Shown piece by piece: positions 1 to 64,000 of a stretch of DNA of 64,000 bases (within the stretch, counting starts at the first letter, position 1; every line of letters starts with the position of its first letter). Position numbers and translations under genes: made by a program. The stretch spans positions 17,042 to 81,041 of the forward strand of contig CBDFHC010000001.1 in NCBI GenBank assembly GCA_965247585.1, in the 5' to 3' direction. This stretch comes from Dehalococcoidia bacterium (GTDB lineage: Bacteria > Chloroflexota > Dehalococcoidia > Lucifugimonadales > GCA-2712585). The notes below the pieces were generated by a model that saw nothing but the letters and a program-made list of their open reading frames with translations, did not search any database and was not told where the DNA came from.

Positions 1-97
1 GCCGGAGCAACCATTGACTGGAGATTCTCCACTGTGGACGCCCGAGTCAAGCTTCACCATCTCTATCCTGCCAACAATTAGGTTGACTGAGTACTAG
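1..97 (+). mobile_element. Window-truncated 3' end of a second IS630-family copy
   Basis: 1..97 is the exact reverse complement of 773..869. Frame 1 (1..81) reads AGATIDWRFSTVDARVKLHHLYPANN*, identical to the C-terminus of the transposase ORF 789..1436. It ends with the same 16-nt terminal repeat GTTGACTGAGTACTAG (82..97). Confidence 0.9.
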
Positions 98-772
98 GAC
101 CGTTGGAGTCGAGCTCCACGAATTGGTCGCCAAATTGGGGAGCCCCTGCGCGGTTGTCCTGTATCTCAATCCCAGTTCCCCTGGAGCCTGGTGACAGTGT
201 CCACCCAGGTAGGCTCCCGAGTATCCTGAAGCTGACTCTGGGTATGTCGGGTTGCTCAAAGCCTCCGTTGACTACAAGCTCGGTTCCCGGTGCTGGAGGC
301 GGTGAGCCACCGGTATCAGAGGAGTCGAATGTCAGAGAAGGCTCGACCGCCAGGGCAAGGATTTCTTGAATAGAGAGAACTCGGCCGTAGACTCGCAACT
401 CGTCGAAGGAGCCCACCGGAGAGAATCTGCTGACCCTGAACACCAGGGAGCGCCCCCAGCTTGAAGGGGTTGCCATTGTTGATGTCGGTAACGCCTGGTG
501 AATTGGCACTATCCACCCGAGCTCCATCGTTGATGTCGGTAACGCCTGGTGAATTGGCACTATCCACCCGAGCTCCATCAATGTACAGGTTGAGGGCCGT
601 GCCTTGACGGGTTACAGCTAAATGGTGCCACTGGCCATCGTTGAGGCCGGGACCACTCTTCACAGCCCCGAAATTAGCGCAACCAACCTCGCTCAGCTCA
701 ACCGAGATGGCGCCATCAGGACCGCTTTCGTGGTTACCCGTCATCCTCATTGCGAAGAAGTTGCCACAGCTA
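98..772 (-). pseudogene. Decayed LamG (laminin-G/concanavalin-like) domain protein gene, cut at both ends by IS630 copies
   Basis: Two overlapping minus-strand ORFs (316..750 and 78..581) carry consecutive parts of one protein. The first gives ..DGQWHHLAVTRQGTALNLYIDGARVDS.. The second, in another frame, gives ..GSFDELRVYGRVLSIQEI.. (LamG-type text), followed by a second domain ..ELVVNGGFEQP..GWT..IEIQDN..GDQFVELDSNG. Joining them needs a frameshift around 430-470. There is no N-terminus (IS at 773), and the C-terminal reading runs into the IS end at 97. Confidence 0.75.
478..579 (-). repeat. Perfect 51-bp direct tandem duplication (2 copies) inside the LamG pseudogene
   Basis: GTTGATGTCGGTAACGCCTGGTGAATTGGCACTATCCACCCGAGCTCCATC occurs at 478..528 and again at 529..579 without a mismatch. 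It is in-frame (17 codons: DGARVDSANSPGVTDIN twice). Confidence 0.95.
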
Positions 773-788
773 CTAGTACTCAGTCAAC

Positions 789-1436
789 CTAATTGTTGGC
801 AGGATAGAGATGGTGAAGCTTGACTCGGGCGTCCACAGTGGAGAATCTCCAGTCAATGGTTGCTCCGGCTTGGTTTCGTTCTGCCTCCAGGGCCGCGATC
901 TCGCCACTCAAAGTCTCTTCATCGGCAATACGCCGGCGCAGGACTCGCCTGGCCAAGACACTGAACTCGATCTCTGCCATGTTGAGCCACCTACCGTGCT
1001 TGGGAGTGTAGTGAAACTCCAAGCGTTTGCGTATTCGCCTAGCCTCCTTGGGCTCGAAGGTTTCGTAGAGGGAAGCTGGTTTGTGGGTGTTGAGGTTGTC
1101 CAGCACCACCCGGATCTTCTCGGACGCTGGGTAAGCTTCATCGGCCAGCCACCGCATCTGCTGAGCGAAGTCCACCATGGTACGACGTTCGGTCACTGCC
1201 ACATGCCTCCAGCCCGCCAGGGGCTCGCACAGCATGAACAGGTTTCGGGTGCCATTGCGCTGGTACTCGTAATCGTATCGCTCCCGTCGTGCCGGCTTGG
1301 GCGGGATCGGAGACCTCTTTTCCGCCAGCAACTGCTTGGAGGTCTCGTCGAAACAGACCACCGGGCGCTCTGGGTCATAGGGTTCCGCGTAAAGGTCCAG
1401 CACATCCTCCATACACGCCACAAACTCGGCGCTCAC
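789..1436 (-). CDS. IS630-family transposase, DDE catalytic part (orfB)
   Basis: 215-aa ORF with ..VVCFDETSK.., ..YEYQRNGTRNLF.., ..VLDNLNTHK.. and ..YTPKHGRWLNMAEIEFSVL.. (DDE_3 / IS630 signature text). Confidence 0.9.
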   Translation of the reverse strand: MSAEFVACMEDVLDLYAEPYDPERPVVCFDETSKQLLAEKRSPIPPKPARRERYDYEYQRNGTRNLFMLCEPLAGWRHVAVTERRTMVDFAQQMRWLADEAYPASEKIRVVLDNLNTHKPASLYETFEPKEARRIRKRLEFHYTPKHGRWLNMAEIEFSVLARRVLRRRIADEETLSGEIAALEAERNQAGATIDWRFSTVDARVKLHHLYPANN

Positions 1437-1912
1437 CTGGGGAATACACCACTCCTTCTTCTGCCACGGCTTGAGACTGTTTTTTTCAACCGCTTGCGAA
1501 TTCCCTCGTGGGACATGGAGGGCGCCAGCCCCAACTCCACCACCTTGTTTGCCAGGAGCCGCAGGGTCCAGTGGTCATGGCCTGGAGGGGCCTCGCTGCA
1601 CGCCAGGGCAATCAGGTGCGCTTCCCCCCGCTCATCCAGTTTGGTCGGATGTCCTGGCCGAGGATCTTCCTCCAAGGCCCGCTTCAGTCCTCCCTCCAGG
1701 TACCGCCGCTTGGTACGGCACACCGTACCCGCAGACGTGTCCAGCGCCTCCACGATGCGCATCACCCCCCAGCCCGTATCTGCCTTTAGCAGAATACGGG
1801 CCCGGGCAACCTTTCGCGCTGGGCTCTTTCCCCCGCGAATCAGTCGTTCCAACTGGTCTCGTTCTTCCCTTTCCAACCGGACCACATACCGTTCTCGTCC
1901 CATGGCTGCCAC
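1433..1912 (-). CDS. IS630-family transposase, N-terminal helix-turn-helix part (orfA)
   Basis: 159-aa ORF with ..LERLIRGGKSPARKVARARILLKADTGWG.. and ..RYLEGGL..RPGHPTKLD.., typical of the DNA-binding half of IS630 transposases. Its TGA overlaps the GTG of the next ORF (GTGA at 1433..1436), compatible with coupling or a programmed frameshift. Confidence 0.85.
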   Translation of the reverse strand: MAAMGRERYVVRLEREERDQLERLIRGGKSPARKVARARILLKADTGWGVMRIVEALDTSAGTVCRTKRRYLEGGLKRALEEDPRPGHPTKLDERGEAHLIALACSEAPPGHDHWTLRLLANKVVELGLAPSMSHEGIRKRLKKTVSSRGRRRSGVFPR

Positions 1913-2120
1913 CCTCCTACGTCAACACTCCTAAAAAAGGGTAGCAACCTTAGACGTTTTCTTAAACAATTACCAAAACCGAGTTGACTGAGTACTAGCT
2001 GGGGGTGGAGCGTTGGGAGGTGAGGGTGTAGGCTGGAGCCTCGGAGGGTGGGGAATGGAGGGAGGGGCCGGTCCGAGTGATTTGAAGTCTGGCGGCGAGA
2101 TTTTGGTTGACAGAGGGTAG

Positions 2121-4196
2121 ATGGTGTACACGGTAGCGATTGATGTAGGCGGGACGTTCACTGACCTGGTGATGTCCGATGGCGAGGGACGGATAAATTT
2201 GTTCAAGGCACCGACGGTGCCGGAGGCCCCGGTGGAGGGGGTGCTGAGTGCGCTGGAGATGGCGTCGAAGCACTACGGTGTGGGGTTGGCGGAGTTCCTG
2301 GGAAACACGTCGGCGCTGGTACACGGGACGACGGTGGCGACGAACGCGGTGCTGACCGGCACCACCGCCAAAACAGGGCTGATTATCAACCGGGGGTACG
2401 AAGACCTGCTGCTGATTGGATTGGGTTCGAAGGGGAAGGCGGCGGAGGATATGTTTCGGTCGCACATGGCGTACCCGGAGCCGTTCATACCCCGGTATTT
2501 GACGGCGGGGATTGCGGGAAGGATAAACGCGGAGGGGGTTGTGGAGACGCCTTTGGACGAGGAGGACGTTAGGGCGGCGGTGGAACAGATGAAAAGGTAT
2601 GCGGTGGAGGCTGTGGCGATATGCGTGCTGTGGTCGCCGGTAAACCCGGAGCATGAAAAGAGGATAGCGGAGATCGTGAGCGAAGGGCTGCCTGGGATGC
2701 CGTATTCGATCAGTAGCGAAGTGAACCCGGTGATTCGGGAATACGAGCGGACTTCGACGACGGCGATAGACGCGGCGCTAAAGCCGCGGTTCTCCAGGTA
2801 CGCGCTGGAGCTGGAGAGGAGGCTGGCGGACCGAGGGTACGGCGGGGACTTGCTGATGATTAACTCCAACGGCGGGGTGATGAGGGCGGACGAGCTGGCG
2901 GCGCTGCCGATATACGCGATCAAGAGCGGTCCCAGTATAGGGCCGTCGGCGGGGCTGGCGCTGTCGGAGCGGGAAGGGCTGGGGAGCAACGTTTTGGTGT
3001 GCGACATGGGAGGGACGAGCTTCGATGCGTCGCTGGTGACGGAGGGGAGAGTGGTGTCGACGACGGACAACGAGGTGGGGCCGTACCACTACAATGTGTC
3101 GTGCGTGGAGGTGAACAGCATAGGCGCGGGCGGGGGAAGCATTGCCAGGGTGGACCCGGGGGGGCTGTTGCACGTGGGGCCGGAGAGCGCCGGGGCGTCG
3201 CCGGGGCCAGCGTGTTACGGGCTTGGAGGGGAGGCGCCGACGGTGACGGACGCCAACGTGGTGTTGGGGTATCTGAATCCTGACTACTTCCTGGGCGGGG
3301 CGATGAAGATAGACGCCAGGCTTGCGGAGGAGGCTATCAGGGAGAAGCTGGGGAAGCCGTTGGGGATGGACGCGGTGCAGGCGGCGAGCCTGGTGTACGC
3401 GGTGGTGAACCAGTCGATGGTGAAGGGGTTGGAGGAGGTGAGCATTCGAAGGGGGATTGACCCCAGGGAGTACCTGCTGGTGGCGGGAGGAGGGGCGTGC
3501 GCGATGCACGTGATACCGATTGCCCAGGAGCTGGGGGTGAGCCGGGTATTGATACCTAGGATGGCGGCGGGGCTGTGCGCCTACGGGACGCTGTTCGGTG
3601 AGATGATATTTCAGAGGTCGCGAGGGGTGATTACCCGGAGCGACGGGTTCGAATTCGAGCGGGTTAACGCGGCGATGGCGGGGTTGGAGGAGGAGGGAAG
3701 CAGCTTCCTGGAGAGGGCGGGGATTCCGCCGGACATGCGGAGGTTGGAGTTCAGCATGGCGGCGAGGTACCCGTACCAGGCGTGGGAGATTGAGGTACCG
3801 CTGCCGTGGGACCGGATCACGGCGGAGCGGTTGCCGGAGATGGTGGAGCTGTTCCACCAGACGCACGACGGGAGGCACGGATTCCGGGTGGACCACGCGG
3901 TGGAGTGCGTGAGCCTGACGGTGAAGGCGGTGGGCAGGAGGCCGCAGGTGAGGTTGGCGGAGGAGGAGCGGAGCGGAGGGGACGTAAAGGCGGCGATAAA
4001 GGGAGAGCGGCCGACATACTCGGTGGAGGGGAGGGAGTTTGTGAAGACGACGGTGTACGCCGGGGAGCGGCTGCGCTACGGAGACAGGGTTGAGGGGCCG
4101 GCGATTGTGGAGGAGCCACAGACCACGGTGGTGGTGCCTTCCGGGTACCAGGCCTCGGTGACGAAGCTGGGGAACTATCTGTTGGAGCCGCGGTGA
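2121..4196 (+). CDS. Hydantoinase/oxoprolinase family protein, A (HyuA-type) subunit, copy 1
   Basis: 691 aa. N-terminus is MVYTVAIDVGGTFTDLV. Also ..CDMGGTSFDASLV.. and ..NSIGAGGGSIARVDPGGLLHVGPESAGASPGPACYGLGGEAPTVTDANVVLG.., all hallmark blocks of the HyuA/oxoprolinase family. Confidence 0.9.
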   Translation: MVYTVAIDVGGTFTDLVMSDGEGRINLFKAPTVPEAPVEGVLSALEMASKHYGVGLAEFLGNTSALVHGTTVATNAVLTGTTAKTGLIINRGYEDLLLIGLGSKGKAAEDMFRSHMAYPEPFIPRYLTAGIAGRINAEGVVETPLDEEDVRAAVEQMKRYAVEAVAICVLWSPVNPEHEKRIAEIVSEGLPGMPYSISSEVNPVIREYERTSTTAIDAALKPRFSRYALELERRLADRGYGGDLLMINSNGGVMRADELAALPIYAIKSGPSIGPSAGLALSEREGLGSNVLVCDMGGTSFDASLVTEGRVVSTTDNEVGPYHYNVSCVEVNSIGAGGGSIARVDPGGLLHVGPESAGASPGPACYGLGGEAPTVTDANVVLGYLNPDYFLGGAMKIDARLAEEAIREKLGKPLGMDAVQAASLVYAVVNQSMVKGLEEVSIRRGIDPREYLLVAGGGACAMHVIPIAQELGVSRVLIPRMAAGLCAYGTLFGEMIFQRSRGVITRSDGFEFERVNAAMAGLEEEGSSFLERAGIPPDMRRLEFSMAARYPYQAWEIEVPLPWDRITAERLPEMVELFHQTHDGRHGFRVDHAVECVSLTVKAVGRRPQVRLAEEERSGGDVKAAIKGERPTYSVEGREFVKTTVYAGERLRYGDRVEGPAIVEEPQTTVVVPSGYQASVTKLGNYLLEPR

Positions 4197-4220
4197 GGGG
4201 GGGTGGATGGAGGAGATGAG

Positions 4221-4541
4221 CGATGGGTGTTACTGTCACAAGGGGTTGCGAATCACAGTTTGGTGGCGCCCACCCACGACCGCCCAAGAAGGTTTTTACT
4301 CCTGAGGGACACCCTTAGACTCCCGGCAGAGGAGGTATTCCCCCTTGGCGCGTGTCTTTCAAGGGACAATGTATCTATTATCGAGGGAATCCCGAATGCC
4401 GGTTGATAGCGGCACCGCCAGGGATGAAAATCGAGGCTGAGATTGACGGCAGTAGGCGCCAAGGTAGGACTTGCTCTCCCTCCACACCCAGATTCTTGGA
4501 TCCTCACGGGCTGACTCAGAATGACATGGTAGGAGGGTTGG
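4221..4541 (+). repeat. Intergenic mosaic repeat, modules A + C + B
   Basis: Contains GCGAATCACAGTTTGGTGGCGCCCACCC..AAGAAGGTTTTT..CTGAGGGACACCCTTAGACTCCCGGCAG, then ATGCCGGTTGATAGCGGCACCGCCAGGGATGAAAATCGAGGCTG, then ..CACCCAGATTCTTGGATCCTCACGGGCTGACTCAGAATGACATGG. The same modules recur at more than 20 other loci. Confidence 0.85.
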
Positions 4542-4628
4542 ACCGGGGATGGGGTGACGTGGGAATCCGTTCGAGGCAGGATGGGGTGCTATGTTCGAGG
4601 GGATCTTTGTAAGGAGGTTGGAGGAGCG

Positions 4629-6410
4629 ATGAGTGAAAAGCTGGACCCGATTGTTTTCGTGACGCTGGCGAACCGGATGGACGCCATAGTACGAGAGGCG
4701 ATGCAGACGTGCATACAAAGCTCGCGCTCAGCAGTGATCCAGGCGCGGGACCTCTCGGCGTCGATCTGCGACGCCAAGGGGCGGCTGGTGAGCATAGCGC
4801 AGGGGCTGCCGATCCACGTGCTGACTTCGAACATGGCGGTGGAACCGCTGCCGAAGCTGTTCGACGACATAGCGCCGGGGGACTGTTTTCTGAACAACAG
4901 TCCGTTCCATGGGGCAGGGCACCATGCGGACTATACGTTCTGCACGCCGGTTTTCTTTGGGGAGCGGCTGATGTTCTGGGCCTTGCTTCGGGCGCACCAA
5001 GCGGACACGGGGGCGCCGGTGCCGACGGTGTACCTGCCGATGGCGAAGGATGTGTATGAGGAGGGGTTGCATTGGCCCTGCGTGAGGGTGCAGCGGGACT
5101 ACAAGAACCTTTCGGACGTGCTTCGAATAGGGACGTCAAACATACGGGTGCCGGAGAACTGGTATGGGGACTTCGCGGCGGCGGTGGGTTCGACGAGAAT
5201 AGCGGAGCGAAGGCTGGTGTCGCTGACGGAGAAGTACGGCGCGGAGAGCATGGAGCAATTCGTAGAGGAATGGCTGGAGTACGGCAGCCGCCGGATGGTG
5301 GAGGAGATTAAAACGCTGCCGGAGGGGACGTACGAAAACGAGACGACGCTGGACCCGCTGCCCTTCGCGCCGGAGGGGATTACGGTGAAGATAAAGCTGA
5401 CGATTGACCACGCGGCCGGGGAGATGGTGGTGGACCTGACGGAGAACCCGGACCAGTTTGAGGCGGGGATCAACCTGACGGAAGCGACATCCAAGGCGTC
5501 AGTGATGGAGGGGATATTCTGGTGCCTGGACCCGACGCTGCCGCACAACAGCGGGGCGTTCGACCGGGTGCGGTTCAAGCTGAGGGTGGGAAGCATCACG
5601 GGCATCCCGGTGGCGCCGGTGGGGACATCGGTGGCGACGGACTTCACGGCGGACCGGATGGCGAGTTGCGCCATAGCGCTGATGGCCAAGGTGGACCCGA
5701 ACAAGGGTGGAGGTGAGGGGGGTTATGTCAACTGGGGCGAGCCGGTGCTTTCGGGGAAGGACTACCGGCACGATAACGCGCCTTACGTGGACCAGATCAT
5801 CATCCCCGGGGTGTTGGCGGGCGGCGGCCCCGGCGTGAGGGGGTACGACGGCTGGGTGACGTGGATGATTGGGGCGTGCATGGGGAACTCGTGGACGACG
5901 TCTGTGGAGCTGTGGGAGAAGAACTACCCGCACGTGGTGGAGTGCGGCGCGATGATTATGCCGGACTCGGCGGGGGCGGGGGAGTTCAACGGTGGCCCCG
6001 GGGGAAGGGTGGTGACGAGGGCGCGAGGAAACTCGACGCTGGCGGCGGGGTTCGGGGATGGGAAGGTGTTCCCGCCCAAGGGGGTGCTGGGAGGGGAGAG
6101 CGGCGCAGGGAACCAAGGTCACATCCTGGACGAGAGGGGTGAGAGGGTGCAGGAGCTGCCGATGGTGGGGATCTTCGAGGTGAAGGCCGGGCAGGCGCTG
6201 GAGGGTGTGGTGGCGGGGGGCGGGGGCTACGGGGACCCGCTGGACCGTGAGCCGGAGCGGGTGAGGCAGGACGTCCGGAGGGGATGGGTGACGGCGGAGA
6301 AGGCCCGCCGGACGTACGGGGTGGTGCTGGACCTGGGGCCGGAGCTTTTCGCGGTGGATGAGGAGGAGACCAGGAAGCTGCGGGACGAGATGCGGAGGGG
6401 GAGGGTGTAG
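4629..6410 (+). CDS. Hydantoinase/oxoprolinase family protein, B (HyuB-type) subunit, copy 1
   Basis: ..DPIVFVTLANRMDAIVREAMQTCIQSSRSAVIQARDLSASICD.. and C-terminal ..GGGGYGDPLDREPERVRQDVRRGWVTAEKARRTYGVV.. are HyuB-family blocks. ATG 4629 follows AGGAGG. The ORF-track start at 4554 lies inside the repeat. Confidence 0.9.
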   Translation: MSEKLDPIVFVTLANRMDAIVREAMQTCIQSSRSAVIQARDLSASICDAKGRLVSIAQGLPIHVLTSNMAVEPLPKLFDDIAPGDCFLNNSPFHGAGHHADYTFCTPVFFGERLMFWALLRAHQADTGAPVPTVYLPMAKDVYEEGLHWPCVRVQRDYKNLSDVLRIGTSNIRVPENWYGDFAAAVGSTRIAERRLVSLTEKYGAESMEQFVEEWLEYGSRRMVEEIKTLPEGTYENETTLDPLPFAPEGITVKIKLTIDHAAGEMVVDLTENPDQFEAGINLTEATSKASVMEGIFWCLDPTLPHNSGAFDRVRFKLRVGSITGIPVAPVGTSVATDFTADRMASCAIALMAKVDPNKGGGEGGYVNWGEPVLSGKDYRHDNAPYVDQIIIPGVLAGGGPGVRGYDGWVTWMIGACMGNSWTTSVELWEKNYPHVVECGAMIMPDSAGAGEFNGGPGGRVVTRARGNSTLAAGFGDGKVFPPKGVLGGESGAGNQGHILDERGERVQELPMVGIFEVKAGQALEGVVAGGGGYGDPLDREPERVRQDVRRGWVTAEKARRTYGVVLDLGPELFAVDEEETRKLRDEMRRGRV

Positions 6411-6439
6411 GGGGCGTTTGGCGCGACACCGGCTCGGCT

Positions 6440-6765
6440 GTATGGGCTCGTCGTTCTAGGGGCTCAGGATGAGCGGGTTGGGCGCGGAGATAGGGTGTAT
6501 TAGGACCGTCTCCAGAACCCCTCAGGAGGAGCTGGAATGGAAGGGACCAGATGCTATTGGAGAGGTAATCAGGCATAGCGAGGGGATCAGGGCACTACAG
6601 AGGATTGAAAATCATAGGTTGGTGTTACCCACTCACCCGCCCCGAAAGGTTTAAAAAAGTTTTTCTGAGGGACACCGTCAGACGCCCGCCAAAGGGGGAC
6701 AACCCCCTCTGGACTCTCCCTGGCAGGAGTTCTGCACGGGACGATGTATCGATTTCTGAGAAAAC
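6440..6765 (+). repeat. Intergenic mosaic repeat, modules D + A
   Basis: GTATGGGCTCGTCGTTCTAGGGGCTCAGGATGAGCGGGTTGG.. followed by ..AAAATCATAGGTTGGTGTTACCCACTCACCCGCCCCGAAAGGTTT..CTGAGGGACACCGTCAGACGCCCGCCAAAGGGGGACAACCCCCTCTGGACTCTCCC. Confidence 0.85.
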
Positions 6766-6871
6766 ATCAGCAGACGCTGATCTTCCTTAGATTTGCCTAC
6801 GGCACGGCGTCAGACGGTAAGATGGAGGGCGAGCCAGGTGGAGGCGAAAGTAGTACATGCAGGAGCGTGGA

Positions 6872-7933
6872 ATGAATAGTCCGGTTAGAACGGTGCTGGT
6901 GGGCCTGGGCGCCAGGGGGAAGAAGTGGGCGAGGGTGTTGCACGACGAGGAGCAGTGCCAGACGGTGGGGTATGTGGACCTGGCGGAGTCGAACCTGGAA
7001 TGGGCGCAGTCGATGTACGAGGCCCAGCCGGAGAGCTGCTACGAGGATATGGAGCAGGCGCTGCAGGAGCTGAAGCCGGACTTTGTGGTGCTAGCGACGC
7101 CGCCGATGGACCGGTTCAGGGAGGTGATGAAGGTGTTTGAGCACGGCGCGCATCTGCTATCGGAGAAACCGCTGTCGCTGGACTTCGACGAGGGGGTGCG
7201 GATGGTGCAGGCGGCGGAGGAGGCGAAGCTGGCGTTCGCGGTGGGGCTGAACCTTCGGTACCAGCACTGCGTAATGAAGGCGCGGGAGATTCTGCAGAGC
7301 CGGGTGATCGGCGCGCCGCGATTCGGGGGATACACGTACTGGAGGAACCGGGACGGGTACAGCCCGGAACTGAACCGGTTCCCGCTTTCGATGCGGCAGC
7401 CGATGCTGTACGAGCAGACGATCCACCACATAGATGAGATACGGTTCGTGTATGACGCGGAGGTGGAGCGGCTGACGTGCCGGTGTTGGAACCCGCCGTG
7501 GAGCAGTTACCGGGACGACGCGACGGTGATGGCGAGCTTTGAGATGACGGGTGAGCTGCCTGTGCATTACTTTGGGACGTGGGCGGGGCACACGAAGGTG
7601 GACCAGTTTTTGTGGCGGACGGACTGCGACGACGGGGCGTTGTTCCAGTACGAGTTCTTTGAGGACTTGAGGATAGTAAGAGGGTCTGAAGGGGGTAGGG
7701 TGGAGCAGGTACCGTTGCCGAAGCAGGAGCTGTTGGTGGACGACACCAGGGCGATGGTGAGCCAGTACCTGGGGGAGCTTTTGGAGGGGAATCTGAATCC
7801 GGAGCCGCAGGCCAGGGAACACCTGAAGACGTTTGGGATTATTGCGGCGTGCGAGGAGTCGAACAGTTCGGGGAGGCCGGTGGAGATGGCCGAGTTTTTT
7901 GAGGAGCATAGGGTGCCGCTGGAGTGGAGGTGA
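6872..7933 (+). CDS. Gfo/Idh/MocA family oxidoreductase
   Basis: N-terminal Rossmann text ..VRTVLVGLGARGKKWA.., and ..HLLSEKPL.. as in Gfo/Idh/MocA enzymes. ATG 6872 has AGGAG 6 nt upstream (alternative in-frame ATG at 6857). Confidence 0.85.
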   Translation: MNSPVRTVLVGLGARGKKWARVLHDEEQCQTVGYVDLAESNLEWAQSMYEAQPESCYEDMEQALQELKPDFVVLATPPMDRFREVMKVFEHGAHLLSEKPLSLDFDEGVRMVQAAEEAKLAFAVGLNLRYQHCVMKAREILQSRVIGAPRFGGYTYWRNRDGYSPELNRFPLSMRQPMLYEQTIHHIDEIRFVYDAEVERLTCRCWNPPWSSYRDDATVMASFEMTGELPVHYFGTWAGHTKVDQFLWRTDCDDGALFQYEFFEDLRIVRGSEGGRVEQVPLPKQELLVDDTRAMVSQYLGELLEGNLNPEPQAREHLKTFGIIAACEESNSSGRPVEMAEFFEEHRVPLEWR

Positions 7934-7964
7934 GGGGGGTTCTAGTTCAGGGGTTAGGACTTGG

Positions 7965-8435
7965 GGTGATGGGTATGGCCACTGCGAAGGGGTTGCGAAT
8001 CGAAGGTTGGTGGTGCCCACCCTCGACCGCCCAGTAAGGTTTTTACCCTTGAGGGGCACCCTCAGACTCCCGGCAGCACCACCCAGGTTCCCTGCACTCG
8101 CCTGTGCGGTTGGAATACAGGTACGGATAATGCAATTTCCAGCGGAATAATGTATGGCTATTGAGAACGGCGCCACCGGGTATGAAAATCGAGGCTGGAA
8201 TGGACGGAAGGGCATGCCAGAGCAAGATGTGTTCTCCCACCACACTCAGATTCCTCGATCCTCACGGGCGGACTCAGAAGGACTTGGTGGGGGGCAGAAT
8301 GGGGTAGGGGCTCGTCCTTCTGAGTCCTCAGGATGAGCGGGTTGGAGGCGTAGGAGGCTTATTTTCATAGGAATGACATGATATTTGAGCGTGCTCTAGT
8401 GGAGGTGAAGTAACATGACCGGAGCTATGGAAACG
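7965..8435 (+). repeat. Intergenic mosaic repeat, modules A + C + B + D + E
   Basis: A full run: ..GCGAATCGAAGGTTGGTGGTGCCCACCC..TTGAGGGGCACCCTCAGACTCCCGGCAG.., GGTATGAAAATCGAGGCTGG, ..CTCAGATTCCTCGATCCTCACGGGCGGACTCAGAAGGAC.., ..GGCTCGTCCTTCTGAGTCCTCAGGATGAGCGGGTTGGAGGCGTAGGAGGCT, TATTTTCATAGGAATGACATG.. Confidence 0.85.
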
Positions 8436-8455
8436 AGGCGAGGAAGGGGTATGGA

Positions 8456-9271
8456 ATGCTGCCAGAGATGAGCCTTGAGGGCAGGGTGACGATTGTGACG
8501 GGGGCGGGCAGGGGGATTGGCCGGGAGATAGCGCTGGTGTTGGCGGAGGCGGGGTCCGATGTTGTGGTGGCCGCGCGGACGACGTCTGAGATTGAGGCGA
8601 CGGCGAGGGAGGTGAGGGCGTTGGGGAGGGAGGCGATGGCGGTGTCGACGGATGTTTGCAAGGCGGCAGAGGTGGATGCGCTGGTGGAGAGGACGGTGGA
8701 GCGGTTCGGGAAGGTGGACGTGATGGTGAACAACGCCGGGCAGCTTCGGCGGCTGGCCACGGTGCCGTTTCCGGACGTGGTGGTGAGGGGTTCGAGGGTC
8801 GACCGGGAGACTATTACCCGGACGACCGACGAAGAGTGGCAAAGTGTGGTGGACGCCAATCTGAACGGGGTGTTCTACTGTTGTCGCGCGGTGGCGCCGC
8901 ACATGATGGAGCGGAGGTACGGGAAGATCATCAACATTAGCTCAAATAACGCGGCGATGGCGATCCCGTTGATGGCGGCGTATAGCTGTAGCAAGGCAGC
9001 GGTGAACATGTTGACCAGGGTGTTGGCGTTGGAGTGGGCGGCGTACAACATTTGCGTGAATGCCATTGGGCCGGGGGATTACGATACGGAGATGACGAGG
9101 CCTTCGTGGGAGGACCCGGAGGGGAGGAGGCGGCATTTAGAAGGGATTCCGCTGCACAGGGAGGGGGACCTGAGGGACCTTGGTGTGCTGGCGGCGTATC
9201 TAGCCAGCCCGGCCTCGGACTATATGACGGGGCAGGTTGTTTACTTGGACGGTGGGATGATGGCGGCGTAG
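8456..9271 (+). CDS. SDR family oxidoreductase
   Basis: 271 aa with TGAGRGIG cofactor motif, NNAG, and the catalytic Y-x3-K (..AAYSCSKAAVNMLT..). Confidence 0.9.
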   Translation: MLPEMSLEGRVTIVTGAGRGIGREIALVLAEAGSDVVVAARTTSEIEATAREVRALGREAMAVSTDVCKAAEVDALVERTVERFGKVDVMVNNAGQLRRLATVPFPDVVVRGSRVDRETITRTTDEEWQSVVDANLNGVFYCCRAVAPHMMERRYGKIINISSNNAAMAIPLMAAYSCSKAAVNMLTRVLALEWAAYNICVNAIGPGDYDTEMTRPSWEDPEGRRRHLEGIPLHREGDLRDLGVLAAYLASPASDYMTGQVVYLDGGMMAA

Positions 9272-9725
9272 GGGGTCTGGGGGTATCCCCCAGACCCCCT
9301 TCCAGAGAGGGAACTCCCTCTCTGGACTCTCCCTTGGAGGACGTTTTTGAAGGACGGGTTATTTTTGTGGGCGATCTGCGGCGGCGGTGGGTGTGGCTTC
9401 TGCGAAGGGAAGCGAATCACAGGTTGGTGGTGCCGACCCGAGACCGCCCGGGAAGGTTTCCAGGTTAATTTCTGAGGGACACCCTCAGATTCCCGGCAGG
9501 GGACCCAGGTTCCCTGCCGCCTCCTGTGGGGTTGGTGTTGTAAGGGAGGAGGTTTTGATTGGTGAGGGAGTCAGCCATTTCGATGGGTTGGGCTGCCGCA
9601 GAGAATTGGAAATCAAGGGTTGGTGGTGCCCACCCGAGACCGCCCGGGAAGGTTTTTAGGTTAATTTCTGAGGGACACCCTCAGGCTCCCGGCAGCACCA
9701 TCTGGGTTCCCATCGCGCGCGTGGG
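9272..9725 (+). repeat. Intergenic mosaic repeat: A 3'-fragment + two module-A copies
   Basis: It starts at the stop codon with a perfect 13-bp stem: GGGGGTCTGGGGG-TAT-CCCCCAGACCCCC (9271..9299). Next comes CCAGAGAGGGAACTCCCTCTCTGGACTCTCCC. Two A copies follow, with cores at about 9472 and 9668. Confidence 0.85.
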
Positions 9726-9773
9726 CAGCTGAGGCGGTGAAAAAATTACGGAATTTCGGTAAGCTGTAAGGCG

Positions 9774-11687
9774 ATGAGAGACGAAAAGAGGCAACAGGAA
9801 ACAGTGACCGGTATGGACGAGAGCCAGCGGGGTCTGGTGCGGCGCGTGGCGGGTTCGTTCATGCCGTACCGGGCTTCGGTCAGTTTTGTGGCGCTGCTGA
9901 TACTGGTGACGGCGGGAGTGGGGGTGGTGAACCCGCTGCTGATCCGGGTGGTGTTCGATTCGGCGCTGTTCCCAGCGCAGGGGGGTCCTGACCTGAACTT
10001 GCTGTGGTGGCTGGGGGGGATTATGGCGGGGATCACGGTGGTGACGGGGTTGTTGGGAATAGTCCAGACGTATCTGACGAACCGGATAGGGCAGAGGGTG
10101 ATGCGGGACCTGCGGAACCGGCTGTACGGGCACCTGCAAGGCCTGTCGCTGGGGTTCTTCACCGGGACGCGGACCGGGGAGATACAGTCACGAATCGCCA
10201 ACGACGTGGGCGGGGTGCAGAACGTGGTGACGAGCACGCTGTCCCAGGTGTTGTCCAATACGGTGATAGTGATCAGCACTATTGTGGCGATGTCCATACT
10301 TTCGTGGCAGCTGACGCTGGTGGCCATCGGCACGATGCCGGTGTTCCTGCTGCTTACCAAATTTGTGGGGGCACGAAGGCGTGCGGTGATGGCGGAGTCG
10401 CAGGAGGCGGCGGCGGAGGTGACGGCGATAACGCAGGAAACGCTTTCGATATCAGGCATCATGCTGGCGAAGCTGTTCGGCAGGCAGAAGCAGGAGGAGC
10501 GGCGGTTCCGAGGGGAGAACCAGCGGCTATCAGACCTGGCGATACGGGTGCAGATGACGGGGCAGGCGTTCTTTGCGGCGATGCAGATATTCTTCTCGGT
10601 GTCGCCGGTGGCGGTGTATTTGATAGCGGGGTACCTGCTTTCTGGGAGCGGGACGCTGGCGGTTTCCGCCGGGACGATAGTGGCGTTCACGACGTTGCAA
10701 GCCAGGCTGTTCTTCCCGATAGGGAGCCTGATGCAGATCTCGGTGGAATTGCAGTCGTCGCTGGCGCTGTTCGAGCGGATATTCGGCTACCTGGACATTA
10801 AGCCGGACATAGTGGACTCGCCGGATGCCAGGGAGTTGAGCCCCAAGCAAGTGGATGGGAAGATCGAGTTCGATTCGGTGCGGATGTCATATGGCGGGGG
10901 GACGGGCGAGGAAACGAAGGAATCCGAGCTGAGGTGGGCGCTGGACGGGGTTAGCTTTGAGATTGAGCCGGGGCAACTGGCGGCGTTCGTGGGGCCCAGC
11001 GGAGCGGGGAAGACGACGGTTTCGTACCTGGTACCGCGGTTGTACGACCCCACGGGCGGGACGGTAAAGATAGACGGCATTGACGTGAGGGAGATTCGAC
11101 TAGACTCGCTGGCGAGGATGGTAGGGTACGTAACGCAGGAGAGCTACTTGTTCCACGCCAGTCTTAGGAGCAACATGCTGTACGGGGACCCGGAGGCGAC
11201 GCAGGAGGAGCTGGAGGCGGCGGCGCGGGCAGCGTTCATACACGACCGGATTATGGAGTTTGCGGAGGGGTACGACACAGTGGTGGGTGAACGAGGGTAC
11301 CGGCTTTCTGGGGGAGAGCGGCAAAGGCTTTCGATAGCGAGGGTGATACTGCACGACCCGCGGGTGCTGATATTGGACGAGGCGACGTCTGCGCTGGACA
11401 CGGCCAGCGAACGGCAGATCCAGGCAGCGCTGGCGCCGCTGATGAAGGGCCGTACGACGATAGCGATAGCGCACCGGCTTTCGACGATACAGGCGGCGGA
11501 CGTAATATTCGCGATTGACCGTGGGAGGATAGTGGAGCAGGGGACGCACCGGGAGCTGCTGCGGAGGAGCGGGCTGTACGCGCACCTTTACGAGGAGCAG
11601 TTTGGGGGTGGGCGAATTGAGTGCCGTTGCGAGGATGGGATGGTGATGAGCGATGGGAAGATCTTGAGCTTGAGCGGAGGGCGCTAG
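9774..11687 (+). CDS. ABC exporter, fused permease/ATP-binding protein (MsbA-like)
   Basis: 637 aa. N-terminal six-TM ABC_membrane region, then Walker A GPSGAGKTT, signature LSGGERQRLSIAR and Walker B ILILDEATSALD. Confidence 0.9.
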   Translation: MRDEKRQQETVTGMDESQRGLVRRVAGSFMPYRASVSFVALLILVTAGVGVVNPLLIRVVFDSALFPAQGGPDLNLLWWLGGIMAGITVVTGLLGIVQTYLTNRIGQRVMRDLRNRLYGHLQGLSLGFFTGTRTGEIQSRIANDVGGVQNVVTSTLSQVLSNTVIVISTIVAMSILSWQLTLVAIGTMPVFLLLTKFVGARRRAVMAESQEAAAEVTAITQETLSISGIMLAKLFGRQKQEERRFRGENQRLSDLAIRVQMTGQAFFAAMQIFFSVSPVAVYLIAGYLLSGSGTLAVSAGTIVAFTTLQARLFFPIGSLMQISVELQSSLALFERIFGYLDIKPDIVDSPDARELSPKQVDGKIEFDSVRMSYGGGTGEETKESELRWALDGVSFEIEPGQLAAFVGPSGAGKTTVSYLVPRLYDPTGGTVKIDGIDVREIRLDSLARMVGYVTQESYLFHASLRSNMLYGDPEATQEELEAAARAAFIHDRIMEFAEGYDTVVGERGYRLSGGERQRLSIARVILHDPRVLILDEATSALDTASERQIQAALAPLMKGRTTIAIAHRLSTIQAADVIFAIDRGRIVEQGTHRELLRRSGLYAHLYEEQFGGGRIECRCEDGMVMSDGKILSLSGGR

Positions 11688-11805
11688 GGGTTGGAGAGGG
11701 GGAGGAACGGCGAAGGGGCCAGGGATAACTGAGAGTTTTAGGGCATGGGATAGACGCCTTCTGACGCAGGACGGCAAATGGGGAGGGCGATTTAGAGACA
11801 AAAAG

Positions 11806-11834
11806 AGAGGGGAGCGATTTAATCGCTCCCCTCT
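11806..11834 (-). terminator. Intrinsic terminator-like hairpin downstream of the zinc-ribbon gene
   Basis: AGAGGGGAGCGAT-TTA-ATCGCTCCCCTCT is a perfect 13-bp stem. On the minus strand it is followed by a T-run (the A-run at 11800-11804 on plus). It lies between convergent genes. Confidence 0.6.
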
Positions 11835-11853
11835 AGCTATTGCCTACGTTCGT

Positions 11854-12279
11854 TTACCAGCGTGGGGGTGAAGACGAGCGCTGTTTGCTGAAGCAATCGC
11901 TACAGTAAACGGGTCGGTCGCCACGAGGGAGAAAAGGCACGGTGGTGTCTGTGCCGCATTCGGCGCAAACAACGGCGTGCATCTCGCGCTGGGTGGACTG
12001 GCCGTAGCCACCGTCTCGCTGGCCACGTCGTGCCTGGCGGCAGTTGGTGCAGCGCTTGGGCTCATTAGTGAAACCCTTCTGCGCGTGGTACGACTGGTCG
12101 TCGGCGCTGAAGGTAAACGGTTGCCCGCAGTCCAAGCAGGTGAGTGTCCTATCTACGTAATTAATTGGTCGACTCCTTCCTATGATAGTTGGCAGGCGGG
12201 TGTACGCCGATACCGAGGAAGCAGTAGACCATCCGGTGGGGACTGAAGGGAACCTGGTGGGCTCCCGATGAAACCACAA
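11854..12279 (-). CDS. Zinc-ribbon protein with two CxxC..CxxC modules
   Basis: ..TLTCLDCGQPFTFSADDQSYHAQKGFTNEPKRCTNCRQAR.. and ..AVVCAECGTDTTVPFLPRGDRPVYCSDCF.. match the widespread CxxC-x17-CxxC zinc-ribbon proteins. Homologues usually start just before ..DRTLTC, so the true start is probably near 12165-12175 (GGAAGGAG lies upstream). The ORF-track start is given. Confidence 0.7.
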   Translation of the reverse strand: MWFHREPTRFPSVPTGWSTASSVSAYTRLPTIIGRSRPINYVDRTLTCLDCGQPFTFSADDQSYHAQKGFTNEPKRCTNCRQARRGQRDGGYGQSTQREMHAVVCAECGTDTTVPFLPRGDRPVYCSDCFSKQRSSSPPRW

Positions 12280-12439
12280 AGGACGCTATTACGATCTTAG
12301 TCAGGGACACGAAACCTTGCCACGAGGGGCATTATATCAGACGAAAGGGGGAAAATCCAGTGTACAGCTATATTGGTGTGACATTTAGATGGCGCGGAAC
12401 TTAGAATGGCAGCGCTGGAGGGAGAGGAGATTTGTGCGT

Positions 12440-13170
12440 GGGAGGTTGGGACCGGAACAACCAGGGATGAAAATGCGAGGCTGGGATGGATGGAAGGGGG
12501 TGCCAGGGTGGGACATGCTCCACCCTGCCCCACCCAGAATCCTCGATCTTGAAGGACGGACTCGGAATGACATGTTGGCGTCCAGCTCCAGGGAGGATGA
12601 AAAACCAGGATTGGAATCCGAAGCGGGCGCCGCGGTAGGAATTGCTCTGCCCCGCACGCAGATTCTTCGATCCTCACGGGCGGATTCAGAATGACATGGT
12701 GGGGAGCGGAATGTAGTATGGGTTCGTCCTTCGGGAGCCTCAGGAGGCTCATTTTCATAGGAATAGCATGACACATTAGTATGCTCTATTGGCGATGAAG
12801 AAACGTGGCCTGAGCCATGGGAAGCGGGCTGAAACGCTATTTGCGAGGCAATCAGGCTTGCCGGTTGCGACCGGCACCACCACCGAAGAAAATCGGCGCT
12901 GGCAGGGCGCACTGGAGCCACGGATAGGCTATCTCCCAGGCAATCAGGCATGGTGATAGGTCTTTTCACCAGAGAGGACTGAAAATCGAAGGTTGGTGGT
13001 TCTCACCATCCCGCCAAGGAAGGTTCAAAAAACGATTTCTGAGGGACACAGTCAGACTCCCGGCAGCCACCACCCACCACCCAGGTTCCCTGCACTCTCC
13101 AGTGTGGTTGGTGTAGATTGCGTACTGGAGGCGCCCTTTCAAAGGACGGGCTGGGCTATTTTCGAGGCAA
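12440..13170 (+). repeat. Intergenic mosaic repeat: C+B, C'+B, truncated D + E, C, A
   Basis: Two B cores (..GGACTCGGAATGACATG near 12553; ..GGATTCAGAATGACATGG near 12681). Then ..GGTTCGTCCTTCGGGAGCCTCAGGAGGCTCATTTTCATAGGAATAGCATG.., GCTTGCCGGTTGCGACCGGCACCACC.., and an A copy with its core at about 13039. Confidence 0.85.
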
Positions 13171-13207
13171 GGGGTCCAAAATCATGAATACGGGAGGAAG
13201 GTAGAGC

Positions 13208-13408
13208 ATGGCCGCGACAGAACCGGGAGAGATTACGATGGAGGAGCTGGAAACGCTGGCGCGCAGGGCTGGGCTGGCCCTTACGCCGGCAGAGTTGGAG
13301 GAGATGAAGCCGCAATACGACCTGTACGCGGAGATGATAAGGCTGGTCCATTCGGTGGACCTGGAGGCGGGGGAGTCAGGGGTGACTTTCCGGCCGGACT
13401 GGGGATAG
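13208..13408 (+). CDS. Small GatC/AtzG-like protein (putative amidase partner subunit)
   Basis: 66 aa. ..ITMEELETLARRAGLALTPAELEEMKPQYDLYAEMIRLVHSVDLE.. resembles the helical GatC-type text. GGAGGAAGG RBS lies upstream. It sits upstream of an amidase-signature gene on the same strand, and a second such pair is at 55690..57531. Confidence 0.55.
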   Translation: MAATEPGEITMEELETLARRAGLALTPAELEEMKPQYDLYAEMIRLVHSVDLEAGESGVTFRPDWG

Positions 13409-13454
13409 GGGCAAGGGAGCGAGGTGTAGACCGGTGGGAAATGTTAGGGCGAAT

Positions 13455-13630
13455 CTTTCATGCCGGTTGCCACCGGCACCACAGAGGGTTGGAAATCCCA
13501 GATCAGGAATGTTTTTCGAGTTTATTTCTAAGAGACATCCTCAGACGCCCGGCAGAGAGGGATGGCCCCCTCGGGACTCCCCCTTGAAGGCTTTTACAAT
13601 TAGTGAACGGTGCTATTTTCGAGGCGATAA
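13455..13630 (+). repeat. Intergenic mosaic repeat (C + 3' half of A) between the GatC-like ORF and the amidase
   Basis: CATGCCGGTTGCCACCGGCACCACAGAGGGTTGGAAATC.. then ..TTTCTAAGAGACATCCTCAGACGCCCGGCAGAGAGGGATGGCCCCCTCGGGACTCCCCC.. Confidence 0.8.
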
Positions 13631-13657
13631 CAAATCAGGAGAGACGGTGGTGAGGAT

Positions 13658-15064
13658 ATGACAACTACGGAAACGAACCTCTGTTATTTGACGATTTCCC
13701 AGGCGGGGGAGTTGCTTAGGACGCAAAAGCTTTCGCCGGTGGAGCTGACGCGGGCGTTCCTGGACCGTATTGAGGCGGTGGACGAGAAGCTGCACTGCTA
13801 CATTCTGGTGACGGCGGAGGAGGCGCTGAGGCAGGCCAGGACGGCGGAGGCGGAGATACTGCGGGGCGGTTACCGCGGTCCGATGCACGGGATACCGTTT
13901 GCGCTGAAGGACATTTACGACACGGCGGGGATCACGACGACGGCGGGGTCCCGGTTGTTCTTGGACCGGGTGCCGACGGAGGACGCGACCACCACGGCGC
14001 GGTTGAAGGCGGCGGGCGGGGTGCTGTTGGGGAAGCTGCACACGTACGAGTTCGCGCTGGGCGGGCCGGACTTCTCGACGCCGTTTCCCCCGGCGCGAAA
14101 CCCGTGGAACACGGAGCACACTACGGGAGGTTCCAGCAGCGGGTCCGGGGCGGGGGTGGCGGCGGGGTTGACGATGGGGGCGCTGGGCTCCTGCACCGGG
14201 GGGTCGATTCGAGGACCGGCGTCGCTGTGCGGTATTGTGGGGCTGAAGGCGACTTACGGGCGGGTGAGCCGGGCGGGGGTGGTGACGCTTAGCTGGTCGC
14301 AGGACCACTGCGGGCCGATGACGTGGACGGTGGAGGACACGGCGGTGATGTTGCAGGCCATAGCGGGGCACGACCCGAGGGACCCGGCTAGCAGCCGCGC
14401 CCCGGTACCGGACTATTCGCTGGCGCTGCGGGAGGATGTGAAGGGGATGGTGCTGGGGCTGCCGCGGGACTATTTCTTCAGTCCCAGCGCAGACGTGAGC
14501 GCAGAGGTGGTCTCGATTGTGGAGAAGGGGGTGGCGGCGCTGGAGGGCTTGGGGGCGCGGGTGGAGGAGGTGAGCCTGCCGAGCCTGCCATATGTCAGGG
14601 CGGCGAACTCGGTGATTATGATAAGTGAGGCGGCGGCGTTCCACCAGAAAAACCTGGCGGAGCGGCCGCAGGACTACGGCGACGTGACCAGGGCGCGGTT
14701 TCGGCTGGGGCGGATGTTCACGGCGCGGGACTATGTGCAGGCGCAGCGGTGGCGGCCGGTGGCGGTGCGGGAGTTCGCGGCGGCGCTACAGAAGGTGGAC
14801 CTTCTGGTGACGCCAACGATGACGCAGCCAGCGGGCAAGTTTGAGGGGTACGACCCGCTGTTCACGTCGAAGGGGCCCAGCTTCACGGCGCCGTTCAATT
14901 TCACGGGGCTGCCGGCGATATCGGTGCCGGCGGGGTTTACCGAGGCAGGGCTGCCGGTGGGGATGCAGATAGCTGGGAAGCCGTTCGACGAGCCGGGGGT
15001 GATAAGGGCGGCGTACACGTACCAGCAGCACGCGCGGTGGTTCGAGAGGAGGCCGCCTGTATAG
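13658..15064 (+). CDS. Amidase-signature family enzyme (GatA/AtzE-like), copy 1
   Basis: 468 aa. ..HGIPFALKD.. and the Gly/Ser-rich amidase signature GGSSSGSGAGVAAG. Good RBS (GGAGAG..GGTGAGGAT) before the ATG. Confidence 0.9.
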   Translation: MTTTETNLCYLTISQAGELLRTQKLSPVELTRAFLDRIEAVDEKLHCYILVTAEEALRQARTAEAEILRGGYRGPMHGIPFALKDIYDTAGITTTAGSRLFLDRVPTEDATTTARLKAAGGVLLGKLHTYEFALGGPDFSTPFPPARNPWNTEHTTGGSSSGSGAGVAAGLTMGALGSCTGGSIRGPASLCGIVGLKATYGRVSRAGVVTLSWSQDHCGPMTWTVEDTAVMLQAIAGHDPRDPASSRAPVPDYSLALREDVKGMVLGLPRDYFFSPSADVSAEVVSIVEKGVAALEGLGARVEEVSLPSLPYVRAANSVIMISEAAAFHQKNLAERPQDYGDVTRARFRLGRMFTARDYVQAQRWRPVAVREFAAALQKVDLLVTPTMTQPAGKFEGYDPLFTSKGPSFTAPFNFTGLPAISVPAGFTEAGLPVGMQIAGKPFDEPGVIRAAYTYQQHARWFERRPPV

Positions 15065-15065
15065 G

Positions 15066-16045
15066 AAGGGGGCACCCCTCAGACTCCCGGCAGGGAACCT
15101 GGTTTCCCTGCACTCTCCTGTATTGGTTGGCGGGCACCACCAAACCGTTCATCTTTCCGGAAGGAAAGTGGTATGGGCTCGTCGTTGGAGGGCCTCAGGA
15201 TGAGCGGGTTGGAACGGCTGGCAAGATTTATGTTCAAGTGAATCAGCAATGGCGATGGGGATGGTTGCCACGAGGGGTTGAAATCACAGGTTGGTGGCGC
15301 CCGCCGACCCGACCCGGAGGGTTATTAAGAGTTTATTTCTTAGGTAGACCCTCAAGTTTGTGAGTAAATCGAGTTGGAACAGCGATAGTGGGCGCGAGGG
15401 TTGGATGTGCTCTCCCACCACAACCAGATTCTTCGAACCTCAAGGGCGGACTCAGAATGACGTGTGTTTTGCGGGCGCTGAACGCAGGAAATTGAGACGC
15501 TGAAAAAACCGACGGAACCAAAGACTTAGAGCCGCTAAGGATGAGCGGGTTGGAACGGCTGGCGAGATTCATGTTCAAGGGAATCAGCAATGGCGATGGG
15601 GATGGTTGCCACGAGGGGTTGAAATCAGAGGTTGATGGCGTCCGCCGACCGGCCCCGGAGGGTTATTAAGAGTTTATTTCTGAGGGACACCGTCAAGCTC
15701 GTGAGTAAATTGAGCTGGAACAGCGATAGTGGGCGCGAGGGTTGGATGTGCTCTCCCACCACACCCAGATTCTTCGAACCTCACGGGCGGACTCAGAATG
15801 AAATGTCTTTTGCGGGCGCTGAACGCAAGAAATTGGGACGCTGAAAAAACCGACGGACCCAAAGTCTCAGAGCCGCTAAGGGTGACATGAAGGGGGATGG
15901 ACTGAGGATAGCGTCGCCTGGGAATGGGCAAGGGAAGCTGATGGGCTCCTATTTGCGGGTCAATCAGGCATGCCGGTTGGGAGTGGCATAACGAGGGATG
16001 AAAACGAATTGGGAGTGGCATAACGAGGGATGAAAACGAAATGGA
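15066..16045 (+). repeat. Intergenic mosaic repeat block incl. a 341-bp tandem duplication
   Basis: It starts 1 nt after the stop with an A 3'-fragment (..CCCCTCAGACTCCCGGCAGGGAACCTGGTTTCCCTGCACTCTCC) plus D. Two copies of a composite unit follow (D 3'-end + A + B + GCTGAAAAAACCGACGGA..) at 15198..15538 and 15539..15880. It ends with a C-type module. Confidence 0.9.
15979..16042 (+). repeat. 32-bp direct tandem duplication inside a C-type module
   Basis: GGGAGTGGCATAACGAGGGATGAAAACGAATT (15979..16010) is repeated as GGGAGTGGCATAACGAGGGATGAAAACGAAAT (16011..16042). Confidence 0.9.
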
Positions 16046-16338
16046 AGGGATCACGGAAGTGGAAGACGCCGGTGTGACGGAGGGCGGCGGATGAGGTGGC
16101 CGGTTGGGGCAGCGGAGCAAATGAGACATGCGTTGCGAAGTTATGTAATGTAAGAGCTTGACGGCCGTAAACGGCAGGAATGTTACGAGATCACTAAGTA
16201 GGATGCATAGTGATTGACAGTGACCTGGAAAGGCTGGTAGCCTCCAGTGCAACTTTGCTAAGCTGACGCTAAGCTACGGCCAAAGAGGCCGCGGATGCCA
16301 GTTGTATTGGTGAACCCTTATAAAAGCAGGAGGAGCCC

Positions 16339-18192
16339 ATGAAAAGTCTTTCACCCAGGGGATGGGGAATACGAGGAGCGTTGGCGCTAGTTACAGTGCT
16401 GACGCTGCTGATTCTAGCGTGCGGCGAAGACGCCACGCCCACAGCGACGACGGCGGCAGCGCAGCCGACAGCGCCGACGGCGGCAGCGCAGCCGACAGCG
16501 ACGACGGCGGCGGCGACGCCCACTGCGATGGCCCAAGCGGGGGCGTACCCGCAAGCGGGGGTTGGGGGAGTCCCAGCGTCCGTGGAGAAGGTGACAATTG
16601 CGGTGGACGACTGGGGCGCCAGCGAGTTGAACCCGTGGACGCTGGGGAACGTTTCGTTCTTGCACGACTACTTCAACCTGCGGATCATGATGCAGGATGA
16701 GAACGGTGACACGGTGGCCCTTTGGGCCACGGAATACGAGCTGACGAACGAGGGCGTGCGGTTCCAATTGAACCCTAATGCCAAGTTCCAAGACGGTACC
16801 CCGGCGGACGCCGAAGCGATGGCGGAGAATTTCCGCGGCTTCAGGGGCGACTACGTGGGGACAGCGGGTTACGAAGACCCTCTGTGGAACGGGTCCCAGC
16901 TTGGGGACGCTATCGAAAGCATTGAAGTAGTGAGTCCCACGGAGCTTTTTGTAGCAACGAGCCGACCGTTCCCGGCGTTCATGGAGAACTTTGGGGGGAA
17001 CGCGTACCACCTGTTCTGGTACGGGAACCCGACTCAACTAAGGAAGGGGCCGGATGCCTACCGGGAAAACCAGTACGGCGGCGGCCAGTATAGTATCAAG
17101 GAATGGAAGCCAGCCGAGAGCATCCTCTTTGAGAGATGGGAGGATTTCTGGGGGGACTACCCGTGGTACCAGAAGCCCCAGGTGCGGTTGATGGAATTCC
17201 TGGAGATCCCCGACCATTCGGCGCGTTTCGCGCTGGTGAAGAGCGGACAGGCGGACGTGGTATACAACATCCCCTGGGCGATAGCGAAGGACCTAGTACG
17301 CTCAGAGGATACGCAGCGGGGAGTGAACCCCGGCGGGACAGATATCTGGTCTCAGACGTATCAGGGAGGGGGCCATCTCCAGATGACCTTCATTCTGCCG
17401 CTGTTGGAGCGGGAGAGCCAGTTGCCGGAAGGGCGCGTCGACGCCGGCGGACTAGACATCAAGCAGTACGAATTCCCGGAGGAGTACCGGGGGGACCCGA
17501 CGCTGGACGCGCGGGTCCGAGAGGCACTGAACCTGGCGATAGACAAGCGACAGGTGTCAGCGACGGCGCACTTTGGGCTTTCGTTGCCCACGGGGTCCAT
17601 CTACGCCCCCGGCTCCTTCGGATGGAGGGACGAGGTGGGCTTTAACGCCAGTCCCTTCGACCCGGAACGGGCCAAGCAGCTTTTGGATGACGCCGGTTAC
17701 AGCGACGGATTTGAGCTGACCGGCCACTTCGGGCAGTTCGCGGGGCGTCCTGGGATAGTGGAGATGACGGATGCCATAGCCAGTTTCTGGGAAAAGATAG
17801 GCGTCAAGGTAACGTGGCAGGAACACGAGCCGGGTGATTACGTTAGGGGTATCCGGGTGCGTGGATGGCCGCAGGTGATGGTGCCGACGTTTGGACGGCA
17901 GGAGCATAGCGGCGTCCGGCTGAACGACAGCTACCATTCCACGGCTGGTTACATAGCCACCTGGGACGACGAAATAGACCGGCTGTTCTTTGAGGCCACG
18001 GGCACTACGGACGTGGACGAACAGCTTCAAGCGCTGGCGGCCCTGGAAGACCACGTGTTGAGTCTGAATGAGACCTTCCCGCTGTACGCCATGTCCCTGA
18101 TCACGGCATACTCAAACAGGGTTCTGGCGCATCCAACGGTGGAGTTCTCGCCGCACTTCAAGAGTTTTGACCGGTTGGTGCTAAAGGACTAA
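16339..18192 (+). CDS. ABC transporter substrate-binding lipoprotein, family 5 (Dpp/Opp/Nik type)
   Basis: 617 aa. Signal peptide with lipobox ..LTLLILAC. A Thr/Ala/Pro linker is partly encoded by a 27-bp tandem repeat (16450..16503). The remainder is an SBP_bac_5-like body. Strong RBS GCAGGAGGAG lies before the ATG. Confidence 0.85.
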   Translation: MKSLSPRGWGIRGALALVTVLTLLILACGEDATPTATTAAAQPTAPTAAAQPTATTAAATPTAMAQAGAYPQAGVGGVPASVEKVTIAVDDWGASELNPWTLGNVSFLHDYFNLRIMMQDENGDTVALWATEYELTNEGVRFQLNPNAKFQDGTPADAEAMAENFRGFRGDYVGTAGYEDPLWNGSQLGDAIESIEVVSPTELFVATSRPFPAFMENFGGNAYHLFWYGNPTQLRKGPDAYRENQYGGGQYSIKEWKPAESILFERWEDFWGDYPWYQKPQVRLMEFLEIPDHSARFALVKSGQADVVYNIPWAIAKDLVRSEDTQRGVNPGGTDIWSQTYQGGGHLQMTFILPLLERESQLPEGRVDAGGLDIKQYEFPEEYRGDPTLDARVREALNLAIDKRQVSATAHFGLSLPTGSIYAPGSFGWRDEVGFNASPFDPERAKQLLDDAGYSDGFELTGHFGQFAGRPGIVEMTDAIASFWEKIGVKVTWQEHEPGDYVRGIRVRGWPQVMVPTFGRQEHSGVRLNDSYHSTAGYIATWDDEIDRLFFEATGTTDVDEQLQALAALEDHVLSLNETFPLYAMSLITAYSNRVLAHPTVEFSPHFKSFDRLVLKD

Positions 18193-18240
18193 ACCGGAAC
18201 AGGTTCTCCAGGCGCACCAAAACAGGTTCAGGTAAAGATT

Positions 18241-18272
18241 CCGTGGCACCCGCCCTTGGGCGGGTGCCACGG
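18241..18272 (+). terminator. Strong intercistronic hairpin between SBP and permease genes (attenuator/terminator or mRNA-stabilising stem)
   Basis: CCGTGGCACCCGCC(C)-TTG-GGCGGGTGCCACGG gives a 14-bp perfect stem. The downstream tail AGCATTGTTT is only weakly U-rich, so full termination is uncertain. Confidence 0.4.
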
Positions 18273-18361
18273 AGCATTGTTTAGCCACAATGTCCAACGG
18301 GCGTGAGGGTCTGCACCTGCAAATGGAGCAGAGGTCAGAAAAGCAGGGGCGGGAGTAGAGA

Positions 18362-19294
18362 GTGGGCCGTTACATAATCAGACGAGTGATAGAAGGGCTG
18401 ATCACGCTATGGCTGATCACCGTGGCCGTGTTCTTTCTTCTCCGGCTGGGGGGAGCGAACCCGGTGGAGTACATGCTGCCCCCGGAAGCTACATTGGCAG
18501 ATATAGAGAGGATGACGGCGTCCTACGGGTTCGATAAGCCGATGCTGACGCAGTACTGGATATATAACAAGAAGCTGGTGAGAGGGGACTTTGGGAAGGC
18601 GCTGGCATGGGACAAGCGGCCTAGCCTTACAGTGGTGATTGACCACATTCCGGCGACGCTGCAACTGACCAGCGCGGCGCTGGCATTCGCGATAGTTTTC
18701 GGGGTAATAATAGGCGCTATTTCCGCAGCGCGACCGAACTCAATATTCGATAGAGTGGGAAAGATTGTGGCGATCACGGGGCAGTCGATGCCGGTGTTTT
18801 GGGTAGGGCTGCTGATGATACTGCTCTTCACGGTGTACCTGGGCTGGCTGCCCAGCGCGGGTGGGCTGGACCGGTTAGGCATTAAAGGGATAATCATGCC
18901 GGCGATGTCACTGGGCCTTTTCCTGGTGGCGTCACACATGAGGATAGTCCGGTCCACCATGCTGGAGGTGCTGGAATCAGACTATATAAAGATGGTGCGC
19001 GCCAAAGGGTTGCCCAGCAGGATGGTGATCTGGAAACATGCGTTCAAGAATGCGTCGATTCCGGTATTCACGCTGTTCTTTGTGAACTTCGCGGCGCTTA
19101 TCTCCGGGGCGGTGATAACGGAAACGATATTCTCCTGGCCGGGAATAGGCAGCCTGCTGGTGGACTCCATCCTGACGCGGGACTACCCGGTGGTGCAAAC
19201 GGTAATCTTCTTTGCGGCGATCTTTATAGTATTCATAAATATCCTGGTGGATGTGATGTACGCCTGGTTGGACCCGAGAATCCGGGTGGCGTAG
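18362..19294 (+). CDS. ABC transporter permease (DppB/OppB-like)
   Basis: 310 aa. Characteristic N-terminus MGRYIIRRVIEGLITLWLI.. and a six-TM BPD_transp_1 layout. Confidence 0.9.
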   Translation: MGRYIIRRVIEGLITLWLITVAVFFLLRLGGANPVEYMLPPEATLADIERMTASYGFDKPMLTQYWIYNKKLVRGDFGKALAWDKRPSLTVVIDHIPATLQLTSAALAFAIVFGVIIGAISAARPNSIFDRVGKIVAITGQSMPVFWVGLLMILLFTVYLGWLPSAGGLDRLGIKGIIMPAMSLGLFLVASHMRIVRSTMLEVLESDYIKMVRAKGLPSRMVIWKHAFKNASIPVFTLFFVNFAALISGAVITETIFSWPGIGSLLVDSILTRDYPVVQTVIFFAAIFIVFINILVDVMYAWLDPRIRVA

Positions 19295-19315
19295 GAAGGG
19301 TGTCAGCGAAGATAC

Positions 19316-20224
19316 ATGGCTAGCCTTGGCGGCGGAAACGGAGCGTTTGTACTGACGAGACCCGCAGGGGTCTTGGACCAAGTGGGCTCCGTACTACAGA
19401 AGTTCAGAAGAGGGCTGAGGGGGTCCCCCAAGCTGTCCCTCCTTTTCCTTTTCTTGGCCCTCGTATGCGCCGTCTTCGCGCCGATAATAGCGCCGTACAG
19501 TCCGATAGAGGGGGACCTGAGCACCCTCTTCGAGAAGCCGAATTTCGGCAACCACCTGCTGGGAACGGACAATCAAGGGCGGGACAACTTAAGCCGCCTG
19601 ATCTATGGCGCCCAAATCTCCGTGAAAGTGGGCGTGCTGGCGGTGTTCGTAGCGGGGGCGGTAGGCACCCTTGTCGCCCTGGTCAGCGGCGTGTTTCGCG
19701 GCTGGGTGGACATCGTTTTGATGCGGATAACGGACGGCTTCCTGGCCCTGCCGTTCCTAATGGTGGCGGTGACGGTAGTCTCGCTGCTGGGTCCCAGTGT
19801 GACCAACGTGATACTGGTGATAGGGCTGCTGCGGTGGATGGGGTACGCCCGGGTGTTGCGTGGTGAGGTGCTGCGCCTGATGGAGATGGACTTTGTGCGG
19901 TTGGCGCGGGTGGCAGGGGCCAGCCGGCCCAGGATCATGCAGCGCCACATCTTCCCGAATATTATAAACACGCTGCTGGTGCTTTCGACGCTGGAGGTGG
20001 GGTTGGCGGTGATTGCGGAGGCGGGGCTGAGCTTCCTGGGGCTGGGAATACCGAGGCCGCTGCCTTCCTGGGGGACTCTGCTGGCAGATGGACAGCAATA
20101 TATCTGGATTAAGTGGTGGCTACCCATATTCCCGGGGATCGCGATCACGCTACTGGTGATGTCTGCCAACCTGACGGGGGACTGGCTGAGGGACCGGACG
20201 GACCCGACGCGGCGCCAGCTTTAG
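19316..20224 (+). CDS. ABC transporter permease (DppC/OppC-like)
   Basis: 302 aa. ..HLLGTDNQGRDNLSRLIYGAQISV.. (OppC N-terminal block) and a BPD_transp_1 core. Confidence 0.9.
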   Translation: MASLGGGNGAFVLTRPAGVLDQVGSVLQKFRRGLRGSPKLSLLFLFLALVCAVFAPIIAPYSPIEGDLSTLFEKPNFGNHLLGTDNQGRDNLSRLIYGAQISVKVGVLAVFVAGAVGTLVALVSGVFRGWVDIVLMRITDGFLALPFLMVAVTVVSLLGPSVTNVILVIGLLRWMGYARVLRGEVLRLMEMDFVRLARVAGASRPRIMQRHIFPNIINTLLVLSTLEVGLAVIAEAGLSFLGLGIPRPLPSWGTLLADGQQYIWIKWWLPIFPGIAITLLVMSANLTGDWLRDRTDPTRRQL

Positions 20225-20232
20225 GCGGCAGG

Positions 20233-20257
20233 AGGCCGGTCACAGGGGCGGCCTTTT
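20233..20257 (+). terminator. Possible intrinsic terminator after the permease gene
   Basis: AGGCCG-(10 nt)-CGGCCT followed by TTTT, starting 9 nt after the stop codon. The stem is short, hence low confidence. Confidence 0.35.
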
Positions 20258-20422
20258 GGGGTTGTGCCAGGATGCTGAAAAACTCTAGGGACCATTGCCT
20301 CCGGCTTTTCCGCGAGACTTCGACCCGGCCCCGTTTCTGGCTGTACGGACCTGGGACATAGTTCACACATGTGCGGAGACACGGTGGACACCATCATCCG
20401 CCACAGAGCTTGTGAATTAATC

Positions 20423-20636
20423 AGGCTGGAACGCCGATAGTGGGCGCCAGGGTTGGATGTGCTCTCCCGGCACACCCAGATCCTTCGATCTTTACGGGCG
20501 GACTCAGAATGACATGACTCATTCGAATGCTCAATGTGCGACGGGGTGGTGTTGAAAACGCTGAAAAAGCCGAAGAAGCCAAGAACTCATAGCCTCTCAG
20601 ACTTCGGCAAAGGGGCGCAGCCCCTCTGCACTCTCC
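20423..20636 (+). repeat. Intergenic mosaic repeat (B + GCTGAAAAAGCCGA.. segment + A 3' end)
   Basis: ..GGTTGGATGTGCTCTCCCGGCACACCCAGATCCTTCGATCTTTACGGGCGGACTCAGAATGACATG.. then ..CCTCTCAGACTTCGGCAAAGGGGCGCAGCCCCTCTGCACTCTCC. Confidence 0.8.
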
Positions 20637-20731
20637 TTATTCTTAAGCCTGGTAGGGAACAAATTGAACCGTCGTTCCGTCTTAATGTGTGAAGGCCGCC
20701 GCTGAAGAGCGGTCCGAGGGGCAGGTACGTA

Positions 20732-21850
20732 ATGAAGCGATTCGTTCCCCTAATGTTTATGTCAATTGTCGTGGCGCTGGTTTTGGCGGGATGTGGGGTT
20801 GGGGGGACACCGACGCCCACCGCCACGGCACCGGGGCCGGCAGCAGCGGGGCCGACGGCGACGCCGACTCCCGCAGCGCCGGGGCCGGGAACTACCGCGC
20901 CGACGGGGATGCCAACGCGCCCACCAACGCTGGACCCAACACCGGGCCGTACGGTTACGGCAAAGCCCATACCTCCTCCAGGAGTGGCAAGGGAGTGGGA
21001 GGTCAAGGGAACCAGCGTCGACGGGGGAACGGTGAGCGTAACGCTGCATTTGTTCGCGGGGATAGACGTTCGGGTAACGCTGAACGGCGCACCGGCGGAT
21101 GGGGTTATGGCCGCGGCGCCGCAGCTGGTGTTCACTTTCGTTGACGTAGGTCCCGGGCTGCACCTGGTGGTGGTAAGCGACGTGGTGGGTTTTACGGAGG
21201 AGCATGAGGTGGTGGTGCCGCAGGCCAGCGTCGACGCGGCGCTGCCGGACCGGCTGAAAGGCTTGATTGCGGAGCTGGAGGGCCAATCTCCGGCGAATCC
21301 GCCGTTCTCGATTACCAGGTATGAGTACAAGGGCGAAACGGTGTATTACCAGACGCCGGCGTGCTGCGACCTGTTCAGCAACTTGTACGACGCGGAGGGG
21401 AAGCTGATAGCGCATCCGGACGGAGGGATCACGGGGGAGGGGGACGGCCGGGCGCCGCTGTTCTCGTTGACGCGAAAGATGCCGTTGCCGGTGTGGCAGG
21501 ACGCCAGGTTGGAGGCCGCGCCGGAAACTGAGCAGATCTCGGCGCCAGTGGACGACGTTAGCCTAGAGGTGGCGGAGAGCTTTCCGCCACAGTATTTTTT
21601 GAGGGTGGTGTCCGGGTTGCCCAATAGCTGTCATTCGTTTGGGGGGTACACGCCGACGCGGGACGGGTCTAACATCAGCGTCCGGGTGTACAACCACAGG
21701 CGCACGGGCGAGGGGCTTCTGTGCGCGCAGGTGTACGGGACGGTGGAAACACGAATTGTGCTGGGCAGCGATTACGATCCGGAGAGGGTTTACACGGTGG
21801 ATGTGAACGGACGGAAGGTGTCGTTCCAGTCTGGGTCAGTGGTGGAGTGA
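20732..21850 (+). CDS. Hypothetical lipoprotein
   Basis: 372 aa. Signal peptide with lipobox ..ALVLAGC, then a Pro/Thr/Ala-rich linker. A Cys-containing block ..YYQTPACCDLFSNLYDAEGKLIAHPDGGITGEGDG.. follows, then a C-terminal beta-rich domain. No function is recognisable. Confidence 0.6.
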   Translation: MKRFVPLMFMSIVVALVLAGCGVGGTPTPTATAPGPAAAGPTATPTPAAPGPGTTAPTGMPTRPPTLDPTPGRTVTAKPIPPPGVAREWEVKGTSVDGGTVSVTLHLFAGIDVRVTLNGAPADGVMAAAPQLVFTFVDVGPGLHLVVVSDVVGFTEEHEVVVPQASVDAALPDRLKGLIAELEGQSPANPPFSITRYEYKGETVYYQTPACCDLFSNLYDAEGKLIAHPDGGITGEGDGRAPLFSLTRKMPLPVWQDARLEAAPETEQISAPVDDVSLEVAESFPPQYFLRVVSGLPNSCHSFGGYTPTRDGSNISVRVYNHRRTGEGLLCAQVYGTVETRIVLGSDYDPERVYTVDVNGRKVSFQSGSVVE

Positions 21851-21999
21851 TGGTTTCCGGTCTGGCGGGTTGACGGTGAAGGGCGGGGAAACGGCGGTTG
21901 ATACCGGCAGCACAGGGGATGGAAACCAGTGGTTGGGTTTTCCATTTTTTGCTAGCAGTGCGGTATCAGAGGGTTACAAAGCGTTGAACGGGTCTTGGT

Positions 22000-22365
22000 G
22001 AGGCGATCAGGAAATGTGTAGGGTGGATGCACCCGACGGGACGGCAAATCACAGGTTGGTGGTGCCCATCCGCCCGCCCCGGACAGTTTATATGGAGAAT
22101 CAGGATTGGAGTCCGAAGCGGGCGCCAAGGCAGGACTTGCTCTCCCCCGAACCCAGATTCTTCGATCCTCACGGGCGGACTCAGAATGACATTGTGGGGG
22201 GCGGAATGCGGTATGGGCTCGTCCTTCGAGAGCCTCAGGATGAGCGGGTTGGAGGCGTAGGAGGCTCATTTTCATAGGAATGACATGGTATCGCTGTGTG
22301 GTCTATTGGAGATGAAGCAACGTGACGGGAGCCGTTGGAGCATCTGAGGCGCTATTACCGCAGGA
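22000..22365 (+). repeat. Intergenic mosaic repeat (A 5' half + C' + B + D + E)
   Basis: ..GGCAAATCACAGGTTGGTGGTGCCCATCCGCCCGCCCCGG.., ..CCCAGATTCTTCGATCCTCACGGGCGGACTCAGAATGACATTG.., ..GGTATGGGCTCGTCCTTCGAGAGCCTCAGGATGAGCGGGTTGGAGGCGTAGGAGGCTCATTTTCATAGGAATGACATGG.. Confidence 0.85.
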
Positions 22366-22539
22366 ATCTCCGCGTCGTTCCGGGTGGCTGAATGGGGGAT
22401 GGGAGAGGGATTGCTGATCAGTGCATCGCTCAGTAGGAAGCGCGGCGGTTTGAGAAGCGAGGACTTCGGGTGGATAATGGGCCGGAGCGGGGAGCCAGGG
22501 GGCGGCGAAATTCGACCTAAATAAACTCCAGGGGTTGCG

Positions 22540-23889
22540 ATGATTTACGACGGAGAGCGCAGGGACGTGTCCATAGCGGTGGGCGGGGACGCGATGATTA
22601 CGCGGAGGATGCGGCCGTTCAAGGAGGAGGCGTTTCTGAAGCTGGTGAAGGTGCTGCGGGACGCGGATGTGACGGTGACGAACCTGGAGATGCTGTTCCA
22701 CGACTACGAGAGTAGCTGGCAGTGGAGCGGCGGCACGTATACCAGGTCCGACCCCAGAAACCTGGAGGAGCTGAAGTGGATGGGTGTGGATGCGGTGACG
22801 ACGGCGAATAACCACGCATACGATTTCTCAGAGGGAGGGTTCCTAACGACGCTGGAGAACTGCCGGGAGCTGGGGCTGCCGCAGGCGGGCGGGGGCCGGA
22901 GTATTGACGAGGCGCGGGCGCCGGCGTACGTGGACTCGGTGGGGGGAAGGGTGGCGGTGATGGGCGCGTCCAGCACGTTCAGCGAGCAGTCCAGGGCGAG
23001 GCCGGGGCGGCCGGACTTTCCAGGGAGGCCGAGGATTAGCGCGCTGCGGCACGAGGTGGTGCACCACGTGGAGAGGGAGGTGTTCGAGGCGATTACAACG
23101 GCTAACCGGGAGTTGGGGTACGAGGCGGCGCAGGAGAACCGCTGGGCGTTTGGGTTCCAGGGAGTGTCGGACGCGGCGAGGGATAGCGCGGAGGTGGAGT
23201 TCCTGGAGGGGAAGTTCCGGCTGAGTGAGGAGTACGCGGTAAAGACGTCTGTGAATAAGGAGGACCTTTCGGGGATTGGGAACTGGATGAGGGGGGCGCA
23301 GAAGCAGTCGGACTGGCTGGTGTTCGGGGCGCACTGCCACGAGAGCGGGATGGAGGGGGAGTTTCACGGGAGCTCGCGGGTCTCGCCGCCGGACTTTTTG
23401 GTGGAGATGGCTCACTGGGCGGTTGACCAAGGATGCGCGGTGTTCGCGGGGCACGGGCCCCATTTTCTGAGGGGGATTGAGATTTACAAGAACCGGCCCA
23501 TCTTTTACAGCCTGGGAAATTTCATTTTTCAGAACGAGACTGTGCCGTGGCTTCCAGAGGAGGCGTACCGGAGGTTCAAGCTAGGGGCCGACCAGACGCC
23601 GGGGGATTACCTGGACACGCGGTCCGGCGGCGGTAGCCGGGCGTTCGCGGGGGACCCGGTGTTCTGGCAGAGCGCGGTGCCGGTTTGCAATTTCCGGAAC
23701 GGGCTGCTGAAGGAGGTGCTGTTGTACCCGATTGACATGGGGTTCCAGAAGCCCACAGGGCAGAGGGGCCGTCCGGTGCTGGCGGAGGGGGCCGTGGCGG
23801 AGCGAACGTTGAAGTGGCTACAGGAGGTTTCGAAGCCGTATGGGACGGAGATTGGGATTGAGGGTGGTATTGGGGTTATAAGGGTTTAG
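22540..23889 (+). CDS. CapA-family (PGA_cap) metallophosphatase-like protein
   Basis: 449 aa. ..TTANNHAYDFSEGG.. and ..FAGHGPHFLRGIEIYKNRPIFYSLGNFIF.. are the conserved CapA/PGA_cap blocks. No capB/capC lies nearby. Confidence 0.8.
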   Translation: MIYDGERRDVSIAVGGDAMITRRMRPFKEEAFLKLVKVLRDADVTVTNLEMLFHDYESSWQWSGGTYTRSDPRNLEELKWMGVDAVTTANNHAYDFSEGGFLTTLENCRELGLPQAGGGRSIDEARAPAYVDSVGGRVAVMGASSTFSEQSRARPGRPDFPGRPRISALRHEVVHHVEREVFEAITTANRELGYEAAQENRWAFGFQGVSDAARDSAEVEFLEGKFRLSEEYAVKTSVNKEDLSGIGNWMRGAQKQSDWLVFGAHCHESGMEGEFHGSSRVSPPDFLVEMAHWAVDQGCAVFAGHGPHFLRGIEIYKNRPIFYSLGNFIFQNETVPWLPEEAYRRFKLGADQTPGDYLDTRSGGGSRAFAGDPVFWQSAVPVCNFRNGLLKEVLLYPIDMGFQKPTGQRGRPVLAEGAVAERTLKWLQEVSKPYGTEIGIEGGIGVIRV

Positions 23890-23974
23890 GCGGGCTGGCC
23901 GGGGGCCGGACTGAGGAGCGGGGCTCTGCTACAATGGCCCGGTGCGGAGGGGGTGTAAGCATGCCCAGTTGAGG

Positions 23975-24480
23975 ATGGAGCAACTGGGCCGGAGCCATGG
24001 AAGCGGACGCGGGGCTAATACTTAGGAAATCAGCCATGGCGAGGGGTGTTGGTGTCACAGGGGACAGCGAATCGGAGGTTGGTGGTTCCCACCCACCCGC
24101 CCCGGAAGGTTTAAAAAACGAATATCTGAGGGATACCCTCAGACTCCCGGCAGCCACCACCCAGGTTCCCTGTACCTTCCTGTGTGGTTGGTGGCACCCA
24201 CTCGCTCTGCTGACCGGAGGGAAGGCGGTATGGGCTCGTCCTTCGAGGGCCTCAGGATGGGCGGGTTGGATGCGGGGTAAGGTTTACAAAAGTTTATATC
24301 TGATGGACACCCTCAGACTCCCGGCAGTCACCACCCAGGTTCCCTGCACCTTCCTGGGTGGTTGGTGGCACCTACTCGTTGTGCTGACCGGAGGAAAGGC
24401 GGTATGGGCTCGTCCTTTGAGGGCCTTAGTAGGATGAGCGGGTTGGATGCGGAGATAGGGTGTATTAGGACTATCGTCAT
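23975..24480 (+). repeat. Intergenic mosaic repeat (E 3' + A + D + A 3' + D) with ~174-bp internal tandem
   Basis: Core CTGAGGGATACCCTCAGACTCCCGGCAG is at about 24126 and CTGATGGACACCCTCAGACTCCCGGCAG at about 24300. Each is followed by ..CCACCCAGGTTCCCTG..GGTGGTTGGTGGCACC..GGTATGGGCTCGTCC..GGATG.GCGGGTTGGATGCGG. Confidence 0.85.
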
Positions 24481-24524
24481 TGGGTCTTAGGACGAAGTTG
24501 GTTGAAAGGCGGTAGCGAGGCGAT

Positions 24525-26552
24525 ATGAAGAGGGTTGGCGTGGATATTGGCGGCACGTTCACCGATTTGGTGGTATACGATGAGGCCAGCGGTGAGGTGA
24601 GGAAGACGAAGACGCCGACAACGCCTAGCGCACCGGAGGAGGGGCTGCTGCGGGCCTGCGAGCTGGCGGAGGTGGACGCGGCGGAGGTGTCTTATTTCAT
24701 GCACGCGACGACGCTGGTGACGAACCTGGTGTTGACGCGCAGCGGGGCGCGGGTAGGGTTGCTGACCACCAAGGGGTTCCGGGACGTACTGGAGATTGGG
24801 ACGAGCTATCGCCGGGACCTTTACGATTTGCAATACGACAAGCCTAAGCCGTTCGTGCCGAGGCACCTGGTCTACGAAGTGGATGAACGGGTGGACCACA
24901 AGGGTAACGTGCTGGTGGCGCTGGACCCGGAGGAGGCGAAGCGTCAGGTGGGGCGATTGATGGAGCAAGGGGTGGAGGCGATTGCGGTGGCGCTGTTCAA
25001 CTCGTACGCGAACCCGGAGCACGAGCGGATGGTGGGGGAGGTGGTGCGAGGGATGTGGCCGGAGGCGCACCTGAGCTTATCGTCCGAGGTGGACCCGCGG
25101 ATTCGAGAGTACCCGCGGGTGAGCACCACGGTGCTGAACGCGTATGCGATGCCGAGGACCCGGGGATATATAGAGCGGCTGGACAAGGCGTTGGGAGTGA
25201 GCGTGAAGTACATGCATTCCGGCGCGGGGATTGTGCCTTCGGAGCAGGCAGGGAGGTTTCCCATAACGCTGGTGGCCTCGGGGCCGGCGGCGGGTGTGCT
25301 GGCTGGGAAGTTCATCGGCGACAAGGTGGGGCGGCAGAACCTGATCACGATTGACGCGGGCGGCACCAGCTTCGACGTAGGGATAATTCGAGACGGAGAG
25401 CCGGACATTAAGGCCGAGGTGGAGGTGGAGTGGGGGATACCGGCCAGGACGCAGAGCGTGGACATCAACTCGATAGGCGCCGGGGGAGGGAGCATAGCCT
25501 GGATAGACGAAGGAGGCGCGCTCAGGGTGGGGCCGGAGAGCGCCGGGGCGGTGCCGGGTCCGGCTTGCTATGACCAGGGGGGGACGCGTCCCACGGTGAC
25601 GGACGCCAACCTGGTGATGGGGCTGTTGAACCCGGACAATTTTTTGGGGGGCCGGCTGAAGATAGAGCCGGAGAGGTCAGAGGAGTCGATAAGGCCCATT
25701 GCGCGGCACTTCGGCATTTCGTTGGAGGAGGCGGCGCTGGGCATTTACCGGGTGGTGAACGCCCACATGGTGCAGGCGATCCAGGCGGTGACGGTGAGGA
25801 AGGGGATAGACCCCAGGGACTTTACGATGGTTTCCTATGGCGGCGCAGGTGGACAGCACGCGTTCGAGGTGGCGAAGGAGGTGGGGGTGCCGACAATCCT
25901 GGTGCCGGCGGGACCGAGCACGTTTTCGGCGTTCGGGCTGCTGACGGCGGACCTGAAGAACTCGGTGTCGCGAACACTGATGTGGCCGGTGGCCAGGTTC
26001 TCGGTGGCTGAGCTTCGGCGGGTGCTGAACGGGTTGGAGAAGAGCGCCAAGGGGTTCCTGAAGGGGGAGCGAGGCAACATTGTGGGGACGGAGGTTGCGT
26101 ACACGCTGGACGTGAGGTACGTGGGGCAATCGAACGAGGTAGCGGTGTCGCTGGACGGCGGAAGGCCGGTGACCAGGGAGGCGGTTTACCGGGCGTTCGA
26201 GGAGCGGCACCAGCGGCTGTACGGGACGCGGCTGGGGGACGCGGCGGAGATTGTGAACGCGCAGGTGACGGTGACGGGGCTGGTGCAGGCGTTGGAGATG
26301 CAGAGGGGAAAAGGCGCAAGGAAGGCCGCCAAGGCCAAGGCCAAGGAGCAGCGCAAGACGGCGCTATATGACGGACCGGTAGCGGTGTTCGACCGGGGGG
26401 AGTTGGAAAACGGAATGAGGGTGAGGGGGCCGTGCATAGTGGAAGAGGAGGATTCGGCGTTCTTCATGCCTCGGGGCGCGGATGCCACGGTGGACGAGTA
26501 CGGCAACCTTCTGGTGAACACGAACAGCGCACGGCGCGCAGCGCGGCGATAG
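24525..26552 (+). CDS. Hydantoinase/oxoprolinase family protein, A (HyuA-type) subunit, copy 2
   Basis: 675 aa. MKRVGVDIGGTFTDLVV.., ..IDAGGTSFDVGII.. and ..NSIGAGGGSIAWIDEGGALRVGPESAGAVPGPACYDQGGTRPTVTDANLVMG... A diverged paralogue of 2121..4196. Confidence 0.9.
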   Translation: MKRVGVDIGGTFTDLVVYDEASGEVRKTKTPTTPSAPEEGLLRACELAEVDAAEVSYFMHATTLVTNLVLTRSGARVGLLTTKGFRDVLEIGTSYRRDLYDLQYDKPKPFVPRHLVYEVDERVDHKGNVLVALDPEEAKRQVGRLMEQGVEAIAVALFNSYANPEHERMVGEVVRGMWPEAHLSLSSEVDPRIREYPRVSTTVLNAYAMPRTRGYIERLDKALGVSVKYMHSGAGIVPSEQAGRFPITLVASGPAAGVLAGKFIGDKVGRQNLITIDAGGTSFDVGIIRDGEPDIKAEVEVEWGIPARTQSVDINSIGAGGGSIAWIDEGGALRVGPESAGAVPGPACYDQGGTRPTVTDANLVMGLLNPDNFLGGRLKIEPERSEESIRPIARHFGISLEEAALGIYRVVNAHMVQAIQAVTVRKGIDPRDFTMVSYGGAGGQHAFEVAKEVGVPTILVPAGPSTFSAFGLLTADLKNSVSRTLMWPVARFSVAELRRVLNGLEKSAKGFLKGERGNIVGTEVAYTLDVRYVGQSNEVAVSLDGGRPVTREAVYRAFEERHQRLYGTRLGDAAEIVNAQVTVTGLVQALEMQRGKGARKAAKAKAKEQRKTALYDGPVAVFDRGELENGMRVRGPCIVEEEDSAFFMPRGADATVDEYGNLLVNTNSARRAARR

Positions 26553-26577
26553 CCGGCTTCGAAAAGAGGAAGTAAAG

Positions 26578-28365
26578 ATGGCAGCCAGCAGCACCAAAGC
26601 ACGGGTCAAGGGAAAGAAGAAGTTGGACTCGTTCACGGCGGAGATTATGCGCAGCTACCTGGTCTCCACGGTGGAGGAGATGGTGGAGATAACGGTGCGG
26701 GCGGCGTATTCAACGTGCTTCAGCGAAGGGCGGGACTTCACGTGCGCGCTGTTTGACGACAAGTCCCGGATGATTGCGCAGGCGTATGGTATCCCGGTGC
26801 ACTCGGGGGCGCTGTTCGACCCGATAGAGACGCTGATGGCGACGTACGATACGTTTGAGGCGGGGGACGTAATTGTTTTCAACGACCCGTACAACGGGGG
26901 GTCGCACCAAGCGGACGTGGTGGTGGCAAGCCCAATTTTTCTGAAGAAGCGGTTGCTGGGGTTCGCGGTAAACCGGGGGCACTGGGTGGATATTGGGGGC
27001 ATGGCGCCGGGGGGCTGGTCCGGTACGGCACGGCACGTGATACAGGAGGCGCTGATTATTCCGCCGGTGAAGCTGTACAAGGGGGGAGTGCTGGACCGGG
27101 AGATACGGGACTTTATTCTGAAGAACGTCCGACTTTCCAAGCAGTGCTGGGGGGACATCCAGGCGCAGATAGCATCAAACATTGTGGCGGAACGGCGGGT
27201 CCTGGAGCTGATCGACAAGTACGGGCTATCGCAGGTGTTAGAGGGGATGGAGGAGGCGCTGAGGTATTCGCGCAGGAGGTTTACGCGGATGCTGGAGGGG
27301 CTGCCGGACGGGGAGTGGGAGGGGACGGAGTACCAGGAGGACGACGGTCAGGGAGGCGGGCCGCACAAGGTGCAGGTGAGGTTGACGAAGAAGGGACGCC
27401 GCGTTTCGATGGACTTTTCAGGGACGAGCCCGCAGGTGAGGGGGCCGGTGAACTGCACGTTCACGGAGACGAAGGCGGGTTGCTACACGGCGCTGATGAA
27501 TGTTGTGGACCCGGGGGTGCCGCTGAATTCCGGTGCGATTGAGGGGATTGAGGTGAAGGCGCCGTTGGGGTGCATGGTGAATCCTACGTACCCAGCGCCG
27601 GTGTTTTCGACGACGTCCGACCCGCTGAACAAGGTGTATGAGGCCGTGTTGAAGGCGATGGCCCAGTGGCTGCCGGACCGGGTGACGGCGGGGAGCTATT
27701 GCACGATGAATAACTGCACAGCGTCCGGAGACCTGCCGGAGGATGGCGAGGAGTTCATCTGGTATCACTTCGGGCCGGGCGGTGTTGGGGCCAGGGCGAC
27801 GAAGGATGGACGTGACGGGGACTGCCACGCCATGACGAACGCGAAGACGGAGTCTATGGAGCTGTGGGAGGTGCGGTACCCGGTGCGGTTTGAGAGGTTG
27901 GAGTTGATAGAGGATTCCGGCGGGCCGGGGAGGTACCGGGGTGGACTGGGGGTGAGCCGCCAGATCCGAGTGCTGGAGCCGACGTTCCTGACGGGATGCG
28001 CGGACCGGCACGAAATTCCGCCGTGGGGCATTGATGGGGGCGGGGAAGGGAAGCCCAATAAGTTCGCGCTGATTCGAGACGGTAAGGAGTGGGACTTTCC
28101 GGGGCTGTACGGGACGTTGTCCAGCTCCAAGTTCACGAACCTTCCGCTGAAGGTGGACGATATCTTCGACATACGATCCGGCGGAGGGGGAGGGTACGGC
28201 GACCCGAGGCTACGGGAACCGGCGTCGCTATTGGGGGATGTGCGCAACGGCTACGTGTCGCCGGAGAAGGCGAGGGATGATTATGGGGTGTGGATTGATC
28301 CGGTTACGGGGAATGTGGACGAGGTTAAGACGGAGCGGCTGAGGTCACGGCGCGGCAAGGGGTAG
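26578..28365 (+). CDS. Hydantoinase/oxoprolinase family protein, B (HyuB-type) subunit, copy 2
   Basis: 595 aa. ..DSFTAEIMRSYLVSTVEEMVEITVRAAYSTCFSEGRDFTCALFD.. and ..GGGGGYGDPRLREPASLLGDVRNGYVSPEKARDDYGV... RBS AGAGGAAG lies before the ATG. Confidence 0.9.
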   Translation: MAASSTKARVKGKKKLDSFTAEIMRSYLVSTVEEMVEITVRAAYSTCFSEGRDFTCALFDDKSRMIAQAYGIPVHSGALFDPIETLMATYDTFEAGDVIVFNDPYNGGSHQADVVVASPIFLKKRLLGFAVNRGHWVDIGGMAPGGWSGTARHVIQEALIIPPVKLYKGGVLDREIRDFILKNVRLSKQCWGDIQAQIASNIVAERRVLELIDKYGLSQVLEGMEEALRYSRRRFTRMLEGLPDGEWEGTEYQEDDGQGGGPHKVQVRLTKKGRRVSMDFSGTSPQVRGPVNCTFTETKAGCYTALMNVVDPGVPLNSGAIEGIEVKAPLGCMVNPTYPAPVFSTTSDPLNKVYEAVLKAMAQWLPDRVTAGSYCTMNNCTASGDLPEDGEEFIWYHFGPGGVGARATKDGRDGDCHAMTNAKTESMELWEVRYPVRFERLELIEDSGGPGRYRGGLGVSRQIRVLEPTFLTGCADRHEIPPWGIDGGGEGKPNKFALIRDGKEWDFPGLYGTLSSSKFTNLPLKVDDIFDIRSGGGGGYGDPRLREPASLLGDVRNGYVSPEKARDDYGVWIDPVTGNVDEVKTERLRSRRGKG

Positions 28366-28384
28366 GGGGAGGTGGGGGGGTGTG

Positions 28385-28700
28385 TTGGGTACTGAGGGAC
28401 ACGCTCAGGCTCCCGGCAGAGAGGGACAACCACCTCTGGACTCCCCTGGGAGGGACAGAGGAACTTTGCGCCGGTGGAGGCGGAAAGGCCCCCTGGACTC
28501 TGACTAGCGGGCATTTCAGGCGGACTGAGGCGGAAATCTGGGAGGATCAGCTATGGAGATGGGGATGGTGCCCACAAAGGGGAGCGAATCACAGGTTGGT
28601 GGTTCCCATCTACCCGCCCCGGAAGGTTTTAAAATGTATTTCTGAGGGACACCCTCAGGCTCCCGGCAGGGAACCTGGGGTCCCTGCACTCTCCTGGGGG
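28385..28700 (+). repeat. Intergenic mosaic repeat (A 3' fragment + full A)
   Basis: CTGAGGGACACGCTCAGGCTCCCGGCAGAGAGGGACAACCACCTCTGGACTCCCC (about 28392), and ..GCGAATCACAGGTTGGTGGTTCCCATCTACCCGCCCCGGAAGGTTTT..CTGAGGGACACCCTCAGGCTCCCGGCAGGGAACCTGGGGTCCCTGCACTCTCC (about 28642). Confidence 0.85.
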
Positions 28701-28765
28701 GGTGGGCCCTGATAGGGCAGGAGAGATGCTCTTAAGAGTTTGAGACGATCATTAGGAGTGGCAGC

Positions 28766-29350
28766 ATGTATCGGATTAAGCCAGTGCCCCGGGAACGGGC
28801 GGCACCGCAGGTGCAGGAGTGGTACCGGCAGGATATAGAAACAAGCGGGACGGTCCAGAGCGCCAGCGCTATCTACAGCCACCGGCCGGCGGTGTTGCCC
28901 GCGTTCCGTGAGCTGATCAGCGCGGTGGACGAGGCCAGCGAGCTGCCGGAGCAGATCAGGTGGCTGGTGGATGCCAAGGCGGCCTCGCTGGTGGGGTGTC
29001 CATCTTGAATGGACCACAAGGCTAGCGGAGCTAGTCTCTCGGGCATACCTCACGAAAAGATAGTGGCCATCCTGGACTTCCGGAGCAGCGAGTTGTTCAC
29101 GGAGGCGGAACGGGCGGCGTTGGAGCTAGCGGAGGCGATGACGATTACGCCGCCTGTGGTAACGGACGACTTGTACCGGCGAGTGGGGGAACATTTCGCC
29201 GAGGGGCAGGTGGTGGAGCTGGCAGGCAGAATTGCGGTTGAGAATTTCAGGAGCCGGATCAACCGGTGCTTTGACGTGCAGCCTACCAACGTCTATTCGC
29301 GATTGTCGGAGCTGCTGAGCGAGGCAAAAGGGTCCGCGACGGCCAGGTGA
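28766..29350 (+). CDS. Carboxymuconolactone decarboxylase/AhpD-like protein with in-frame TGA (candidate selenocysteine; alternatively a disrupted gene)
   Basis: ORFs 28766..29008 and 29009..29350 are contiguous in one frame, separated only by TGA (29006..29008). The joined text ..AASLVGCPS[TGA]MDHKA.. places the TGA at the second Cys of the CMD/AhpD CxxC..H motif. A hairpin with a G-rich apical loop lies at 29020..29036. RBS AGGAG lies before ATG 28766. Confidence 0.6.
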
Positions 29351-29499
29351 GGTTGAACGTACGGAGCTTTGACTAGATGTGTAAAGCACACCCTCTGACT
29401 CTCCCCCTCAATAGGTAGAGAGGAATATTGTTGCTAGACGGGCTATCCCCATCTGAACATTCCGAGAGGGCTTCTCAAGCGGATGAAGGGTGCTGATTT

Positions 29500-29715
29500 A
29501 GAGGCGGTCAGCCTGGAGTAGGGGGTTGGAGGCAATGAATGGCTACAAATTGAAGGTTGGTGCTACCCACCCATCCGCCACGGAAGGTTTTAACAACTAA
29601 TTGCTGAGGGACGCCCTCAGACATCCGCCAGAAGGGGCCATCCACCTTTGGACTCCCCCTTGGTAGGCGCATGTAGGGTGGCGGCGGTGCTATTTCCATA
29701 GGAATGACATGACTT
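29500..29715 (+). repeat. Intergenic mosaic repeat (A + E 5' part)
   Basis: ..AAATTGAAGGTTGGTGCTACCCACCCATCCGCCACGGAAGGTTTT..CTGAGGGACGCCCTCAGACATCCGCCAGAAGGGGCCATCCACCTTTGGACTCCCCC.. then ..CTATTTCCATAGGAATGACATGAC.. Confidence 0.85.
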
Positions 29716-29781
29716 GCGCGGATGCTCAGTATACGACGAGGTGACTGTGAAAAGCGGAGGAGGTCAAAAACTTAGAGGCTC

Positions 29782-30630
29782 TCAGTGGATGAAGGCGGCG
29801 CAGCGGTCCAGGTAGGGTAGGACGATGTCGCGGCCGGCGGCGGGGAGCATGAAGATGGTGCGTTCAACGCCGGGCAGGTCGAACTGTGCGACCATGTCCG
29901 GCTCCGGGCGCAAGCCGTAGGCCGATACGGAGATGGAGGCCGGGTTTCGCCCAGCTTCCTCCGATTTGCGGCTGAGGGCGGCGAGCCTCTCGGGGAAGTT
30001 GGCGCCGGTGGTGTAGGGCCGCACGTGGGGCATCCAGCCGTCGCAGTAGTCGACGACGCGGTCCAGGGTTGTGGGGCCGTCACCGCCCATGATGATGGGC
30101 GGGTAGGGCTTTTGCAGCGGCTTAGGGTAGCACCAGATTTTGTCGAAGTTGACGAATTCGCCGTGGTACTCGGGCTGGTCCTGGGTCCAGATCTCCTTCA
30201 TGGCCTGGACGCGCTCGCGCAACAGCCGCCAACGGGTCTTGTATTCGGTGCCGTGGTTGGCCATCTCCTCGGCGTTCCAGCCGCCGCCAATGCCGAGCTG
30301 GAAGCGGCCGCCGGAGATGAGATCTATGCTGGCCACCTGCTTGGCGGTCATGATGGGGTCCCGCTCGACGATAACGGAAACGCCAATGCCTATGACCAGG
30401 CGGGTGGTGACCACGGAGGCAGCGGCGGCGCAGACGTAGGGGTCGTGGGCGTGGATGTATTCGCGGGGCAGGTCCAGGTCACCGCCGGGGGTCCGGCTGA
30501 CGCGATTTACGGGGATGTGGCTGTGCTCAGAGAGCCAGATGGACTCGAAGCCGCGTTGCTCCACCTCCCGGGCAATCTCCTGGGGTGGCATGGTGTATTC
30601 GGTCAAGAAGGTGGCGACGCCGAATTTCAT
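29782..30630 (-). CDS. LLM-class (luciferase-like) F420-dependent oxidoreductase family protein
   Basis: 282 aa. MKFGVATFLTEYTMPPQEIAREVEQRGFESIWLSEHSHIP.. and ..FQLGIGGGWNAEEMANHG.. are typical of LLM-class F420-dependent oxidoreductases. RBS GAGGAG lies before the ATG. Confidence 0.85.
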   Translation of the reverse strand: MKFGVATFLTEYTMPPQEIAREVEQRGFESIWLSEHSHIPVNRVSRTPGGDLDLPREYIHAHDPYVCAAAASVVTTRLVIGIGVSVIVERDPIMTAKQVASIDLISGGRFQLGIGGGWNAEEMANHGTEYKTRWRLLRERVQAMKEIWTQDQPEYHGEFVNFDKIWCYPKPLQKPYPPIIMGGDGPTTLDRVVDYCDGWMPHVRPYTTGANFPERLAALSRKSEEAGRNPASISVSAYGLRPEPDMVAQFDLPGVERTIFMLPAAGRDIVLPYLDRCAAFIH

Positions 30631-30802
30631 GGTTGGCTCCTCAGCGGGTGGGATTGGGGAGGTGACGGTGGGGACCAGTTTACCGATTAATGCCAGTGGA
30701 CGGGAAGCGTTATCGGTGAGGTGGCGAGGCCACTCACTGGCCCTGTCCCTGAAAGGGGCGGGGACTTCAGGAGGGGCGCGGCGGACGGTAAGGCGGGAAT
30801 GA

Positions 30803-30997
30803 GGCCGTCCTCATGGACGCGTGTTAGACTGCGCCAGCGAATCGCGAGCAGAGGTGTACGGGCAACCGGCGGAGCGCGACCGTTTCGAGGCGTTCCGGTG
30901 CGCCGGGGCGGATAGCTATGTGATCAGAACGCCACCCGTCGACTCGGAGAAGGAGATGGGGGAGCAGCTTGAGCGGATTGCGAAGGCGCTACTCTAG
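30803..30997 (+). pseudogene. Possible 3' remnant of another LLM-class oxidoreductase gene
   Basis: A short open frame ending at TAG 30995..30997 reads ..VYGQPAERDRFEAFRCAGADSYVIRTPPVDSEKEMGEQLERIAKALL*. This has the same layout as the C-terminal tail of the neighbouring LLM protein (..AYGLRPEPDMVAQFDLPGVERTIFMLPAAGRDIVLPYLDRCAAFI). No upstream body is present. Confidence 0.3.
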
Positions 30998-31008
30998 CAA
31001 ACAGGTGG

Positions 31009-31593
31009 TTGATGACCATCCGAGTGGACCAGAATAGGGTTATCTTCACGGGCGAGAACCCGTTCATACGCCTGGGGCAGGAGGAGGGGGGCGAGCTTAC
31101 GACGCGTACCAGCTTGTGGCGGTGCGTCTACTCGCCGGCGGGACCGGGCCACACTTTGTTCATGGTCAGCGAGCTGACAGACGGTAAGGCAAGGATCTAC
31201 TCGGACAATATGGCGTTGGCCAGGTGGCTGCAGGAGAATCTGCAAGGCTACATGTACGCGCCGTTTGGGGACCGGTATATACCGGTGATAGAAGCGGTGT
31301 TCGGGCGGTCCGGGGACGTTAGGTCGTTTTGGACAGAGAATGTCCGGTCTGAAACCGACGATGTAATGTTGACCTGGTACGATTTTTTGGCGCCTTTTCT
31401 GATAAACACGGTGCCGGGAAGCCGTCCGCCCAATCCCAACGGTCTTTATACGCTGCTCTTTCCAGCCACAGCGGCGAGGCTGGTGTTAAACGGCGAACAG
31501 GCCGCGGGGAGGCCGCTGGCAGAGTCGCGGGACGGCAAGTCCATGAGCACGTGTTGCCTGGCCTTCGCCGAGACGTGGCTGGCTAGGCCATAG
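31009..31593 (+). CDS. Hypothetical protein
   Basis: 194-aa ORF with ordinary composition and no recognisable motif. It is the only long ORF in this stretch and is not antisense to another gene. Confidence 0.5.
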   Translation: MMTIRVDQNRVIFTGENPFIRLGQEEGGELTTRTSLWRCVYSPAGPGHTLFMVSELTDGKARIYSDNMALARWLQENLQGYMYAPFGDRYIPVIEAVFGRSGDVRSFWTENVRSETDDVMLTWYDFLAPFLINTVPGSRPPNPNGLYTLLFPATAARLVLNGEQAAGRPLAESRDGKSMSTCCLAFAETWLARP

Positions 31594-31628
31594 CCGGGTG
31601 AGGCCGACCTACAGCCGCGCTTCGTTTA

Positions 31629-31961
31629 TTAACGGGCGGCGATGCCTCGCATGAAGCGTTGCAGGTTTTCCACGTCCTCGGGCGAGAAGCGACCGTTGGG
31701 GGAGCGGACGCGGAGGGCGTGGGCGTAGGTCTGGAGGGCGAGGGTCTGGGCCTGGATCCACCGGTTGCCCTGGGTGCTGTTTACTTTCTTCCACAGGAAG
31801 GCGGGCCAGGCTACGGCGCCGGCAAGGGAGCCCAAGATTCCCACGGCGGTCCAGCCCTGGAACCCGAGGATGCTGTATAGCGTCAAGGCCACGAAGACGA
31901 ATGCTAATTCAATGACGAATTTGTTATATGAAGGCATGTTCTGAGTTGATAGTCCGGTCAT
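31629..31961 (-). CDS. Small hypothetical membrane protein (two predicted TM helices)
   Basis: ATG at 31961 is preceded by AAGGAGATATCC. The product is MTGLSTQNMPSYNKFVIELAFVFVALTLYSILGFQGWTAVGILGSLAGAVAWPAFLW.. The ORF-track extension to 32063 lacks an RBS. Confidence 0.6.
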   Translation of the reverse strand: MTGLSTQNMPSYNKFVIELAFVFVALTLYSILGFQGWTAVGILGSLAGAVAWPAFLWKKVNSTQGNRWIQAQTLALQTYAHALRVRSPNGRFSPEDVENLQRFMRGIAAR

Positions 31962-32681
31962 GGATATCTCCTTTGTTAAGAGGGTTTTGCTAACTTCGCG
32001 GGCTGAAAGCGGTGAAGGGTAGTTGGGCGCCAGGGAGCGGGACCTCGGCGTGAGGACGGCCACAGGGTGGGGAGGCGCCGAAGGCTGGGGTGATGCCGGG
32101 CGAATGGGTATGGGGAAAACAGGCTAATGCGGAGGGTCCGGTGCTGACCTGAGGAGAGGCCGGTTGGCGTGGGACTCGAATGCGCGGCTGACCGGGGTGG
32201 GGAGAGTGGCAGCCTGGCGCAGGGACAGGAGTCGTGCTCCCGCCGGGTATGGAGCCTTCAAGCCTCACCAGGGGGCCAGGAATGGGGTTGACCCCCGGGG
32301 CTTGGCCTAGCGATGTTGAGGGTTGGAGAGGAGTTGGACCGGCACGGTAAGCAGGCGGCCCGGCGCCACGGTGATGGGGATATAGCAATGTTATGTCACC
32401 TCCCTACGTAGGGTGCGGATAGTCCACCGGTATGGGTGCGCAGGATGTCCGGTGGTACCGGCGTGCTAGGCGGGTTGTCTATATCCAACGTATCAGCCGC
32501 GGAGCGGCATGCACAGCAGGCTCACACGCAAATGGGTGAGGGAAAAGCAACCAATTGCAGGGCGGGAGGTGGTTAGGTAAAGGGGGTGTTGGGGGTTTAC
32601 CCCACACCAGGATGCGCCAAAGTGCGCAAAGGGGAAGCGTTGTTGGTAACTGACGGGGTGTGGTCTAGATGTGGAGATGAG

Positions 32682-33292
32682 CCCATGCCGGTTAGGACCG
32701 GCGGCACTGTGAAGGGTGGAAAATCAGAGGTTGGTGGTGCCGCTCTCCTTCGAGGGCCTCAGGATGAGCGGGAAAAGGAAGCGCAAAGGTCTATTTGGGA
32801 GGCAATCAGCCATGGCGCTGGTTAGCGGCAGCGCGGAGGGTTGCGGGTCGACGGTTGGTGGTTCCCACCGTCCCGCCCCGGAAGGTTTTAAAAGTTTTCT
32901 GAGGGACACTCTCAGACTCCCGGCAGCACCACTTAGGTTCCCTATACTCTCCAGTGTGGTAGGAGGCGGAAGTGGTGTTTGAGCACCAATTATCCAGGGA
33001 ATCAGCCGTGGCGATGGGTGTCATTACTGCAGAGGGTTGCGGGTCGACGGTTGGTGGTTCCCACCCACCCGCCCCGAAAGGTTTTAAAAGGTTTTTCTGA
33101 GGGACACCCTCAGACTCCCTGCAGAGAGGCTGTGCCCCTCTGCACTTCTCCTTTGAAAAGGCGTCTTTGGACAAAGCGAATCGGGGGTTGGTGGTTCCCA
33201 CCATCCCGCCCAGGAGGGATCTAAAAAGGCTTTTCTGAGGGACGCCGTCAGGCTCCCGGCAGGGACCCCAGGTTCCCTGCACTCTCTTGTGC
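32682..33292 (+). repeat. Intergenic mosaic repeat (C + A5'/D hybrid + three A copies)
   Basis: CCCATGCCGGTTAGGACCGGCGGCAC.., then AAAATCAGAGGTTGGTGGTGCC joined directly to GCTCTCCTTCGAGGGCCTCAGGATGAGCGGG. Three A copies follow, with cores at about 32899, 33097 and 33235. Confidence 0.85.
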
Positions 33293-33574
33293 AGACGGTT
33301 CACTTTGATATTCCGGGCTGAGCTGTTGTCAAGGCAGTCTCGCGGGTGGGAAGGTGACGAGGAAACGGGTGGGAGGGGGTGTACGTAGAGGAAATGGTGA
33401 GTCCAACGGTAGGGGGACGAGAGGGAAGGCTCTTGGCGTCGGTGGAGGTGGGGGGTTGGACCGCAGGCTGTAGACGGCGGCGGCAAGAGGGGCGTCAGGT
33501 TGTGCTCTGGTATGAAACGAATGAGAATGGTTGCTACTTCGGGCGAGGGGGCCGGATTGGCCTGGTTTAAAACC

Positions 33575-36500
33575 ATGGTTTGGCTGTTGCGGCGGCGGCT
33601 ACGGACTCATTGGCTGCTATTGATGGTGGGCGCCTTTGGGGTGCTGGCAGCGTCGTCGTTGATATCGGTTTCGGACATTTACTCGCGGGCGCTGGCCGAG
33701 GGTGGGTTGAGGCACGTTATGTCAAACAAGGACTCGGCGTCTATCAATATGCGGGTGATAGTGCAGGAGAGGCCGCTGGGACCCAAGGACTATCCCCGGC
33801 TCAGGAGCGAGGTGGAAGGGATGCTCCAAGAGCACACGGAGTGGATGCTGGAGGGTACGGAGCGGTATGGGAGGCTGAGGGACACGGAGATGTCGCGGAG
33901 GGAGGACGAGCTGCCGACGGGGAGCTATCTAAGCCGGCCGTTCTTCCTGACGGGGTTCCAGGAGCACACGCGGATTGTGGACGGGAGATGGCCGGAGGCG
34001 GGGGCGGTGTTGCACGAGGACGGGGTTGATATGGAAGCGGTGATTGGGTTGGATGCAGGGGAACGGTTGAGGCTGGGGATAGATTCCAAGGTGTACGTGT
34101 ACCCGTTCATGTCCGAGCCGACCCAGCGGATCACGTTGAAGGTTGTAGGGCTGGTGGAGCCGCTGGATGACAGGGAAGACTTTTGGATGGGGTATCCGGG
34201 GTACTTCGATGTGGTGGACGTGACGGAGGACCGGTTCTCGCTGCCGGTATACCTGCGGGAGGAGGACTACCTGTGGGGGCTGGGAAGCCGGTATCCGAAT
34301 CTGATAGGCGAGTATGGTTGGCTGGGATATTTCGATTTCGACGTGATCACGGCGCCGGTGATGGAGCGGGCAGAGGATAGTCTGGCGGAGCTGGAGGTTG
34401 GGCTGAACAAGGGGGTGCCCAGGACGCTGGTAATAGCGGGTCTGAACAATACGCTGGAGAGTTACCAACGAGAGTTGACCCTGGCCAAGGTGCCTCTGTT
34501 GCTGTTCCTGACGATGCTGGTGGGGGCGATGCTCTATTTCCTGTTTCTGGCGATGGGGCTGCTGGGCCGGACGCGGCGGGATGAGGCGAGCCTGATGATG
34601 AGCCGGGGCGCCAGCGGGCTTCAGGTCTGGGGGTTGCTGCTGCTGAGTGACGGGGTGCTGGTGCTGCTGGCGGTGGTGCTGGGACCGTTGCTGGCGCTGA
34701 TTTTGGGACTGGCGGTGGTGCCGGAGCTGCCGAGCAGCATTGGAGGGGAGCAGCTAAATAACCCATTGAGCCTATCAGCGAATATGTTCCTGCTTTCAGG
34801 TGCGGGGGCGGTGGTGAGCTTTGGGCTGCTAATTTTCTCTGGCAGCTGCGCGGGGAGGCTGGGGATGGTGGCACACTTGAACGACAGGGCGAGGCCGCCC
34901 AGTCTTCCGTTGCTACAGCGGTATTACCTGGATGTGGTGGCGCTGGGGTTGATTGGGCTGGTGTGGTGGCAGATATATGAACGAGGAGGGTTCACCGCGC
35001 GAAAGCTGACGGGGATAGGGCTGGAGGTGGAGCCGAGTTTGTTGCTGGGGCCAATGTTGGCGTTCGCCGGGATAGCGATACTTATGCTGCGGGTGCTGCC
35101 GCTGGCGATAAGGGGTGCAAGCCGGGTGGCGGACCGTTTGGGTCCGATATGGCTATCGTTTGGGCTGAGGCGGGTGGCGAGGGACCCGCTGCCACACGCC
35201 TACCTGGCGGTGATGCTGCTGCTGGCAGGGGGGCTGGGTACCTTTGCCACGTCGGTGCAGGAGACGCGGTCGAAGAGCGAAGAGGATCGGGTGCTCTACT
35301 CTGTGGGGGCCGACGTGGTGGTGCAGGCGAGAGGAACGTCTTTGATGGAGGACCGGCTGGCTGAGATTGGCGAGGTGAAGAGCTTTAGCCCAATATACCG
35401 AGACATTCTTCAAGTGAGGGACAAGCCGGGGGTTGGCTCGGCGTTTTTGCTGGCGGCGGACTCGGAGATGATAGAGAACGTTTCGTGGTTTCGAGAGGAC
35501 TTCGCTGACGTAACACTGGGCGAGCTGGCAACGCGGATTAAGCCGGGGAAGCGGGCGAATGAAGGGATCAGTATTCCCGGGGAGCTGCGGACGCTGGGGT
35601 TGTGGGCCAGGGTGGATGTGCCCGGGATTGCGCCCACCATAACGTTAAGGATGCGAGATGCCAGGGGCCGGTTGGGTAAATTGACGATGGAGAAGTTGGA
35701 TAGCCAGGAGTGGACGTACCTGGAGAAGGAGACGGAAACGTGGCTGGGCGGGCTTGAAGCGCCGCTGGAGCTGTATTCGATTTCGATAAAGTATGTGTTT
35801 GCGGGGGGGCCGAAGATAGGGAGCGTGAGTATAGACGATGTGACGGTTACCAGGGTGGGGGCACCGGACCGGCGTGAAGTGGTGTACAGCTTTGAGGGGG
35901 CCAGCCCGTGGACGGCGTTTCCGAATAGAGGGCTGGTGCCGGACGAGGTGGAGCATTCGGCGAAGGCTGCACGGAGCGGTGATACGGGGCTGGAGTTTAG
36001 CTGGGCGGAGATGCTGGTAGACGCCAACCGGGGGGCGATAATTCCGTTGGGGCCGTTTCCGCTGCCGGCGGTAGGGGGGACGCCCTTTCGGACCGGAGAC
36101 ACGGTGCGTTTGTTGGTAGGGAGGGAGAGGGTACCGATCCCGGTGGAGGTAACCGGTGAGGCGCGGTTCTTCCCGACGGCGGGACGGCTGAACCAGGCGT
36201 TTCTTTTGGTGGACCTGGAGACGTATGCGGACTATTTGAGGGTAGTGGGCCTAGGGGGACGGCAAGGGCCGGAAGAGTATTGGTTGGAGCTGGACGGTGG
36301 GGAAGCGCGGGAGGCCGCGGTGGCTACTATCAGAGAGGGGATTCCGTCCCGGGCGGCAATTATAGACAGCGAGGATGTGCTGGAGGCATCACGGCTTGAC
36401 CCGTTGAACGGGGCTGGTTGGTGGAGCTTGAATGGACTGGGGCTGGTGGCGCTGGTGCTGGTGGTGCTGTTCACGTTGGTGTTGCATGGGACGGTCTCGG

Positions 36501-36838
36501 TGAGAGGCTCACGGGTGGACCTGGCGGTGGTAAAGGCGCTGGGACTTTCCAGGCGGCAATTATGGCTCAGCCTGGGGGTGGAGCGGCTGATTGTAGCGTT
36601 CTTCGGGATAGCGGTGGGGGCAGGGACAGGGCTGCTGCTGGCCCGATGGGTGCTGGATAGAACGGATATCACGCCGGGAGGGTTTCCGGCGGTGCCTCCG
36701 CATATTCTGACGGTCCAGCCCTGGTTGCTGGGGTTGGTAATGGGGTTGCTGGTGGGGCTTTCGATAGGCAGCGCGGTGATGGCGGGGGTGCTGGCGGGAA
36801 GGATCAAGAACTCTGACACGCTGCGGTTGGGACAGTGA
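33575..36838 (+). CDS. Large ABC transporter permease with two FtsX-type domains (MacB/YbbP-like), copy 1
   Basis: About 1090 aa from MVWLLRRRLRTHWLLLMVGAFGVLAASS.. (typical FtsX-family N-terminus; the ORF track starts at 33500). There are about 10 predicted TM helices in two 4-TM FtsX blocks, with two large extracytoplasmic domains. Confidence 0.8.
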   Translation: MVWLLRRRLRTHWLLLMVGAFGVLAASSLISVSDIYSRALAEGGLRHVMSNKDSASINMRVIVQERPLGPKDYPRLRSEVEGMLQEHTEWMLEGTERYGRLRDTEMSRREDELPTGSYLSRPFFLTGFQEHTRIVDGRWPEAGAVLHEDGVDMEAVIGLDAGERLRLGIDSKVYVYPFMSEPTQRITLKVVGLVEPLDDREDFWMGYPGYFDVVDVTEDRFSLPVYLREEDYLWGLGSRYPNLIGEYGWLGYFDFDVITAPVMERAEDSLAELEVGLNKGVPRTLVIAGLNNTLESYQRELTLAKVPLLLFLTMLVGAMLYFLFLAMGLLGRTRRDEASLMMSRGASGLQVWGLLLLSDGVLVLLAVVLGPLLALILGLAVVPELPSSIGGEQLNNPLSLSANMFLLSGAGAVVSFGLLIFSGSCAGRLGMVAHLNDRARPPSLPLLQRYYLDVVALGLIGLVWWQIYERGGFTARKLTGIGLEVEPSLLLGPMLAFAGIAILMLRVLPLAIRGASRVADRLGPIWLSFGLRRVARDPLPHAYLAVMLLLAGGLGTFATSVQETRSKSEEDRVLYSVGADVVVQARGTSLMEDRLAEIGEVKSFSPIYRDILQVRDKPGVGSAFLLAADSEMIENVSWFREDFADVTLGELATRIKPGKRANEGISIPGELRTLGLWARVDVPGIAPTITLRMRDARGRLGKLTMEKLDSQEWTYLEKETETWLGGLEAPLELYSISIKYVFAGGPKIGSVSIDDVTVTRVGAPDRREVVYSFEGASPWTAFPNRGLVPDEVEHSAKAARSGDTGLEFSWAEMLVDANRGAIIPLGPFPLPAVGGTPFRTGDTVRLLVGRERVPIPVEVTGEARFFPTAGRLNQAFLLVDLETYADYLRVVGLGGRQGPEEYWLELDGGEAREAAVATIREGIPSRAAIIDSEDVLEASRLDPLNGAGWWSLNGLGLVALVLVVLFTLVLHGTVSVRGSRVDLAVVKALGLSRRQLWLSLGVERLIVAFFGIAVGAGTGLLLARWVLDRTDITPGGFPAVPPHILTVQPWLLGLVMGLLVGLSIGSAVMAGVLAGRIKNSDTLRLGQ

Positions 36839-36861
36839 AGGCGGGGGTTAGCTGCTAAGTC

Positions 36862-39800
36862 ATGGGCCTGCTATCACTGTTTAACCAGTCACTGATGATC
36901 GCCATAGGGCGGATCAGGTCCGGCTGGCGCCTGGAGCTGGTGTTGTTCTTTGGGATACTGCTGGCGGTGGCGCTGATGGCCAGTGGAGTCATCTACTCTG
37001 ACTATCTGGAAGAGACGACGCTACAGAGGACCCTGGAGAAGGCGAGCCCCAACGAGGCCAATGTGGCGTTCCTGAGCATAGAGCGGCTGAACCCGGTGAA
37101 GTACCAGGCTGTGCAGAAGGTGGTGGGGCGGGATATGACGCCTGGGCTGGCGCCGTTCATGGTTGAAGAGTCGCAGTTCATGGAGACCAACACCTTCTTC
37201 TATTCAGGGCACCCGCAACTGGAGCTGGACAATGATGTGAGACCGCGGGGCAAGTTGCAGTACCTGCCGGGAATAGAGAAACGAACGCGGCTGGTGGATG
37301 GGAGGTGGCCGGTTGAACGGGAGGGCGTGATGGAGGTGGCGATAGACAGCCTGGGGCTATTGTTGCTGGAACTGGGGGTGGGCGACGAGATGCGGATTAT
37401 CCGGCCGCCGCAGACGGCGCCGATGTCCGCCAGGGTCGAGATTGTGGGGGAGTTCCAGCGGCTGGACCCCGAGGACGAGTTCTGGTACGGGATTGAAGGG
37501 GCGTTCAGCGTGCAACGGGACGACTGGGCGTCAGTGCCGATGTTCACGGCGTGGGAGAACCTGTTCAGGGGGACGAGTATAGAGTCCGAGGCGTTGTATC
37601 CCTCTGTGAAGTGGTTCTACTACCTGGACCGGGAAGGGCTGGGTTCCGAGGATGTGGCGCCACTGAGGAACACGCTGAGGCGGATTCTGCTGGTGAAACA
37701 GGCGCAAATTCCGAACGGCTCGATATCAACCAGTCTGTTGAAGCTGCTGGACCGGTACTCCGAGCAGGTGCTGCTGGCGAGGATTCCGCTGTTCCTGCTG
37801 GTGTTTATGTCAACTGGGATACTGCTGTTCTACCTAGCGCTGGTGGGGACGGTGGTAGTGAAGGGACGCGCGGGGGAGTTGTCGCTGTTGAAGAGCCGGG
37901 GGTCAACCACGGGGCAACTGGGGCTGATGTCATTGGTGGAGGGTTTGCTGCTGGCGGCGCCGGCGATAGCGCTGGGACCGTTTCTGGCGCTGCTGGCGGT
38001 GCAGGCGCTGGGGGGTAGGCTGTTCGCGGGGGGAGAAGCGACGGCAGCGGTGGCGTCGGTATCGGCGACGGCGTTCGTGCTGGGGGCGGCCGGGGGGCTG
38101 CTGGCGGTGGGGGTATTTGTGTTGGTGACGACGCTGGCGGCGCACCGTGGGATGGTGGAGTTCAGGTATGAAGCGGCGAGGCCGGCGCAGACGCCGTGGT
38201 TGCACCGGTACTACCTGGATATTGCCATATTAGGGGCGATTGGGGTGCTGTGGTGGCAGATACAAAGCAGGGGATCGTTCCTGGTGAGACCGCTGGGCGA
38301 GGGCAATTTGCAGATGGACTATTCGCTGTTGCTGGGTCCGGCGCTGGGGCTGCTGGCGTTCGGGTTGTTGGTGCTGCGGTTCTTCCCGATATTGGTTTCG
38401 TTGATGATGCGGCTGATAGCGCCCATAGGGGCGCCGTGGGTTGTCCATGGACTGCGCCGACTGTCCCGGGACCCGGTAATGCCGGGTATTCTGGTTGTGC
38501 TGTTGATGATAGCCTCGGCGCTGGGTGTGGCGGTGGCGGTGCTGAGCTCAAGCGTGGAACGAAGCCAGCGGGACCGGGCGTACTATGAGGCGGGGGCGGA
38601 CCTGCGGATTGAGCACAACCCGAATCTTTTTACGACGAGTGGCGCCGACGCGGCGGCGGTGGTGAGGTCTGACCCCGGGGTAGTAGAGGCAACAGCGGTG
38701 CGACGGGAGGACGGGAGCCTGCTGACCAGCGGCAGAAGCGAGTCGATTTCCGTGCTGGCGGTGGAAAGCTCTCGGTTCGCCGACGTGGCCTGGTTCCGGG
38801 AGGACCTGGCGGGATTGGGGCTTTCAGATCTGACCGGGGTGCTGACGCCGGCCGACGCAGGGGAGGACGGGATCTTGCTGCCGGAGGATACAACGCACCT
38901 GGCGCTATGGACCCAGCCGGGCAGGTCTGATTACCGGGCGCTGGTCAGGGCGAAGGTGGAGGACAGCGAAGGGCTGATTTTCGAAATGTTTGTCGGCCAG
39001 CTAGACCGGAGGGACTGGGTGCGGCTGGAGGGCCCGGTGGCGCCGTTGCCGATACGCGGGTTGGGCAGGGCGCGGGTGACGGCGGATGTGAAGCCGCCGT
39101 TCAGGCTGCACTCGCTGTCGTTCGTGTTCGCGTCGCAGGCAACGGAGCCCAGTGTGCTGTACCTGGACCGGCTGACGGCGGTGACGCCGGACGGGGAGGA
39201 GCTGGTGACGGAGTTTGGTGAAGCGGAGGACTGGCAAACATTGGAAGATTACTCCAGGCCGGGGCTGACGGGGCTGGAACGGAGCGAATCGGTGACGCGG
39301 GAGGGGCGGGCGACGGCGGTGTACACGGCGTCACCGGCGGGGCTGGCGATCCGTGGAATACGTCACGGGAAGGAGCAGCGACCGCTGCCAGCGGTGGTGA
39401 GCGAATCGTTCGCCGAGCTAGCGGACGCCGAGGTGGGAGATACGGTGAATGTGCGGCTGTTCAATGTGGCGGCGCCGATCAAGCTGATGGCGGTGGCGGA
39501 GTATTTCCCAACGCTGTTCCCGCGGAATGAGCCGTTTGTGGTGTTGGAGCTGGATACGATGAACCAGTTCTCCAGTCTGCACAGGAGTCAGAACATATCG
39601 GGGCCGGACGAGGTGTGGGTGAGGCTATTGGACCCGTTGGCGTCGCCGGAAGGCCTGGTGAGATCTTTGCGGGAGTCAGGGGTCACGGTGCAAGAGGTGC
39701 ATTCGGCGGAGGAGATGGCGGCGGAGCGGCTGGGCCAGACGCTGGTGACGTCCGGGTGGGAAGGGCTCTTCGTGCTGATGTTCCTGTCAGTGGTGATGTC

Positions 39801-40179
39801 TGGCGTCTCCGGGGTGATGTTGTTCGCATATATGGATACGCGGGACCGGCAGACGGAGTTTGCGTTGCTGCGGACGTTGGGGCTTAGTCAGGCGCAGCTC
39901 CGCGGCGTGGTGTGGTTTACGCTGATGGTGGTGATGGCGGCGGGAGCGGGGCTGGGGACGCTGATGGGAAGGGGAATGTCAGGGGCGCTGCTGCCACTGC
40001 TGGAGGTGGCGGAGGAGGGGGTTAGGGTGACGCCGCCTATGGTGCTAGAATCCAATTGGCTGGCAATAGCGGCGCCATATCTAACGATGGTGGTAGTGGC
40101 GGCGATTGCGGCGCCGTGGCTGGCGTGGCTGGCGTACAAGTTGGAGCTGCAACGGGTGCTTAGGATGGGGGCCGGATAG
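36862..40179 (+). CDS. Large ABC transporter permease with two FtsX-type domains, copy 2
   Basis: 1105 aa with the same architecture as 33575..36838 (..IGRIRSGWRLELVLFFGILLAVALMASG.. at the N-terminus; C-terminal FtsX block ..FALLRTLGLSQAQLRGVVWF..). A diverged paralogue, starting 23 nt after its neighbour. Confidence 0.85.
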   Translation: MGLLSLFNQSLMIAIGRIRSGWRLELVLFFGILLAVALMASGVIYSDYLEETTLQRTLEKASPNEANVAFLSIERLNPVKYQAVQKVVGRDMTPGLAPFMVEESQFMETNTFFYSGHPQLELDNDVRPRGKLQYLPGIEKRTRLVDGRWPVEREGVMEVAIDSLGLLLLELGVGDEMRIIRPPQTAPMSARVEIVGEFQRLDPEDEFWYGIEGAFSVQRDDWASVPMFTAWENLFRGTSIESEALYPSVKWFYYLDREGLGSEDVAPLRNTLRRILLVKQAQIPNGSISTSLLKLLDRYSEQVLLARIPLFLLVFMSTGILLFYLALVGTVVVKGRAGELSLLKSRGSTTGQLGLMSLVEGLLLAAPAIALGPFLALLAVQALGGRLFAGGEATAAVASVSATAFVLGAAGGLLAVGVFVLVTTLAAHRGMVEFRYEAARPAQTPWLHRYYLDIAILGAIGVLWWQIQSRGSFLVRPLGEGNLQMDYSLLLGPALGLLAFGLLVLRFFPILVSLMMRLIAPIGAPWVVHGLRRLSRDPVMPGILVVLLMIASALGVAVAVLSSSVERSQRDRAYYEAGADLRIEHNPNLFTTSGADAAAVVRSDPGVVEATAVRREDGSLLTSGRSESISVLAVESSRFADVAWFREDLAGLGLSDLTGVLTPADAGEDGILLPEDTTHLALWTQPGRSDYRALVRAKVEDSEGLIFEMFVGQLDRRDWVRLEGPVAPLPIRGLGRARVTADVKPPFRLHSLSFVFASQATEPSVLYLDRLTAVTPDGEELVTEFGEAEDWQTLEDYSRPGLTGLERSESVTREGRATAVYTASPAGLAIRGIRHGKEQRPLPAVVSESFAELADAEVGDTVNVRLFNVAAPIKLMAVAEYFPTLFPRNEPFVVLELDTMNQFSSLHRSQNISGPDEVWVRLLDPLASPEGLVRSLRESGVTVQEVHSAEEMAAERLGQTLVTSGWEGLFVLMFLSVVMSGVSGVMLFAYMDTRDRQTEFALLRTLGLSQAQLRGVVWFTLMVVMAAGAGLGTLMGRGMSGALLPLLEVAEEGVRVTPPMVLESNWLAIAAPYLTMVVVAAIAAPWLAWLAYKLELQRVLRMGAG

Positions 40180-40235
40180 GAGGGTGATGATAGGCGATAA
40201 AGGGGAGTTGAGGCGCAGGAGGGAGGCAATCCTGC

Positions 40236-41345
40236 ATGCCGGCTGAAAGTGGCAGCACCGGGGATGAAAATCTAAGCAGGAGGGTCTTAAGGAAACGATG
40301 CGGGTGGCTATTCTGAGGCGTAATCAGCAAAGACAATGGGTACCATTATTTGACCGGATTGCGAATCACAGGTTGGTGGTACCCACCCGCCGGCCCAGGA
40401 AGGTTTTTAGGGTTGATTAATGAGGGACACCCTCAGACTCCCGGCAGATGGGGTATTCCCCCTCTGCACTCCTCCTTTGGAGGCGTCCTTGAAGGGACGA
40501 TGTATCTATTTTTGGGAGAACCGAGCGTGCCGGTTGAGGCTGGAACCACCAGGGATGAGAATCTAAGCAGGAGGCTCTTAGGGAAACGATGCGAGTGGCT
40601 ATTCTGAGGCGTAATCAGCAAAGACAATGGGTACCATTATTTGAACGGATTGCGAATCAGAGGTTGGTGGTACCCACCCGCCGGCCCAGGAAGGTTTTTA
40701 AGGTTATTTCTGAGGGACACCCTCAGACTCCCGGCAGAGAGGCTGTGCCCCTCTGCACTCCTCCTTTGGAGGCGTCCTTGAAGAGACGATGTATCTATTT
40801 TTGGGAGAACCGAGCATGCCGGTTGAGGCTGGCAGCACCGGGGATGAGAATCCAAGCAGGAGGGTCTTAAGGAAACGATGCGGGTGGCTATTCTGAGGCG
40901 TAATCAGCAAAGACAATGGGTACCATTATTTGACCGGATTGCGAATCAGAGGTTGGTGGTACCCACCCGCCGGCCCAAGAAGGTTTTTAGGGTTGATTAA
41001 TGAGGGACACCCTCAGACTCCCGGCAGAGAGGCTGTGCCCCTCTGCACTCCTCCTTTGAAGGCGTCCTTGAAGGGACGATGTATCTATTTTTGGGAGAAC
41101 CGAGCGTGCCGGTTGAGGCTGGAACCACCAGGGATGAGAATCTAAGCATGAGGCTCTTAGGGAAACGATGCGAGTGGCTATTCTGAGGCGTAATCAGCAA
41201 AGGTGGTTGGTAGCGCTGTTTGAACGAATGGTAAATCACAGGTTGGTGGTACCCACCCGCCGGCCCAGGAAGGTTTTTGGGGTTGATTACTGAGGGACAC
41301 CCTCAGACTCCCGGCAGATGGGGTATTCCCCCTCTGCACTCCTCC
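40236..41345 (+). repeat. Tandem array, ~290-bp unit x ~3.8, of a composite repeat (C + spacer + A)
   Basis: The anchor .TGCCGG(C/T)TGA..GCTGG.A.CACC.GGGATGA.AATC.AAGCA.GAGG recurs at 40237, 40528, 40817 and 41107 (periods 291/289/290). Module-A cores lie at about 40421, 40710, 41001 and 41290. Copies 1/3 and 2/4 are more alike in the 5' half, while copies 1/4 and 2/3 share the variable hairpin. Confidence 0.95.
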
Positions 41346-41425
41346 GTGGGGGCTTTTTAACCGGATGATGGCAGTTATTTCCGAGGCGGTAGAATGAAAG
41401 GGAAGAGTAGAGGATTGGTGGAAGG

Positions 41426-42328
41426 TTGAACGATCAGAAGGACCCGCATATTCTGTGCCGCGACCTGTTTAAGATATATAAGCGGGCGGAGCTTGAGGTG
41501 GTGGCGCTGAGGGGCCTGGATATGGAGGTTGCCGTTGGAGAGCTGGTGGCCATTATTGGCTCCAGCGGCAGCGGCAAGTCCACGTTGCTCAATATTCTGG
41601 CGGGGCTGGACCGGCCTTCGGCGGGGGAGGTGCGGGTGGGGGCAAGGGACCTGCTGAACATATCTGACAAAGGGTTGGTGATGTACCGGCGGCTGGAGGT
41701 GGGGTTTGTGTGGCAGGTGCCGGGACGGAACCTGGTGCCGTATCTGAGCGCGGTGGAGAATGTGTCGCTGCCGATGGCGATAGCGGGGGTAAACTCGCGG
41801 GACCGGCACGTGCGGGCGATAGGGCTGCTGGAGGCGCTGGGGTTGAAGGAGAAGTTGCACCGGAGGCCGCACCAGCTTTCGGGCGGGGAGCAGCAGAGGG
41901 TGGCGATTGCGCTAGCGATGTCGAATTCACCGGCGCTACTGCTGGCGGACGAGCCGACGGGGGAGCTGGACACGCAGAGCGCGGCGGGTGTATTCGAGCT
42001 GTTGCAGTCGGTGAATCGGAACTCCGGTGCGACGGTGGTAATTGTCACGCACGATGTTTCGGTGGTGGATTACGTAGACCGGGTGATTAACATTCGAGAC
42101 GGGAAGATAGGCTCTGAAACGGTGGTGACGAATTCGTACCAACGTGGGGTTGGCAGGGTGGCGGAGGACTTTCTGGTGGTGGATAAGGCGGGGAGGTTGC
42201 AACTGCCGCACGAGGTGATGGAGCGGTTTGGGGTGGGCTCTCGGGTCCGGCTGGGAACGGACGGAGGGCAGATCACCATTGAGGCGGCGGAAGTTAGTGA
42301 CGGTCAGGACGAGGCCGATGGACGGTAA
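41426..42328 (+). CDS. ABC transporter ATP-binding protein (MacB/LolD-type) with ~70-aa C-terminal extension
   Basis: 300 aa, TTG start. Walker A GSSGSGKST, signature LSGGEQQRVAIA, Walker B LLLADEPTGELD. The tail is ..LVVDKAGRLQLPHEVMERFGVGSRVRLGTDGGQITIE.. Confidence 0.9.
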   Translation: MNDQKDPHILCRDLFKIYKRAELEVVALRGLDMEVAVGELVAIIGSSGSGKSTLLNILAGLDRPSAGEVRVGARDLLNISDKGLVMYRRLEVGFVWQVPGRNLVPYLSAVENVSLPMAIAGVNSRDRHVRAIGLLEALGLKEKLHRRPHQLSGGEQQRVAIALAMSNSPALLLADEPTGELDTQSAAGVFELLQSVNRNSGATVVIVTHDVSVVDYVDRVINIRDGKIGSETVVTNSYQRGVGRVAEDFLVVDKAGRLQLPHEVMERFGVGSRVRLGTDGGQITIEAAEVSDGQDEADGR

Positions 42329-43022
42329 TCAGCCTGTTATTGTGGCGGATGGTCTGGTGCGGGTCTTCCGATCCGGGAACGAGTTGGTGGAGGCGGTGAA
42401 TGGGGTGGAGTTGGAGGTTGCGGAGGGGCAGTTCCTGGCGATTGCGGGGCGGTCCGGCTCTGGAAAGACGACGCTGCTGAACCTGATGGCGGGCCTGGAC
42501 CAACCTACGGAGGGGAGGGTGATGTTCCAGGGACGGGACTTGAACCGGCTGAGGGACGGGGAGTTGGTGGAGCTGAGGCGAAGGAGTATAGGGTTTGTAT
42601 TTCAGTCGTTTGGGCTGCTGCCGCTGCTTTCGGCGTATGAGAATGTGGAGCTGCCGTTGCATATAGCAGGGGTGTCCGGGAGGGAGCGGCGACGCAGGGC
42701 GCTGGAGGCGTTGGAGCTGGTGGGGCTGGGCGCCAGGGCGCAGCACAGACCATTTGAGCTGTCCGGAGGGGAGCAGCAGAGGGTGGCGGTGGCACGAGCA
42801 TTGGTGAACGGCCCCAAGGTGGTGTTTGCGGATGAGCCCACCGGGGAGTTGGACACGGTGACGGCGGAGGCGGTGTCTTCGATGCTGCGGCAGATACTGG
42901 TGGAGCGGGGGATTACGGTGGTGGTGGCGACGCATGACCAAACGCTGATGGCCAAGGCGGACCGGGTGGTGGAGCTGGTGGACGGGGCGCTAGTAGGCGA
43001 TAAGGTGAAAGACGGATGCTAG
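42318..43022 (+). CDS. ABC transporter ATP-binding protein (MacB/LolD-type)
   Basis: 234 aa from ATG 42318, overlapping the upstream stop by 11 nt. Walker A GRSGSGKTT, LSGGEQQRVAVARA, Walker B VVFADEPTGELD. Confidence 0.9.
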   Translation: MDGNQPVIVADGLVRVFRSGNELVEAVNGVELEVAEGQFLAIAGRSGSGKTTLLNLMAGLDQPTEGRVMFQGRDLNRLRDGELVELRRRSIGFVFQSFGLLPLLSAYENVELPLHIAGVSGRERRRRALEALELVGLGARAQHRPFELSGGEQQRVAVARALVNGPKVVFADEPTGELDTVTAEAVSSMLRQILVERGITVVVATHDQTLMAKADRVVELVDGALVGDKVKDGC

Positions 43023-43468
43023 GCTTCTGTTGGGGGGTCCTCAAGAAGCTGTTTCAGGCGGTCAAGGTCCTGGGTGATGTTGCTTTGGACGGCGCGGGAG
43101 ATCATGGGTGAGGCCAACCGGTAGAATCCACCGGCATCGCCCTCTACACGGATGCGGGCAATGGTGCCGTTGGAGTCGTCCTCGAAAGCGTAGGTGACTT
43201 TCATGGGGAAGGGGCCTTTGATGGAGTGCATTTCCAGTAGCGCGTGATCCTGCAACCTGTCGATGTGCATTATGTATTCGATGCGCCTGCCCATGAATGC
43301 GGCGATACGCTGGACGCGGGAGCCCTCGGCCAGGGGAGGGTCTGTGAGGATGGAGACCTGGTTGATGCCGCTGATCCAGGATGGGTCGTTGTGGGGGTCC
43401 ATGGCGTAGTCCGAGACTTGTGCTCTGGGCTTGTTGATGAGTATCTCAGCTATGACGTCTACTGTCAT
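43019..43468 (-). CDS. SRPBCC-superfamily (polyketide cyclase/dehydrase-like) protein
   Basis: 149 aa from ATG 43468 (MTVDVIAEILINKPRAQVSDYAMDPHNDPSW..), with a length and pattern typical of SRPBCC/Polyketide_cyc2 proteins. Its stop overlaps the stop of the convergent ATPase gene within CTAG (43019..43022). Confidence 0.65.
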   Translation of the reverse strand: MTVDVIAEILINKPRAQVSDYAMDPHNDPSWISGINQVSILTDPPLAEGSRVQRIAAFMGRRIEYIMHIDRLQDHALLEMHSIKGPFPMKVTYAFEDDSNGTIARIRVEGDAGGFYRLASPMISRAVQSNITQDLDRLKQLLEDPPTEA

Positions 43469-43683
43469 TTGGCACCTCTCGTAGAAGAGCGCGGCCCCGG
43501 GGTGGCGGGGGGCACGCCATAGGATTGACCAGGCGCGACTATTGTAATGGCTGATGCCGGGGCGCCGGTAGGGCCGGGGGAAGGGGGGCCAAGGTTTCGC
43601 TGGTGTGATAGGGTGGATTCGAGCCAACGGGGGTGGGCGTCAGCGCGGGATTACGCCGGCCCCCCGGAGATTGGGAGGAGAAG

Positions 43684-44157
43684 ATGCCAGAGGGCCAGGC
43701 GCCGGAGCGAATTGTGCCGCAATCGTTGGGGGACTATCTGGAGGTGATGAGCAAGGCGGTATTCCAGTCAGGCATATCGTGGCGGGTGGTGGAGTCAAAG
43801 TGGCCGGGGCTTAGGGAGGCGTTCCAGGGGTTTGACGTGGAGGCGGTGGCCAGTTTTGGAGCGCCGGAGCTGGACGCATTGACGAACGATAAGAGGGTGA
43901 TCAGGCACCGCCGGAAGATAGAGGCGGTGGTGAACAACGCCCGGAGGATGGCCGAGCTAGATGAGGCATACGGGGGATTCCAGAGGTATCTTCGCTCTCA
44001 CCAAAGCTTTGCGGAGACGGTGAAGGAGCTGCGTGGCAATTTCAAGTACATGGGAGAGACCGGCTGCTATTTTTTCCTGTATGTGGTGGGTGAAGAGGTG
44101 CCACCCCACGATGAGTGGAGCGCGTCTCGGAAGGGGAAGGGGAAGGGGACGGGGTAG
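43684..44157 (+). CDS. tag: DNA-3-methyladenine glycosylase I
   Basis: ..MSKAVFQSGISWRVVESKWPGLREAFQGFDVEAVASFGAPELDALTNDKRVIRHRRKIEAVVNNARRM.. matches the Tag (Adenine_glyco) family. ATG 43684 is preceded by GGGAGGAG. Confidence 0.8.
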   Translation: MPEGQAPERIVPQSLGDYLEVMSKAVFQSGISWRVVESKWPGLREAFQGFDVEAVASFGAPELDALTNDKRVIRHRRKIEAVVNNARRMAELDEAYGGFQRYLRSHQSFAETVKELRGNFKYMGETGCYFFLYVVGEEVPPHDEWSASRKGKGKGTG

Positions 44158-44204
44158 GGCGTCGCTGGGTGAAAACGCAGGTTCTGGGGTATGGAGATGG
44201 GAAG

Positions 44205-45080
44205 ATGCTGGGGGGCCATCGCCCTCTGGATTCCCCCAGGAGGCTGCTTAGGGGGATGGAGGTAGAAGCAGTATGGGCTGGTCCTTCGGGGGTCTCAGGA
44301 TGAGCAGGTTGGAGGGCGGAAGGTCAATTTTTGAGGCAATCAGTGATGGCGATGGGTATCGCGACGACGAAGGACGGCGAATCGGAGGTTGGTGGTACCC
44401 ACCGACCCGCCCAGTAGGGTTTTAAGAGTTTTCCTGAGGGACTGCCTAAGACTCCCGGCAGAAAGGCTGCGCCCCTCTTCACTCCCCCATTGGGCAGGCG
44501 TCTTAGATGGCAGGATGTTTCTGGTATTGAGGCGATCAGCCATGGCGATGTATATGGTTACGACGAAGGGCTGCGAATCACAGGTTGGTGCCAGAAGTGG
44601 ACGTGAAGGTGGGATATGCTCTCCCCCCGCACCCAGACTCTTCGATCCTCACGGGCGGACTCAGAATGACATGGTGGGGAGGTGGAATGGGGCCGGAGTG
44701 AGGTGGGAAGGGGTATGGAAGCCGGATGGGATTCTATTTTTGAGGCAATCAGCCATGGCGATGGGTGTGGGTACGACGAAGGATTGCAAATCACAGGTTG
44801 GTGCCAGAAGTGGACGTGAAGGTGGGACATGCTCTCCCCCCGCACCCAGATTCTTCGATCCTCACGGGCGGACTCAGAATGACATGGTGGGGGGGTGGAT
44901 CGGGGCCGGAGTGAGGTGGGAAGGGGTATGGGCTCGTCCTTCGGGAGCCTCAGGATGAGCGGGTTGGAGGCGTAGGAGGCTCGTTTTCATAGGAATGACA
45001 TGGTATATAAGATGCGCCACTGGCCATGAAGTACCGTGACCGGAGCCATGGAAGCGGGCTGAGGCGCTATTTGCGGCGGT
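44205..45080 (+). repeat. Intergenic mosaic repeat block (A 3' fragment, D, A, 2 x [A5'/B hybrid], D, E)
   Basis: Contains an A core at about 44434. A ~213-bp unit is duplicated (anchor ATCAGCCATGGCGATG at 44535 and 44748), in which ..GCGAATCACAGGTTGGTG is fused to CCAGAAGTGGACGTGAAGGTGGGA.ATGCTCTCCCCCCGCACCCAGA.TCTTCGATCCTCACGGGCGGACTCAGAATGACATGG. The block ends with D + E. Confidence 0.85.
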
Positions 45081-45092
45081 GGAGCGGAGTGG

Positions 45093-45279
45093 CTATGGGA
45101 CTGGGACCAGGGGATCAGCGGGGACGGTGGAGGTGACGATGGCGCCCTGGCCTGGGGAGCTGTCTATGGTGACCTGGCCCCCCCAGGGTACCGGCGTAGT
45201 CTTCCATGGCGTTGAAGCCAAGGCCGGGGGTGATGCTGCGGCAGGACTGGGAGAGCTCCAAAAGGCGGCCTTGAAGCTG
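45093..45279 (-). pseudogene. Histidine-kinase HATPase_c C-terminal remnant (G2 box to end), frameshifted
   Basis: Directly after the TGA of the REC-membrane ORF, in the same frame: QLQGRLLELSQSCRSITPGLGFNAMEDYAGTLGG. After a 1-nt slip in the C7 run (45178..45184) it continues as GQVTIDSSPGQGAIVTSTVP..*. This is the G2-box/C-terminal strand pattern of HATPase_c. No DHp, N or G1 box is present. Confidence 0.55.
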
Positions 45280-46188
45280 TCAGCGGTTCTCCTGCTGACG
45301 GTCGCTCATGTACTGTAAATGGTTGGCCAAGACGGCCACCAGGAGCCAGATGATGAGGCTGAGGCTGAGGATGCTGGCGGAAACTTCCCAGGTGATGGGG
45401 TTGATATCCAATGGGAGGATGGCGGCGGACATGACGGCGAGGGAGGCGCCACCGATGCTGCCGACGGCGTAGGGCATATAGGCGGCGGCGATTGCCAGGA
45501 GGAGGCGGCGTGAGTGGTGAATGTTGGGGGGCAGGAGCCAAATGGAGGAGCGGGTGAGCAGGAGGCCAACGATGAGGGCGATAAAGGGCGGCACCGAGCT
45601 TAATACCAGTACCTTGGTGTGGTCTGCCTCCAATGTGATGGCGGTGGAGGCTACGGTAACGGCGGTGGCCAAGGTGACGAGGATGATGACGAAAGCAAAG
45701 AAGTTGAAGGCGGCGGGCCGGGAGAGGAAGAAGAGGTGAAGGGGGGTGCGAATGTCTTCATAAGATTTGGGGGAGCGTTCCTGGGGCGCGGCCGGGGTTG
45801 GGCGGTGCACCACGCTGGGGTGTTCCAGGGCGCGGTCTATGGAGCGGCCCAACTCGGAGAGGGTAACGGGCTTACTAAGGAAGTCTGATGCGCCGTCCCT
45901 GAGCTGGTCCACGGCGACGGAGAACTTGTCCACGGCGCTGAGGAAGATTACGGGGAGGCCAGGGTGGTTTTCCCGGATGTGGCGGAATAGCACGGAGCCG
46001 TCCATGTCTGGCATGAGGATGTCCAGGAGCACCAGGTCCACGGTGTGGTGGGCGAGGAAGGCGATGGCGGCGTCACCGGAGGAGACGGAGTTGCAGTGGT
46101 AGCCGAGTAGCTCCAGCCCTTCTGAGAGGGTCTCGCCGAGGCGCTGGTCGTCGTCGACCGGGAGGAGATGGTTTGAGGTACGCTGCAC
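45280..46188 (-). CDS. Response-regulator receiver domain fused to a multi-TM region (probably truncated hybrid sensor)
   Basis: From GTG 46188: VQRTSNHLLPVDDDQRLGETLSEGLELLGYHCNSVSSGDAAIAFLAHHTVDLVLLDILMPDMDGSVLFRHIRE..FLSKPV.. (REC domain), followed by 4-5 hydrophobic helices. The ORF-track start at 46449 adds an implausible Pro-rich leader. Confidence 0.65.
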   Translation of the reverse strand: MQRTSNHLLPVDDDQRLGETLSEGLELLGYHCNSVSSGDAAIAFLAHHTVDLVLLDILMPDMDGSVLFRHIRENHPGLPVIFLSAVDKFSVAVDQLRDGASDFLSKPVTLSELGRSIDRALEHPSVVHRPTPAAPQERSPKSYEDIRTPLHLFFLSRPAAFNFFAFVIILVTLATAVTVASTAITLEADHTKVLVLSSVPPFIALIVGLLLTRSSIWLLPPNIHHSRRLLLAIAAAYMPYAVGSIGGASLAVMSAAILPLDINPITWEVSASILSLSLIIWLLVAVLANHLQYMSDRQQENR

Positions 46189-46536
46189 TTGATCAGGCCA
46201 AGTTAGGCAGGCGTGGGATACCCAGACATATTGTTTTGTTACAGAACCGTTCCACTTGGCGGATGGGGTGTGAGGGAATATGATGGAGTTGACCATAAGA
46301 GACAAAGAGCCTGGAATGGGAGATGGGTGGTACAGGGAGGATGGCGCGGGCGCCGACCAGGGCGGTCCGGGTGGGAGGATGAGAGGAGGGGCGTCTTCGC
46401 GGAAGGCGGGCACTACGACGAGTTGACGGTGCATTCTGGCAGTAAGCAATCCATTTTGTGCGATGATCGGCGGATTCTTGTTGCATCATTTGAAAGAGTA
46501 GTAAACTTCGACGATGAGTAGGCGAGGCCCGCCAAG

Positions 46537-47250
46537 ATGAATGCGGCCCGAGTGCTGGTTGTAGACGATGAGCCGGACATGGCGCAGCTACTTGAGGAGT
46601 GGCTGCAAGAGGACGGCTACTCGGCGTATACGGCGTTGGATGGGCGGACGGCACTAAAACTCCTCTATGAACATCGTCCCTCATTGGCGATAGTGGACCT
46701 GCGGATGCCGGGGATGGACGGCTTCGAGTTGATCAACCGAATCCGAGACATGTCAGACGTCCACATACTTGTGCTGACGGGGATAGGCGGCGAAGAGAAT
46801 ATGATCCGCAGCCTGGACGGTGGGGCGGACCAGTACATGTTCAAGCCGGTGTCGCGGAGGCCGTTCCTGGCGAGGGTGGCAGCGTTGATCCGGCGGGCGG
46901 CGCCTCCGAAAGAGATCTATTTCGAGTATTCGGACGATACGGTGGCGCTGAGCGCGCGGACGCGAGAGGTGACGTGCCGAGGGCAGAATATAAGCGTGAG
47001 GCCCACGGAGTTCCGGTTGCTGTCGTTTCTGTGCCAACATCGGGACCGGGTGGTGCGCCACCAGGAGCTGCTGGACGGGGTATGGGAAGGGGAGGCGGGA
47101 TCACTGGACAGCCTGAAATGGTACATACATTCGCTGCGTCAGAAGATAGAAGAGGACCCGAGGAATCCACGGACAATAGTTACCTACCCAGGGGTAGGCT
47201 ACCGATATTTTCCGGAGGGATGTCCGGAGCAACCGGTTGCTTCGTTATGA
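46537..47250 (+). CDS. OmpR-family response regulator (REC + winged-helix)
   Basis: 237 aa. ..RVLVVDDEPDMAQLL..IVDLRMPGMDGFELI..KPV.. plus ..PTEFRLLSFLCQHRDRVVRHQELLDGVW..IHSLRQKIE..IVTYPGVGYRY. Confidence 0.9.
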   Translation: MNAARVLVVDDEPDMAQLLEEWLQEDGYSAYTALDGRTALKLLYEHRPSLAIVDLRMPGMDGFELINRIRDMSDVHILVLTGIGGEENMIRSLDGGADQYMFKPVSRRPFLARVAALIRRAAPPKEIYFEYSDDTVALSARTREVTCRGQNISVRPTEFRLLSFLCQHRDRVVRHQELLDGVWEGEAGSLDSLKWYIHSLRQKIEEDPRNPRTIVTYPGVGYRYFPEGCPEQPVASL

Positions 47251-48655
47251 CCTCTGGAAGCTCGAAGGTAACACTGGTCCCCTGACCGGCGGCGCTCTCC
47301 ACGTCAATGCGGCCCTGGTGCATTTCGATAATGTGCTTGGCGGCGAAGAGGCCCAGCCCGGAGCCGGTGGGCTTGGTGGAGTGAAAGGGCTCAAACAGGC
47401 GGACCCGGACTGATTCCGGGATTCCCTGGCCATCGTCAGAGATGCTAATGTGGACCCTGCCATCCTCACTGGAGGTGGCGATGGTTATGGTGCCGCCTTC
47501 GGTCATGGCTTCCATGGCGTTGGAGAATACGTTGGAGAAAGCCTCTCTAAGCAGTACGGCGTTGCCCGACACGCGGCAGGGCATGTCTGGGTAGTGGCGG
47601 CGGGTCTCGATACGTTTTCCTGAACGAAGCCAGGCGATGCCGAAGGACTCGTTCAATAGCTCGGAGACGTCAATTTGGACCCAGCGCTGGTGGGACATGG
47701 AGGAGAAGGTCTGAGTAAGCTCTCCGATTCGCCAGCCTTCGCTGATGGCGATGTCCAGGTGGCGGCGGTGGGGGTTGTGCTCGCTCACGCCGTCGGTAAG
47801 CATTTCGAGACGGCCGATGAGAACGTTCAGGGGGTTTTTGATCTGGTGGGCCAGGTCCAGGGATACGGCGCCAATGGAGGCGAGTTTAGAGGTGTTGGCG
47901 ATGCGGCCCTGGAGGGTTTCCAGGTTGGCCAGGGCGAGGGCGAGTTGGCTGTTGGCGTTGTTGAGCCGGGAGAAAGCAAGGTAGATGATGGCCACGGGGA
48001 TGACGAGGGCGAGGATGGTCCAAGGGTTCTGGTAGTAGACCATCGCGCCGAGGAAACCGAAGGCCAAAAAGCCCAGCTCCGCCAGCCCGTTTTTTCTTGT
48101 GCCGGCCACCCAGACGCGGAGGGGGCTCATGCCAAGCTGGAAGCTGACGGCGCCGATGACGAGGACGGCGCTAACGAAGTAGCCCACGCCGGCGGCGGCC
48201 AGGACGGCGGGGGTCAAAGGGTCGCCAATGCCATCGGCGGCTCCAAAGGCCAAGGAGGCGAGGCCGACGTAGAGGGCAGCAACGGAGGCGTTGAAGAGAA
48301 ATTTGTACCATTCCAGCTTGGGCCGGTCCGGTAGAAACCTGGTGATGTAGGAGAAGGTTACGATGCCGGCGGCGGCGACCAAGGCGGCGACCCCGGGCTC
48401 CAAGATGAGGACGGAGGCGAAGAGGACGGCGCCCGTGGTGTCTGAGCGGACGTTGGGACCGGCGGAGAGGGGGAAGCTGCCCGCTACTACCAAGAGCAGG
48501 TAGAAGAGGCCAGCTTCCCCCAGGGTTGCAGTACTCCAGTCCGGCCTGGAGGCTAGGTAGACCAGCCAGACAGCACCGGCGGCTGTCATGGCGATGATGT
48601 AAACCCGGAGCCTGGTGTTAAGGACCGTGTTCAAAACGTCTACCTGCCTTGCCAT
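47180..48655 (-). CDS. Sensor histidine kinase with N-terminal multi-TM sensor region
   Basis: 491 aa with about 8 TM helices. H-box ..LAHQIKNPLNVLIGRLEML.., N-box ..FSNVFSNAMEAM.., G1 ..DDGQGIP.., G2 ..GSGLGLFAAKHIIEMHQGRIDVES... The 3' end overlaps the convergent regulator gene by 71 nt. Confidence 0.9.
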   Translation of the reverse strand: MARQVDVLNTVLNTRLRVYIIAMTAAGAVWLVYLASRPDWSTATLGEAGLFYLLLVVAGSFPLSAGPNVRSDTTGAVLFASVLILEPGVAALVAAAGIVTFSYITRFLPDRPKLEWYKFLFNASVAALYVGLASLAFGAADGIGDPLTPAVLAAAGVGYFVSAVLVIGAVSFQLGMSPLRVWVAGTRKNGLAELGFLAFGFLGAMVYYQNPWTILALVIPVAIIYLAFSRLNNANSQLALALANLETLQGRIANTSKLASIGAVSLDLAHQIKNPLNVLIGRLEMLTDGVSEHNPHRRHLDIAISEGWRIGELTQTFSSMSHQRWVQIDVSELLNESFGIAWLRSGKRIETRRHYPDMPCRVSGNAVLLREAFSNVFSNAMEAMTEGGTITIATSSEDGRVHISISDDGQGIPESVRVRLFEPFHSTKPTGSGLGLFAAKHIIEMHQGRIDVESAAGQGTSVTFELPEVITKQPVAPDIPPENIGSLPLGR

Positions 48656-48674
48656 TTAGGCTAGGAACCGATTG

Positions 48675-49163
48675 CTAGTCGGCATCATAGCAAGATGGAT
48701 TGCTGACCGGCACCACTAGATGGTGCTTGATGGCGGCGTTCAAGCGACCGGAAGCGCTGCTAACGGGCTGGCCGTTGGCGGTAACGATGGTTTCAACGGA
48801 GTCACCGGACGCGGCGCCGGTGGCACTGACCTTGTACTGGATTTTGGCCTCCACGCCGTTGGCGGTGCAGGCTAACTCATCGTCGATTTTGAGCGTGACG
48901 TCTTCGGCTTCGGCGACGCCGATGAGGGACGCATCCGCGCCCTGGGGCAGCTTGATGGTGATTTTAGCGTGATAGCTGGCTTGCTCGCCTTCGATGGTGT
49001 TTCCGTTGCCGTCAGTGACGGCCCACTGGGTGCGGACATCGGCGCCTTCGACATCGACCTGAGCTTTCCAACCCCAACCCCAGCCAGCGTAGACAGAGGC
49101 CGCGCCAATGATGAACACGGCCAGGAACGAGCCTAGAATAACCGGGTACCTAAGCTTCCACAT
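48675..49163 (-). CDS. Small membrane-anchored hypothetical protein, immediately upstream of the kinase gene
   Basis: ATG 49163 is preceded by GGGAGGTAAAGCT. The product is MWKLRYPVILGSFLAVFIIGAASVYAGWGWGW.. followed by a beta-rich, Cys-containing domain. Its stop lies 19 nt before the kinase start. The ORF-track extension to 49829 is a Pro/Ser/Ala-rich off-frame reading of the permease gene. Confidence 0.6.
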   Translation of the reverse strand: MWKLRYPVILGSFLAVFIIGAASVYAGWGWGWKAQVDVEGADVRTQWAVTDGNGNTIEGEQASYHAKITIKLPQGADASLIGVAEAEDVTLKIDDELACTANGVEAKIQYKVSATGAASGDSVETIVTANGQPVSSASGRLNAAIKHHLVVPVSNPSCYDAD

Positions 49164-49287
49164 AGCTTTACCTCCCAGTATCGCCGTTAAGATGGCTCTA
49201 CTCAGAGGATATGTAGCATTCGTCAGGTAAGAAAGTAGTGTGAGGTGTGTTTGAGACGGGTTTGCTTTTTTGATGGATGGGGAAAGT

Positions 49288-49412
49288 AGATTTCTGAGGG
49301 ACACCCTCAGACTCCCGGCAGGGAACCTGGGTTCCCAGCACTCTCCTGTATGGTTGGTGCTGATTGGGTGTAGGAGCCGCTTTTCCAAAGGCCGCGCTGG
49401 GGTATCTCCGAG
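49288..49412 (+). repeat. Intergenic mosaic repeat (3' half of A), plus-oriented between minus-strand genes
   Basis: TTTCTGAGGGACACCCTCAGACTCCCGGCAGGGAACCTGGGTTCCCAGCACTCTCCTGTATGGTTGGTG.. Confidence 0.85.
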
Positions 49413-49425
49413 GCAATGGGAGGAG

Positions 49426-50256
49426 CTAGCGGGTGCGGGTGCGGGGGTCCAGCAGGTCTCGGAGACCGTCCGCGAACAGGGAGAAGGCCAGGACGGTAAC
49501 GCCGATGGCGAGGGACGGATAGAGGACGGGGCCGTAGGAGTGGAGGATGACGCCGTAGCCTTCCTGGACCATGGCGCCCCAACTGGGGGTGGGGGGGCTG
49601 ATGCCGATGCCGATGTAGCTGAGGGCAGCCTCGGCGAAGATGGCCCTGGGGGCGAGGAAGAAGGCGGCGGCGATGACCGGGCCCAGGGCGTTGGGGAGCA
49701 GATGGCGTCTCGCGATGTAGCCGGTGGTGGCGCCGGAGGCGGTGGCCGCAAGGACGAAGTCCCGCTCCTTGAGAGCCAGGGCCTGGCCCCGGACCAACCG
49801 GGCGAGAAGGGGCCATGATGCCATGCCAATGGCCAGGGCCATCATGACCGGGCCACCGCCAAAGACGGAGCGCAAGAGGACCATTAACAGGAGGGCCGGG
49901 AAGGCGAGGAGGATGTCTACGCCTCGCATGACCAGGGTGTCTACCTTCGGACCGGCGACGGCGGCGGTGAGGCCAACGGGTATGGCGATGGCCAGGGCGA
50001 GGAGTTGGGCCAGTATGCCGACGCTTAAGGAGGTGCGGGTGCCGTAGATGAGGCGGCTGAGGAGGTCCCGGCCCAACTGGTCGGCGCCCAGGAGGTGGTC
50101 AGTCGACGGGCCCTGGAGGGTTGCCTGATAGTCCTGGTGGGCGGGGTCTTCTGGGGCGATGAGGGGGGCGGCGACGGCGGTGAAGGCTAGGAGCAGAATT
50201 ACGGCTCCGCCGATGAGGGCGGGGCGGTTTCTTAAGGTGTGTGACAGGGTGAGCAT
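49426..50256 (-). CDS. ABC transporter permease (DppC/OppC-like)
   Basis: 276 aa. ..HLLGADQLGRDLLSRLIYGTRTSL.. and a BPD_transp_1 core. Confidence 0.9.
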   Translation of the reverse strand: MLTLSHTLRNRPALIGGAVILLLAFTAVAAPLIAPEDPAHQDYQATLQGPSTDHLLGADQLGRDLLSRLIYGTRTSLSVGILAQLLALAIAIPVGLTAAVAGPKVDTLVMRGVDILLAFPALLLMVLLRSVFGGGPVMMALAIGMASWPLLARLVRGQALALKERDFVLAATASGATTGYIARRHLLPNALGPVIAAAFFLAPRAIFAEAALSYIGIGISPPTPSWGAMVQEGYGVILHSYGPVLYPSLAIGVTVLAFSLFADGLRDLLDPRTRTR

Positions 50257-50303
50257 GGTGGTCTAGCGTGGCGTTGGGAGATGTGGCGTTTGGCGATGGT
50301 GGG

Positions 50304-51266
50304 TCAGGACGCCTGCCCCGGCGTTGCGCCGGATGGCCGAGGGGATATGAGGTGGCGCCGGATTCTGGGGTCCACGGCGGCGTAAAGGAGGTCTACGGCC
50401 AGGTTCACCACGGCGATGAGGGCTGCGTAGAAGAGGACCATGCCCATGATGAGGCTGTAGTCTCTGGCGAATACGCCCTGGACGAAGAGGCGGCCGGTGC
50501 CTGGGATGGAGAAGACGGATTCTATGATTAATGATCCGGTGATGAGGGCGGCGAGTTCGGGTCCAATGAGGGTGAGGATTGGAATCAGGGCGTTTCGGAG
50601 GACGTGGCGGAGGTTCACCAGCCGAGCGGGAAGGCCTTTAGCCCGGGCGGTACGGATAAAATCGTCGTTAACGACGTCGAGGACGGCGGCCCGGGTGATC
50701 CTGGCGATGAAGGCGGCGGGCACGGCGGCCAGGGCCAGGGCGGGCATGACGGCCTGGGAGGGAGAGCCCCAGCCGCCGGTGGGCAGCAGGTGCCACTCCA
50801 AGGAGAAGAGGACGACCAGCAGGATGGCAAGGACGAATCCCGGAATGCCGGCGAAGAGCGCGACGAGGCCATTGGAGATGTAGTCCAAGGGGCCACCGCG
50901 TTGGAGGGCGGCGGCCAGGCCCAGGGGGATGCCCACCGCCAAGGAGATGAGGAAGGCGAGGGCGCCGAGGGTGGCGGAGGCGGGGATCCCCTGCGCTATA
51001 ACGTTGGACACTTTCCGGTCCTGGCCGCCGTAGGATATGCCCAGGTCGCCGGTGACCGCGCTGGAGAGGAAGGTCCAGTACTGATGCCAGACGGGGTCGT
51101 CCAGGCCGTAGCGGAGGTTAAGGTTGGCGACGGTCTCCGGCGGGAGTTTCCTTTCGCCGTCCCAGGGGCCACCTGGAACGAAGTGCATGATGAAGAAGGT
51201 GAGGGTGGCGACGCCGAGCATGACGGGAAGCACCCATGCGACACGACGAATAAGGTACCAGGCCAT
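50304..51266 (-). CDS. ABC transporter permease (DppB/OppB-like)
   Basis: MAWYLIRRVAWVLPVMLGVATLTFFIMHFVPGGP.. is the canonical DppB/OppB N-terminus. ATG at 51266 (an in-frame GTG lies at 51269). Confidence 0.9.
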   Translation of the reverse strand: MAWYLIRRVAWVLPVMLGVATLTFFIMHFVPGGPWDGERKLPPETVANLNLRYGLDDPVWHQYWTFLSSAVTGDLGISYGGQDRKVSNVIAQGIPASATLGALAFLISLAVGIPLGLAAALQRGGPLDYISNGLVALFAGIPGFVLAILLVVLFSLEWHLLPTGGWGSPSQAVMPALALAAVPAAFIARITRAAVLDVVNDDFIRTARAKGLPARLVNLRHVLRNALIPILTLIGPELAALITGSLIIESVFSIPGTGRLFVQGVFARDYSLIMGMVLFYAALIAVVNLAVDLLYAAVDPRIRRHLISPRPSGATPGQAS

Positions 51267-51367
51267 CACTCGGTGGTGGGGCCTGGGGGCGTTCCGGGGA
51301 GGATGGTAGGGGGGTGATTTTCGCGGTTAGGTGAAAGGCGGGGGGGCATGGCGATAAGTATGTGCAC

Positions 51368-51600
51368 CAAGGAGGATGAAGGTCAAAGGCTGTGGGTGGG
51401 CCGCGCATTTGCGGGGGAATCAGCCATGGCGATGGGTGTTGGCACTACAGAGGACGGAGAATCGAAGGTTGGTGGGCGCACCCCCTCTCTAACTCTCCCC
51501 CAAGCGATGGGGTGAGAATTTTTGTCTGAAGGCCACCCTCAGACTCTCGGCAGCCACCACCTGGGTTCCCTGCACTCTCCTGTGGGGTTGGTGCTGGTTA
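51368..51600 (+). repeat. Intergenic mosaic repeat (C-like + degenerate A), plus-oriented between minus-strand genes
   Basis: ..GAATCAGCCATGGCGATGGGTGTTGGCACTACAGAGGACGGAGAATCGAAGGTTGGTGGGCGCACC.. then ..CTGAAGGCCACCCTCAGACTCTCGGCAGCCACCACCTGGGTTCCCTGCACTCTCC.. Confidence 0.8.
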
Positions 51601-51603
51601 GGG

Positions 51604-53256
51604 TCAGTCCGAGACGGAGACGCGGGAGAGGCTGGAGTCGCCGGGGATGAAGCCGTCGATGCCGGTGAGAGCCAGACCCTTCACGTGGGGTTTCTTGAGG
51701 AAGAAGCGCTCTTGATGGAAGACGAAACCCACGGGGACATCTTCGACCAGGAGGCGATGTGCTTGCATCCACAGGTCCAGGCGGGTCTCTTGGTCCAGCT
51801 CAGAGATTGCCTGACCGGCTAGTTGGTCGTACTGGGGGTTGCTGTAGCCGACGATGTTTTGGGGAGAGCCGGACATGAAGAGGCCCGCCAGGAAGCTCTC
51901 GGGGTCCGGGTAGTCAGCGCCCCAGCCGAGGCCGGTGATCTGGAACTGGCGAGCGCCCATGACCTGGCCGAAGTAGGCCGGCGGGTCCAGGGGCTCCAGG
52001 TCCATCTGGATGTCCAGGTTGTCCTTGAGTTGGGCCTGTACAAACTGGGCGAAGAGGCCCTGACCGCCGCCAGAGGGGTAGGTGAAGGTGAGGTCAGGGA
52101 AGCCCTGACCGCCGGGGTAGCCGGCGTTTGCGAGGAGCTGCCGAGCCTGCTGGGGGTTGAAGGTGTTGTCAGCGCCTATGGAGGCTTCGTAGCCGGGCAT
52201 GCCGGGGGGAAGCCAGCCGAGGGCGGGTTTGCCGACGCCGTTGCTGACCTGGCTGATCCAGGCGTCACGGTCCACGGCGTTGGTGAAGGCGCGGCGGACC
52301 TCAAGACTATCAAACGGCGGGTTGGAGTTGTTGAAAAAGAGGCCCAAGGTGAAGAGGTCCGAGGTGCGGAGTAGCTGGGAGCTAAGGTCGCTATCATCAA
52401 GGATGGACGGCTCGGTGCCGGAGGGCACCCGGGAGATGTCCAGCTCGTTGTTGCGGTAGGCGGTCAGCTCGGAGTTGACGTCGCCGATCATTCGTAGGGT
52501 GATGCGGTCCAGCGCGGGCGTGGGTCCCCAGTAGTTTGGGTTGGCCTCCAGGGTGATGTGGTCCTGGTGCTGCCATTCGGTCATGACGAAGGGGCCGTTG
52601 CCGAGGTAGGTTGCGGGCTCGGTCCAAGCGACGCCGTGCGCTTCGATCATGTCACGGCGGACGGGGAAGACGTTGATGAGGGCCATTTTTTGGAGAAAGG
52701 TGGGGTTGGGCGTGTCCAGGGTCACGCGAAGGGTATGAGGGTCAAGGGCTTGGACCTGTACGGACGCTTCCAGGGCGTGGAGGGTGTCGTCGTCGGCCCC
52801 GGCGGCCTGGTTGAAGGCCATGCCGCCGGAGATGGCGCCGTAGAGGACGGAGTACTGGGCGGCGACCCGAGGGTCAAAGAGCCGTTTGATGGCGAAGACA
52901 AAGTCGTCAGCGGTGAGCTCCTGTCCATCGCTCCAGGTGACGTCGTCGCGGAGGGTGAAGGTGTAGGCGAGGCCGTCTTCAGAGATGCCACCGTTCTCTT
53001 TGGTGGGCACCTGGGTGGCCACCACGGGCTCCAGGGAGAGGTCCGGGGCGAAGCCGAGGAGGCCCTGGAACACCTGGCGTATGACGGAGAATTCGGTGAG
53101 GATGCTGGCGCGCTGGGGGTCCAGGGTGAAGGGTTCCGACCCCAGGTTTAGGCGCAGCTCCTGGAGGGTGGTGGGGGTCTTGGAGTCGTCCTGCTGGCAG
53201 GCGGCGAGGAGCAGCAGCGAAAGGGCGAAGGCGAAAAAGAGGCCCAGCGCCTTCAC
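51604..53256 (-). CDS. ABC transporter substrate-binding lipoprotein, family 5 (Dpp/Opp type)
   Basis: From GTG 53256: VKALGLFFAFALSLLLLAAC.. (lipobox), then an SBP_bac_5-like body (..LRLNLGSEPFTLDPQ.., ..WSDGQELTADDFVFA..). The ORF-track start at 53370 adds a non-signal leader. Confidence 0.85.
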   Translation of the reverse strand: MKALGLFFAFALSLLLLAACQQDDSKTPTTLQELRLNLGSEPFTLDPQRASILTEFSVIRQVFQGLLGFAPDLSLEPVVATQVPTKENGGISEDGLAYTFTLRDDVTWSDGQELTADDFVFAIKRLFDPRVAAQYSVLYGAISGGMAFNQAAGADDDTLHALEASVQVQALDPHTLRVTLDTPNPTFLQKMALINVFPVRRDMIEAHGVAWTEPATYLGNGPFVMTEWQHQDHITLEANPNYWGPTPALDRITLRMIGDVNSELTAYRNNELDISRVPSGTEPSILDDSDLSSQLLRTSDLFTLGLFFNNSNPPFDSLEVRRAFTNAVDRDAWISQVSNGVGKPALGWLPPGMPGYEASIGADNTFNPQQARQLLANAGYPGGQGFPDLTFTYPSGGGQGLFAQFVQAQLKDNLDIQMDLEPLDPPAYFGQVMGARQFQITGLGWGADYPDPESFLAGLFMSGSPQNIVGYSNPQYDQLAGQAISELDQETRLDLWMQAHRLLVEDVPVGFVFHQERFFLKKPHVKGLALTGIDGFIPGDSSLSRVSVSD

Positions 53257-53527
53257 GTCAATTAGACACCTTTGATTTCTTGATGATGACCCCCTGAAAT
53301 GGTGCCGAAGGCAAACAATATGCCGGATTTCGTCGGACGGTACTGTACACAATGGGACTCGCCAAGGCAAATATTCGCCGGGCGCGGAAGAACCGGCATA
53401 GTCAAGGGGTAGGTAGATTAGGGGTTAAATCTTCGCAGAACGGGGGGTGACTCCATTCCGGCGGGAGAGGCGCGGAGGCAGAGTTGAAAGAGAGCGAGAC
53501 CAATAAGTTTTGGTCCAGGGGCTGCCT

Positions 53528-54100
53528 ATGGGTGAGAAGAAGCTGTACCGAAGAGAGAAGGGCATAACGGGGCTGGAGACGGCCATAGTTCTGGTGGCGT
53601 TTGTGACGGTGTCATCGATATTCAGCTACTCGGTGATAAAGACGGCGTCCACCACAGGGCAGACGGGGACGGACCTGGCGGACACTCATATTGAGAAGAC
53701 GGTGCCGGTGCTGCACTTGAAGGGGATTGCGGTGGGCACTAAGTCTAAAGATACCAGCCCATCTCCGCACCTGGCGACGATTAAGCTAGCGGTGGAGGCG
53801 AGGCTGAGCAGCCCAGTGGAGATTACCACGGAGTCGCTGCTGATAGGCTACAGGGACGCCTATCAGTACGTTCCGGATATGACGTGGGCGGTACGGTGGT
53901 TGAGGGGGAATGGGGACCTGCTGGACCGGAATGAGCTGGCAGAGTTCACGTTGGACCTGTCAAAGTTGTCGCCGAGGCTGGGCGCGGCGACGCCGTTCAC
54001 GATAGAGATCAAGCCGCTGGCGGGCGGTACGTTGGATTACACTTTTGCCACGCCCCTGGGGTTGGACGATGTGACGGAGCTACCGGGGCTGGTACGGTAA
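53528..54100 (+). CDS. Archaellin (archaeal flagellin)-like protein with class III (type IV pilin-like) signal peptide
   Basis: MGEKKLYRREKG|ITGLETAIVLVAFVTVSSIFSY.. has a basic leader, a Gly, then the hydrophobic ..GLETAI.L.AFV.. helix characteristic of archaellins and archaeal pilins. The C-terminal half (..DLLDRNELAEFTLDLSKL..PFTIEIKPLAGGTLDYTFATP..) follows the archaellin beta-domain pattern. Confidence 0.6.
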   Translation: MGEKKLYRREKGITGLETAIVLVAFVTVSSIFSYSVIKTASTTGQTGTDLADTHIEKTVPVLHLKGIAVGTKSKDTSPSPHLATIKLAVEARLSSPVEITTESLLIGYRDAYQYVPDMTWAVRWLRGNGDLLDRNELAEFTLDLSKLSPRLGAATPFTIEIKPLAGGTLDYTFATPLGLDDVTELPGLVR

Positions 54101-54139
54101 AGGGGGAAAGGGGAGCTACCGGCGAGGGCTTTGGGGGGG

Positions 54140-55125
54140 TCAGCTATGGGGATGGGTATGGCCGCGAAGAAGGGTTGCAGATCGGGGGTTGGGGGCCTAC
54201 AGGGAAAGGTGGATGCGATGGTAGGACTTTCTCTCCCCCCGCACCCAGATTCTTCGATCCTCACGGGCGGACTCAGAATGACATGTTGGGGGGCGGAATG
54301 CGGTATGGGCTCGTCCTTCGAGAGCCTCAGGATGAGCGGGTTGGAGGCGTAGGAGGCTCATTTTCATAGGAATCGATCACGTTGGCGTCCAGCATTAAGG
54401 AGGATGAAAAGAGAGTGGCGGCTATGGTCCATGATGACCGGTATACCTATTACAAAGGGTTGCAAATCGAAGGTTGGTGGTTCCCACCGTCCCGCCCCGA
54501 AAGTTTATTCGGTTTAATTCTGAGGGACACCCTCAGACTCCCGGCAGAAGGGGTCATCCCCCTCTGGACTCCCTCTTTTGGGCGGGGTCCTTCATGCGGC
54601 GATGTTTCTATTTCGGGGGTGTCAGCTATGGGGATGGGGATGGTCGCGAAGAAGGGTTGCAGATCGGGGGTTGGTGGGCTACAGGGAGAGGTGGAGGCGA
54701 TGGTAGGACTTGCGCTCCCCCCGCACCCAGATTCTTCGATCCTCATGGGCGGACTCAGAATGACATGGTGGGGGGCGGAATGCGGTATGGGCTCGTCCTT
54801 CGAGAGTCTCAGGATGAGCGGGTTGGAGGCGTAGGAGGCTTATTTTCATAGGAATCGATCACGTTGGCGTCCAGCATCAAGGAGGATGAAAAGAGAGTGG
54901 CGGCTATGGTCCATGATGACCGGTATAGCTATTACAGAGGATTGCAAATCATGGGTTGGTGGTACCCACCCACCCGCCCCGGAAGGTTTTTAAAAGTTTT
55001 TCTGAGGGACACCCTCTGACTCCCGGCAGAAGGGGTCATCCCCCTCTGGACTTCCCCTTGGTAGGCGCAGGTAGAGTAGGGACGGTGCTATTTTCATAGG
55101 AATGACATGACTTATGTGGATGATT
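54140..55125 (+). repeat. Intergenic mosaic repeat block: ~482-bp composite unit x2 (A5'/B hybrid + D + E' + A)
   Basis: The anchor TCAGCTATGGGGATGGG occurs at 54140 and 54622. Both units contain ..CACCCAGATTCTTCGATCCTCA.GGGCGGACTCAGAATGACATG.., ..GGTATGGGCTCGTCCTTCGAGAG.CTCAGGATGAGCGGGTTGGAGGCGTAGGAGGCT.ATTTTCATAGGAATCGATCACGTTGGCGTCCAGC.. They also carry an A copy each (cores at about 54530 and 55002). Confidence 0.9.
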
Positions 55126-55215
55126 AATGAAGGACGATGTGAAGCGGAAAAATGCGCATGAAGTCAAATACTCAAGGGTTCGCAGGTGGTAGACACTGAG
55201 CAAAGGGGGAAGAGG

Positions 55216-55608
55216 ATGAAGATTCTAGTGACGCTGGATGGGTCCGACTTCGCCAGGGCGGCGTTGACGCCGGCCTCGGAGGTGGCGACCGCCGCGGGAG
55301 GGGAGGTTCACCTGCTGAGCGTGCTGAACGAGTACGAGACGGAGAGGGAGGGGAAGGTGGTGGAAAAGCTGCTGGCGGCCGAAGCGGCGACGCTTTCGCC
55401 GTTGAAGGTGGAGACCAAACTGCTTACCAGCGACCGCGTGGCGGAAGCGATAACGTCGTACGCCCGGGAGGAGTCGTTTGACTTCATAGCGATGGCGACC
55501 CATGGACGCACGGGGGTGGCAAAAACGATCATGGGGAGCGTGGCGGCGGAGCTACAGCGCATCAGTGACATCCCGTTGCTGCTGGTGCGGCCAAAGGAGC
55601 TAAAGTAA
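55216..55608 (+). CDS. Universal stress protein (UspA family)
   Basis: 130 aa from ATG 55216 (GGGGGAAGAGG upstream). MKILVTLDGSDFARAAL.. and C-terminal ..MATHGRTGVAKTIMGSVAAELQRISDIPLLLVRP (ATP-binding G-x2-G-x9-GS block). Confidence 0.85.
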   Translation: MKILVTLDGSDFARAALTPASEVATAAGGEVHLLSVLNEYETEREGKVVEKLLAAEAATLSPLKVETKLLTSDRVAEAITSYAREESFDFIAMATHGRTGVAKTIMGSVAAELQRISDIPLLLVRPKELK

Positions 55609-55689
55609 GCTGAGCGGGCCGAGGGGGATAGCTGGGGTGGGGACCGGAGGCTGGTGGACGTGAGTAGGGGGCGGTTTACGGAGGCGGGG

Positions 55690-57111
55690 TCAGCTAACGG
55701 TGGGCCGCAGGGTGTACCAGCCGGCGTAGCGCTCGTAGGCGTGGGCCAATTGGAAGATGGTGGGCTCGGCGAAGGGTCTGCCGACGAGTTGCAGGCCGAT
55801 GGGGAGGCCGCGTTGACTGAAGCCGCAGTTGATGGACAGCGCCGGGGTGCCCACCAGGTTAAAGGGCCCCATGAAGTTCTGGTCTATCATGTGCCCAAGC
55901 AGCTCCCGGATGTCGAAGGAATCGAAGGCGGGGGCGGGCCGGGGTGACGTGGGCATCGCCAGCAGGTCCACCTTCTGGAAGGTCTCCACGAACTCTTTTC
56001 TCACTACTTTGCGGGCCTGTTGGGCGCGCACGTAGTCCTGCGAGAGGAACGCGCCCAGGTAGGACATGGTGCGGATGGCGTCGCCGTAGGAGTCGAGTTG
56101 CTCGGGCCGGGTGCGGAGGTTCTCGCGATGGTAGCCGAAGGTCTCGGCGAGCCAGATTACGACGGTGGCCACGGAAGCGTACTCCAGGCTGGGGATGGTG
56201 ACCTCTTCAACACGAGCGCCCAGGGATTCCAGGGCTGATAAGGCCTTGTTAAAGGCGGCGAGGGTCTCGGAGTCGACGTTCAGCGCAGGGTCTTCGATGT
56301 AGTGGCGAGGAACGCCAACGGTGAGACCTTGGGCGCCGCGGCGCAGGGTGGCGGTGTAGTCGGGGACCGGCGCATGGCTGGAAGCTGGATCCGTGGGGTC
56401 TTGGCCGGCGACGGTCTGGAGCACCAGGGCGCAGTCTTCGACGGTCCAGGCCATGGGGCCGGTGTGGTCGAGGGACCAGGCCAGGCCCGCAAGGCCGGAG
56501 CGGCTGACCCGGCCGAAGGTGGGCTTGAGGCCGACGATGCCGCACCAGGATGCGGGGCCTCGGATGGAGCCGGCGGTGTCTTCGCCCATGGAGGCCATGG
56601 CCAAACCTGCGGCCACGGAGACGCCGGAGCCGCTGCTGGAGCCGCCGGGGATGCAGCCGGTGTCCCAGGGGTTCCGGGCCTGTTCCAGAAGGCTGGTGTC
56701 CGGGCCGGCCATGGAGAGCCCCATCATGACGACTTTACCCAGGTGTATGGCGCCAGCGTTGCGGAGGCGAGCGACGGCGGTGGAGTCCCGGCTGGGCGTT
56801 GGGTGGCTGAAGCCGCCAGGGTAGGCGGTGGTGCGCACGTTGGCGACGTCATAGCCGTCTTTATGGGCCACGGGGATGCCGTGGAGGGGGCCGCGGTACC
56901 GGCCCTGGAGGATTTCGGACTCGGCAGTACGGGCCTCGGCCATGGCGCTGCCGGGGAGGACGGCGGCGTAGGTGTGGAGGACGGGCTCCAGCGCCTCAAT
57001 GCGGTCAAGGAAGGCGCGGGTGAGTTCCACGGGGGAGAGCTCCCGGGCGCTGATGAGACGGCCCGCCTGGGCGATGGTGAGGTGGCAGAGGTTTTGGTTG
57101 TTGGCGGTCAT
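55690..57111 (-). CDS. Amidase-signature family enzyme (GatA/AtzE-like), copy 2
   Basis: 473 aa. ..HGIPVAHKD.. and GGSSSGSGVSVAAG. RBS AGGAGGGA lies before the ATG. N-terminal text is parallel to copy 1 (..NLCHLTIAQAGRLISARELSPVELTRAFLDRIEA..). Confidence 0.9.
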   Translation of the reverse strand: MTANNQNLCHLTIAQAGRLISARELSPVELTRAFLDRIEALEPVLHTYAAVLPGSAMAEARTAESEILQGRYRGPLHGIPVAHKDGYDVANVRTTAYPGGFSHPTPSRDSTAVARLRNAGAIHLGKVVMMGLSMAGPDTSLLEQARNPWDTGCIPGGSSSGSGVSVAAGLAMASMGEDTAGSIRGPASWCGIVGLKPTFGRVSRSGLAGLAWSLDHTGPMAWTVEDCALVLQTVAGQDPTDPASSHAPVPDYTATLRRGAQGLTVGVPRHYIEDPALNVDSETLAAFNKALSALESLGARVEEVTIPSLEYASVATVVIWLAETFGYHRENLRTRPEQLDSYGDAIRTMSYLGAFLSQDYVRAQQARKVVRKEFVETFQKVDLLAMPTSPRPAPAFDSFDIRELLGHMIDQNFMGPFNLVGTPALSINCGFSQRGLPIGLQLVGRPFAEPTIFQLAHAYERYAGWYTLRPTVS

Positions 57112-57132
57112 GCGGTCCCTCCTGTAGTCCTA

Positions 57133-57330
57133 GCAATCGATCATGGCGACGGGTCTTATCACCACAGAGGAATGAAAATCGATGGTTGGTATTTCAGACC
57201 ATCTCCCGATTCACTCCGTTCTTCGGGACATTGCGGCTGCGCCCCTCGGCCGCAAGGAGTTTATTTCTGAGGGACACCCTCAGACTCCCGCCAGAAGAGG
57301 ATATCCCCCTCTGGACTCCCCATTTTCATC
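57133..57330 (+). repeat. Intergenic mosaic repeat (module A, degenerate 5' arm) between the GatC-like ORF and amidase copy 2
   Basis: ..AATCGATCATGGCGACGGG..GGAATGAAAATCGATGGTTGGTATTTCAGACC.. then ..TTTCTGAGGGACACCCTCAGACTCCCGCCAGAAGAGGATATCCCCCTCTGGACTCCCC. Plus-oriented, although both flanking genes are on the minus strand. Confidence 0.85.
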
Positions 57331-57336
57331 AGCTTG

Positions 57337-57531
57337 TTAGTCCGCGGGCCAGTCAGCGGGGGAGAATCCTTCGCCGGGGCCGAGTTCCGGCGCGGCGTCC
57401 AAGGCTTTTAGGCGCTCACCGTAATGCTCGGCCATGGGCCGGAGGGTCTCCAGCTCGCTTTGAGGGAGGTCCAAGCCGGCGCGTTCCAGAAGTAGTTTCA
57501 GGGTTTCGAGGGAGAGGGAACCTGTGTCCAT
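57337..57531 (-). CDS. Small GatC/AtzG-like protein (putative amidase partner subunit), copy 2
   Basis: 64 aa. MDTGSLSLETLKLLLERAGLDLPQSELETLRPMAEHYGERLKALD.. is parallel to 13208..13408. RBS AGGAG lies 8 nt upstream. It sits directly upstream of amidase copy 2 on the same strand. Confidence 0.5.
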   Translation of the reverse strand: MDTGSLSLETLKLLLERAGLDLPQSELETLRPMAEHYGERLKALDAAPELGPGEGFSPADWPAD

Positions 57532-57559
57532 GGGCGGGCTCCTATTGGGGAAGGTGGAG

Positions 57560-58000
57560 GTGCTATTTTAGCGATTGCGGAGGAGTGGGGAAAGGGGGGA
57601 ATTTTGGGGGAAGCAGGCCTGGCGAAGGGTATTGGCGCTGCAGAGGGTTGAGAATCACGGGCTGGTGGTGCCCGCTGGCTGGCCGCGGCGGGAGGGACGG
57701 CGGTATGGGCTCGTCCTTCGAGGGCCTCAGGATGAGCGGGTGGGAGGCGCAGGTAGGGTGAAATAGTTCCATAGGCAGAGCGCATGGGGATGTGCGGAGA
57801 TAGGGGGCCTGGGCTGGGCGGGGCTAATTGGGGAGTAATGAGCCATGGGGATAGGTATGGCCACTACGAAGGACAGCAAATCACAGGATGGTGGTTCCCA
57901 CCCGCCCGCCCCGGAAGGTTTAAAGTTACGAATTTCTGAGGGACACCCTCAGACTCCCGGGAGAAGGGCCGTGCCCCTTTGCACTCCCCATCTTGGGCAG
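57560..58000 (+). repeat. Intergenic mosaic repeat (A5'/D hybrid + E-like + A)
   Basis: ..GTTGAGAATCACGGGCTGGTGGTGCCCGCTGG.. runs into ..GGTATGGGCTCGTCCTTCGAGGGCCTCAGGATGAGCGGGTGGGAGG... Then a full A: ..GCAAATCACAGGATGGTGGTTCCCACCCGCCCGCCCCGGAAGGTTT..CTGAGGGACACCCTCAGACTCCCGGGAGAAGGGCCGTGCCCCTTTGCACTCCCC. Confidence 0.85.
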
Positions 58001-58022
58001 GTGTGCGAATTTGTTGGTTGGG

Positions 58023-59414
58023 TCACCAATGGAGGAGGGAGACGAGGTCTGAGGGTGTGTCCAGGTTTTCCAAGTTCTGGATGGCGTGGAGGATGCGCTG
58101 GGCGTGGTCGTGCGGCAAGACCTGGGATGTGGTGGTGAGGAACTTGGCTGCTACTTCGGAGGCGGACTGGATTCGACCGGCATCCTCGGCGCGGGCGGTG
58201 AAAGTGTCGCCGGACCTGGTCACCACGGTGACTTTGCTGAGGCGGGTGTGGTCGCGCCGGAAGGCTTGATCGCTCTCCTCGTCAAAGGAGAGGTTGACGC
58301 GTTGGGCCAGATCGGCGATGCGGAGGTGGACAGGTCCGGAGCCCAAGTACCAGTTGGGACCCCTGTCACCGGCGACAAGGGCGGCGGCGACCTGGAAGGG
58401 GAGGCTGAACTGCATGTCCGGCAACCGTGTGGGAGAGCGGTCATCGAAGCCGATGGCGTCGGTCTCGCTAAGGCCCACGTCGATTTGGGCGATGTCATCG
58501 GCAGCCAGACCGTGCCGGTGGAGAAGCCCGGTGGCGGCGACCAGGCTGGTGTGGGTGGTGGCACAGCCGGGCCAGGTCTTGGAGTTGAAGTCCAGGATAT
58601 GGTAGCTATCGCCCAGCCCTGCGGTGATGTTCTCTTCCTGGAAGGTGTCCATTCCCAAGGTACGCCACAAGCCTCTCTCACCGTCGAGAACGTTGTTCTG
58701 CTGCAACATCTGGAGGCCCTTTTGGGCGGAAACGGCGGCGAAGGCGCCGGTCATGCACATCCAGGCCCAGCCCTGTTTGATGTCCTTGCGAGGAGTGAGC
58801 CCGGCGTCGCCGAGCCACTTGTAGCCGGCGGGCACTGGGGTGTAGATGCCGGTCATGCCCAAGGCGGAGAGGAACTGGTCTTCGTCCAGCTCCAGGGCAC
58901 GGGCGGCGGCGCCGGCGGCGGCGAAGACGGAGGTGGTGGCCCCGGTGACGAGGCTGGCGTTCTCCGTGGTCCGGTCCATGCTTCGGACGACACGGGCCCC
59001 GGCCTCGTAACCGGCAACAACGCTGACGATAAGCGCTTTGCCGGAGATGTGGCGCGGCTCCCCGGCGGCGAGGGCGGCGGGGACGGCCAAGGCGCCGAGC
59101 CAACCGAGGTTGTTGCCACTTTCGTTGGACAGGGAATCGGAGTAGTCGAGCATGGTGGAGAGGGCACCGTTAGCGAAGGCGGCCCAGGGAACGGAAAGCC
59201 GGTCGCCGTCGCCGATGAGGGTCGCCTGGGGCCTGCCGCCGCCCATGTCCAAGGCCAGGTCCAGGAAGGCGCGGGCAGAGGGAAGGGGATAGCCGCCGAT
59301 GGCGTTGCCCAAGACATCGATGATGGCGAGCTTGCCATTTTCGACTACGGCCGGAGGGAGGTCTTCAAATTGGAGGTTGGACAGGAATGCGGCCAGGGTG
59401 CGAGTGGCGGCCAT
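58023..59414 (-). CDS. MmgE/PrpD family protein (2-methylcitrate dehydratase-like)
   Basis: 463 aa. MAATRTLAAFLSNLQFEDLPPAVVENGKLAIIDVLGNAIGG.. is the standard MmgE/PrpD N-terminal block. RBS AAAGGAG lies before the ATG. Confidence 0.85.
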   Translation of the reverse strand: MAATRTLAAFLSNLQFEDLPPAVVENGKLAIIDVLGNAIGGYPLPSARAFLDLALDMGGGRPQATLIGDGDRLSVPWAAFANGALSTMLDYSDSLSNESGNNLGWLGALAVPAALAAGEPRHISGKALIVSVVAGYEAGARVVRSMDRTTENASLVTGATTSVFAAAGAAARALELDEDQFLSALGMTGIYTPVPAGYKWLGDAGLTPRKDIKQGWAWMCMTGAFAAVSAQKGLQMLQQNNVLDGERGLWRTLGMDTFQEENITAGLGDSYHILDFNSKTWPGCATTHTSLVAATGLLHRHGLAADDIAQIDVGLSETDAIGFDDRSPTRLPDMQFSLPFQVAAALVAGDRGPNWYLGSGPVHLRIADLAQRVNLSFDEESDQAFRRDHTRLSKVTVVTRSGDTFTARAEDAGRIQSASEVAAKFLTTTSQVLPHDHAQRILHAIQNLENLDTPSDLVSLLHW

Positions 59415-59504
59415 TCTTTTTCTCCTTTTTGCTTTCTGACGGTGGTGTTATGTAAATAGGGCGACCGATGCCCAGGTGTGGGGCGTGTTGGAGCTGTTGA
59501 GGAG

Positions 59505-59880
59505 CAAAGCGTTGTGGGCTCGTCCTTCCATACAATGCTTTCTGAGCTTGTCGAACAATTTGAGCCGGAACAGCGAAACTGGGCGTGACGGTTGGAGCTA
59601 CTTGGCCTACCCCACCCAGATGCCTCGATCTTTACACACGGACTCGGAATCTATCACGTTGGCATCCAGCACCAGGAATGATGAAAATGAGGATTGGAAT
59701 CCGAAGTGGGCGCCGCGGTAGGACTTGCTCTCCCCCCGCGCCCAGATTCTTCGATCCTCACGGGCGGACTCAGAATGACATGGTGGGGGGCGGAATGCGG
59801 TATGGGCTCGTCCTTCGAGAGCCTCAGGATGAGCGGGTTGGAGGCGTAGGAGGCTTATTCCCATAGGAATGACATGACTT
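59505..59880 (+). repeat. Intergenic mosaic repeat (degenerate B + C' + B + D + E 5')
   Basis: ..CCCACCCAGATGCCTCGATCTTTACACACGGACTCGGAATC.., ..GGTAGGACTTGCTCTCCCCCCGCGCCCAGATTCTTCGATCCTCACGGGCGGACTCAGAATGACATGG.., ..GGTATGGGCTCGTCCTTCGAGAGCCTCAGGATGAGCGGGTTGGAGGCGTAGGAGGCTTATTCCCATAGGAATGACATGAC. Confidence 0.85.
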
Positions 59881-59928
59881 ATGTAGACGCCTTGGGGCAG
59901 GGCATGCGGGACGCGTTTACAGTGCCAA

Positions 59929-60759
59929 TTAGAGCTTAAGGTATTTGGTGACACCCATGGCGGTGCTGGCGGTGTAGATGTTTCCCAGGGAGTCGCCCCA
60001 GACGCCGTGAGGGAGGTCAACGATGGTCTTGCCACGGCCGAGGAGGACACCTTGCTGGTCAAGCACGGAGAGGCGGGGCACCTGGTCAGTGACGAAAACG
60101 CGGCCCTGGGTGTTCATCCAGATGTCCATGGGGTGCGAGAAGTCGGTCCACTGGGTGATGAAGTCACCTTCCGGGCTAAAGAGCTGGACACGGTTGTTCT
60201 CGCGGTCGCAGACGTAGACGCGCTGATCAGGGCCGACCCAGATGCCGTGGGGTGTGCTGAACTGTCCGGGTCCGGCGCCGGGGGTCCCCCAGGTGGAAAG
60301 GTGCTTGCCTTCCGCGGAGAAGCGGTGGACGGTGGAGTTGCCGTAGCCATCGGCGACGAAGAGGTCTCCGGTGGGAGAGACAGCGACGTCGGCGGGGTGG
60401 TTGAAGGGCGCCTGGAAGGCGGGCCGGCCGCGTTGGCCGAGGCGCATAAGGACTTTGCCTTCGGTGTTGAGCTTCAGCACCTCGTGGGAGTCGCGGTCGG
60501 CGGCGAAGACTTCGTCCTGGGGAGATATGAAGATGCCGTGGGCGTCGGCGATGACGCCGTTGCCCCAGCCGGTGAGGAAATTGCCATCGGTGTCGAAGAC
60601 GATCATAGGAGGGTCGCCCATGCGGTAGACGTAGATGCGGTCCTGGGAATCGGCGGCGACGTGGCGGATGCGGCCGCGCTCCATGCCCGGTGGCAGGGTG
60701 CCGAAGGGGTGGATTACCTGGTAGGTGGAGTCCCCGGCGCCAACGGTGAATGTTGTCAT
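59929..60759 (-). CDS. NHL-repeat six-bladed beta-propeller protein (peptidyl-alpha-hydroxyglycine lyase-like)
   Basis: 276 aa with repeated ..P.G[IV]AV....[IV][FY]VAD..N.R[IV]..F.. units (..HPADVAVSPTGDLFVADGYGNSTVHRF.., ..PHGIWVGPDQRVYVCDRENNRVQLF..). Confidence 0.75.
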   Translation of the reverse strand: MTTFTVGAGDSTYQVIHPFGTLPPGMERGRIRHVAADSQDRIYVYRMGDPPMIVFDTDGNFLTGWGNGVIADAHGIFISPQDEVFAADRDSHEVLKLNTEGKVLMRLGQRGRPAFQAPFNHPADVAVSPTGDLFVADGYGNSTVHRFSAEGKHLSTWGTPGAGPGQFSTPHGIWVGPDQRVYVCDRENNRVQLFSPEGDFITQWTDFSHPMDIWMNTQGRVFVTDQVPRLSVLDQQGVLLGRGKTIVDLPHGVWGDSLGNIYTASTAMGVTKYLKL

Positions 60760-60871
60760 TTTCTTCTTCCTTTTTGGGTAGCAGTGGCGGCGAGCGGTGG
60801 GATGAGGTGGCGCGGGTACTGGGTGTGGTTGATTGTAACGCTTGGATGGGGAGGATGGGTAAGGGGATGAA

Positions 60872-60935
60872 GAAAATCTTGAGGGACACCCTCAAACTCC
60901 CGGCAGGTATCCTAGGTTCCCTGCACCCTCCCGTG
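60872..60935 (+). repeat. Solo core of module A
   Basis: AAAATCTTGAGGGACACCCTCAAACTCCCGGCAGGTATCCTAGGTTCCCTGCACCCTCCC. Plus-oriented between two minus-strand genes. Confidence 0.8.
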
Positions 60936-61023
60936 AAACCGTAAGGTAAAGCGAAAAGAACGCTGTTTTGGCGAGGATAGTCAGGACGTGTCGGGGTTGT
61001 TGTGAAAGGACGTTGCGGAACGG

Positions 61024-63783
61024 CTAGGCGGGGGTGCGGCGGCGTTGGCGGCGGCCGGCCGGGTTGGCGTCTGAAGCGGGGTCTTCGATGCGGATGGCGC
61101 AGACCTTGTACTCGGGGATACGGGAGTTCGGGTCCAAGGCAGCGTTGGTGAGGAAGTTGGCGGCGTGTTGCTGGAGCTTGACGAAGGGGACGAAGACCTC
61201 GCCGGGACGCATTCGCTCAGAGTAGACGGCGCGGCCTTCCAGGGCGCCACGGCGGGAGGCAATTCGAATCCACTGTCCGTTTTCGACGCCGTACTTCTCG
61301 CCGTCCTCGGCGGCGATGGCGATTTCGAGCTCCGGCGCGCGGGCGAGGAGGGCCTCGGCGCGGCGGGTGATGGTGCCGCCGTGCCAGTGGTAGAGGATAC
61401 GGCCGGTGTTGAGGATGAGGGGGAACCGGCGGCTGGGCATCTCGGCGGCGGCGGGTCCCTGATCGAAGGGGACGAACCTGGCGCGGGGGCCACGGGGGAA
61501 GTCTTCGGCGTAGAGGTAGCGCGTGCCGGGGTGGTCCGGGGTGGGGCAGGGCCACTGGATGCCACCCTCGGCGTCCAGGCGCCGGTGGGAGATGCCGGAG
61601 ACGATGGGGGTGAGTACGGCCATTTCGTCCCATATCTGAGAGGCGTCCCGGTGGTTGAACTGACCTTCTAAGTCCAGGCCCAACTTACGGCTCATCCGGC
61701 GGGCCAGGTCACAGATTATTTCCCAGTCAGGGCGGCTGCCGCCGATGGGTTCGACGGCCTGACGGACGCGCTGGACGCGGCGCTCACTGTTGGTAAAGGT
61801 GCCTTCCTTCTCGGCGAAGGAGCAGGCGGGAAGAACGACGTCGGCGATTTCAGCGGTCTCGTGCATGAAGATGTCCTGGACGACCATGAACTCCAGGGCC
61901 TTGAAGGCGGCTTCGGCGTGGTGGAGGTCCGGCTCGCTGAGGAGGGGGTTCTCTCCGGTGATGTACATGGCCTTGACGCGGCCCTGGGTGATGGCGGGGA
62001 CCATGTCCGTGATGACGAGGCCGGGCTCCGGTGGCAGGGGTTGGTTGCCCCAGGCGGCCTGGAACTTGGCGAGGGAGGTCTCGTTGAGGGTCTGGTAGCC
62101 GGGGAAGGCGTTGGGGAGGCACCCGGCATCGCCGCAGCCCTGGACGTTGTTCTGGCCGCGCAGAGGGGAGATGCCGGAGCCGGGCTTGCCAAGCTGACCG
62201 GCGACGAGGGCGAGGTTGAGCAGGCCGTGGGCGTTGGCGGTGCCGTTGGTGTGCTGGGTGATGCCCATGCCCCAGACGAGGCAGGAGCCGCTGAATGGGG
62301 GCGCGGCGTAGATTCGGGCGGCGGCTGCGATGTCCGCCGCGGGGACGCCGGTAAGCTGCTCGGCGCGGTCCAGCGGGTAGGCGTCCACGACCTTACGCCA
62401 CTCTTCGAAGCCCTCGGTGCGGTTTTCGACGAAGGAGGCATCCAATAAGCCTTCGTCCAGGATGACCTTGGCCATGGCGTTGAGGAGGGCGACATCGGTT
62501 CCGGGGTGAGGGCGTAGCCAGAGGTCAGCGAAGTCGCACATTTCGATTCGGCGGGGATTGATGACGATGAGCCTGGCGCCTTTTTCGATGATGGCACGGC
62601 GCATGCGTGAGGCGGCGACGGGGTGATTCGAATTGGCGTCTGAACCGATGATGAGGATGCAGCCGGCCTCTTCGTAGTCGATATAGGAGTTGCTGGTGGC
62701 GCCGCTGCCGAGGGCGGTGAGCATGGCCTCCACTGAGGGAGCGTGGCAGAGGCGGGTGCAGTGGTCAATGTGGTTGGACTGCATGATGAGGCGGGCGAAC
62801 TTCTGCTGGATGTAGCCGTCCTCATTGGTGGCCTTGGCGGAGCAGAGGGTGGCGAAGGCGTCGCCGCGATACTGGGCCAGGCGGTCAGCGACGTAGTCCA
62901 GCGCCTCGTCCCAGGGGACTGAAACGAGGACGCCGTTGCGCCGCACCAGGGGCGAGGTGAGGCGGTCCTGGTGGTGGACGAAGGTGTAGCCGAAACGGCC
63001 CTTGACGCAGAGCATACCGACGCTGGACTGGTTGTCCGAGTCGTCGAGCACCTCGGCGATGCGTCCTTCGGGACTCACCTGGGCCTTGATGCCGCAGCCG
63101 ACGCCGCAGTAGGGGCAGGTGGTGGTGACGCTCTTGACGGCGGGTTTCTGTGGGGGCGCTTTGACGCTGATGGCGCCGGTGGGGCAGACGGAGAGGCACT
63201 GGCCGCAGGTGGTGCAGACGGACTCCATCAAGGGGCGGTCCATGAATGTGCCGATGCGAGCATCGGTCCCGGCGCCGAGGACGTCTATGGCGCCGATGAA
63301 TTGCGCGCCGTCCTGGCAGGCCTTGGCGCAGCGGCCGCAGAGGATGCAGGCGTCCATGGCGATGTTGAAGATGGGGTTGCTCTGGTCGACGGGCTGCCGG
63401 GGGCGAGGGTCCCATCGGGATGCGGCGACGCCGTGGCTTTCGGCGGCGGTGGTAAGGGCTTTGTAGCTTTTTGGACTGCTGCCGTTGTCGTCGCGGGGGA
63501 GCATGGCCATGGTGAGCTCCAAGACGCCGCGGCGGAGGTCGAGGAGCTCCGGGGTATCGGTGCGGACCTGCATGCCCTCGCGGACGGGGACGGAGCAGGA
63601 AGCGGGGAAGCCTCGCTGGCCTTCGACCTGGACCAGGCAGGTGCGGCAAGCGCCGATGGGCTTCATGTCCGGGTCTTTGCAGAGCTGTGGCACGGTGATG
63701 CCGGAGGCGTTGATGGCGTCAAGGACGGAAGCGCCGTCTGGCGCGGTGACGGGGCGGTTGTTAATGGTTAGGGTGGTGGGCAT
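61024..63783 (-). CDS. fdhA: Formate dehydrogenase alpha subunit, fused 2Fe-2S/4Fe-4S + molybdopterin type (Cys variant)
   Basis: 919 aa from ATG 63783. The N-terminal part is ..INNRPVTAPDGASVLDAINASGITVPQLCKDPDMKPIGACRTCLV.. (2Fe-2S), with CxxCxxCxxxCP ferredoxin motifs. The MopB core has ..HIDHCTRLCHAPSVEAM.., aligning with the ..RVUHGPSV.. active site of FdhF; here the codon is Cys, not TGA. Confidence 0.9.
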   Translation of the reverse strand: MPTTLTINNRPVTAPDGASVLDAINASGITVPQLCKDPDMKPIGACRTCLVQVEGQRGFPASCSVPVREGMQVRTDTPELLDLRRGVLELTMAMLPRDDNGSSPKSYKALTTAAESHGVAASRWDPRPRQPVDQSNPIFNIAMDACILCGRCAKACQDGAQFIGAIDVLGAGTDARIGTFMDRPLMESVCTTCGQCLSVCPTGAISVKAPPQKPAVKSVTTTCPYCGVGCGIKAQVSPEGRIAEVLDDSDNQSSVGMLCVKGRFGYTFVHHQDRLTSPLVRRNGVLVSVPWDEALDYVADRLAQYRGDAFATLCSAKATNEDGYIQQKFARLIMQSNHIDHCTRLCHAPSVEAMLTALGSGATSNSYIDYEEAGCILIIGSDANSNHPVAASRMRRAIIEKGARLIVINPRRIEMCDFADLWLRPHPGTDVALLNAMAKVILDEGLLDASFVENRTEGFEEWRKVVDAYPLDRAEQLTGVPAADIAAAARIYAAPPFSGSCLVWGMGITQHTNGTANAHGLLNLALVAGQLGKPGSGISPLRGQNNVQGCGDAGCLPNAFPGYQTLNETSLAKFQAAWGNQPLPPEPGLVITDMVPAITQGRVKAMYITGENPLLSEPDLHHAEAAFKALEFMVVQDIFMHETAEIADVVLPACSFAEKEGTFTNSERRVQRVRQAVEPIGGSRPDWEIICDLARRMSRKLGLDLEGQFNHRDASQIWDEMAVLTPIVSGISHRRLDAEGGIQWPCPTPDHPGTRYLYAEDFPRGPRARFVPFDQGPAAAEMPSRRFPLILNTGRILYHWHGGTITRRAEALLARAPELEIAIAAEDGEKYGVENGQWIRIASRRGALEGRAVYSERMRPGEVFVPFVKLQQHAANFLTNAALDPNSRIPEYKVCAIRIEDPASDANPAGRRQRRRTPA

Positions 63784-64000
63784 GGGGGATGTCCTTGGGT
63801 CCAGGCGTTCAAGTTGCCGTGAAGCGGTCCTCTCAAGCTCTACGCGGTAGTCCGCCACTTCTCGGTCAGTCTTTCCATTACCTGGTCCAAGGACTCGGTT
63901 GGCTCAGACTTTCGTTTAGCGATTAAAGCGAGCGCCTCAACAACTTCCATCAACTACTGATACTCCCTAATGGGAATGAGAATAGCGGTTTTCCGTCCTT

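Follow-up and report, generated by a model that had tools for sequence, protein, structure and literature searches.

A single reading frame runs on the plus strand from an ATG at 28766 to an ordinary TGA stop at 29348-29350, within the 64-kb stretch of DNA analyzed here, which we call the window. An in-frame TGA at 29006-29008 is the only interruption; counted as selenocysteine (Sec) 81, it brings the frame to 194 codons that probably encode a selenoprotein of the AhpD-like/CMD fold. The preliminary description of this DNA had read two ORFs, 28766-29008 and 29009-29350, as one frame broken only by this TGA, which is exact to the base. Across the site, the peptide reads ..LVDAKAASLVGCPS[TGA]MDHKASGAS.. 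(LVGCPS-TGA-MDHKASGAS). A Shine-Dalgarno-like AGGAG, read from the sequence, lies on the plus strand at 28754-28758, 7 nt 5′ of the ATG. The GC3 value is 0.81 5′ of the TGA and 0.76 3′ of it, and the Pfam-supported genes of the window range from 0.76 to 0.86.

The TGA falls in the redox motif C-P-S-U, whose first residue is Cys78 (codon TGT, 28997-28999), the presumed resolving thiol. As the earlier reading had it, the TGA occupies the place of the second Cys of a CxxC in a CMD/AhpD protein, and the alignment of homologs puts Cys there. That reading had also expected a His after the CxxC: a His is present (His84, 29015-29017, in C-P-S-U-M-D-H), and its spacing of three residues from Sec81 departs from the canonical CMD spacing of four (C-x-x-C-x-x-x-H).

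For profile searches, Cys was placed at the TGA in the joined protein. The Pfam CMD profile (PF02627) matched residues 41-124 over the whole of its 84 positions, with 28.2 bits against a cut-off of 23. The equivalog model NF053654 ('GroundWater_YciW, YciW-related (seleno)protein') aligned end-to-end, residues 1-176 on model positions 1-176 of 179, at 103.8 bits, which is under its cut-off of 310. The window protein scored 27.8 bits with TIGR01926 ('peroxidase-related enzyme'), under the cut-off of 81.8. The product is almost certainly an AhpD-like (COG2128/YciW-type CMD-fold) selenoprotein with the redox center Cys78-Pro-Ser-Sec81.

When the window was scanned for TGA codons lying in frame between two stretches with coding signal, the site at 29006 and two others were returned, and the 29006 TGA is the sole non-artifactual one of its kind. 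A candidate at 38548 on the minus strand was dropped as antisense to a real gene. The other match, TGA 45280-45282 on the minus strand, is the normal end of a response-regulator gene; the 54 in-frame codons that follow it (GC3 0.74) are probably due to chance.

The neighbors of the gene encode hydantoinase A/B, a luciferase-like oxidoreductase, ABC transporters and amidases, and no ahpC or bmp-type neighbor was found among the scanned window ORFs. Two hydantoinase A/B pairs and two amidases occur in the window (2121-6410, 24525-28365, 13658-15064 and 55690-57111), along with a luciferase-like oxidoreductase, MmgE/PrpD and several peptide ABC transporters. Such catabolic content, rich in paralogs, is in keeping with marine Dehalococcoidia of the SAR202 type; the SAR202 label is our own inference.

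We also observed a dispersed repeat of ~117-136 nt in nearly every intergenic region, with ~34 copies across the window. Copies at 28561-28696 and 29522-29658 flank the selenoprotein gene, a partial copy lies at 28392-28446, and arrays occur at 40361-41348 (period ~290) and 32843-33293. Of the 34 copies, 32 are on the plus strand regardless of the orientation of neighboring genes. The repeat has conserved sub-hairpins (GGTGG/CCACC and CTGAGGG-ACA-CCCTCAG), reaches a word depth thousands of times baseline in the source run, recurs in seawater DNA and metatranscriptome contigs, and has no Rfam match. For its 28-nt core, the matches listed (at least 45 stretches) include only Dehalococcoidia/Chloroflexota MAGs. 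Together with the neighboring hydantoinase B, which is 62-72% identical to Dehalococcoidia MAG proteins, the repeat ties the window to Dehalococcoidia.

Conservation of the TGA in homologous loci

Database searching initially returned five homologs, whose DNA has TGA at this codon in every case, and scans of genome and metagenome contigs added at least 160 further loci. Across the aligned column in 158 homologous loci, TGA occurs 50 times, a Cys codon (TGC or TGT) 108 times, and TAA or TAG never. Homologs share the N-terminus and the 80 residues preceding the site, and nearly all of them have the Sec/Cys site at residue 81.

On a neighbor-joining tree, the window gene sits within an all-TGA clade of 21 distinct sequences (clade 1), to which Cys clades are sisters. 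Clade-1 members share 41-84% amino-acid identity and the motif C-P-[STFY]-U-[MIVLT]-D, in which Cys78 is invariant; their sources are Chloroflexota, Dehalococcoidia, Thermomicrobiales and other MAGs, and marine and soil metagenomes. Most of them have no His after the Sec and read U-M-D-T-N. His84 is confined to the marine subgroup of the window gene; other members have Thr, Ser or Ile at that position and Asn one residue later.

The neighborhoods of these relatives contain no conserved partner gene shared with the window. A luciferase-like neighbor shared with one relative (L011) was set aside as a partner, being only 27% identical and probably a coincidence. In four loci of the U-M-D-T-N subclade, although not in the window, a PEP-mutase/isocitrate-lyase-family gene (PF13714) adjoins the selenoprotein gene (L010 9121-9897, L012 10590-11384, L013 6974-7786 and L015 3579-4376).

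Both halves of the frame are under the same constraint. Compared with an 83%-identical relative (L003), dN/dS is 0.154 upstream of the TGA and 0.160 downstream; compared with a 67%-identical one (L001), for which synonymous sites are saturated, pN is 0.19 upstream and 0.18 downstream. A seawater DNA contig (covering 28878-29218) and a metatranscriptome contig (28790-29041) keep the TGA despite several base differences. The preliminary description had proposed an ortholog alignment as a check and had named a lineage-specific TGA with degraded downstream sequence as the outcome that would count against it. What we found was TGA at the Cys column in the 21 clade-1 sequences, Cys forms in the sister clades, no decay, and equal selection on both halves. 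We note that in L003 (1-190) the frame upstream of LDEASELP is unlike the window N-terminus and is open to the contig edge; this part of L003 reflects either a chimera of the assembly or a genuine replacement of the N-terminus.

We also searched 1.84 billion representatives (50% identity) exhaustively, without a profile, and inspected the best 150. Of these, 114 cover the full length and have Cys at the site; another ~20 are C-terminal fragments beginning at the site or a few residues past it, and a single N-terminal fragment stops just short of it. In one representative (P0022), the Sec/Cys column holds Arg (Q-C-P-F-R-I-D).

Two further groups of TGA forms lie outside clade 1. A large soil clade (clade 2; L097-L127 and others) has the motif C-[EAV]-Y-U-[LM]-[AS]-S-H, with Cys sisters that read C-E-Y-C-L-N-S-H, and it passes the TIGR01926 cut-off (92 bits vs. 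81.8). A third TGA clade (L109 463-465, L129 628-630 and L132 1496-1498) reads V-A-Y-U-M-D-I-R, with Sec but without the first Cys of the CxxC, and has a hairpin of its own, UCACGCC-GUU-GGCGUGA. Judged by its motif, this third clade would be a selenoprotein without a resolving thiol.

A hairpin downstream of the TGA under RNA-level selection

Within the coding sequence, at 29019-29037 on the plus strand, a hairpin with an 8-bp stem and the apical loop GGA (29027-29029) overlies codons 85-91 (K-A-S-G-A-S-L). Its core, GGCTAGC-GGA-GCTAGTC at 29020-29036, had been picked out earlier and is confirmed here; an extra A-U pair extends the stem to 29019-29037. The spacing from UGA to loop is 18 nt, and the hairpin alone has a folding energy of -9.1 kcal/mol. 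The published bacterial SECIS (bSECIS) consensus specifies a loop of 3-9 nt, a stem of 4-16 bp, a G in the first two loop positions, a spacing of 16-37 nt and an MFE of at most -7.5 kcal/mol (PMC13188914). With its GGA loop, 7-8 bp stem, 18-nt spacing and -9.1 kcal/mol, the window hairpin falls within the constraints of PMC13188914, and the earlier statement that its spacing and loop fit the bacterial rules holds.

Single-sequence folding did not distinguish the hairpin from shuffles (z of -0.7 to -1.6, not significant), and in one relative (L005) it is not the minimum-free-energy fold. As the energies of single hairpins are unremarkable, support for a SECIS rests on comparison between sequences. 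No Rfam family matched anywhere in the window at gathering thresholds, and at E <= 10 over 28366-29781 there were two chance matches only.

In the 21 clade-1 sequences, the register of the helix is constant, without indels, and 84% of cells are paired. Four of the seven pairs have changes on both sides (GCUAGC/GCUAGC, CACUGC/GCAGUG, GCUGCC/GGCAGC and others). The covariation score was matched by none of 500 shuffles, slid controls were all far lower, and RNAalifold independently gives the same helix. The hairpin spans six degenerate codons, and L001 matches the window at every one of them, vs. 35% identity for such codons elsewhere (P ~0.002). GCT, GGA and AGT are among these conserved codons and have A or T at the third position, in a genome where ~80% of third positions are G or C. 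The strict hairpin is present at the site in 38 of 46 distinct TGA forms vs. 1 of 104 Cys forms (Fisher p 1.7e-26). Both environmental contigs carry a T>C change at 29035 that is synonymous and converts a G.U pair in the stem to G-C.

Soil clade 2 (C-E-Y-U-L-A-S-H) has a different hairpin, CCGCCUU-GGC-AAGGCGG (variant CCGCUCU/AGAGCGG), at the same distance from its TGA, and this hairpin also covaries. The window hairpin is under RNA-level selection of its own at SECIS distance. A SECIS test had likewise been suggested from the sequence, and its result is favorable: the hairpin follows the published rules, covaries, suppresses synonymous change, and is present in TGA forms and not in Cys forms.

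Decoding of the TGA

We conclude, with a probability of roughly 0.9, that 28766-29350 is one intact, functional selenoprotein gene in which UGA is read as Sec. The alignment, the SECIS tests and the absence of contrary outcomes thus support the original proposal that the gene encodes an AhpD/CMD-family selenoprotein of the CxxU type and carries a bacterial SECIS. An error of sequencing or assembly was rejected, as the TGA is present in five independent assemblies as well as in the seawater DNA contig and the RNA contig.

A single base change converts TGC or TGT to TGA, and the window showed no Sec machinery; both facts would suit a pseudogene, in which a Cys codon has mutated and the gene is dead. 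We consider this extremely improbable, since the same TGA recurs in the 21 distinct sequences of clade 1, with identities as low as 41%, dN/dS downstream (0.16) is at the upstream level with downstream GC3 intact, and the hairpin accompanies TGA rather than Cys. The chance that the locus instead holds two small genes, or a split protein whose second part starts at ATG 29009, is next to negligible, even though an ATG directly follows the TGA in the window and public gene callers made just such a split (P0002 and P0003). No Shine-Dalgarno motif precedes 29009, and orthologs have ATA, ATT, ATC, CTC or ACC after the TGA (GTG is also seen), so the second half has no separate start in the orthologs with those five codons. 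The cut would also fall inside the CxxC, beside the first residues of a predicted helix of one compact domain, as judged from the model of a homolog (P0001).

The TGA might also be decoded without selenium, by a reassigned code (Trp or Gly) or by near-cognate read-through (Trp or Cys), and a public gene call indeed gives P0001 a W at the site. The DNA of P0001 reads TGA, so that this W is a code-4 gene-caller artifact. Of the 26 other Pfam-supported genes in the window, 10 end in TGA and none has an in-frame TGA, from which it follows that the genetic code is not reassigned; TGG codons number in the hundreds in these 26 genes. The site lines up with a catalytic Cys and not with Trp, and a SelB-type hairpin is conserved exactly there, making decoding without selenium highly improbable. 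Finally, the gene could be a selenoprotein gene by descent that is now silent or truncated, its lineage having recently lost the Sec machinery. In favor of such a loss, no sel genes or tRNA-Sec were seen in the window, where the only other candidate Sec enzyme, a formate dehydrogenase, uses Cys. Against it, gene and SECIS are intact, and close variants (the 83%-identical sequence and the seawater contigs) keep both under purifying selection; one variant contig comes from an RNA library, in which DNA carry-over is possible. We therefore regard a recent loss of the machinery as very unlikely.

The search for the machinery itself covered the window and the homologous loci. There are no tRNA genes in the 64-kb window and no SelA, SelB or SelD among 30 scanned window ORFs. 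Across 2.26 Mb of homolog loci and flanks, tblastn with E. coli SelD and SelA gave no match, and ARAGORN found no tRNA-Sec. The window formate dehydrogenase (61024-63783, minus strand) had been cited as a counterweight for having Cys at the classical Sec site, and codon 62746-62748, in ..TRLCHAPSV.., does encode Cys. This enzyme has an FdsA-like domain layout. NAD-linked FdsA-type enzymes normally use Cys, so a formate dehydrogenase of the Cys type carries little weight against Sec use. BSepDB records Dehalococcoidia MAGs with 46 and 49 selenoproteins (PMC13326102). Sec use by the source organism has support only at the level of its lineage.

With UGA read as Sec, a mechanism can be proposed. 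UGA 29006-29008 would be decoded as Sec during translation: by analogy with the established bacterial mechanism, from which we infer SelB-dependent insertion, SelB.GTP.Sec-tRNA(Sec) would bind the apical loop, which contains GG and lies 18 nt past the UGA, and deliver Sec to the ribosome. We consider a selenol/thiol oxidoreductase the most likely function of the protein. By reference to AhpD and Bmp8, Sec81 would act as the nucleophile that attacks an oxidized or electrophilic substrate, and Cys78 would resolve the adduct to give a selenenylsulfide, which a cellular reductant would recycle. By analogy with AhpD, the substrate may be a peroxiredoxin or a peroxide; by analogy with Bmp8, it may be an organohalide.

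Annotation and comparison with known systems

The significance of the locus is chiefly a matter of annotation, as the gene is split or mistranslated in public calls. These calls (P0001, P0002, P0003, P0024, P0026 and others) are systematically wrong, giving fragments of 80 and ~110 residues (80 + 113) or rendering the TGA as Trp. The clade falls short of the cut-off of every curated NCBIfam model, so automated pipelines will keep miscalling the gene. With this gene, marine Dehalococcoidia-like bacteria gain a well-supported selenoprotein whose SECIS covaries, and the nearest solved relative of the protein, the debrominase Bmp8, offers a testable idea about the chemistry of a very abundant but functionally uncharacterized ocean selenoprotein family.

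By sequence, Bmp8 is the closest solved structure (PDB 6OHI, E 5.5e-18, residues 6-172), followed by uncharacterized 'antioxidant defence' and 'peroxidase-related' CMD proteins and by bacterial AhpDs. A model of the 67%-identical homolog P0001 stood in for the window protein in structural comparison. It is all-helical, with a pLDDT of 80.9 and a predicted helix at 79-91 directly after Cys78. The top 32 Foldseek matches to this model are all AhpD/CMD proteins, with Bmp8 first (TM 0.71).

Bmp8 is reported to carry out the reductive debromination of tetrabromopyrrole, with oxidation of its cysteines to a disulfide (PMC5577590). The Cys (Cys82), Cys and His of its G-C-M-Y-C-K-S-H (6OHI and 6OHJ) align with Cys78, Sec81 and His84, and its His lies three residues past the second redox position, as in the window protein. 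The two differ in that they share only about one residue in four (23-24% for P0001) and the window protein has Sec for the second Cys. They also differ in source, a gammaproteobacterium for Bmp8 and Dehalococcoidia for the window, and no bmp-type halogenase or biosynthetic cluster lies near the window gene among the scanned ORFs. Homology and motif alignment raise the idea that the C-P-x-U-x-D clade, and especially its marine C-P-S-U-M-D-H subgroup, might be a Sec-dependent relative of Bmp8 and not serve in peroxide defense, which we think unlikely. If it were true, marine Dehalococcoidia would have a small, cofactor-free reductive dehalogenase in which a selenol removes the halogen. Halogen removal by a selenol is known from the thyroid deiodinases.

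The AhpD of M. tuberculosis (1KNC and 1GU9), the founding alkylhydroperoxidase of the fold, shares the all-helical CMD fold and the CxxC redox pair. It is a remote structural match only (Foldseek E 0.2-1, TM ~0.5), its His spacing is different, and the window gene has no ahpC neighbor. In AhpD, the second Cys of the CxxC is the nucleophile, and we take the position of Sec81 to be that of this Cys, Cys133 in the M. tuberculosis enzyme.

Proteins of the NF053654 and TIGR01926 families belong to the same length class and have the Sec/Cys site near residue 81. Every clade-1 member tested differs from NF053654 in scoring only 100-180 bits against 310 (eight relatives give 100-179 bits). Because clade 1 scores under the cut-offs of both models, it is a sister subfamily and a member of neither curated family. 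On these profile scores, the window gene is best called a member of a known selenoprotein superfamily within an uncurated sister subfamily.

That the AhpD-like/CMD proteins form a known selenoprotein family of marine metagenomes, as the preliminary description had stated, is borne out by ocean CxxU precedents since 2005. CxxU AhpD-like and CMD selenoproteins were reported from the Sargasso Sea in that year (27 and 4 sequences) and are abundant in ocean metagenomes, 'AhpD-like 1' accounting for 299 sequences from 37 samples in the GOS data (Zhang, Gladyshev and co-workers, 2005 and 2008; PMC1088965, PMC2398784). A 2026 review places AhpD-like CxxU selenoproteins under TIGR01926, PF02627, NF041238 and NF041047. 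The window protein resembles the marine families ('AhpD-like 1', COG2128; 'AhpD-like 2', CMD-domain PF02627) in its CMD/AhpD domain, in Sec at the second CxxC position, in a small G-containing SECIS loop just downstream, in its many Cys homologs and in its marine occurrence. Compared through published descriptions rather than sequences, the window protein and these marine selenoproteins show no difference in kind.

Follow-up and report, generated by a model that had tools for sequence, protein, structure and literature searches.

The array described herein lies within a cluster of four plus-strand genes for an ABC transporter, in a 64-kb stretch of DNA that was analyzed in full (the window). 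The first two genes, perm1 (33575 to 36838) and perm2 (36862 to 40179), code for FtsX-domain ABC permeases. The perm1 product of ~1,088 amino acids begins at an ATG at position 33575 (start codon checked) and matches Pfam FtsX with E = 6e-12; the perm2 product of 1,105 amino acids also matches Pfam FtsX. Next come two genes for MacB/LolD-type ABC ATPases. The gene atp1 (41426 to 42328) begins with TTG and encodes a protein of 300 amino acids that matches Pfam ABC_tran (E = 5e-30) and, below the cut-off, LolD/MacB-like NCBIfam models, whereas atp2 (42318 to 43022) begins with an ATG at 42318. An earlier note on this DNA gave a 23-nt spacing between perm1 and perm2, an 11-nt overlap between atp1 and atp2, and a sole large gap of 1.25 kb; the first two values are unchanged on remeasurement, and the perm2-atp1 spacer is 1,246 nt long.

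The gene order perm1-perm2-atp1-atp2 is retained in 13 related loci, comprising 12 Dehalococcoidia MAG loci and a SAR202 single-cell genome, which bears out the placement of the array within an ABC transporter cluster. Orthologues of perm1 are present in loci L001–L012, those of perm2 are 41–44% identical in the 12 MAG loci and 62% identical in the single-cell genome, and those of atp1 are 56–62% identical. A comparison of orthologous loci had been suggested in the earlier note, and it reveals that the perm2-atp1 junction spans only ~3–120 nt in the 13 relatives versus 1,246 nt here. Because the same four genes are joined so closely elsewhere, the array represents an insertion. At the level of sequence comparison, this shows that the ancestral permease-ATPase junction was short and that the repeat was inserted into it.

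Anatomy and authenticity of the array

Tandem Repeats Finder reports a repeat from 40256 to 41345 with a period of 290, 3.8 copies, and 91% matches, in agreement with the initial description (~290 bp × 3.8), and a BLAST search with one unit returns the four anchors listed previously (40237, 40528, 40817, and 41107). Alignment of the copies resolves the spacer into four head-to-tail copies of 238–240 nt and three 51-nt linkers, all on the plus strand. The stop codon of perm2 is located 56 nt upstream of copy 1, and this left junction (40180 to 40235) is a degenerate linker-like lead, GGGAGGCAATCCTGC, as judged from its sequence and the alignment of copies. Copy 1 (40236 to 40475) comprises a C module and the canonical element (S, A1, and A2), with its core at 40422–40447 and a P4 hairpin at 40444–40467 of allele ATGGGGTATTCCCCC, followed by ACTCCTCC. 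Linker 1 (40476 to 40526; 51 nt, TTTGGAGGCGTCCTTGAAGGGACGATGTATCTATTTTTGGGAGAACCGAGC) carries two 5-bp hairpins, and a linker-to-C junction like the one found there recurs at 4346–4432. Copy 2 (40527 to 40764) has its core at 40712–40737 and a P4 at 40734–40756 of allele AGAGGCTGTGCCCC, and it is separated by linker 2 (40765 to 40815, 51 nt) from copy 3 (40816 to 41054), whose core lies at 41002–41027 and whose P4 (41024–41046) has the copy 2 allele. Linker 3 (41055 to 41105, 51 nt) precedes copy 4 (41106 to 41345), with a core at 41292–41317 and a P4 at 41314–41337 of the copy 1 allele; both linkers were delimited by copy alignment. The right junction (41346 to 41425) is a decayed fourth linker. 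Because degenerate linker-like sequence flanks the array on both sides, nearly the whole 1,246-nt spacer is repeat.

The 290-nt unit thus joins three parts: a clade-private C module, the ~150-nt canonical element that is dispersed in this genome and has the core at its end, and the 51-nt linker. Because the C module is hardly found outside the permease-ATPase locus, some of the unit may always have been immobile.

The assembly was checked against assembled contigs from short-read-like runs (X1–X4) and a contig from a seawater metagenome (X6). Two features could be taken to indicate that a repeat was expanded or collapsed during assembly, in that breaks of short-read contigs fall inside it and that positions 41118–41249 are covered by no contig from X1–X4. 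However, the copies differ from one another by 5–10% and carry private markers. In addition, X1–X4 contigs match both flanks exactly, reaching 40303 within copy 1 on the left and beginning at 41316 within copy 4 on the right, and independent contigs from these runs match the unique copy-2/copy-3 junction exactly (40786–40883). The depth of the inner array pieces in X1–X4 is 2–3× that of the flanks. Finally, the independent X6 contig, which runs from the end of perm2 into the array, carries the variant that is private to copy 4. An artefact is therefore highly unlikely, and the exact copy number is given as assembled.

The 26-nt core is built on two hairpins, namely P3 (CTGAGGG-ACA-CCCTCAG; 17 nt), then ACTCCCG, then P4 (GCAG...CTGC with a variable interior; 15–28 nt), and finally ACTC. 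The same tetranucleotide, which reads GAGT on the other strand, therefore follows each hairpin. Compensatory variants are seen in P3 (for example, TTGGGGG...CCCCCAA), and an anchored perfect P4 stem of at least 6 bp is formed by 62% of 144 distinct copies compared to 1% of shuffles, with 13 different inner triplets observed. Both P3 and P4 are under constraint. The estimate of about 12 strong hairpins in the earlier note is fair as an order of magnitude, although strong stems (7–10 bp) number only two per unit and the other four to five per unit have five bp.

One possible explanation for this conservation is that each unit is an independently transcribed gene for a small structured RNA, with the array being a row of these genes in tandem that share the direction of replication. 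The compensatory changes in P3 and P4 would fit this proposal, as would an orientation unrelated to that of neighboring genes, a folding energy somewhat better than that of shuffles (z ~ −2.2), and an excess of G·T over A·C mismatches on the core strand. However, a strand-biased mutation process would also yield a G·T excess, folding either strand as DNA gives no different score from folding the RNA, and the S region has no consistent covarying structure. Rfam searches of the whole window yielded no hit at the gathering score and nothing at E up to 0.5; matches within the array were mere noise (E 0.29–0.62), and a tRNA scan found none. Moreover, the promoter signal is not above chance, the units contain no terminator, and at ~1 copy every 2.3 kb each genome would have to hold roughly a thousand genes of this kind. 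We consider small RNA genes to be very improbable.

Several other candidates were rejected. A larger structured RNA was sought in the 5′ (S/A1/A2) part, but consensus folding recovered only a small GGTGG/CCACC hairpin and P3. A coding array is incompatible with a 290-nt period that is not a multiple of 3 and with open reading frames and stop codons that differ among copies, and a CRISPR-like array would not have 290-nt units that lack unique spacers. As read from these sequence features, the array is non-coding.

Mosaic copies and array growth

Among the variable sites, nine group copies 1 and 3 against copies 2 and 4, seven group copies 1 and 4 against copies 2 and 3, and none group copies 1 and 2 against copies 3 and 4. 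The patchwork similarity noted earlier is therefore evident as incompatible site partitions (9 versus 7), and the two hairpin alleles are exactly those quoted at the time. Repeated unequal exchange or gene conversion, also proposed then, is required by the mosaic of copies. Copy 4 additionally has a private S segment (~41203–41233) that is also present in the X6 seawater contig, and no donor for this segment was found in the 64-kb window.

The window holds four other tandem arrays, each of two copies, with periods of 341, 174, 213, and 482, for a total of five. Because all members of the family are in direct orientation, unequal crossing-over or replication slippage can act between neighboring copies. 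We propose that such events between direct copies would have created the element-linker-element-linker pattern, and that short gene-conversion tracts would subsequently have produced the patchwork. A comparable outcome is known for REP clusters, which can be reiterated in tandem along with flanking DNA (PMC3733652).

A strand-polar family of intergenic repeats

The array belongs to a mosaic repeat family that is dispersed through the window, and no other cluster there is as large. At a threshold of ≤3 mismatches the core occurs 24 times, compared to 0 expected by chance, and at ≤5 mismatches there are 28 copies in 64 kb, all between genes. Repeats form 32 same-strand blocks that cover 14.9% of the window (0–6% in the loci of relatives), and self-matches of the window are overwhelmingly direct (686 versus 4 inverted). 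Most long spacers are occupied, whether co-directional, convergent, or divergent, and elements are often near stop codons of genes on either strand. For example, the hyuA/hyuB (hydantoinase A/B) pair is split by repeats at 4197–4553. The only transposase in the window is an IS630/DDE_3 gene (789–1436); this element at the left edge was considered as a relative of the repeats and rejected, since the sequences are unrelated. Neither the core nor the unit occurs in the viral contigs, plasmids, and phages of mobile-DNA collections, and a literature search on the core sequence, SAR202 or Dehalococcoidia repeats, and GC skew found nothing relevant.

A close strain (L134), whose amidase is 96% identical and whose genes are 92–93% identical at the nucleotide level, shares both the repeats and the extreme strand skew of the window. 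Repeat content nevertheless differs between the two in every spacer compared, and the 341-nt and 174-nt tandem duplications are absent from L134. In the X6 population, perm2 is 1.4% divergent and the copy adjacent to it bears the copy-4 variant. Repeat turnover is rapid. Relatives at 82% have neither the extreme skew nor the repeats, and the family belongs to a narrow clade of SAR202 (Chloroflexota, Dehalococcoidia).

These findings bear on whether the array is an operon-specific insert that acts at the RNA level, which would end, process, or stabilize the permease message and/or carry a promoter for the ATPase genes, thereby uncoupling the amounts of permease and ATPase in the manner of intercistronic REPs of E. 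coli transporter operons. In its favor, the array has many stable hairpins, it sits between cistrons that are closely linked in 13 relatives, and members of the family tend to follow stop codons closely. A consensus scan also finds a terminator-like site (41331–41352, then CTTTTT) and a promoter-like hexamer pair (41368–41395) at its 3′ edge, and REP sequences have been reported to stabilize upstream mRNA such as that of malE (PMC4942690, citing Newbury 1987). However, this is the only terminator-like site in 39900–41700, compared to 1.5 expected, with none inside the units, and the promoter-like count of the same scan does not exceed chance expectation. The units resemble intrinsic terminators or attenuators in placing G+C-rich hairpins after a stop codon, but P3, P4, and the linker hairpins all lack a T-run (U-tract) after the stem, and the sole weak site at the edge is what chance would provide. 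Efficient intrinsic termination is unlikely because the hairpins lack U-tracts.

The wider family argues in the same direction. The same repeats fill most long spacers, even divergent ones, and also interrupt the hydantoinase pair; their orientation tracks the DNA strand rather than the genes; and their content turns over between strains as similar as L134. The array as an operon device, the interpretation given in the earlier note, is therefore unsupported as stated, and we regard an operon-specific function as unlikely. Any effects on expression are speculative. By analogy with REPs, the array may shield the permease transcript at its 3′ end; it may lower or uncouple expression of the ATPases, and the ATPase genes may in addition be read from sequence at its 3′ edge. 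In a transporter whose genes are compact in relatives, the membrane half is here parted from the ATPase half by a structured, untranslated insert of 1.25 kb; the locus is a natural test of repeat effects on polycistronic expression.

All 28 cores (≤5 mismatches) are on the plus strand, which is the G-rich strand, regardless of gene direction. Even between 45 and 64 kb, where the genes are on the minus strand, the cores remain on the plus strand. On six strongly skewed marine contigs, all seven copies likewise have the core on the G-rich strand, and the single core, four A1 motifs, and two S motifs of L134 are all on its G-rich strand. On weakly skewed contigs, two of four copies are discordant. 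The G/C skew of this clade is extreme (third-position skew of ~0.5, with no A/T skew) and, to our knowledge, is among the strongest strand compositional biases in bacteria. Replication direction was taken from skew only.

The core is also found, as an exact match of 26/26 nt, inside different repeats of freshwater Dehalococcoidia, where P4 is followed by ACCT or ACCG. There, the elements that contain the core are polar relative to the 5′ end of their neighboring gene (58 versus 6), a hint that the core may act at the level of transcription in these organisms.

The strand lock could arise from selection instead of insertion bias. In one version of this idea, the elements are polar signals for chromosome architecture or replication (an FtsK-orienting or Chi-type logic) that selection holds on leading-strand sequence, with the array as an innocuous local surplus. 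Consistent with such signals are the uniform co-orientation with the G-rich strand, the coincidence of repeats and extreme skew in only one narrow clade, and the exact conservation of the core between lineages. In contrast, known polar signals are 5–8 nt long, whereas the elements here are mosaics of 70–240 nt that are restricted to spacers and turn over rapidly between strains. The discordant copies on weakly skewed contigs and the polarity to genes in freshwater relatives are also difficult to reconcile with this proposal, and we consider it quite unlikely.

Relationship to known mobile repeats

We conclude with moderate confidence that the array is composed of a REP/BIME-like, strand-locked mosaic element that probably spread via single-stranded DNA and was amplified here by unequal exchange and gene conversion. 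As with REP/BIME (REPIN) sequences, which are imperfect palindromes of ~20–40 nt, the elements are short extragenic palindromes of high copy number, mostly just past stop codons, with a conserved unpaired tetranucleotide next to the stem. They likewise form mosaic clusters repeated in tandem with flanking DNA, and both occur between cistrons of transporter operons; in E. coli, the malE-malF case is an example. There are also distinctions. In the present elements the tag is ACTC, which reads GAGT on the opposite strand, whereas described REP superfamilies have an unpaired GTAG or CGTC at the end of the palindrome (PMC3733652). P3 and P4 are arranged head to tail, whereas the basic REP unit is an inverted doublet. 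In addition, all copies are on one DNA strand, and the units are composites of 70–240 nt. As for the cognate RAYT (Y1/HUH) gene that REPs flank, a Pfam search of the window and a crude screen of neighboring open reading frames gave no candidate.

In the proposed mode of spread, which is less certain than the growth of the array, the strand exposed at the replication fork would supply a single-stranded DNA intermediate, and processing would be by a hairpin-recognizing enzyme of the HUH/Y1 type, as for REPs and IS200/IS605 elements. Single-strand spread at the fork would account for a core that is always on the G-rich strand. In the IS200/IS605 family, orientation is tied to the replication fork through use of the lagging-strand template (PMC6006769). 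These elements and their miniature derivatives (PATEs) are similarly hairpin-defined and orientation-biased, and a relationship would explain the strand lock. IS200/IS605 elements are further marked by similar subterminal hairpins at their two ends, a defined target of 4–5 nt, and tnpA/tnpB in autonomous copies. However, no like pair of hairpins is present at opposite ends of the elements examined here, in which P3 and P4 are adjacent rather than terminal, and the sequences examined contain neither tnpA/tnpB nor a definable conserved target tetranucleotide or flank. Pfam searches found no HUH/Y1 transposase, reverse transcriptase, or integrase in the 64-kb window, and a crude motif screen found no HUH-Y motif in 277 core-adjacent open reading frames of metagenome contigs. 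When seawater-metagenome contigs were compared with the 43–62 kb region for empty sites, only joints from repeats at other loci were obtained. Because no clean pair of empty and filled sites was found, we infer the element ends, the target site, and mobility, the last solely from differences between strains.

A broader proposal, which we offer tentatively and consider somewhat doubtful, is that the core (P3-ACTC-CCG-P4-AC) is the putative recognition site of an enzyme that processes single-stranded DNA. The elements would then constitute a new REP-like superfamily across Dehalococcoidia, and the burst in SAR202 would be tied to the strand asymmetry that produces the skew. If so, skew and strand-locked repeats would be two readouts of one unusual replication or repair regime. 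The family itself is a previously undescribed, dense (~15% of DNA), fully strand-polar repeat system in an abundant, barely cultivated ocean lineage, and marine and freshwater Dehalococcoidia carry its core unchanged in elements that differ from each other. The repeats account for the breaks that short-read assemblies of these genomes show at almost every spacer, and they could be used as strain markers and as a handle on replication-coupled DNA mobility in Chloroflexota.

Pneumococcal BOX and neisserial Correia elements are modular intergenic repeats, and they share with the present family a module that is tandemly amplified, stable secondary structure, and possible effects on the expression of neighbors. 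In contrast to these, the window-type element is strictly strand-polar and has no detected terminal inverted repeats, and its core (26/26 nt) is joined to different partner modules in distant Dehalococcoidia. With regard to TIR-type MITEs, which are bounded by a target-site duplication and terminal inverted repeats, the window-type element yields no inverted self-match, although short terminal repeats remain compatible with this result. One contig type, termed Y, has the ends TAGCAGGGTGCTG...CAGCCTGCTA, and L134 carries one nested insertion flanked by RTCGGAGG repeats.

The array and its four-gene cluster

The array lies in a plus-strand cluster of two FtsX-domain ABC permease genes (perm1 and perm2, encoding proteins of ~1,100 aa) and two MacB/LolD-type ATPase genes (atp1 and atp2). 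As the earlier note had described, perm1 and perm2 are 23 nt apart, the ATPase genes overlap by 11 nt, and a 1,246-nt spacer (40180-41425) separates perm2 from atp1. The tandem array of ~290 bp x 3.8 reported there was recovered by Tandem Repeats Finder (40256-41345, period 290, 3.8 copies, 91% matches), and BLAST with one unit returned its four anchors at 40237, 40528, 40817 and 41107. The exact anatomy is taken from an alignment of the four copies, which comprises four plus-strand elements of 238-240 nt (40236-40475, 40527-40764, 40816-41054 and 41106-41345) joined by three 51-nt linkers (40476-40526, 40765-40815 and 41055-41105). Decayed linker-like sequence lies on both outer sides, and thus the spacer is nearly all repeat.

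The copies differ from one another by 5-10%, and the patchwork similarity noted previously is evident: nine variable sites group copies 1 and 3 against 2 and 4, seven group 1 and 4 against 2 and 3, and none groups 1 and 2 against 3 and 4. Copy 4 carries a private 30-nt segment. Each unit contains two strong hairpins (7-10 bp) and four to five hairpins of five bp. Folding of one unit shows a modest gain over shuffled sequence (z ~ -2.2), alike for RNA, DNA and either strand.

The comparison of orthologous loci that had been proposed as a check reveals the same gene order without the array. The order perm1-perm2-atp1-atp2 is kept in twelve loci from Dehalococcoidia metagenome-assembled genomes (perm2 41-44% identical), where perm2 and atp1 are roughly 3-120 nt apart, and the junction measures 78 nt in a SAR202 single-cell genome, the closest named relative (perm2 62% identical). 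Neither the repeat nor the compositional skew is present in these twelve loci or in the single-cell locus. These data show that the array is an insertion of a non-coding composite repeat into an ancestrally short perm2/atp1 junction.

The possibility that the array is an artefact of assembly, raised in the earlier note, is unlikely given the divergence among copies and the match to independently assembled short-read contigs from four runs on one sample. These contigs match both array flanks exactly, extending on the left into copy 1 (to 40303) and exiting copy 4 on the right (from 41316), and they also match the unique copy-2/copy-3 junction (40786-40883). Inner array pieces have two to three times the depth of the flanks, and the depth of a 128-nt piece aligned to copy 2 is roughly double that of single-copy sequence. 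This contig support covers the flanks and the copy-2/copy-3 junction, and the count of four copies is that of the assembly. The 5' half of copy 4 (41118-41249) has no match among the contigs of these runs, even when the required similarity is lowered to 90%, probably because minority variants are lost from contigs of this kind. At 41141, the T could reflect variation between strains or in the assembly.

A seawater-metagenome contig whose perm2 differs by 1.4% extends across the perm2 end into the array, where substitutions at 40333-40357 convert copy 1 to exactly the "private" copy-4 variant. This variant therefore exists in nature. In that population the perm2-adjacent copy is copy-4-like, which indirectly suggests that array arrangement or copy number varies.

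A dispersed repeat family in one orientation

Self-comparison of the window yields 32 same-strand repeat blocks covering 14.9% of bases, with 686 direct versus 4 inverted matches; repeat coverage at related loci is 0-6%. A 26-nt core, GAGGGACACCCTCAGACTCCCGGCAG, occurs 24 times with at most three mismatches (0 expected) and 28 times with at most five, always on the plus strand. The canonical dispersed element (~150 nt) consists of an S module (CAGCCATGGCGATGGG), an A1 module (AATCACAGGTTGGTGG, which includes a GGTGG-NNN-CCACC hairpin), an A2 module (CCCGCCCCGGAAGGTTT), the core, a variable hairpin and CTGCACTCTCC, in this order. Isolated minimal forms, reduced to core and hairpin, are present at 28394, 49296, 57269 and 60881. 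In the array unit, a "C" module and a linker are joined to the canonical element. Outside the array, the 5' motif of C (C1, ATGCCGGTTGA...) is found only at 4397-4432, at 15970 and once in L134, a strain with a 96% identical amidase, and the linker-to-C junction recurs at 4346-4432. Other family composites form tandem duplications of about two copies with 90-93% matches at 15197-15885 (period 341), 24122-24452 (period 174), 44527-44931 (period 213) and 54133-55059 (period 482). Of the clusters formed by this genome-wide repeat family the array is the largest, and it is ordinary within this genome.

A further recurrent module, GCTCTCCC.CCACACCCAGATTCTTCGA.CCTCA.GGGC.GACTCAGAATGAC, is found at 4466-4530, 15400-15460 and 15740-15800, as well as within the arrays that begin at 44527 and 54133. 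Read as its reverse complement, the module includes GGTTCGAA, and a tRNA scan made no call on it.

Element orientation tracks the DNA strand, not the genes. According to Pfam and a third-position G+C gene call, genes between 2 and 43 kb lie on the plus strand and those between 45 and 64 kb lie mostly on the minus strand, yet all seven cores within the minus-gene region are on the plus strand. This strand is 38% G and 23% C, which amounts to a skew of +0.25 over the full length of the window. At third codon positions, GC skew reaches +0.47 in plus genes and -0.51 in minus genes read along their coding strand, and AT skew is about zero. The extreme asymmetry spans 2000-64000, all but the first 2 kb. 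Six other strongly skewed marine contigs carry seven of seven cores on the G-rich strand, and two cores are discordant with that strand in four weakly skewed contigs. Composition does not account for the strand lock, as the core contains 8 G and 10 C.

Spacers of all three kinds (co-directional, convergent and divergent) contain elements. Those in co-directional spacers tend to start within a few tens of nucleotides of the upstream stop codon, for genes of either strand. One hydantoinase A/B gene pair is interrupted by a repeat-filled 357-nt spacer (4197-4553); the spacing is 25-26 nt in the window's other such pair (26553-26577) and in that of sequence L133, so insertion inside operons is recurrent. 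Paralogous gene sets (amidase, family-5 solute-binding protein and two permeases) are present at 13658-20224 (plus) and 49426-57111 (minus) in inverted order. The repeats beside both keep the plus orientation and hence were not carried along by duplication.

The window's only patch without G/C skew (1-1600) includes an IS630-type (DDE_3) transposase gene (789-1436, minus strand), beside which are a 97-nt inverted pair (1-97 / 773-869) and a 51-nt tandem repeat (473-579). This patch has no sequence relation to the hairpin repeats. Separately, Pfam assigns an ORF at 53507-54100 of this bacterial (SAR202) genome a flagellin domain of archaeal type (Arch_flagellin, E = 5e-13).

The double-hairpin core and its distribution

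Two hairpins make up the core region. P3 has the sequence CTGAGGG-ACA-CCCTCAG, P4 is bounded by GCAG at its start and CTGC at its end, and ACTC follows each on the core strand. Compensatory P3 variants include TTGAGGG/CCCTCAA and TTGGGGG/CCCCCAA, and on the core strand T.G wobbles are more frequent than C.A mismatches. A perfect anchored P4 stem of at least 6 bp is found in 62% of 144 distinct copies versus 1% of shuffles; there are thirteen different inner triplets, with AC next in about 100 of the 144. These patterns point clearly to a double hairpin under structural constraint.

The exact core is present in at least 120 metagenome contigs, usually once per contig, and sources of those listed include freshwater sediment, wetland, groundwater and marine sites. 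Among the matches listed, it is paired with partner modules unlike those of the window, such as type X (CAACCCCC...CCCCCA-N-TCTTGGGGG) and type Y (with TAGCAGGGTGCTG...CAGCCTGCTA ends). One type X host belongs to Dehalococcoidia/Chloroflexota, as judged by PurF. Among the type X matches listed, the gene past the upstream module points away in 58 cases versus 6, and so the reverse complement of the element precedes the gene start; in a few of them the element provides GGGGG 5-9 nt before the ATG. Type X elements are thus gene-polar, unlike those of the window's marine SAR202 clade. The core was absent from the viral contigs, plasmids and phages searched, had no Rfam match, and was not mentioned in the searchable literature.

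Strain L134 (genes 92-93% identical at the nucleotide level) has the same whole-strand skew as the window, with third-position values of +0.41 to +0.53 in six of seven called genes on either strand; the exception is a 181-aa ORF with no Pfam match (+0.02). Its repeat modules are those of the window, all in plus orientation, but it differs from the window in every spacer compared. L134 lacks 5.5 kb of the window, including the 341-nt array and three transporter genes, as well as the 174-nt duplication, and has an extra 3.6 kb with two genes and several elements. Where L134 8830-9060 corresponds to window 24031-24200, a ~104-nt module is nested in one A1 module with RTCGGAGG repeats at its flanks, and the same orthologous element in L134 has an extra mini-hairpin, TCCGCC-ACA-GGCGGA, between P3 and P4. 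It seems that the joints at which hairpin modules are gained are fixed. Right after the amidase stop codon, L134 reads GGGGGTACCCCTTTTGG ACTCTCC and the window reads AGGGGGCACCCCT CAGACTCCCGGCAG...CTGC ACTCTCC. Four relatives with 81-82% identical amidases (L135-L138) have neither skew nor repeats. Across these comparisons, the repeat family shows rapid turnover and is limited to a narrow clade.

Proposed spread of the family and possible effect on the operon

In the window genome, family members are all in direct orientation and spacers are quickly rearranged. Direct-oriented neighbors would recombine unequally or slip, which would generate element-linker-element arrays (four elements and three linkers here, two and one elsewhere), and short conversion tracts would produce the mosaic among copies. 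REP clusters are known to reiterate in tandem together with flanking DNA (PMC3733652).

With less confidence, we propose that the family spreads via single-stranded DNA on the fork-exposed strand through a hairpin-recognizing enzyme, a route used by IS200/IS605 and REP/RAYT systems (PMC6006769). The strand lock, the sequence-invariant P3 beside a shape-conserved P4, and the tetranucleotide tags support this route. However, neither the window nor the surroundings of cores elsewhere yielded an enzyme of this kind, and seawater-metagenome contigs on 43-62 kb gave no clean empty site; both count against it. Selection on a polar function could also yield the same strand lock.

Although the array works like a REP/BIME cluster, it falls outside the described REP superfamilies, having no GTAG or CGTC tag and no inverted doublets. 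REP systems have a RAYT, and none was seen for the window repeats; nor is the array a demonstrable derivative of IS200/IS605. Complete strand polarity, a class-wide conserved core and co-occurrence with extreme G/C skew make the family worthy of follow-up.

The malE-malF pair is a transporter operon case of an intercistronic REP. Intercistronic REPs are reported to stabilize upstream transporter mRNA (PMC4942690), and the earlier proposal that the array affects its operon therefore has precedent. At the 3' edge of the array, consensus scans identified a single terminator-like site (41331-41352) and a single promoter-like site (41368-41395), which are chance-level counts, and the unit hairpins have no U-tracts. 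Because of these features, the splitting of another gene pair and the turnover between strains, a dedicated regulatory role in the operon appears improbable. A passive insert that still affects expression would be the more likely state of the array.
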